Origin: Eledone cirrhosa
Taxonomy: Eukaryota
NCBI GenBank assembly: GCA_964016885.1
Contig: CAXHJY010000833.1
Coordinates: 1-39,308 of the forward strand
Length of the DNA stretch: 39,308 nucleotides
Direction: 5' to 3'
This document shows positions 1-39,308 of this stretch, piece after piece. The position numbers and the translations under genes are program-made. The notes beneath the pieces are model-generated. The model was not told the origin of the DNA. It worked only from the letters and a program-made list of their open reading frames with translations, and did no database searches. Each line of letters opens with the position of its first letter. Within the stretch, counting starts at the first letter, position 1.

Positions 1-180
1 ACTGTAAATGAGGTTGGTGTTAGGAAGGGCATCCAGCTGTAGAAATCAAGCCACATCAGTTCCTGTACGAGCAAGGCATGGTCAGCCGACCAGACACTGC
101 CCACAACAGGACAACCCGTCTAACCCATGCTAGCGTGGAAGAACGGACGTAAAACGGTGATGATGTTGATGATGATGATG

Positions 181-181
<1 letters not shown>
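1..181 (+). mobile_element. 3' part of a SINE ending in a (GAT)n tail
   Basis: TTAGGAAGGGCATCCAGCTGTAGAAA motif, then AACCCATGCTAGC...GGACGTAAAACG(ATG)n. This resembles invertebrate SINE bodies with RTE-like tails (from memory). Confidence 0.6.
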
Positions 182-504
<323 letters not shown>

Positions 505-817
505 AGAATAAGGAGCAGGTATTGCAATAGCCTGGGATTCAAGGGCCCTCAACTCTTCAACAGGCTACCGAGGCATCTGCGAGACTTGCATGACGTGGAG
601 GTGGATGTCTTTAAGAAACATCTCGACACCTTGTTATCCAGGATCCCGGATGAGCCCACAGCAAGGCACGGGGGAAACCTGAGGGCAGCAGCAACAAACT
701 CCCTCCTACACCAGTGGCAAACCTATACAGGCTGGAGATAAAATGTGTAGCAACAAGGGCGGTGCCCCAGCATGGCCTCAGCCGGATGGCTGAAACAGGT
801 GAAAGAGTAAAAAAAAA
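505..817 (+). mobile_element. 5'-truncated CR1-group LINE 3' end (ORF2 C-terminus, 3'UTR, poly-A)
   Basis: Frame 505-741 reads [51 protein letters not shown]...[10 protein letters not shown]...*, followed by a GGTGCCCCAGCATGGCC tail and an A-run. Flanked by (TA)n on both sides. Confidence 0.75.
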
Positions 818-3405
<2,588 letters not shown>

Positions 3406-3408
<3 letters not shown>

Positions 3409-6160
3409 AGTTTATGCATGTGATGTAGTAACTACGGCGTCCACTAAGACCTATATAGGATCAACCTCCACCCCCTTTAAGACCAGGTTTAACTCTCACC
3501 AATGCACTTTTAGACATAATTAACTGAGGAACTCCACCTCCTTGGCAGCGTACGTCCATAATTTAAAAAATGCACGAACACATTACACACTTACTTGGCG
3601 GCAGGTTGCTAAATCCCATCCATATACTCCTCATAATAGAGTATGTAACCTATGCCTTGCCGAATCCCACTCTATTATATTTGCTAAATGCCCTCTACTA
3701 AATAGAAAGTCTGAAATATTTTCCTCTTGCCCCCACCGAATATTAAGCTCTTTCTTCTACTTTAAACCTGTTAGCTAGCACTTCCTTATTCCTCCAGTTG
3801 GGCTGTCTTGTGTAACTGTCTCTGACTGTGTGTAACTGTCTCCTATTGTTGGTCGTCTATGTATATGAGTCGGTGAATGTATACGTATGCCTGTGGGAGG
3901 ATATTGATCTGGATATTGGGGTGTGCAGGTGAGTGGGTGTGTATGTTAATAAGCACCCCTGTTTGGCACAGTGGATGTAACCCATCCACGCTTGCCTACC
4001 CACCATTGGTGCATTGGTGGGTCTATCCTGACGTATATCTTGTGGATCTGTACCTCTGTATGCGCATGAGTTGTGATGTAATGTATTTATGTAAAGCGTG
4101 TACTGTGATTTAGGCTGCACTAATAGAAATTTAGCCTGTAACTGTGGGCGGACCTGTGCCATCCGCCGTAAGCAGTGGATACGTGGCGCATGTACGTGTT
4201 GCCCTCATATTCTGTGGTTTAAGATCTACAGGCTGACTTCTGGGAGCTCTTGCCCGGGGTTGTAGTCTTTCTAGCACGATCGGCCTTCCATATATTGACG
4301 GTCGTTGTTATGATCCCGAAAGTAACGTTTTTGCCCCGATAGCCCTCCGTAGTTACTAACGGTCTGTGTACACTTGAATCGGGCAATGGCACGTGCGGAC
4401 ATGATCATCTCCGTAGGATTTCAACTTTATTTTACTACATCTCATCGTATGTATTTATTTTGAATGTATTATCCGTGGTGGTGGGTCTGGCCTAATGTGG
4501 TATTTCGGTGTTTAATATCAGCTTTGACCCGGGTGTCCTACGCTGTGTGTGTGTGCGTGTGTGTCCGTGTATACATTTATATGTGTATGGGTGTAGGTGG
4601 TTGTATATGTCTGTATATAAAAAAATATATATATATATATATATGTATACCGTCTCTGCATATGCATGTGGTGTGTATATGTGCATATACGTGCTGAACA
4701 TATTGATGTGTACAATCTTGTGATGTCCCAATGCGGTGATTTAATGGCTCTTGAAGCTATTTTTTATATATCTTCTGTCTTTTTATATATCTTTTGTATG
4801 CGCTCCAACTGTGTCTGCTTGCTTTGGCTAACCCGCCTGCACCTCGCTTGCTAATGCACGTGAATTCTTCTACCTTCCTTCGATGCACCTCTCTCTGACC
4901 ATTGGACTCCTGCCCGGGTGTGAACCGGTTTGTGATTACCCCACCGCTCAACTGTGTGAATGCACACCCGCGACTTTCGAGTGAACTTTTGAGACTGCCC
5001 AACCTGGGACGCCTCCATTGCCTTGCAATGGTCAAGTGATACTGGTGACTGTGACACTTAGTGCCTTCGTGGGCCCCTGATATTTTCAAGAAATATATTT
5101 TTTTAAAATGGTCAAGTGATACACATAACTGTGACACTTAGTGCCTTCGTGGGCCCCTGATATATTCAAGAGATATATTTAAAAAAAATATATATCTTAT
5201 CTCAATTTACTTTATTTCATTTTATTTTATGTTATTTCATTTCATGTTATCTAATTTTATTTATTTACTTATTTAATTCCATTTATTTATTTATTTACTT
5301 ATTTATTTATTTATTTACTTACTTATTTATTTATTTATTTATTTATTTAAATTTAATTTTAATTTTAATTTTAATTTTAATTTTATTTATTTATTTAATT
5401 TTTATTTATTTATTTATTTATTTATTTAATTACATTTAATTATATCTTATATTATATTAATTTAACTTAGTCTATTTTATTTTATTTTAGTTTACCTTAT
5501 TTTATCTTATTTTATGATTAAATTATATTATGTTCTATTTTATATAATTTTAATTTTAATTTTATATTATTTTATCTCATTCCTTACCCTGTATCACTAT
5601 TATCTGTATATTTTATATTTTATATGTAAGTTTGTTATGTATTTCTTTATATTTTCTTATATATATTATAAGTCTGTTTTTCACCTATTTTTTACCTACT
5701 CTTACCTAATCCTATCTATCTTATCTACTCTTGTCTGTTCTCTTATCCATGTGTATGCTTGTATGTAACTATATGTTGACAGCACCCCGCCAAACTGTGA
5801 CTGATAGCACCCCTTATTTTTCATTGTTTATTTTATTATCTTATTTTTATTTTTATTTTTATTCTTATCTTTATTTTTACTTTTACTTCCGTAATATCCT
5901 TTATCGTCTATTATTATTTTTCATTCTTCAATGTCTTGGATTTGTTATTGCTTGTATGGTATGTAATTAACCTTTATGCTCTGATGAGTCCCACTTAGAG
6001 TGCGGATGAAACAATGTTAGCAAGTAAAGATATGCATATGCTATAGGCGTTCTTTGTTATTTATTATATCACGGCTCTGTCCTCAGACATTGAGCTAACC
6101 TTATACTGCCTGCTGGATAAGTGGAGTGTTATACACCCCTGATCCTCTCCCTATTATACT
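3406..6160 (+). mobile_element. Upstream pseudo-LTR (5'-truncated tandem copy) of PLE family A: GIY-YIG end plus 3'UTR
   Basis: Near-identical to ~8377-11100. Starts at ATAGTTTATGCATGTGATG, has a TAA where the downstream copy has AAA (3521), and ends at CCTCTCCCTATTATAC(TA)n. Confidence 0.92.
5972..6029 (+). ncRNA. Minimal type-I hammerhead ribozyme (family A, copy 1)
   Basis: CTTTA-TGCT CTGATGA GTCC-CAC ttaga GTG-c-GGAT GAAA C aat G TT AGCA-ag-TAAAG. Stems I and II pair; stem III is very short. Predicted cleavage after GUU at 6018. Confidence 0.85.
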
Positions 6161-6257
6161 ATATATATATATATTTATATATATATATATATATTTATCA
6201 ATATATATATAAACTTTGATATACGCGGATTTGTGTCCTTGTATATTATCAGGCAGT

Positions 6258-8748
6258 ATGCTAACAAAGACATACTTACCCATTTCCTTGAAGAATATTC
6301 CCCCCCCCCCCTAAAATCTCATATGAGAAATCACTGATAACTAGCATAAACTCATTCGTAAAACGTGTTCGGTGGCGTGCGTTCCATTTTGATAAGAAGT
6401 ATGATAGCCCTGAAGAGAGGCGTAGTTTTAATAATTATGGATTTAAGACCTATAGGAGCCCCCCGCATAATAGCCTGTTGGATAACTTCGAAAGTGAGCT
6501 ATTATCCCTTGTTAGGAATATTAGATATAAAAAATCTAGATGTACCAATAAATTTCAGAGTAAACTAAGTTCAATCGTTAGGGACTTTAGGGATAATAAA
6601 TCCATTCTGGTCCCCTCTGACAAAACTAAAAACTTATATAGTATGGATTATAAAACCTATCGAGGCTTCATTTATAATGAACTACATAGGAACTACAAAA
6701 AAACAACGCAGAGTAATTTAGATAATATTAATCTTGAGGGGTATAACATAGTGGTAAAACTAGGTCTGGATAAACACACTCAGCCTTATTACCCCAACCA
6801 GCCTAGATTCACCCTCAAGGACCACAAGGAAGATTTTATTAGCAGACCCTCAGTTAGGCTTATCTGCCCCTCCAAGTCTGACCTGGGGATTATTAGTAAG
6901 GGAATCTTGGATAGCGTTATTCCCCTGGTTAGAGAAAAAACTTTCCTTGAGCTTTGGGGTAACACTAGTGAGGTCATTACGTGGTTCTCTACGGATTGTG
7001 GTCGCGACTCACTCAAATTCATCCAATTTGATATTGATGCTTATTATACATCTATATCTCCTATTATCCTCAATAAGGCCCTCATCCTAGCCATGCAGAG
7101 GGGGGCAATTACAAGGCCACAGATAGATATTGTTCTCGCTGCACGTAAAACCATTATCATGTTTGAGGATAATCTATGGACGAGAAAAAACACACCTGAT
7201 AATTTTGACATTACTATGGGGTCGAGTGACTCTGCTCAAGTCACCGACTTAGTTGGGCTATACCTCCTCAATGAACTGCATAGTAACTTCCATTTCCTTA
7301 GGGGCGGTTTGTACCGGGATGACGCCCTACTCTCCATAGATACTAGTAAGTATAATATAGTGCGCATTAGGAAAAAGCTGCATAGTTTTTTTTAAACATT
7401 TAACCTATCCATTACTATGGATATAAATGATAGAACTGTGAACTTCCTGGATGTTACATTGGACTTGGATAACCATACGTACACACCGTACCATAAGCCT
7501 AATGAATTGCTGACTTACGTGAATACCAACTCTAACCACCCTAGGTCGGTCATCAGCGGTATACTGAAGGGCGTATCTAACAGAATAAGTTCACTCTCAC
7601 ATAGTGAGGAGGCGTTTGACTCGCAGGCTGATTACTATAATGATGCCTTAGCTAGATCCGGCTTTAGGGACAAATTGTATTACACCCAGGGAAATAATAG
7701 TCCTAATAGTAGCTCTACCAGTGTTGTTATAACACATAATATGTCCATTGGTAATGGAGGTGTCGCGAATGGGAGGGTTCTAAATGCCGGTGGAATGAAG
7801 CAGCAGGGCACCATTAGTCTAAGTAATAGCAATAGAGGTGTCGTGAATGGGAGGTTTCTAGATGCCGGTGGAATGAACCAGCAGGGCACCATTAGTCTAA
7901 GTAATAGCAATGGTAGGCCTCGCAGCTTCCCGCATAGACTAGGTGAGCATAGGAACCGTAGAAATAATAATGCTAATAATACTGATGGAAATAGAAAGAA
8001 TAAAAAGAATAGAAGAAGATTGAATACATACTTCAACCCCCCTTTTAATTCTGAAGTGGCTATAAATATTCCTAGGGCCTTCTTCTCTGTGTTAGAAAGG
8101 AACTTCCCTCCTGGTAATAGGTACCACTCTATCCTCAATAAGAATGTTGTTAAACATTCGTATTCTACAACCCAAAATCTGGCCTCTCATCTGGCCATTA
8201 CTAATAATAAGAAAATAAAGGAAGGCCTGGACAACCTAAGCCTAGGGGAAAACACGATAGTGGACAGAGTGGGCAGAAATACAAGTGGTGATCATTCTGA
8301 GAATAGCATCACCAGAGGTTGTAACTGTAGAAGGGCTTCAGGCTGCCCCCTGAATGGTTTCTGCCTTGTTAGAAACATAGTTTATGCATGTGATGTAGTA
8401 ACTACGGCGTCCATTAAGACCTATATAGGATCAACCTCCACCCCCTTTAAGACCAGGTTTAACTCTCACCAATGCACTTTTAGACATAATAAACTGAGGA
8501 ACTCCACCTCCTTGGCAGCGTACGTCCATAATTTAAAAAATGCACGAACACATTACACACTTACTTGGCGGCAGGTTGCTAAATCCCATCCATATACTCC
8601 TCATAATAGAGTATGTAACCTATGCCTTGCCGAATCCCACTCTATTATATTTGCTAAATGCCCTCTACTAAATAGAAAGTCTGAAATATTTTCCTCTTGC
8701 CCCCACCGAATATTAAGCTCTTTCTTCTACTTTAAACCTGTTAGCTAG
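6258..8748 (+). pseudogene. PLE polyprotein (reverse transcriptase + Cys-rich linker + GIY-YIG endonuclease), ~829 aa, two lesions
   Basis: ATG 6258 gives MLTKTYLPISLKNIPPPP, then +1 C in the C12 run (6300-6311), then KISYEKSLI..FVKRVRWRAF. RT motifs FDIDAYYTSI, MGSSDSAQVTDLVG, YRDD, NFLDVTL, KPN..YVNTNSNHP. Linker CNCRRASGCPLNGFC. Endonuclease NIVY..YIGST..FKTRF..CNLC..E..LLN..CPH. Track ORFs 6478-7395 and 7417-8748 are in the same frame, separated by TAA 7393-7395 at a T8/A3 run. Confidence 0.93.
7759..7914 (+). repeat. 78-bp in-frame tandem duplication inside the PLE ORF
   Basis: GVANGRVLNAGGMKQQGTISLSNSNR / GVVNGRFLDAGGMNQQGTISLSNSNG. Confidence 0.9.
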
Positions 8749-10348
8749 CACTTCCTTATTCCTCCAGTTGGGCTGTCTTGTGTAACTGTCTCTAAATGTG
8801 TAACTGTCTCCTATTGTTGGTCGTCTATGTATATGAGTCGGTGAATGTATACGTATGCCTGTGGGAGGATATTGATCTGGATATTGGGGTGTGCAGGTGA
8901 GTGGGTGTGTATGTTAATAAGCACCCCTGTTTGGCACAGTGGATGTAACCCATCCACGCTCGCCTACCCACCATTGGTGCATTGGTGGGTCTATCCTGAC
9001 GTATATCTTGTGGATCTGTATCTCTGTATGCGCATGAGTTGTGATGTAATGTATTTATGTAAAGCGTGTACTGTGATTTAGGCTGCACTAATAGAAATTT
9101 AGCCTGTAACTGTGGGCGGACCTGTGCCATCCCGCCGTAAGCAGTGGATACGTGGCGCATGTACGTGTTGCCCTCATATTCTGTGGTTTAAGATCTACAG
9201 GCTGACTTCTGGGAGCTCTTGCCCGGGGTTGTAGTCTTTCTAGCACGATCGGCCTTCCATATATTGACGGTCGTTGTTATGATCCCGAAAGTAACGTTTT
9301 TGCCCCGATAGCCCTCCGTAGTTACTAACGGTCTGTGTACACTTGAATCGGGCAATGGCACGTGCGGACATGATCATCTCCGTAGGATTTCAACTTTATT
9401 TTACTACATCTCATCGTATGTATTTATTTTGAATGTATTATCCGTGGTGGTGGGTCTGGCCTAATGTGGTATTTCGGTGTTTAATATCAGCTTTGACCCG
9501 GGTGTCCTACGCTGTGTGTGTGTGCGTGTGTGTCCGTGTATACATTTATATGTGTATGGGTGTAGGTGGTTGTATATGTCTGTATATAAAAATATATATA
9601 TATATATATATGTATACCGTCTCTGCATATGCATGTGGTGTGTATATGTGCATATACGTGCTGAACATATTGATGTGTACAATCTTGTGATGTCCCAATG
9701 CGGTGATTTAATGGCTCTTGAAGCTATTTTTTATATATCTTTTGTATGCGCTCCAACTGTGTCTGCTTGCTTTGGCTAACCCGCCTGCACCTCGCTTGCT
9801 AATGCACGTGAATTCTTCTACCTTCCTTCGATGCACCTCTCTCTGACCATTGGACTCCTGCCCGGGTGTGAACGGTTTGTGATTACCCCACCGCTCAACT
9901 GTGTGAATGCACACCCGCGACTTTCGAGTGAACTTTTGAGACTGCCCAACCTGGGACGCCTCCATTGCCTTGCAATGGTCAAGTGATACTGGTGACTGTA
10001 ACACTTAGTGCCTTCGTGGGCCCCTGATATTTTCAAGAAATATATTTTTTAAAAATGGTCAAGTGATACACATAACTGTGACACTTAGTGCCTTCGTGGG
10101 CCCCTGATATATTCAAGAGATATATTTAAAAAAAATATATATCTTATCTCAATTTACTTTATTTCATTTTATTTTATGTTATTTCATTTCATGTTATCTA
10201 ATTTTATTTATTTACTTATTTAATTCCATTTATTTATTTATTTACTTATTTATTTATTTATTTACTTACTTATTTATTTATTTATTTATTTATTTAAATT
10301 TAATTTTAATTTTAATTTTAATTTTAATTTTATTTATTTATTTAATTT

Positions 10349-10380
<32 letters not shown>

Positions 10381-10920
10381 TTACATTTAATTATATCTTA
10401 TATTATATTAATTTAACTTAGTCTATTTTATTTTATTTTAGTTTACCTTATTTTATCTTATTTTATGATTAAATTATATTATGTTCTATTTATATAATTT
10501 TAATTTTAATTTTATATTATTTTATCTCATTCCTTACCCTGTATCACTATTATCTGTATATTTTATATTTTATATGTAAGTTTGTTATGTATTTCTTTGT
10601 ATTTTCTTATATATATTATAAGTCTGTTTTTCACCTATTTTTTACCTACTCTTACCTAATCCTATCTATCTTATCTACTCTTGTCTGTTCTCTTATCCAT
10701 GTGTATGCTTGTATGTAACTATATGTTGACAGCACCCCGCCAAACTGTGACTGATAGCACCCCTTATTTTTCATTGTTTATTTTATTATCTTATTTTTAT
10801 TTTTATTTTTATCTTATCTTTATTTTTACTTTTACTTCCGTAATATCCTTTATCGTCTATATTATTTTTCATTCTTCAATGTCTTGGATTTGTTATTGCT
10901 TGTTATGGTATGTAATTAAC

Positions 10921-10976
10921 CTTTATGCTCTGATGAGTCCACTTAGAGTGCGATGAAACAATGTTAGCAAGTAAAG
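10921..10976 (+). ncRNA. Minimal type-I hammerhead ribozyme (family A, copy 2)
   Basis: Same as 5972-6029 with two single-base deletions in stem II. Core CTGATGA...GAAAC..GTT is intact. Confidence 0.75.
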
Positions 10977-11099
10977 ATATGCATATGCTATAGGCGTTCT
11001 TTGTTATTTATTATCACGGCTCTGTCTCAGACATTGAGCTAACCTTTACTGCTGCTGGATAAGTGGAGTGTTATACACCCTGATCCTCTCCTATTTACT

Positions 11100-12515
<1,416 letters not shown>

Positions 12516-13660
12516 AGGCTGGGGATGCCGTGGCTAATGATGCGTAAACACGCATTAAGGCTACGGCACCTCTACGTATTCCTCACCGGACAACCGGTGT
12601 GGGCCTCGTTTGTGAGACGAACCTTTCCCAGACTCGTCTCACTCACCGAGCTGCAATCCTGGGTCAAGCAAAGACCGAGAAAACTGGGCGCCTGGCACAC
12701 TGAGTGTGCCCAGGCGCTCACCGCCCTCTGGCAGGCGGATCGGTTATCAGTGGAGACTCCACCGCAACATTCTATAGAGGGCTGGTACGCAGCAGGTGCG
12801 ACGACGCCCTCGGAGAAGCCCTAGACATGGAGGAGGACGAACTGGCCAGCCTGTTCGGTAGGACATTCAGCCCGGGACCTATGGACAACTTCCAGAAGTC
12901 CCTGGCCTGGCAGTGCTACCGAGGGGCTTTACCGTTCGAGAAAGGCTCTACAGACACGGGCGCCCGGGTAGGGACCCCGCCAAAAAGATCTGTCCCAGAT
13001 GCGTGTGCGACGAGGAAACCGTTGCACACGCATTAGTACACTGCTCGGGCGTAGCCGATCTGTGGGGCTATGTCGAACAACTGCTGTCAAGGGTGGGACC
13101 GATCCGGTTGACCACCGAGTCTATGTAATGATCAAGCGCCTCCCCCTTCAAAGATGATAGCAGAGGCGGTGTTTCTGTGCGTAATAGCCATGGCGAAAGA
13201 GGTTGTATGGTGGACGCGTCTGAAAGGACTGAGGTCGGGCACCTTTCTCTCTGGCCAACAACTGGTCCGTTTCTTCCGATATCATTTCGGAAGAAGGATC
13301 AGGATGGAGAGAGAGGTGCTGCACCCAGCCGTTTCTATGAAGATGGGTGAAAGTGGCGAGAATGGCCGTGTGAATGGGCCTTCACTCTACATCAGACTAT
13401 AGGTGAGGAAGATGAAAGACAAGGGAGCACCCCTTCTCTGTGCTCCTGAGGAGAAGGGTTGCACACTTTTTTCGGGGTGTGTGCGACCCCCCAAGGCGCT
13501 CCTCTCTATTGAGGATTTTGTTAAAAATTTTATTTTTTGTTATATCTTATTTTATTTTTATATTTTGTTATTGCCTCCTCTTATTGAGGACGCCTTTTTG
13601 TGTAAACTCCCCCCTTTGTACTTGTCCCACTTTGATGCCCTGGTGGCAAATAAAAGAAAC
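12516..13660 (+). mobile_element. 5'-truncated Tx1/L1-clade LINE 3' end, copy 1 (frameshifted)
   Basis: GLGMP..., WQCYRGALP(V)RERLYRHG...CPRC..ETVAHALVHC..LWGYV (zf-RVT-like CCHC C-terminus). 3'UTR ends AATAAAAGAAA, then TA/TCTA repeats. Confidence 0.85.
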
Positions 13661-13743
13661 ATATCTATCTATATAAATATATATCTATCTATCTATATAA
13701 ATATATATATAATATATATATATTATATATATATATATATATA

Positions 13744-13788
<45 letters not shown>

Positions 13789-13886
13789 ATCTATATATAT
13801 ATATATCTATATATCTCTATATATATATATATCTATATATATCTATATATATCTATATATCTATCTATCTCTCTATCTATATATAT

Positions 13887-14749
13887 ACGACGCCCTCGGA
13901 GAAGCCCTAGACATGGAGGAGGACGAACTGGCCAGCCTTTTCGGTAGGACATTCAGCCCGGGACCTATGGACAACTTCCAGAAGTCCCTGGCCTGGCAGT
14001 GCTACCGAGGGGCTTTACCCGTTCGAGAAAGGCTCTACAGACACGGGCGCCCGGGTAGGGACCCGCCAAAAAGATCTGTCCCAGATGCGTGTGCGACGAG
14101 GAAACCGTTGCACAGCATTAGTACACTGCTCGGGCGTAGCCGATCTGTGGGGCTATGTCGAACAACTGCTGTCAAGGGTGGGACCGATCCGGTTGACCAC
14201 CGAGTCTATTGTAATGATCAAGCCGCCTCCCCCTTCAAAGATGAAGCAGAGGCGGTGTGTTCTGTGCGTAATAGCCATGGCGAAAGAGGTTGTATGGTGG
14301 ACGCGTCTGAAAGGACTGAGGTCGGGCACCTTTCTCTCTGGCCAACAACTGGTCCGTTTCTTCCGATATCATTTCGGAAGAAGGATCAGGATGGAGAGAG
14401 AGGTGCTGCACCCCAGCCGTTTCTATGAAAGATGGGTGAAAGTGGCGAGAATGGCCGTGTGAATGGGCCTTCACTCTACATCAGACTATAGGTGAGGAAG
14501 ATGAAAGACAAGGGAGCACCCCTTCTCTGTGCTCCTGAGGAGAAGGGTTGCACACTTTTTTCGGGGTGTGTGCGACCCCCAAGGCGCCTCCTCTCTATTG
14601 AGGATTTTGTTAAAAATTTTATTTTTTGTTATATCTTATTTTATTTTTATATTTTGTTATTGCCTCCTCCTTATTGAGGACGCCTTTTTGTGTAAACTCC
14701 CCCTTTGTACTTGTCCCACTTTTGATGCCCTAGTGGCAAATAAAAGAAA
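13887..14749 (+). mobile_element. 5'-truncated Tx1/L1-clade LINE 3' end, copy 2
   Basis: Near-identical to ~12802-13660, with the same 3' end and a more downstream 5' truncation. Confidence 0.85.
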
Positions 14750-15054
<305 letters not shown>

Positions 15055-15251
15055 GTAGATAAATCTACCAAGAGTTTACGGTAGTGTCTAATCCGTATGA
15101 AGAACTCAATGTAATCCGGATATCATGGAAAGAAGAGATGCATTCAAAAATCACTTCCGGTGAAAGATAAACGGAATACAGAGTCAAGATAAAATATTAA
15201 AAAAATAATAAATAAAACAATGAAACAGTTCCTTATATTAAACAAAAAAAG

Positions 15252-15403
15252 TTCATTATTTATCGATCGTTTCTAGGACATATATGTGTTAGAATTGGCA
15301 TGCATATTCAACAGATCTATGTACAAAATTATACAAAATTATACAAACTATCAAATTTAATATACATACCAACACATATATATGCGTCTTCAGAAATAAT
15401 GAA
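15252..15403 (-). ncRNA. Type-I hammerhead with long stem II (family B, left arm; cleavage triplet mutated)
   Basis: Reverse complement reads TTCATTATTT CTGAAGA ...~113 nt... GAAACGATCGAT AAATAATGAA, with GAU in place of GUU. Confidence 0.55.
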
Positions 15404-16292
15404 ATATATTTATTGATAAAAACAACAATTCAAAATACAGGACTGTTTGGGAACAGAGTTCAAATTAACCAATGAAATACACAGAATATGTCCAGAAAAT
15501 ACAGTTAGGTGTGTGTATATATGTAAGTAACTTCGTTCACATATATGCATAAAAATATATGTTCACATGCATACGCATGTCGAAAAAATGTATGTAAATA
15601 CAAAAATTCAGGGCTAATGTCTCTGTATGTTTATAATCTACAGATAAAATACATATACGTATATAAACATATATACATTCATATATACACACATACACAT
15701 ACATTCACACAAACACGCGCATATACGCATAAACATACACATAACCACGAACATACACACACACACACACCCACACACACACATATATGTGTATATATTA
15801 TTATCATAAGCATATGGACATTAAGGCACGCACATAAACACTGCCACATATATTTAGGTCCAGATACAGAAAGTAGGTGGGGGGGTCAGTATTTACGTGT
15901 GTCAAACAAACTGCCTATTTAAAAATGTATCTATAAATTTAGAAATAAAAAGAAGAATATTAAAAAAATATATATATATAAACAAGTAAAATATAAAATA
16001 CACATCGATATATATACATATATATACATACACATATACATACACATATATATATATATATACACATATATATACATATATATACACACACATATATATA
16101 GAGACACATACATATACACATATAAATACATAGACACATATACATACACACATATATATATATATATATATACATATTCACAACACACATATATATATAT
16201 ACATATATATACACACACACACATGTACACACACATACACACACACCCATATATACATATATATACACACACACATACACACACACATATAG

Positions 16293-16345
<53 letters not shown>

Positions 16346-16913
16346 CATACACATACATATACACACATACACATACATATACGCATATATACACACACAC
16401 ACATCCATTTATGCATATACACATACAACTACACGCTCACACAACTCAGACATACATAAATAAAGAGATATACATACACACATATACATACATATATATA
16501 TATATATATATAGATAGATATATATACACACACATAAATATATATACACACACACAGACACAAATATACATACATATATATACACACACATATATATACA
16601 CATATATATATATATATATATACATATACTCATATACATATATATAAAATAAAGAAATAAATAAATAAATAAATAAATACACACGGTCAGACAATTATGC
16701 ACACAAATATATATATATATACACATACACTCATCAACTACAAATGTATATATATATATATATATATATATACACTCACATATACACGCACACATACGCG
16801 TATATATACACACAAACACATACACATAGACATATATATACACATATATATACACACACACATACATACATATACATACATACATACATACACACATACA
16901 TACATATACATAC

Positions 16914-16964
<51 letters not shown>

Positions 16965-17620
16965 ATCATACACCCTTATTTACATGCGAACATATGTATT
17001 TTTATACTCACATACAAGCACCCAAATATACATACCTACCTACATATACATACGTACATCCACGCTTACAAATATAAATAATTATAGGGGTGGGGGAATG
17101 GGATTATAGTAAATATAGGTTTCAAGGAACATAGAATATTAAATTGCATCTAGATCATAATATGTGTTTACATAGTAGTTTCAGTATTAGGAAATGTAAG
17201 AAAGAAAGCAAAATTATGCATTTTAATATAAGTAGACTATTAATTATAGGTTAACTAAATTAAAAATAGTTAATATATTGATTTCTAAGGTGTATACTAC
17301 TTCGGTTCATAATTTTTGAAGCGGAATTTTGAAGTTAAACAGTAGTAGAGTATTAATTATAGCATAACTAAATTAAAAATATTAACATTATGGTATCAAT
17401 ATTAGGAAATGAATTTAGTAATAGGGAAAAAAACCTAAACAAGTATTTCATCGGTAGTAGAATATAAATTATAGGTTAACTAAATTAAAAATTATATATT
17501 AATTTCTATAGTATATGTTAATTAGGTTTATAATAATTAAAACAGATTTTGTATTTTATCTATAGTAAAATGTGATTATAGGTTAACAAAAAATAAAAAA
17601 TAAAAAATAAAAAATAAAAA

Positions 17621-17657
<37 letters not shown>

Positions 17658-17936
17658 TATATATATATATATATATATATATAAATGAGACGTATGGAGA
17701 TTGTTTTAGCAAGAAGCTAACGGCATTCTATAACATATATGCGACTATAACGTCAAGATGGGAAAAGTAGTTAACGAAAGATTTAGGAAAAATAACTCAA
17801 ACTCATCTCAAAAGAGAATCAGGATACAAATTCATCCACAGAATTTAGTAAAATCCATGGAAAAATCTATAGACCTTTAACTCATGATAAAACAAAGTTT
17901 GAAACACTTATCCTTCAATTTGGAATAACATCAAAT

Positions 17937-18018
17937 GCTCTGTATAGTCTTAAAAGACTATTTCATGAAAACTTTCAGTGGAGATGGTCACGGTTGGAAT
18001 ATCATTCATCAGCAGAGC
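17937..18018 (-). ncRNA. Type-I hammerhead ribozyme (family C, copy 1)
   Basis: Reverse complement: GCTCTG CTGATGA ATGA..33 nt..TCAT GAAA TAGTC ttttaa GACTA TA CAGAGC. All three stems pair; AUA cleavage triplet. Confidence 0.88.
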
Positions 18019-18566
18019 TCAACAGAAAACCAGGGCTCTCACAGTAATATAGTCCGAAAAAGGGAATTCTAAAACTGGCTAGTTCGCCCTCATGTGTATT
18101 TATGAAAAAGCACATGAGGAAAAAACGGGGCTAGTGACGTCAGGATGGAAGTGAATGTTTATTTACAAGAAATAGCAGTCAAATACATTCTGAAAAAAAA
18201 CTCTACAAGGAGTTCAGCAAAATAGCAATAATTATCACAGTTTTTATGAAAAAAACCGGGATTAGTCACAGATAGTTTACGCACTCTAGGAAAAGAATCC
18301 GAGTATAAATATAAATGAGACGTATAGAGATTGTTTTAGCAAGAAGCTAACGGCATTCTATAACATATATGCGACTATAACGTCAAGATGGGAAAAGTAG
18401 TTAACGAAAGATTTAGGAAAAATAACTCAAACTCATCTCAAAAGAGAATCAGGATACAAATTCATCCACAGAATTTAGTAAAATCCATGGAAAAATCTAT
18501 AGACCTTTAACTCATGATAAAACAAAGTTTGAAACACTTATCCTTCAATTTGGAATAACATCAAAT

Positions 18567-18648
18567 GCTCTGTATAGTCTTAAAATACTATTTCATGAAA
18601 ACTTTCAGTGGAGATGGTCACGGTTGGAATATCATTCATCAGCAGAGC
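18567..18648 (-). ncRNA. Type-I hammerhead ribozyme (family C, copy 2)
   Basis: Same as copy 1 with one distal stem III mismatch (TAGTA/GACTA). Confidence 0.82.
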
Positions 18649-18686
18649 TCAACAGAAAACCAGGGCTCTCACAGTAATATAGTCCG

Positions 18687-18755
<69 letters not shown>

Positions 18756-20334
18756 ATTGTAAAGAATATATTAATTAGGTATATATTTAAAATGTTTCCC
18801 AGTTTATGATTACATGATATTCTGCAATCCATCTGTATTAGAATTTTAATTTTAAGCTAATTAAAATAAAATTTTAGGTTAACTAAATTAAAATTAAATT
18901 ATAAATATATTTCTAAATTTTACATTAATTAGGTTTATAATATTAAAAAATATTTCTCTGTCATTGATTACACGCTATTTTGTACTATTTCATCTGTAAA
19001 GGAATTTTAATAAAAGGTTAAATAAACTAAAATTAATCTATAAATTAATTTACAAAGTATATATTAATTATGTTAATAATTTTTAAAAGTTTTTCACAAT
19101 TTATGATTACACAATATTTTATAATCTCAACTGTAGTAGAATTTTAATTAAATTAAATTTATAGGTTAACTAACATTTAAATTAAATTATATATTAATTT
19201 CTAAAATTATATTATTAATTAGGTTTATAATATTTAAATGTTTTTCTTAGTTTATGATTACACGATATAATTCATTCCTGTCGCTTATTTAATAGGATAT
19301 CCTTAGATTTCATTATTTCAAATAGTTCTTGGGAACATAATCTACATTCATTTCTATTATTTTGATAAGGGGTGGCTCTTTTGAGCACACTCCAGGTCAT
19401 ATCATATTCTATATTCTTATTTTTATAACTATTGATTTTTTCTGCTAGAGATGTTGTATTAGCTAGTGCGGCATTTTTAAAACTATGATTGTGGGTATTA
19501 AACCTTACCTTAAAATTGTTAGAAGTAGCTCCTATATATGAGCAAATAGAATCTTTAGTTTTAACATTACATTTATAAACTATGTTGTTAACAAGACAAT
19601 TTCCTTTTAATGGGCAGTTTGCTTTGTTTCTACAGTTACAACCTTTCGTTAATTCTGTATTTGAGGAGATATTATGGTTAGTTTGATGTATTGGTGGTAT
19701 ACTTATGGTATTCTTACATTTATATGCATTATAGGCACTTATATTTTGTTTTATGTTTTTGGTTGTTGAGTATGAGAATTTAACTGTTGACCTATTTAAG
19801 ATTTGATGGTATTTGTGGTTTGGCGGGAAGTTTTTCTCTAGGATATAAAAAAATTTATAGTGCCTATAATGCATATAAATGTAAGAATACCATAAGTATA
19901 CCACCAATACATCAAACTAACCATAATATCTCCTCAAATACAGAATTAACGAAAGGTTGTAACTGTAGAAACAAAGCAAACTGCCCATTAAAAGGAAATT
20001 GTCTTGTTAACAACATAGTTTATAAATGTAATGTTAAAACTAAAGATTCTATTTGCTCATAAATAGGAGCTACTTCTAACAATTTTAAGGTAAGGTTTAA
20101 TACCCACAAACATAGTTTTAAAAATGCCGCACTAGCTAATACAACATCTCTAGCAGAAAAAATCAATAGTTATAAAAATAAGAATATAGAATATGATATG
20201 ACCTGGAGTGTGCTCAAAAGAGCCACCCCTTATCAAAATAATAGAAATGAATGTAGATTATGTTCCCAAGAACTATTTGAAATAATGAAATCTAAGGATA
20301 TCCTATTAAATAAGCGACAGGAATGAATTATATC

Positions 20335-20842
20335 GTGTAATCATAAACTAAGAAAAACATTTAAATATTATAAACCTAATTAATAATATAATTTTAGAAA
20401 TTAATATATAATTTAATTTAAATGTTAGTTAACCTATAAATTTAATTTAATTAAAATTCTACTACAGTTGAGATTATAAAATATTGTGTAATCATAAATT
20501 GTGAAAAACTTTTAAAGATTATTAACATAATTAATATATACTTTGTAAATTAATTTATAGATTAATTTTAGTTTATTTAACCTTTTATTAAAATTCCTTT
20601 ACAGATGAAATAGTACAAAATAGCGTGTAATCAATGACAGAGAAATATTTTTTAATATTATAAACCTAATTAATGTACAATTTAGAAATATATTTATAAT
20701 TTAATTTTAATTTAGTTAACCTAAAATTTTATTTTAATTAGCTTAAAATTAAAATTCTAATACAGATGGATTGCAGAATATCATGTAATCATAAACTGGG
20801 AAAAATTTTAAATATATACCTAATTAATATATTCTTTACAAT

Positions 20843-20917
<75 letters not shown>

Positions 20918-21300
20918 TAATCTTTATTTTTTATTTTTTGTTAACCTATAATCACATTTTACTATAGATAAAATACAAAATCTGTTTTAATTATTATAAA
21001 CCTAATTAACATATACTATAGAAATTAATATATAATTTTTAATTTAGTTAACCTATAATTTATATTCTACTACCGATGAAATACTTGTTTTGGTTTTTTT
21101 CCCTATTACTAAATTCATTTCCTAATATTGATACCATAATGTTAATATTTTTAATTTAGTTATGCTATAATTAATACTCTACTACTGTTTAACTTCAAAA
21201 TTCCGCTTCAAAAATTATAAACCTAAGTAGTATATACCTTACAAATCAATATATTAACTATTTTTAATTCAGTTAACCTATAATTAATAGTCTACTTATA
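20335..21300 (+). repeat. Degenerate ~110-160-bp AT-rich tandem repeats in the family B 3'UTR
   Basis: Recurring TGTAATCA(TAAA) at ~20337, 20488, 20626, 20784, with recurring ATAAACCTAA and TTAGTTAACCTA. Mirrored in the left arm. Confidence 0.75.
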
Positions 21301-21559
21301 TTAAAATGCATAATCTTGCTTTCTTTCTTACATTTCCTAATACTGAAACTACTATGTAAACACATATTATGATCTAGATGCAATTTAATATTCTATGTTC
21401 CTTGAAACCTATATTTACTATAATCCCCCCCCCCCCCTATAATTATTTGTATTTGTAAGCGTGGATGTACGTATGTATATGTAGGTAGGTATGTATATTT
21501 GGGTGCTTGTATGTGAGTATAAAAATACATATGTGCGCATGTAAATAAGGGTGTATGAT

Positions 21560-21610
<51 letters not shown>

Positions 21611-21716
21611 ATATATGTATGTATGTGTGTGTGTGTATATATATGTATATATATATGTCTATGTGTATGTGTGTGTGTGTATAGATACGCGCATGTGTGC
21701 GTGTATATGTGAGTGA

Positions 21717-21750
<34 letters not shown>

Positions 21751-21766
21751 TTGTAGTTGATGAGTG

Positions 21767-21807
<41 letters not shown>

Positions 21808-21887
21808 GTGCATAATTGTCTGACCGTGTGTATGTATTTATTTATTTATTTATTTATTTAGTTTATATATATGTATATGAGTATATG

Positions 21888-21940
<53 letters not shown>

Positions 21941-22200
21941 ATATATATGTGTGTGTATATATATGTATGTATATGTGTGTGTGTGTGTGTGTATATATAT
22001 TTATGTGTGTGTATATATATATCTCTCTCTCTATATATATATATATATGTATATGTGTGTATGTATATCTCTTTATTTATGTATGTCTGAGTTGTGTGAG
22101 CGTGTAGTTGTATGTGTATATGCATACATGGATGTGTGTGTGTGTGTATATATGCGTATATGTATGTGTATGTGTGTATATGTATGTGTATGTATGTATG

Positions 22201-22241
<41 letters not shown>

Positions 22242-22444
22242 GTGTGTGTCTATATGTGTGTGTGTATGTGTGTGTGTATATATATGTATATATGGGTATG
22301 TATGTGTATATGTGTGTGTACATGTGTGTGTGTATATATATGTATATATATATATATATATATGTGTGTATGTATATGTGTCTATGTATTTATATGTGTA
22401 TATGTATGTGTCTCTATATATATGTGTGTGTGTATATATGTATA

Positions 22445-22489
<45 letters not shown>

Positions 22490-23133
22490 ATGTGTATGTA
22501 TATATATGTATATATATCGATGTGTATTTTATATTTTACTTGTTTATATATATATATTTTTTTAATATTCTTCTTTTTATTTCTAAATTTATAGATACAT
22601 TTTTAAATAGGCAGTTTGTCTGACACACGTAAATACTGACCCCCCCCACCTACTTTCTGTATCTGGACCTAAATATATGTGGCAGTGTTTATGTGCGTGC
22701 CTTAATGTCCATATGCTTATGATAATAATATATACACATATATGTGTGGGTGTGTGTGTGGGTGTGTGTGTGTGTGTGTGTATGTTCGTAGTTATGTGTA
22801 TGTTTATGCGTATATGCGCGCGTGTGTGTGAATGTATGTTTATGTGTGTATATATGAATGTATATATGTTTATATACGTATATGTATTTTATCTGTAGAT
22901 TATAAACATACAGAGACATTAGCCCTGAATATTTGTATTTACATACATTTTTTCGACATGCGTATGCATGTGACATATATTTTTATGCATATATGTGAAC
23001 GAAGTTACTTACATATATACACACACCTAACTGTATTTTCTGGACATATTTCTGTGTATTTCATTGGTTAATTTGAACTCTGTTCCCAAACAGACATGTA
23101 ATTTTGAATTGTTGTTATTATCAATAAATATAT

Positions 23134-23286
23134 TTCATTATTTCTGAAGACGGCATATATATGTGTTGGTATGTATATTAAATTTGATGGTTTGTATAAT
23201 TTTGTATAATTTTGTACATAGATCTGTTGAATATGCATGCCAATTCTAACACATATATATCCCAGAAACGATCGTTAAATAATGAA
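23134..23286 (+). ncRNA. Type-I hammerhead with ~114-nt stem II (family B, right arm)
   Basis: TTCATTATTT CTGAAGA [..ATATATATGTGTT GGTATGTATATT...AATATGCATGCC aattct AACACATATATAT..] GAAA C GATC G TT AAATAATGAA. Perfect 10-bp stem I and palindromic AACGATCGTT. Confidence 0.7.
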
Positions 23287-23347
23287 CTTTTTTTGTTTAA
23301 TATAAGGAACTGTTTCATTGTTTTATTCATTATTTTTTTAATATTTC

Positions 23348-23442
<95 letters not shown>

Positions 23443-23444
23443 TT

Positions 23445-23494
<50 letters not shown>

Positions 23495-23938
23495 TATAAA
23501 AATATATATATATATAAATATATATATGTGTGTGTGTGTGTGCGTGTGTGTTTCTGTGCTTTGTGCAATTGTAGTCATAGTAGTCGTAGTCGTAGTATTA
23601 CTCCTATTACTAGTAGTAACATTGAAGCTATGTGATACAATAACTGGTCCAGTACCTGTCTTACAAACGTGACACTTCAAAGAAAAATAGCAGCTAATTC
23701 TAAATATAACACAGAGAGTATATCAAATATTTTCTAATGTAAATGATGAATCATGTTGAGACTGTCCTATTAGTTGCTCAAATCCATATTTCTTTCTAGA
23801 ACTGAAGATAATCGATAATATTTGACCGAAATGCAGTTCAAAACCTTCTCTGTTTTAACAACTAAAATATGCAGTCTTGTATGGCAGCTGCCTCGGGATA
23901 AAAAGCATCTGCATAGATTAGTTCAAATATTGAACGTT

Positions 23939-24069
<131 letters not shown>

Positions 24070-24188
24070 CATATATATATATATAATGTGTTTTTTTCTA
24101 TTTCCGCAGGACAAAAGCTATTCAGTAAGTTCACATTAACAGGATTCTTCATATTGTATCTCGTCTACATTAGCTTTCTCTTTTAATG

Positions 24189-24329
24189 TTGTATCTATTC
24201 TTGTTGCATTCACAGCTGGAGCATTTAGAATCTAGTGAAGCAGTCAGCAGCATAACGTTTGTATCTATTCTTGTTGCATTCACAGCTGGAGCATTTAGAA
24301 TCTAGTGAAGCAGTCAGCAGCATAACGTT
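24189..24329. repeat. Perfect 70-bp tandem duplication
   Basis: TTGTATCTATTCTTG...GCATAACGT occurs twice. Confidence 0.9.
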
Positions 24330-25449
24330 GCGAAGCATGTCATACTATAAAACGTGGCAATATAACAAAACCAATTTCCTCATCAAACATTTAACAAACT
24401 CCATATGGAATTTTTCATCAACAGGGCTTTCATTCCAAACATGAAATCTCTATATATTACACGAGAAATAGCTCCTTTCGTTTCATAAGAAACCCATGTT
24501 ACTGGTTTCTCTATTCAAGTGTTATTCTCATATGTTACTTTGCATCAATATTTCATTTTAATGCTGACTTGAATATTGTACTTAACCTATTTGCAAGTAA
24601 TGTCACCTCGCCTTGCAATTTTATTTTTTATCTATCTTTATTCCTCCTTAATAACAAGCTTATAAAATCGTTATAGAAAGTTACTTTATATCATAATTAC
24701 TTTAGTTTGAATCGATTAATACTTTAACTACCGTGTAAAACCCTGAGGATTTGCAATATACGAAAGAAAACAAATCGTATGCTTACTTTCTAATACTTTC
24801 ATTTACAACATAAAAACAAACGAACAAAAAAAAGCGGTCAATGAAATAATTAGAAGATATATATTGCGCAGATTCTTTGCACATCACTAAACAGCAACAT
24901 TTGGCAAGCGATCAATTATTTGAAGCAGAGCACTATTATGTTCTTAATGACAGCTGTATTTATCAAACTTACGATAGATAGAATATTGATGCGTACTCAA
25001 CAACAACGAAGTTAATGCTTGGTTTTCTTTTGTCAGTGTTAGATTTTACAATCACTTAACCGAAACGTCTTCACACGTTCTAAGTTATTATGGCGCACTG
25101 GTTTTTATCATAAAAGGAAACGAAAAGTTGAAATGTCTCTCACAATCTATAAATGAACGAAAGTTTGAATTATGCGTTTAAAAAATATTGGGTAATTATT
25201 ATATTATTTTTTTATTTTTTTAAAATTGATATTGCTTTGCAGAATTTGAATTGTTTCAAATAAGGTATTTAGAATTTCAAAAAAATACACTTCGCACAAA
25301 TACTAACTATAATAAATTATATTTGTCAACATAATTGGAGGTTACAATAAATATGTAATTTCTAAGTTGGTACACTAAAGTATTGCCACATCAGATCTGA
25401 AGGCAGTTTACCGCTGTGAATATATAATGTGGGAATCTAAATTCTACAA

Positions 25450-25496
<47 letters not shown>

Positions 25497-25812
25497 GATG
25501 TAAACAGAAATTTTATTCAAATTAAACTCACAAAGTTGGCTTAGAAACTATTGATAATTACATAGATATGAAAAAGAAAGATGAAAACAAAATTAAGTAA
25601 TGAGATAAAAAAGAGAAGGTTTAAGGTTTAGTTGTATGGGAAAATAGAGGAAATGTCATAATTGAGAGCAAAAAAGCAGGAAAAAGCAAGGACTCTAGTA
25701 CCACAGAAGAAAGTGATGGGCTCTGGGCTCAGGGTGGAGGGTGTTTGGGCTGCAGCCGGTGGACAAAGCTGCTAAGACAAATATCTACAAAATATATAAT
25801 TAACTGATTCAA

Positions 25813-25960
25813 CTTTAGGCACAAGGCCAGCAATTGGTACTTTAGTTTATCGACCCCGTAAGGATGAAATGTAAAGCTAACCTCGGCGGGATTTGAAGTC
25901 AGAACGTAAATGGTCATAACTCTATGCTGCAAAGAATGGTGTCTGACGCTCTACTGATAC
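25813..25960 (-). mobile_element. tRNA-derived SINE family S1 (decayed)
   Basis: AGGCACAAGGCCAGCAATT..TTTATCGACCCCGTAAGGATGAAA..CCTCGGCGGGATTTGAA, shared with six other copies. Confidence 0.85.
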
Positions 25961-25972
25961 AAAATATACAAA

Positions 25973-26153
25973 TAATTGTTTATTTTTGGCACAAGGCCAG
26001 CAATTATCCCAGTGTATTACTGGTACTTTATTTTATCGACCCCGTAAGGATGAAAGCAAAGTCAACCTCGGCGGGATTTGAACTCAGATAGTAAAGGGAC
26101 GTAACTCTATGCTGCAAAGTATGGCATCCGCCCTCTACTGGTACATCCAATCC
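25973..26153 (-). mobile_element. SINE S1
   Basis: Same family, tandem with the previous copy. Confidence 0.88.
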
Positions 26154-26321
26154 ATATAGAAATAATCTATAACGTTTAGGGAAGGCCTCAAATCTATAGG
26201 AAGGCGGTCATTAGATAAAGTAGATTCGAATTATTGCTCGAACTTGTTTTCGGGACCCTGTAGTCGTAATGTTTATCAATCCCTATTGGCCTCCCTACAT
26301 ATTAGTTAATAAATATATATT

Positions 26322-26396
26322 GGTCGTCAACTATGAAATTTGTAGAAATCTTTAAAAAAAAAAAACAAATTTCTACAAATTTCATAACTGACGACC
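26322..26396. repeat. 28-bp inverted repeat (hairpin)
   Basis: GGTCGTCAACTATGAAATTTGTAGAAAT ... ATTTCTACAAATTTCATAACTGACGACC (26/28 match). Confidence 0.85.
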
Positions 26397-26764
26397 CCAA
26401 AAATATCAAACATAAGAAAATTGAATTAGAAAAAAAAAAATGAAAAACGTATTAATGAATATATAAAATACAAATACACAAACATAGTTGTTTAAAGTTG
26501 TATACATATGTTAATAAATATATAAATATCAGTAATGTGGAAATTTAGAAATAAATTGTACACATATATGTGAAGGTATTTCGTGTGTAATTTCTATATT
26601 ATAGATATATTGAAAAGCTGATTAAAATATTGGCAGTGTCAAGAATAGACGTATACTGTATTATAGCCCACATCATACCAAATTACTCAATAGTTGTTTA
26701 CTTTAGAATATATATATTGTAGCTGATCAATTGAGAAATCAATTTCAGTTGAAGCAAGCAAGCG

Positions 26765-26844
26765 TTGATGACGATGTTGATTAGTAGGACGATGATGATG
26801 ATAATGGTGGTGGTGGTGTTTGTAACAATGATACTAACAATAAC

Positions 26845-26881
<37 letters not shown>

Positions 26882-26980
26882 GTAATAACAACAACAATGC
26901 TGAAGAAGAAAAAGAAAAAGAAAAAGAAAAAGAAAAAAGAAGAAGAAGAAGGAGAAGGAGAAGGAGAAGAAGAAGAAGAC
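26765..26980. repeat. Compound trinucleotide microsatellite (GAT/GGT/AAT/AAC/GAA)
   Basis: Direct inspection. Confidence 0.9.
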
Positions 26981-27603
26981 ATCATTCTAATTAAATACGT
27001 TAATGGACAAACACATTCATTGCAATCAGCTTATTTAAATATTAGAGAAATCTGCAAATTCTAAATTTAGTTATATATATTATATTTGGAAGGTACTCAC
27101 GCGAGCCAATCAAAGACAGAACGAATAGGTCAGCAGAAAGTATAACTTTAGATTTGAGTTTGAGAATTGTTGAGAGTGTTTAAACGAAGGACAGTTAAAT
27201 ATATTATAAAGATACCATTAAGAAATTAACATTCTTCTAAGTTCTTTCCAACTGAGAATATTATCAAGTCCCGTCATAACTATTCTATATTTCATTTCAT
27301 AACCAAATATATTTAGCTATAAATACACAGGTTAATATATAATAGAATAAATGGAAAAAGAAAAGAATTTATCCTCATTTATATGTTTACTAAATTTGCT
27401 GAAAACCAGAGAAAATAATTACATATATAATTGAATAAAATATACAATTATGTAGTTATTATTCGGTTGCAATCAAATAATTACCTAGTTTCATCAATGG
27501 AAAGAAAGCAATACGTTGTCTTTTAATTGAACACGCACGTACTACATATGCGTAAACCCAAATATCACAACTCTGTTATCAGTTTCATTATTTAATTACT
27601 GTT

Positions 27604-27775
27604 ATGGAAAAGGTCTGGGTATGTTGTGGATGTACAACTTGTCGGAGAGAATGTCTGGTGTATCAACATTCTGAAATAAATTAACATTTTGATTAGGGTG
27701 ATGGAAAAGGTCAGTATGTCGTAGATGTACTAAATGTCGGAGAGAACGTCTGGTATTACATATTCCGAGATAAAT
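27604..27775. repeat. Diverged 97-bp-period tandem duplication
   Basis: ATGGAAAAGGTC...TGTCGGAGAGAA.GTCTGGT...ATAAAT at 27604 and 27701. Confidence 0.8.
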
Positions 27776-27829
27776 ATAGCATTAAAAAAAACAAATCTAT
27801 GTTTTCTCAAGTCCCAAACAAAACGCGAA

Positions 27830-27990
27830 TCCACACAGTATAAGGGAATACGAAAAAGGAGGAATTAAGACGAAATGAATGAATATATTTTAGACTTGAA
27901 AGGATTAAGTTAATAAAAATGAAAACATTGAGATGGAAGAGAGTTCCAAAGTCTGTCAGTTCAAGCAAAAGAGGCTACGACCTTAGAAAG
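27830..27990 (-). mobile_element. Decayed LINE ORF2 C-terminal fragment (CR1/L2/Jockey-like)
   Basis: Reverse complement encodes TDRLWNSLPSQCF...NLxxFKSKI-like motif. Confidence 0.55.
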
Positions 27991-28152
27991 ACTTCATTCG
28001 TTTTAAAGACTTAAATTGATTTCTGTCCATTTATTTGACTGTACATGATATTAGATTATACCTGAAGATTCATAATGAATGAAAAGAAATCTTCGACAGA
28101 TTTCCCTTAAAAAATAATTTAAGGTTTCATTATTAGGTATATATCTGTAAAT

Positions 28153-28402
28153 TAAAGATGGAAAACTAGGAGAGGGCACTTGCCTTGGTGGTCAGGGTCA
28201 TTGTGGCTTTTTACTGGGCTTTCTCCACAAATGTCCCTCCGAAGTCTCCCCCGTATTGGGGAATTTTTCATTGTTATTTTTTGTTACACCCTCTGTTTTT
28301 TGTTTTTTTTACACGCAGAAATGCCCATTTGTACCGTCCTGTATTGTTCTGCACTGTCCTTAATGTCTACTTTATGTAAACCCTTGTGGTTAATAAAGAA
28401 AT
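28153..28402 (+). mobile_element. Possible Tx1/L1 3'UTR remnant
   Basis: Layout resembles the 3'UTR at 13405-13660 and ends CCCTTGTGGTTAATAAAGAAA. Confidence 0.4.
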
Positions 28403-28411
28403 CATTATTGA

Positions 28412-28594
28412 ATGAATTGGCAGTATCGGTAGGGAGTCGGACGCCTTGCTTTCCAGCATAGTTACCTCCCTTTACGGTCTGAGTTCAAATCCCGTCGAGT
28501 TTAACTTTGCCTTTCATCCTTCCGGGGTCGATAAAATAAAGTACCAGTAATGCACTGGGTATTTGCTGGCCTTGTGCCAAAAGTAGAAACAATT
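28412..28594 (+). mobile_element. SINE S1
   Basis: A-box-like TGGCAGTATCGG, B-box GAGTTCAAATCC, then GCCTTTCATCCTTCCGGGGTCGATAAAATAAAGTACCAG (resembles the Deu/Nin SINE domain, from memory). Confidence 0.88.
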
Positions 28595-28734
28595 ATTGAA
28601 ATATATGTGATTAATTATCAGTAACATGACATTTGTGAAGATAATGACGTAACACACAAAAAGCATATTAACTATACTTGTAGTTCTAAACAGATTATGG
28701 ATCACAATAATTTTTCTAACAAATAATCGCTTGG

Positions 28735-29135
28735 TGTTAATGTCATTTATGCATCGCTTCCATTGTTTATACATCAGTTCAAATCTATTCTTCACGTGAA
28801 ACAACGTACACCGCAATGGATGAAAATTCCAGTTATGCATCGTTTCTTTTTGTTTTAACATCTGGGTCAAAGCTCCTATCTATATGACCCACAGTTGATG
28901 TTAATGCCTGTTATGCATAGCTTTCATCTGGTCAAAGCACTTTTCCAGGTGAACCAGTTAATATCACTTGCTGATAATGCCAGTTATTCATAGCTTTCAT
29001 TGTCTTTACATCTGGTCAAAACTATTTTCCACTTGAACCACAGTTGACATATTTTGCTGTTAATGTCATCTATCCATCGCTTTCATTATTTTTACATCTG
29101 GTGAAAGCTCTTATACACATGAGCCACACAGTCCA
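28735..29135. repeat. Degenerate minisatellite, ~5 units of 73-86 bp
   Basis: AT(G/T/C)CAT(C/A)G at 28749, 28835, 28913, 28986, 29072, mostly followed by CATCTGGT(C/G)AAA-like sequence. Confidence 0.75.
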
Positions 29136-29811
29136 TCTCACTTCAATTAGTTGCTCTCGTGGACTGTTTATAAATGATCTTTGATAATTATTATGTCCGG
29201 TACATTACTTCCCTAGGAGGCGATAATTAATTTAATCTCTATACGATAATATACGATGATATATATATATATAGTAATAATAATAAATTTGAAGACTAAA
29301 ATCCAAAGTAGGCTCGATAAGGATAAATATATATCAAATATATAAGAACCGTAGAGCAAATATTTATTAAAATAACAGATTAAAGTTTAAGCAAAGAATC
29401 GCTGCTTTCACCCTTAACGGGATCTTCTGAAACTAACAAAGTCAATCTGTGAACGCAGAAGTGAATATATCAAAAATCGTTGCAACCGGAGGAAGACAGG
29501 AAGACGATACTTTGGTTCGTGGAAACGTTCCCTGGCAAATAACGGGAAAAAATGAATATAATACTTCATTATTTGGAGCGGTGAAAAACAATTACACGCA
29601 AAGACAGAACCACGTTTATGGTATAAAAGAAGTCGTAGACTAATATTATCGTAGGTGGTTCATAGAGACGTTGGAACAAGGAACCAAATAAATATATATA
29701 TATTTTTTTAAATAAGACTCCAGTTGCATTTTCGTTTTCATCTTTTTTTCTTTATACTTTCACTCGTGTAGGACACCTCGGTAATTTTTCATTTTGTAAA
29801 AGAAACCTCAC

Positions 29812-29876
<65 letters not shown>

Positions 29877-29943
29877 TAGTTATATTTGGGGCTGGTCATG
29901 TTGCCAATATTGCCAATAGAAAAGGAAACACAAGCATCATATT

Positions 29944-29997
<54 letters not shown>

Positions 29998-30167
29998 GGG
30001 ATAACAGGTTATCGTTATGCCAGTCCACTTAGATGTAGTCCAGTTGGAGTACTCCGTGTAGTGGATAGTATTAACGTGTGGCTTAGTTTGACTCAACAAG
30101 ACGTTTCCATAGTGATGCTGCTAGTTCGCGGTGATTTTTATGTAGTTTATACTTGGAGTAATAATAG

Positions 30168-30453
30168 TTCAAGAAAGAAGAGTGACATGGTTGGCTATAC
30201 AATAAGGGCTTTATTCACATTGCTGACAATTGTTTCTTTGATCTGGCAGGTCTAGAGTTCGCTATACGCCTGATTATGCGCCAATCGATGTGCTCCGAAG
30301 AAAAATACTGGTTATAAACAAAGTATTGGAGATCGATTGGCGCATTATCAGGCGTATAGCGAACTCTAAACCTGCCAGATCAAAGAAACAATTGTCAGCA
30401 ATGTGAATAAAGCCATTATTGTGTAGCGAACCATGTCAATCTTCTTTCTTGAA
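30168..30453. repeat. Foldback with ~128-bp arms and ~31-bp loop
   Basis: 30168-30296 is the reverse complement of 30328-30453 with few mismatches. Confidence 0.9.
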
Positions 30454-31215
30454 TTATATATATATATATATATATATGTATATGTATATGTGTATGTGAG
30501 TGTGTATGTGAGTGTGTGTGTGTGTGTGTTTGTCTGTGTGTGTGTGTGTGTTTTGTATGTAAGTGTTCATAATAAATTCATTTTTCCGTTGTTGTTTTTA
30601 TATAATAGTTGTAAAGCTATACCTCAATTATTTTTCATTTCAGATGCCATTTCATATAACTTTCATACATTGAAGATATTGTTTTGTTATTTATTGTTTG
30701 TCTTCTGTTGGTTGTGATGAATAACATAGACTGTAATCTTAGAAGAGATACTAGTAACATTTCCGATGGTAATAATGGAAGTAATTGCTCTCAGTCGAAT
30801 TTAGACTATCGATGGAGACGTCATCTCAGGTAAATCATTTTCTTACGTTACACCTCTCATCAGAGTTATATTGATATTTCTTTACTGAGATTGTCGTATA
30901 CTTCCTATTGATTTCGGTTTGACAAGGACGAAGGAGAGAGTGAGGAAAAAGATTGTTGGTGTAGTTGAAATGAAATGTATTGAATGATTTTTTAAAAGGG
31001 GGTACCAATAATCTGTCAATATATGACACTTCCCAACAGATAATTTCATTGGATATACAGTTTATGTTGCAAATCAATTACATTAATATTGTTATATTTG
31101 AGGAGGTTCGTGGTGTCCTGACAGTGGGAGTTTGATTCCTTTGTGTATATGTATTTGGTTCCTGGTGTATATGTAGATATTTATTTACCGCACCTTTATT
31201 ACCAAGAAAGGTAAT

Positions 31216-31392
31216 TGTTTCTACTTTAGGCACAAGGCCAGCAATTACCCAGTGCATTACTGGTACTTTATTTTATCGACCCGTAAGGATGAAAGGCAAA
31301 GTCAACCTCGGCGGGATTTGAACTCAGTTCCTAAAGGGACGTAATACGCTGGAAAGCATGGCGTCCGACCCTCTACCGCCAATGCACCGCCC
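31216..31392 (-). mobile_element. SINE S1 with 18-bp TSD
   Basis: ATTACCAAGAAAGGTAAT at 31198-31215 and 31393-31410. Confidence 0.92.
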
Positions 31393-32401
31393 ATTACCAA
31401 GAAAGGTAATGAAAGAAGTTATGTAAATGAACATGGAATGGTTAATTTATTGCAAGAGACACAAATAGTTAATAAATATTTACTTTTGCTTAGTTTATCA
31501 ACCATAACCGTTAAGTATAATTATTTATCGTTATTTATCTATACTATTCAAGTACTTATATAAAGTAGCTAAAATATAAAGTTTTGTTCATGCAGGAAAA
31601 TAATACGTTAATGTAACAATTATAAAATACAAAACCGCTATCTCTCTTCTAAGTTTAAAACCAATTCAACGTTTCTGATATATTCCATACTTTACAAACA
31701 AACAGCTATTCAAACGAAACGCAAGTACATGATGACCGTCAAGCGACTTCATTTACAGTTTAAATAGATTGCATTTACGCTGAACTAAGGAGAAAAGTAT
31801 GAATGTTACAATATTAATTTCTGCCAAGTTAAAGACATAAAATATAAGATGACTGTAATTACTAATGTCTCGTTTTTAATTATTCCATTTCATGTTCTTC
31901 CCTGGGACCAACAGGGATGTGATAAAACAATTGTATATTTATAATTTACCTGAAATTTAAATGGATAAGGCATCTTTTTTTCATCCTACGTGTTAAAGGA
32001 AAGATTCAATACGTACCCATTTCGCTTGTACAAAGTAAGTTATTCAACGTTCTGTGTTGATGTCACAAAGAAGAGTAGAAAATCCTTTGAAAATAAAAGA
32101 AAACGAATAGTTAGTATAAGCCTGGAAACTATTGAATGTTGTTTGGTTATATAATAGAGAATATATTTACATAAATTATTTTGTATGTTTATTTGTGTAG
32201 CCATATGCTATCTTACTAACAATGTATATTGATATTGATAGAGAATTGCATGTGACCAACATATTACAAGCTGATAGTAGTGACATTTTCTCACGATCAT
32301 CGACAAAGACTGGAAAGGTTATTGACATTTTGTCATCGACACTACCGCCGAACGGTGTTCAAAATAATTGACTGATTTCACCGACTAGAAATGTATAAAA
32401 T

Positions 32402-32591
32402 AATTGTTTCTACTTTTGATACAAGGCCAGCAATTATCCAGTGCATTACTGGTACTTTATTCTATCGACCCCGTAAGGATGAAAGGCAAAGTTAACCTCG
32501 ACGGGATTTGAACTCGGACCATAAAGGGCCGTAACTCTATGCGGCAAAGCATGGCGTCCGACCCTCTACCGGTACTGCCAATCCACCGCCC
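32402..32591 (-). mobile_element. SINE S1 with TSD
   Basis: TGTATAAAAT at 32392 and 32592. Confidence 0.9.
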
Positions 32592-32747
32592 TGTATAAAA
32601 TGTATAAACTAATGATACAACATATATAGGGCAAGCAGAGTTTATGACTTTATTGAGATAGCATTTAATTCTGGTTTAAAAACATTATATGAACGGAAAA
32701 AATGAAACGAAATTTCATTTCTCACTCTTAGTACGGCTGTTACTTAA

Positions 32748-33113
32748 ATATAAGTATGTATACGTACATACATATATGTGTACAGATGTACAGTAGTATG
32801 TATATATATATACATACATGCACACATATATATATATGTACGTATGGATTCACCGAACATTTATTATAATGCTCGGTGTGTTTGTAAACAAACATCCCGA
32901 ATTAAGCCGTACAGTGTCTAGCAACCATCGTTGCTCATTTGTTCAACACTGACAAAGGAACGCTGTACTAGTTTCAAGCTTATTAGCTATCGTCAGCAAC
33001 GTATACCTTCCTGCCAGATGATTGAACGTTTGAAAGTATATACTTTATGTATATATATATACATACTACTGTACGCCTGTATACATATATGTATGTACGT
33101 ATACATACTTATA
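32748..33113. mobile_element. MITE-like element with ~65-bp low-complexity inverted termini
   Basis: ATATAAGTATGTATACGTACATACATATATG..GTACAGTAGTATGTATATATATATACA is mirrored at 33048-33113. Confidence 0.6.
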
Positions 33114-33224
33114 TATACATACTAACATTATATGACTTATAGTTAAATACCACACTAGGCATTTTAAACAGATATGTCCAGTAACTAATACAGACATTCT
33201 GATGAATATTCCAAGCTACTAGAG

Positions 33225-33751
33225 CAGAGATTCTCAAAGTCCAGGGGGCTCTGGGGTTGAGGGGACGGTGGCGGAGCAGTAGAGATGATATGATAGTATA
33301 TTAAATATCAAATGATACATATTATATATAGTAAAATAAAAAAAATAAAAAAAATATATAAAATTTATTTATACATAGTATATATTATATTATATTTTAT
33401 GTATAAAGTAAGGATTTTATTTATTATATATTATTTACAATTTACCAGGGCGGTGAATTGGCAGTATCGGTAGAGCGTCAGACACCATGCTTTACAGCAT
33501 AGAGTTATGGCCCTTTACGTTCGACGTTCCAATCCCGCCGAGGTTAACTTTGCTTTTCATCCTTACGGGGTCGATAAAATAAAGTACCAGTAATGCTGTG
33601 GGATAATTGCTGGCCTTGTGCCAAAAGTAGAAACAATTATTTACAATGTGCGTGTTGGCTGGCCTCTCTGGAAGTAGGGTTGGTGGGTGCTGAGATTATG
33701 CGGGACCGTGAGGGGAGTGGCGTGGCCCGAAAAGTTTGAGAACTTCTGCTG
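33225..33751. mobile_element. hAT (Charlie-like) MITE
   Basis: TIRs CAGAGATTCTCAAA / TTTGAGAACTTCTG(CTG); 8-bp TSD TACTAGAG at 33217 and 33752. Confidence 0.8.
33442..33635 (+). mobile_element. SINE S1 nested in the hAT MITE
   Basis: TSD ATTATTTACAAT at 33430 and 33636. Confidence 0.9.
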
Positions 33752-34514
33752 TACTAGAGTAACAGAGATCTGTACATGTAAATCTGTATCCGTATCCATA
33801 GAAATGCTTACAATTGTTTTGAATTCACAAATATTGAAATCCTCAACATTGCAATCAAATTAAAGAAAGGCGTACACTTCTTAAATCTACCGATTCCTCT
33901 ACAAATGTTCCTTATCAGTTGATGTCGAAATCTTTCTAGGGATTATTACAATTCACCTACTGAGAAATATCAAACTCTATGTCAAATTAATTAAATAGAT
34001 GCAACGATAAATTCGATGCTCTCAGTTATTTGATAATGTATCTAATTTCGCAACTCGGCTTTAATAACATATTGTATTACTACAATAAGTGTATAACAGA
34101 AAATCTTAATATTAGAAACAGGTGGAAGTAAATAGCGAATTTATAATTTATACGTATAAAATATTAGATTACTGCAGAGGGTTTAGTAATCTCTTGAGTA
34201 AGCAACATTTGTTAATGAGCTCTAGATATTTCTAGTAATATAACATGGATAGAAGCCATAATTTAGCAACAAAATTTAGTAGGTAATGGATCAAATAAAG
34301 TAATTACAACTTGTCTAATATATCCTCTGCATATTAATGTTCTCAAATATAGAGTTAATGAAGATAAAATATATTACATGAAAACATTGCCGATATACAT
34401 ATTATATTTAATATAAAGAATGGTATACTTATACCCGGAGATGCTATAATATAGCTTATCAAATAGTGAATGAATGTAATAAAGGATCTCGAAGCAAATA
34501 TTATATGGTACCCT

Positions 34515-34690
34515 AATGTTTAGGGGGCCCAGGTACGATTCCCGGCATGGGAACTAATATTTTTCTGCCTGGAGCTGCAACCAGTAGTTAGTATCAGCAA
34601 TGGAAAGACCAATGGAGATGTTGCTTACTTGGTCCGATTTGACGAGCTATACCCCAGGTGAGGTCAGGTATCTTGTAGATCGACAGATAA
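34515..34690 (+). mobile_element. Decayed tRNA-SINE sharing a 3' domain with S2
   Basis: B-box-like GGTACGATTCCCGGC, then TTCTGCCTGGAGCTGC..AGCAATGGAAAGACCAA..GGTCCGATTTGACGA as in 37552-37632. Confidence 0.65.
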
Positions 34691-35070
34691 AAGGATTTAG
34701 AAGCGTTCCTAGCACAAAACAAAACGGTGCTTTCAGTATTAAGTAAATTCAGATTTGAAGGCTTTTATATGTATCTAAGGAACACTGAAAAAAATTGTTT
34801 GTCATGACCATGAATGTAGAAACGGGAAAACGAGGGTGCGGAATTTTCATTTTCATTCTTGCTACTGGACCCTTAACACCCCACATTTAATAATATTTAT
34901 TCTAAATTGTACAATTGTGTGACGTATATAAAAGAAAGAGAAAAGAAATAATACCACAGACGCCAAGGAATATCCATTCATTATTCACGTAAATACAATT
35001 GAAATGGCTTTGAATAAAGAGAAATGGCTTAAAACTGGAGACAGAATTTTAGAATTCAGTTTCATGGAAC

Positions 35071-35118
35071 CTTTCAACTCCGGTACCTTTCAACTCCGGC
35101 ACTTTCAACTCCGGCACC
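35071..35118. repeat. Three copies of a 15-16-bp tandem repeat
   Basis: CTTTCAACTCCGG(T/C)AC. Confidence 0.85.
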
Positions 35119-35297
35119 ATTTACAGACTGGAAAATATGATTTTAACATTCAGTGCCATTTCTGAATCACGTTTGATGAAGTACAATTGATTGAAGTTAC
35201 GATTGTTTATCAGAAATATAAAGCTGCATTTTGGTAGCAGCAGTATGGCTATTAAAATACACGCACGGAGTATTAAAAATGCATATATATACTACTG

Positions 35298-35337
<40 letters not shown>

Positions 35338-35669
35338 ATTTCTACTAACACCCTTCAACCATTCCTTTCAAAGGGTCATGACCTCAACTAAAGTGTATTA
35401 GTTTTCATCTTAACACCATATGAAAAAAACAATTTGATTCGTTAGTTCTTCAACTAGCTCCAAATATGGACATGATACTAACATGTTACTACTTCAGAGT
35501 AAAATTATTATTACTTTTTAAAACAGTTGGTGATATGCATGTAAGTAAATATTCTCTCTATCTGATAGTTTGTAAACTTACATAGATACAATGTATTATC
35601 ACCATCTAGAAACGATCGTAAAGCAGTGAAGTATATCTCTAATGACTTGATTGTTTATTTCATTGTTTT

Positions 35670-35728
<59 letters not shown>

Positions 35729-36188
35729 AAAGGATAACAAAGACGACTAAACATCGAGTGCTCACCCGGGTGAACCTGCAGTAACTCCAAGTTACACTCC
35801 ATATATGTGTATATATATATATATATAAGTATAAAGAAAGTACCCAAGCGAAGACATGCTGTAGGGTAAAGCCCCTTAAAAGATAGAAAAAGAAGTTGTC
35901 ATCGTCCGCTATGAGTAGATGAACCCCGTAACTTCCAGATGGCAACGTCTTTTAAGGGACCTCACCCCATTTTATAAGCTTCCTTTATAGCATTTCCTCG
36001 CTTGAACAATTTCTTTATACTTCAAATGCCCATGTTTCGGCTTCACACGTTCATTATATATATTTTGATATCACCGGTTTTTAACATTAATCTGTGATGT
36101 GATCACTGAAATAAAGAGATCGACCTCTTTAACAAGTTAAGTATAATATCACAAATATTATATAGATTTTCAAATAAACATAATATAA

Positions 36189-36374
36189 TGTTTTCTACTT
36201 TAGGCACAAGGCCAGCAATTACCCAGTGCATTACCGGTACTTCATTTTATCGATCCCGTAAGGATGAAAGGCAAAGTCAACCTCGGCGGGATTTGAACTC
36301 AGATCGTAAAGTGACGTAACTAAGCTGGAAAGCATGGCGTCCGACCCTCCACCGATACTGCCAATCCACCGCCC
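36189..36374 (-). mobile_element. SINE S1 with 21-bp TSD
   Basis: TTTCAAATAA(A/T)CATAATATAA at 36168 and 36375. Confidence 0.92.
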
Positions 36375-36449
36375 TTTCAAATAATCATAATATAAGATAA
36401 ACTGATCTCTCTATTTATATATATATTATATATTATATATATATATATA

Positions 36450-36480
<31 letters not shown>

Positions 36481-36517
36481 ATATATATATATATTATATA
36501 TATATATAATATATATA

Positions 36518-37368
36518 TCTATATATATAAAACTGTGGTTGTCTGTCTGTCTATCGATTTTTGGCACACATCTCCTCTTAGAATCTCTCACGGAATTGCA
36601 CCGAAATTGCTATACTTGTACATTGAGCCCTAGCGAAGACATCGGAAAAAAAAATTTCAAATTGACCCACCCTATGTGACGAAATCGAATATAATGTATC
36701 GATTTTTGAGCGTAAGTTATCAGTTATTTCCCTTTGTTCTGTTTACATTGAGCGTCTTACGTAAACAATTACGCTGGCTTTCTCAGCGCTTAAAATGACA
36801 TTTGCAAAATTCATCAGTTCGAACACTAAGCTTCCGTTTTGCTTCATTTCCATTTAAAAGCATTTTAAAACAATATTTTTACTTGAAAACAAGTCTATTT
36901 AAAGACTACGTAAAACAAGCAAATATTTCGTCGTTAGGCGTGCAGACAGACAGTCGTGCAGAGAGGTGATATAGGCGTGCAGACAGACAGTCGTGCAGAG
37001 AGGTGATATAGGCGTGCAGACAGACAGTCGTGCAGAGAGGTGATATAGGCGTGCAGACAGACATAACTGATAATTTGGTTGCGCTAATGTTTTTCTCTGC
37101 GTTGCAGTGTTTACATTTTCGATCTTTGTTAATAAATAACCAATGCAGTTTCTATCCCCAGCATCCTCTTTTGGTATAACATTCGGGTTATCGTTATGTT
37201 TTCTTAACTTCATAAGGCATAGTGTTGGTTGAGGGAATATTAATCAAAAACACCACATGCAAGTCTGCACAGTAGACACTACAGTTTTTAAGCCAAGAAA
37301 GAAACTTAACATTGTAACTTTAACACAGCTACTGAGCGACCCCGAGCAACGCCGGGCTTTACTGCTAG
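36518..37368 (+). mobile_element. Non-autonomous Helitron
   Basis: 5' TCTATATATATAAAA..(GTCT)n; 3' hairpin CCCG-AGCAACGC-CGGG followed by CTAG; inserted between A and T with no TSD. Confidence 0.85.
36935..37063. repeat. 3.5 copies of a 37-bp tandem repeat inside the Helitron
   Basis: TAGGCGTGCAGACAGACAGTCGTGCAGAGAGGTGATA at 36935, 36972, 37009, 37046. Confidence 0.95.
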
Positions 37369-37388
37369 TATATTATATATATATTATA

Positions 37389-37431
<43 letters not shown>

Positions 37432-37650
37432 GTGAAGGCGTGTGGCTGAGTGGTTAGGGAATTGGATTCGCAATCGTAAGGTTGTGAGTTCGATTCCTGG
37501 ACCAGGCGATGCGTTATGTCCTTGAGCAAGACACTTTATTTCACGTTGCTCCTTCTACCTGGAGTTGCGATAGATAGCATTAGCAATTGGAAAGACCAAC
37601 GGAAACATTGTTCCGACGGTCCGATTTGACGAAAGTCGATCGTTCCTTTT
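37432..37650 (+). mobile_element. tRNA-derived CORE-like SINE S2, copy 1
   Basis: A box TGGCTGAGTGG, B box GAGTTCGATTCC, CORE-like TGTCCTTGAGCAAGACACTT. Confidence 0.85.
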
Positions 37651-39006
<1,356 letters not shown>

Positions 39007-39225
39007 GTGAAGGCGTGTGGCTGAGTGGTTAGGGAATTGGATTCGCAATCGTAAGGTTGTGAGTTCGATTCCTGGACCAGGCGATGCGTTATGTCCTTGA
39101 GCAAGACACTTTATTTCACGTTGCTCCTTCTACCTGGAGTTGCGATAGATAGCATTAGCAATTGGAAAGACCAACGGAAACATTGTTCCGACGGTCCGAT
39201 TTGACGAAAGTCGATCGTTCCTTTT
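39007..39225 (+). mobile_element. SINE S2, copy 2
   Basis: Appears identical to 37432-37650. Confidence 0.85.
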
Positions 39226-39242
39226 ATATATATATATTATAT

Positions 39243-39300
<58 letters not shown>

Positions 39301-39308
39301 ATATTATA

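What the first reader, a model, noticed from the sequence alone, without database searches (positions are those of the whole stretch)
17681..18689. Retrozyme-like element: paired hammerheads predict a 630-nt self-excising, possibly circular, non-coding RNA nested in a Penelope-like element
Seen: two nearly identical 379-bp direct repeats 630 bp apart, no meaningful ORF, each carrying a fully paired type-I HHR on the minus strand (cleavage at 17943/17942 and 18573/18572). The spacer has a hairpin, CCTCATGTG/CACATGAGG at 18088-18119. The element sits in a (TA)n tract of the family B 3'UTR in the same orientation as that PLE arm, and the sister arm shows the empty site. Known: retrozymes are non-autonomous HHR retroelements that yield circRNAs, and metazoan ones are proposed to use PLE machinery. 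Inference: a young retrozyme family. Its monomer is longer than the few-hundred-nt animal monomers I recall, and its stem III is stable enough to cleave as a monomer, unlike minimal PLE HHRs.
Basis: partly seen in the sequence, partly recalled or inferred. Interest (0 to 1): 0.9.

Follow-up and report, generated by a model that had tools for sequence, protein, structure and literature searches.

The report
Hammerhead retrozyme family targeting TA repeats
This is one copy of a family of non-coding, roughly 630-base repeats, present in thousands of units, each carrying a conserved hammerhead motif predicted to cut its own RNA and likely pasted into TA microsatellites by Penelope-like retrotransposons; the kind is known, and RNA circles remain untested here.

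Summary
The 'two 379-bp repeats' are 1.6 head-to-tail units of a 630-bp monomer. Both carry a minus-strand type I hammerhead, and the upstream one has a private stem III mismatch. The genome holds 2,483 matches to a relaxed hammerhead pattern (control 3), in subfamilies down to 69% identity, with compensatory changes in stems I and II. No sampled copy runs into an ORF. Copies share one fixed 3' end in (TA)n, about 260 nt past the predicted cut, at an internal TA-like sequence. Their 5' ends vary, cross the cut site freely and often exceed one unit. This matches Penelope-type target-primed reverse transcription with internal priming on a circular or uncut multimeric RNA. Nesting in the family B Penelope-like element (Hydra-clade motifs) is incidental: that TA tract is part of every B copy and is empty in 37 other B loci. 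No sampled PLE shares sequence with the unit, so the helper is unidentified. Cleavage, expression and circles are untested. The size is within the published range (51-972 bp). Verdict: new member of the known animal non-LTR retrozymes, with an unusually clear insertion signature.

The parts
17681..18689 (-). Whole insertion: 1.6 head-to-tail units of the 630-bp monomer; fixed 3' end at 17681, truncated 5' end at 18689
17681..18310 (-). One complete 630-bp unit, read from the internal junction to the 3' end
18311..18689 (-). 5'-truncated upstream unit (unit positions 252-630)
17937..18018 (-). Downstream type I hammerhead: stem I 6 bp, stem II 4 bp with a 33-nt loop, stem III 7-8 bp; predicted cut 17943/17942
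18567..18648 (-). Upstream type I hammerhead; private mismatch at 18586 shortens stem III to 5 pairs; predicted cut 18573/18572
17943..18572 (-). Predicted cut-to-cut 630-nt monomer RNA (circle not shown)
   Evidence: fold prediction only
18299..18320 (-). Internal TA-like junction between units; genomic 3' ends stop here and run into (TA)n; inferred priming site of reverse transcription
18088..18119 (-). Spacer hairpin; its 6-bp core is 96% paired across 23 subfamily representatives; recurrent 5' truncation point
18135..18142 (.). TGACGTCA palindrome (CRE-like; label recalled), kept in 17 of 23 representatives; role untested
17624..17680 (.). (TA)n flank at the 3' end of the element
18690..18752 (.). 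(TA)n flank at the 5' end of the element
15055..19916 (-). Host: left arm of an inverted, 5'-truncated family B Penelope-like element (endonuclease end plus long 3' UTR; Hydra-clade motifs)
20846..20917 (.). Empty (TA)n site in the sister arm (19843-23347, + strand)

Best explanation
It is one 5'-truncated insertion of a multi-subfamily, non-coding tandem repeat of about 630 bp that carries a conserved type I hammerhead predicted to self-cleave, and it is likely a non-autonomous retroelement (animal non-LTR retrozyme) copied into (TA)n by a Penelope-like element's enzyme. Shown: copy number, tandem units, absence of an ORF, hammerhead covariation, one fixed 3' end about 260 nt past the cut, variable 5' ends that cross the cut and often exceed one unit, and abundant (TA)n-associated PLEs with long open frames. 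Inferred mechanism: a multimeric or read-through transcript is cut at successive hammerheads and a host ligase closes the 630-nt monomer into a circle. A PLE endonuclease nicks (TA)n, the nicked strand primes at the internal TA-like junction, and the reverse transcriptase runs round the template for a fraction of a turn up to several turns. It often ends at internal TA-like microhomologies. Some long arrays were later expanded locally by unequal exchange. I put the retroelement and PLE-dependence at about 0.8, and the circle as template at about 0.5 within that.
For: 154 exact hammerhead-core hits, 1,809 hits to the 3' end, 2,483 relaxed hammerhead hits against 3 controls. On 59 distinct hammerheads 94.8% of cells pair and 5 pairs change on both sides, 0-1 of 500 shuffles as high, slid controls 27-51%; core position 7 takes all four bases. 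Fixed 3' end in 36 of 39 young arrays found only with internal probes (counted) and a CATT-(TA)n end 225-290 nt past the cut in 40 of 45 contexts from the variant searches (a few are TA-run junctions inside an array). Of 27 arrays picked by genome order, 13 pass the cut, 0 stop within 255-270 nt, and 5 exceed one unit. Units within an array differ by 0.42%, between arrays by 1.20%; 13 array-private variants are shared by all covering units. One 64-bp target duplication (L088). Indels ignore frame: 34 of 380 are multiples of 3. Internal priming downstream of the hammerhead at AT-rich nicks is shown in vitro for a PLE (PMC11167929). Hydra-clade PLEs insert into (TA)n (PMC8557442), and families A and B have copies at 96-99% identity with 800-870-aa open frames.
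Against: No cleavage, expression or circle data. No PLE among 167 sampled stretches (0.96 Mb) shares sequence with the unit, whereas many frog retrozymes match PLE termini. 58 of 71 array-private variants are not shared by all units, and alternating ABAB arrays look like local duplication, so multimers do not all come from rolling-circle copying. In the PLE assay, uncut RNA was the main template, and only 1 of 9 predicted frog retrozymes cleaved in vitro. The covariation counts are on related sequences preselected by a pattern that fixes the core and part of stem III. This copy starts only 41 nt before its first hammerhead, so it could give a monomer only by read-through.
Confidence: 0.78

Rival explanations
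1. Same non-autonomous, PLE-mobilised element, but the template is an uncut linear tandem transcript from multimeric source arrays. The hammerhead cuts slowly or only trims ends, and circles are absent or are by-products.
For: Arrays of 5 to more than 15 units exist as possible sources. 5' ends show no pile-up at the cut (2 of 102 within 20 nt), which fits uncut RNA as well as a circle. Unprocessed RNA was the dominant substrate for an anole PLE. Loop II is long and the base of stem II is often a U-U mismatch (25 of 59 unpaired).
Against: Stems I and II are kept by compensatory change across subfamilies, which suggests selected activity. Stem III is predicted with probability 0.87-1.0 in 18 of 21 circular folds scored. 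Arrays are homogeneous for array-private variants in 12 of 41 cases.
Confidence: 0.35
2. The unit is the pseudo-LTR of an autonomous PLE, and these copies are its 5'-truncated ends or tandem termini.
For: Same layout as PLE termini here: hammerhead, a short tail, then (TA)n (family A). 24 of 57 Xenopus retrozyme families match known elements, 21 of 22 of them PLEs.
Against: In 121 arrays with a closed 3' end and all diverged loci, the sequence upstream of the hammerhead wraps back into the same unit or stops at a flank; none reaches a PLE ORF. A profile of the family finds only inserted copies in PLE loci. The sample is under a tenth of the copies and the flanks were 1.5 kb.
Confidence: 0.07
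3. A SINE-like element copied by a LINE (RTE, L1 or Tx1-like) from the 3' end of a linear RNA.
For: Fixed 3' ends with 5' truncation are also the LINE signature (established knowledge), and LINE-like ORF fragments occur near several loci.
Against: The 3' end is internal to a tandem unit and continues into the next unit; there is no poly(A) or element-specific tail; insertions longer than one unit are common; the (TA)n bias matches PLEs in this genome.
Confidence: 0.08
4. A satellite spread by DNA-level processes (unequal exchange, extrachromosomal circles), with no RNA intermediate.
For: Higher-order ABAB and ABB patterns made of mostly private variants show local DNA duplication in long arrays.
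Against: It cannot explain one nucleotide-precise 3' end with scattered 5' ends at over a hundred dispersed loci, copies as short as 28-70 bp, or a conserved ribozyme.
Confidence: 0.04

Closest known systems
Animal non-LTR retrozymes (Cervera and de la Pena 2020, PMC7229834; read parts 2-4 of 6)
   Same: Non-coding, AT-rich tandem units with one type I hammerhead each; thousands of motifs per genome; co-existing PLEs; hammerhead predicted to stay formed in the circle; long target duplication when visible.
   Different: Unit of 630 nt against about 170-400 nt for the RNAs studied there; 33-nt loop II and 7-8-bp stem III. The parts I read do not describe a fixed internal 3' end in (TA)n. Cleavage and circles were shown there and are untested here.
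Non-LTR retrozymes as PLE derivatives (Li, Clavereau, Pollet, bioRxiv 10.64898/2026.07.22.740005; read parts 1-3 of 5, supplements not seen)
   Same: Monomers, dimers and multimers; length inside their 51-972-bp range; co-occurrence with PLEs; local tandem expansion.
   Different: They find homology to PLE termini for many frog families; none was found here. They give no insertion-end analysis in the main text I read.
Penelope-like elements: Poseidon of Anolis (PMC11167929; read parts 1-2 of 4) and the Hydra clade (PMC8557442; read passages and sections 10-11)
   Same: Partial-tandem insertions, 5' truncation, occasional inversion, 3' end internal to the RNA and downstream of a hammerhead, AT-rich or (TA)n targets.
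   Different: No ORF; full-length stem III. In the anole element the priming site is not homologous to the target, whereas here the end lies in a TA-like mimic of the target.
Non-autonomous Chlamys PLEs such as MRC1 of Chlamydomonas (PMC8557442 section 10)
   Same: Non-coding, multicopy head-to-tail insertions of PLE type.
   Different: Those generally resemble their autonomous partner at the 3' end, and most Chlamys lack canonical hammerheads.
Plant LTR retrozymes (as described in PMC7229834 and the 2026 preprint)
   Same: Two hammerheads flanking a monomer of several hundred bases when only this copy is viewed.
   Different: Type III hammerheads in true LTRs with 4-bp target duplications and Gypsy helpers; here type I in a truncated tandem.

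Membership tests
Animal non-LTR retrozyme | Type I hammerhead in each repeat unit | tested here: met
   Rfam models did not detect it
Animal non-LTR retrozyme | Head-to-tail tandem units, dispersed in many copies | tested here: met
Animal non-LTR retrozyme | No protein coding | tested here: met
   longest frame 83 aa; frame-blind indels; no linked ORF
Animal non-LTR retrozyme | Low GC; target duplication longer than 4 bp when present | tested here: met
   1-kb bins covering it are 24-28% GC; one 64-bp duplication, others unreadable in (TA)n
Animal non-LTR retrozyme | Unit size in the known range | tested here: met
   608-644 bp in 95 distinct full units; above the 150-450 bp of the 2020 paper, inside 51-972 bp
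Animal non-LTR retrozyme | Self-cleavage of the transcript | not testable with these tools
   fold and covariation only
Animal non-LTR retrozyme | Expression as linear and circular monomer RNA | not testable with these tools
   no RNA holder listed
PLE-derived retrozyme (Li et al. 2026) | Sequence homology to the terminus of an autonomous PLE | tested here: inconclusive
   none in 167 PLE stretches plus family A of the window; not all PLE families were sampled
Autonomous Penelope-like element | RT plus GIY-YIG ORF within the unit | tested here: not met
Plant-type LTR retrozyme | Type III hammerhead in true LTRs with 4-bp target duplication | tested here: not met
   type I topology; variable 5' ends; multimers
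Hydra-clade PLE (host family B and neighbour A) | DKT in place of DKG, RWK-like motif, CxCX5C linker, CxxC and CxH motifs, (TA)n targets | tested here: met
   motifs read by eye against PMC8557442 section 11; RWR rather than RWK; no tree built
Hydra-clade PLE (host family B and neighbour A) | Canonical hammerhead near the 3' end | tested here: inconclusive
   present in family A; none found in 12 family B stretches

The most novel reading that the evidence does not exclude
A long-lived circular-RNA parasite that has lost all sequence likeness to its helper and is integrated by rolling-circle reverse transcription primed at an internal mimic of the (TA)n target. With over a hundred mapped ends, several parallel hammerhead families of the same design and intact candidate helper proteins in one genome, it would be the first system where the proposed circRNA-to-genome step of animal retrozymes can be read from insertion ends and rebuilt in vitro.
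Probability: 0.35. Interest if true: 0.68.

Novelty: new member of a known kind. Interest (0 to 1): 0.42.

Why it matters
How animal retrozymes get back into the genome is proposed, not shown (PMC7229834; the 2026 preprint calls its own evidence on the life cycle limited). This family gives a clean genomic footprint: one internal priming point, free passage across the cut site, and insertions longer than one unit. It sits beside young PLE families with intact open frames, so 'which helper' and 'circle or uncut multimer' become direct experiments. As a class of element it is not new.

Tried and rejected
Rfam at gathering and at E <= 10 gave no hammerhead match. Pfam gave nothing for 16 window frames. 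Sequencing runs: no RNA holder listed, which says nothing on expression. Partner search: family B, 60 GIY-YIG stretches and a profile search over 167 stretches found only inserted copies. Two weak profile hits (L272, L256) lie in LINE-like coding sequence, and a 23-nt antisense match to an endonuclease end had E = 0.28; both rejected. Dimer-circle or template-switch reading of the ABAB arrays: most differing alleles are private to the array (rarer allele seen in two or more other arrays at 5 of 21, 4 of 19, 3 of 12 and 5 of 19 sites in four arrays), so local duplication is simpler. Anti-ribozyme lock: the consensus fold paired the cut site with a conserved 7-mer about 200 nt downstream, but there is no covariation, the lock has probability above 0.1 in only 2 of 19 single folds, and 11% of 7-mer windows are as conserved; kept as a weak lead. 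Coding by the 83-aa antisense frame: rejected by frame-blind indels. Circular folds are more stable than shuffles on both strands (z -2 to -7.6, only 15 shuffles each) and are about 60% paired, not rod-like. Literature searches found no description of this family; the host taxon terms were my guess, and repeat databases were not available, so it may be catalogued there.

Full report
Observation. The repeats are at 17681-18059 and 18311-18689, offset 630, with two mismatches. On the minus strand each has stem I (6 bp), the CUGAUGA core, a 4-bp stem II with a 33-nt loop, GAAA, stem III and UA, a type I hammerhead with predicted cuts at 17943/17942 and 18573/18572. The upstream copy has a private change at 18586 that shortens stem III to five pairs; it folds no better than shuffles (z -0.9), the downstream one modestly better (z -2.0). 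The spacer hairpin is real (z -4.6). The longest frame is 83 aa. Rfam misses the motif.

It is a large family. The window is contig C860 of a 3.0-Gb genome. Counts are 154 exact hits to a 23-nt core, 1,809 to the 27-nt 3' end with one mismatch, 526 to a stem II variant and 2,483 to a relaxed hammerhead pattern against 3 controls. From 170 loci I recovered 95 distinct full units of 608-644 bp, in 23 clusters running down to 69% identity with the window unit. The unit length is kept throughout, and indels ignore reading frame (34 of 380 are multiples of three). The head-to-tail junction appears in raw DNA reads (20 reads, 7 starts) and in a contig of another run, so it is not an assembly artefact.

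The hammerhead looks selected. In 59 distinct copies 94.8% of cells pair. Stem I shows GC to AU in 9 copies and UA to AU in 2; stem II shows CG to UA in 26. At most 1 of 500 shuffles matches the measures of change on both sides, and slid controls pair at 27-51%. Core position 7, which is free in hammerheads (established knowledge), takes all four bases, and the stem III loop varies in length. Caveats: the copies are related, the pattern fixes the core and part of stem III, and the first pair of stem II is unpaired in 25 of 59.

Insertion ends. Of 121 distinct arrays with a closed 3' end (9 loci were open), 104 end at unit position 625-630 under a strict alignment; most of the rest are diverged copies whose alignment stops early (compare). 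Among young arrays found only with internal probes, 36 of 39 end at the same base, almost always in (TA)n; the three others are an inversion, an interrupted copy and one beside a gap. In the variant searches 40 of 45 contexts have the same end 225-290 nt past the cut. Inside arrays that position reads CATTTAT-ATTTATAC or a longer TA run, a mimic of the target. 5' ends scatter. Of 27 arrays taken in genome order, lengths run from 28 to over 2,155 bp; 13 pass the cut, none stops within 255-270 nt and 5 exceed one unit. Of 102 closed 5' ends, 2 fall within 20 nt around the cut, while 17 cluster at three internal AT-rich sites. One locus has a 64-bp target duplication (L088).

What that implies. 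A cut linear monomer primed 262 nt from its 5' end would give a hard stop at the cut, and none is seen. The template is therefore a circle or an uncut multimer (inference). Units within young arrays are closer (0.42%, 86 pairs) than between arrays (1.20%), and 13 array-private variants in 12 of 41 arrays are shared by all covering units, as repeated copying of one template predicts; 58 other private variants are not shared. Long arrays show ABAB or ABB periodicity with unique end units and mostly private alleles, best read as later local duplication. The circle is thus plausible but not shown.

Context. Family B is a young PLE: 150 of 150 scored hits, nearly all at 96-99% identity, some with frames over 800 aa. 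Family A (3410-11098) likewise has many copies with 844-873-aa frames. Both show the DKT, RWR, CxCX5C, CxxC and CxH motifs that PMC8557442 gives for the (TA)n-targeting Hydra clade (read by eye, no tree). The TA tract holding the element is intrinsic to the family B 3' UTR and lacks the element in 37 other B loci and the sister arm, so nesting and orientation carry no information about the helper. No PLE stretch sampled shares sequence with the unit.

Mechanism. Likely cycle: transcription of a multimer or by read-through, cutting at successive hammerheads, ligation to a circle by a host ligase (shown for other animal retrozymes), nicking of (TA)n by a PLE endonuclease, priming at the internal TA-like junction (internal priming shown for an anole PLE), copying for part of a turn or several turns, and joining at AT-rich microhomology. 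Only the genomic footprint is shown here. This copy begins 41 nt before its first hammerhead, so it could yield a monomer only by read-through.

Comparison and verdict. It meets every sequence-level feature of animal non-LTR retrozymes. The 630-nt size exceeds the 170-400 nt of the RNAs in the 2020 paper but lies within the 51-972 bp of the 2026 preprint. Six literature searches found no description of this family; repeat databases and the preprint's supplements were not seen and may hold it. Earlier notes of this scan report similar elements in other genomes (unchecked). It is a new member of a known kind. Its value is the clarity of its insertion ends and the presence of intact candidate helpers. 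Interest 0.42.

Noticed in passing
L259:3300-6500, L263:3700-4610, L267:2300-3230, L345:7400-8150: At least three other hammerhead tandem families of the same design (units of about 460-510 bp ending in (TA)n), unrelated in sequence; two carry an ATGCAAAT octamer about 70-80 nt upstream of the hammerhead. The genome seems to host many parallel retrozyme lineages.
   Followed up: partly
window 32966-33002, minus strand: A minimal hammerhead of the same family as L259/L264.
   Followed up: no
window 3410-11098, plus strand: Family A PLE in partial tandem with hammerheads at 5981 and 10930, a TA tract between tail and 5' UTR, and an ORF at 6292-8748 with one in-frame stop.
   Followed up: partly
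L141-L152 and window 15055-23347: Family B, a very abundant young PLE, shows no canonical hammerhead near its 3' end, unlike what is reported for the Hydra clade.
   Followed up: partly
runs X4 and X7: A run under a different organism label holds a 487-nt contig about 99% identical to the young subfamily and spanning the junction; another holds a 151-nt piece with one difference at depth 2. Close relative, mislabel, contamination or transfer cannot be told apart.
   Followed up: no
L009, L032/L033, L313: Inverted arrangements of units, as seen in PLE insertions.
   Followed up: no
L308-L309 (G000:C1:82128400-82138400): An old array of more than 15 units with a recently duplicated two-unit block (A and B 7% apart, copies 0-0.5% apart).
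   Followed up: partly
window 12517-14750, plus strand: Two GC-rich, 5'-truncated copies of what looks like a LINE 3' end, flanked by TA-rich tracts; no Pfam match.
   Followed up: no
window 25835-36375: A repeat of about 190 bp occurs at least six times in both orientations at 80-93% identity.
   Followed up: no
window 17727-17749 against 17943-17969, minus strand: A conserved downstream stretch is complementary to the cut site and core and could act as a lock on the ribozyme; weakly supported.
   Followed up: yes
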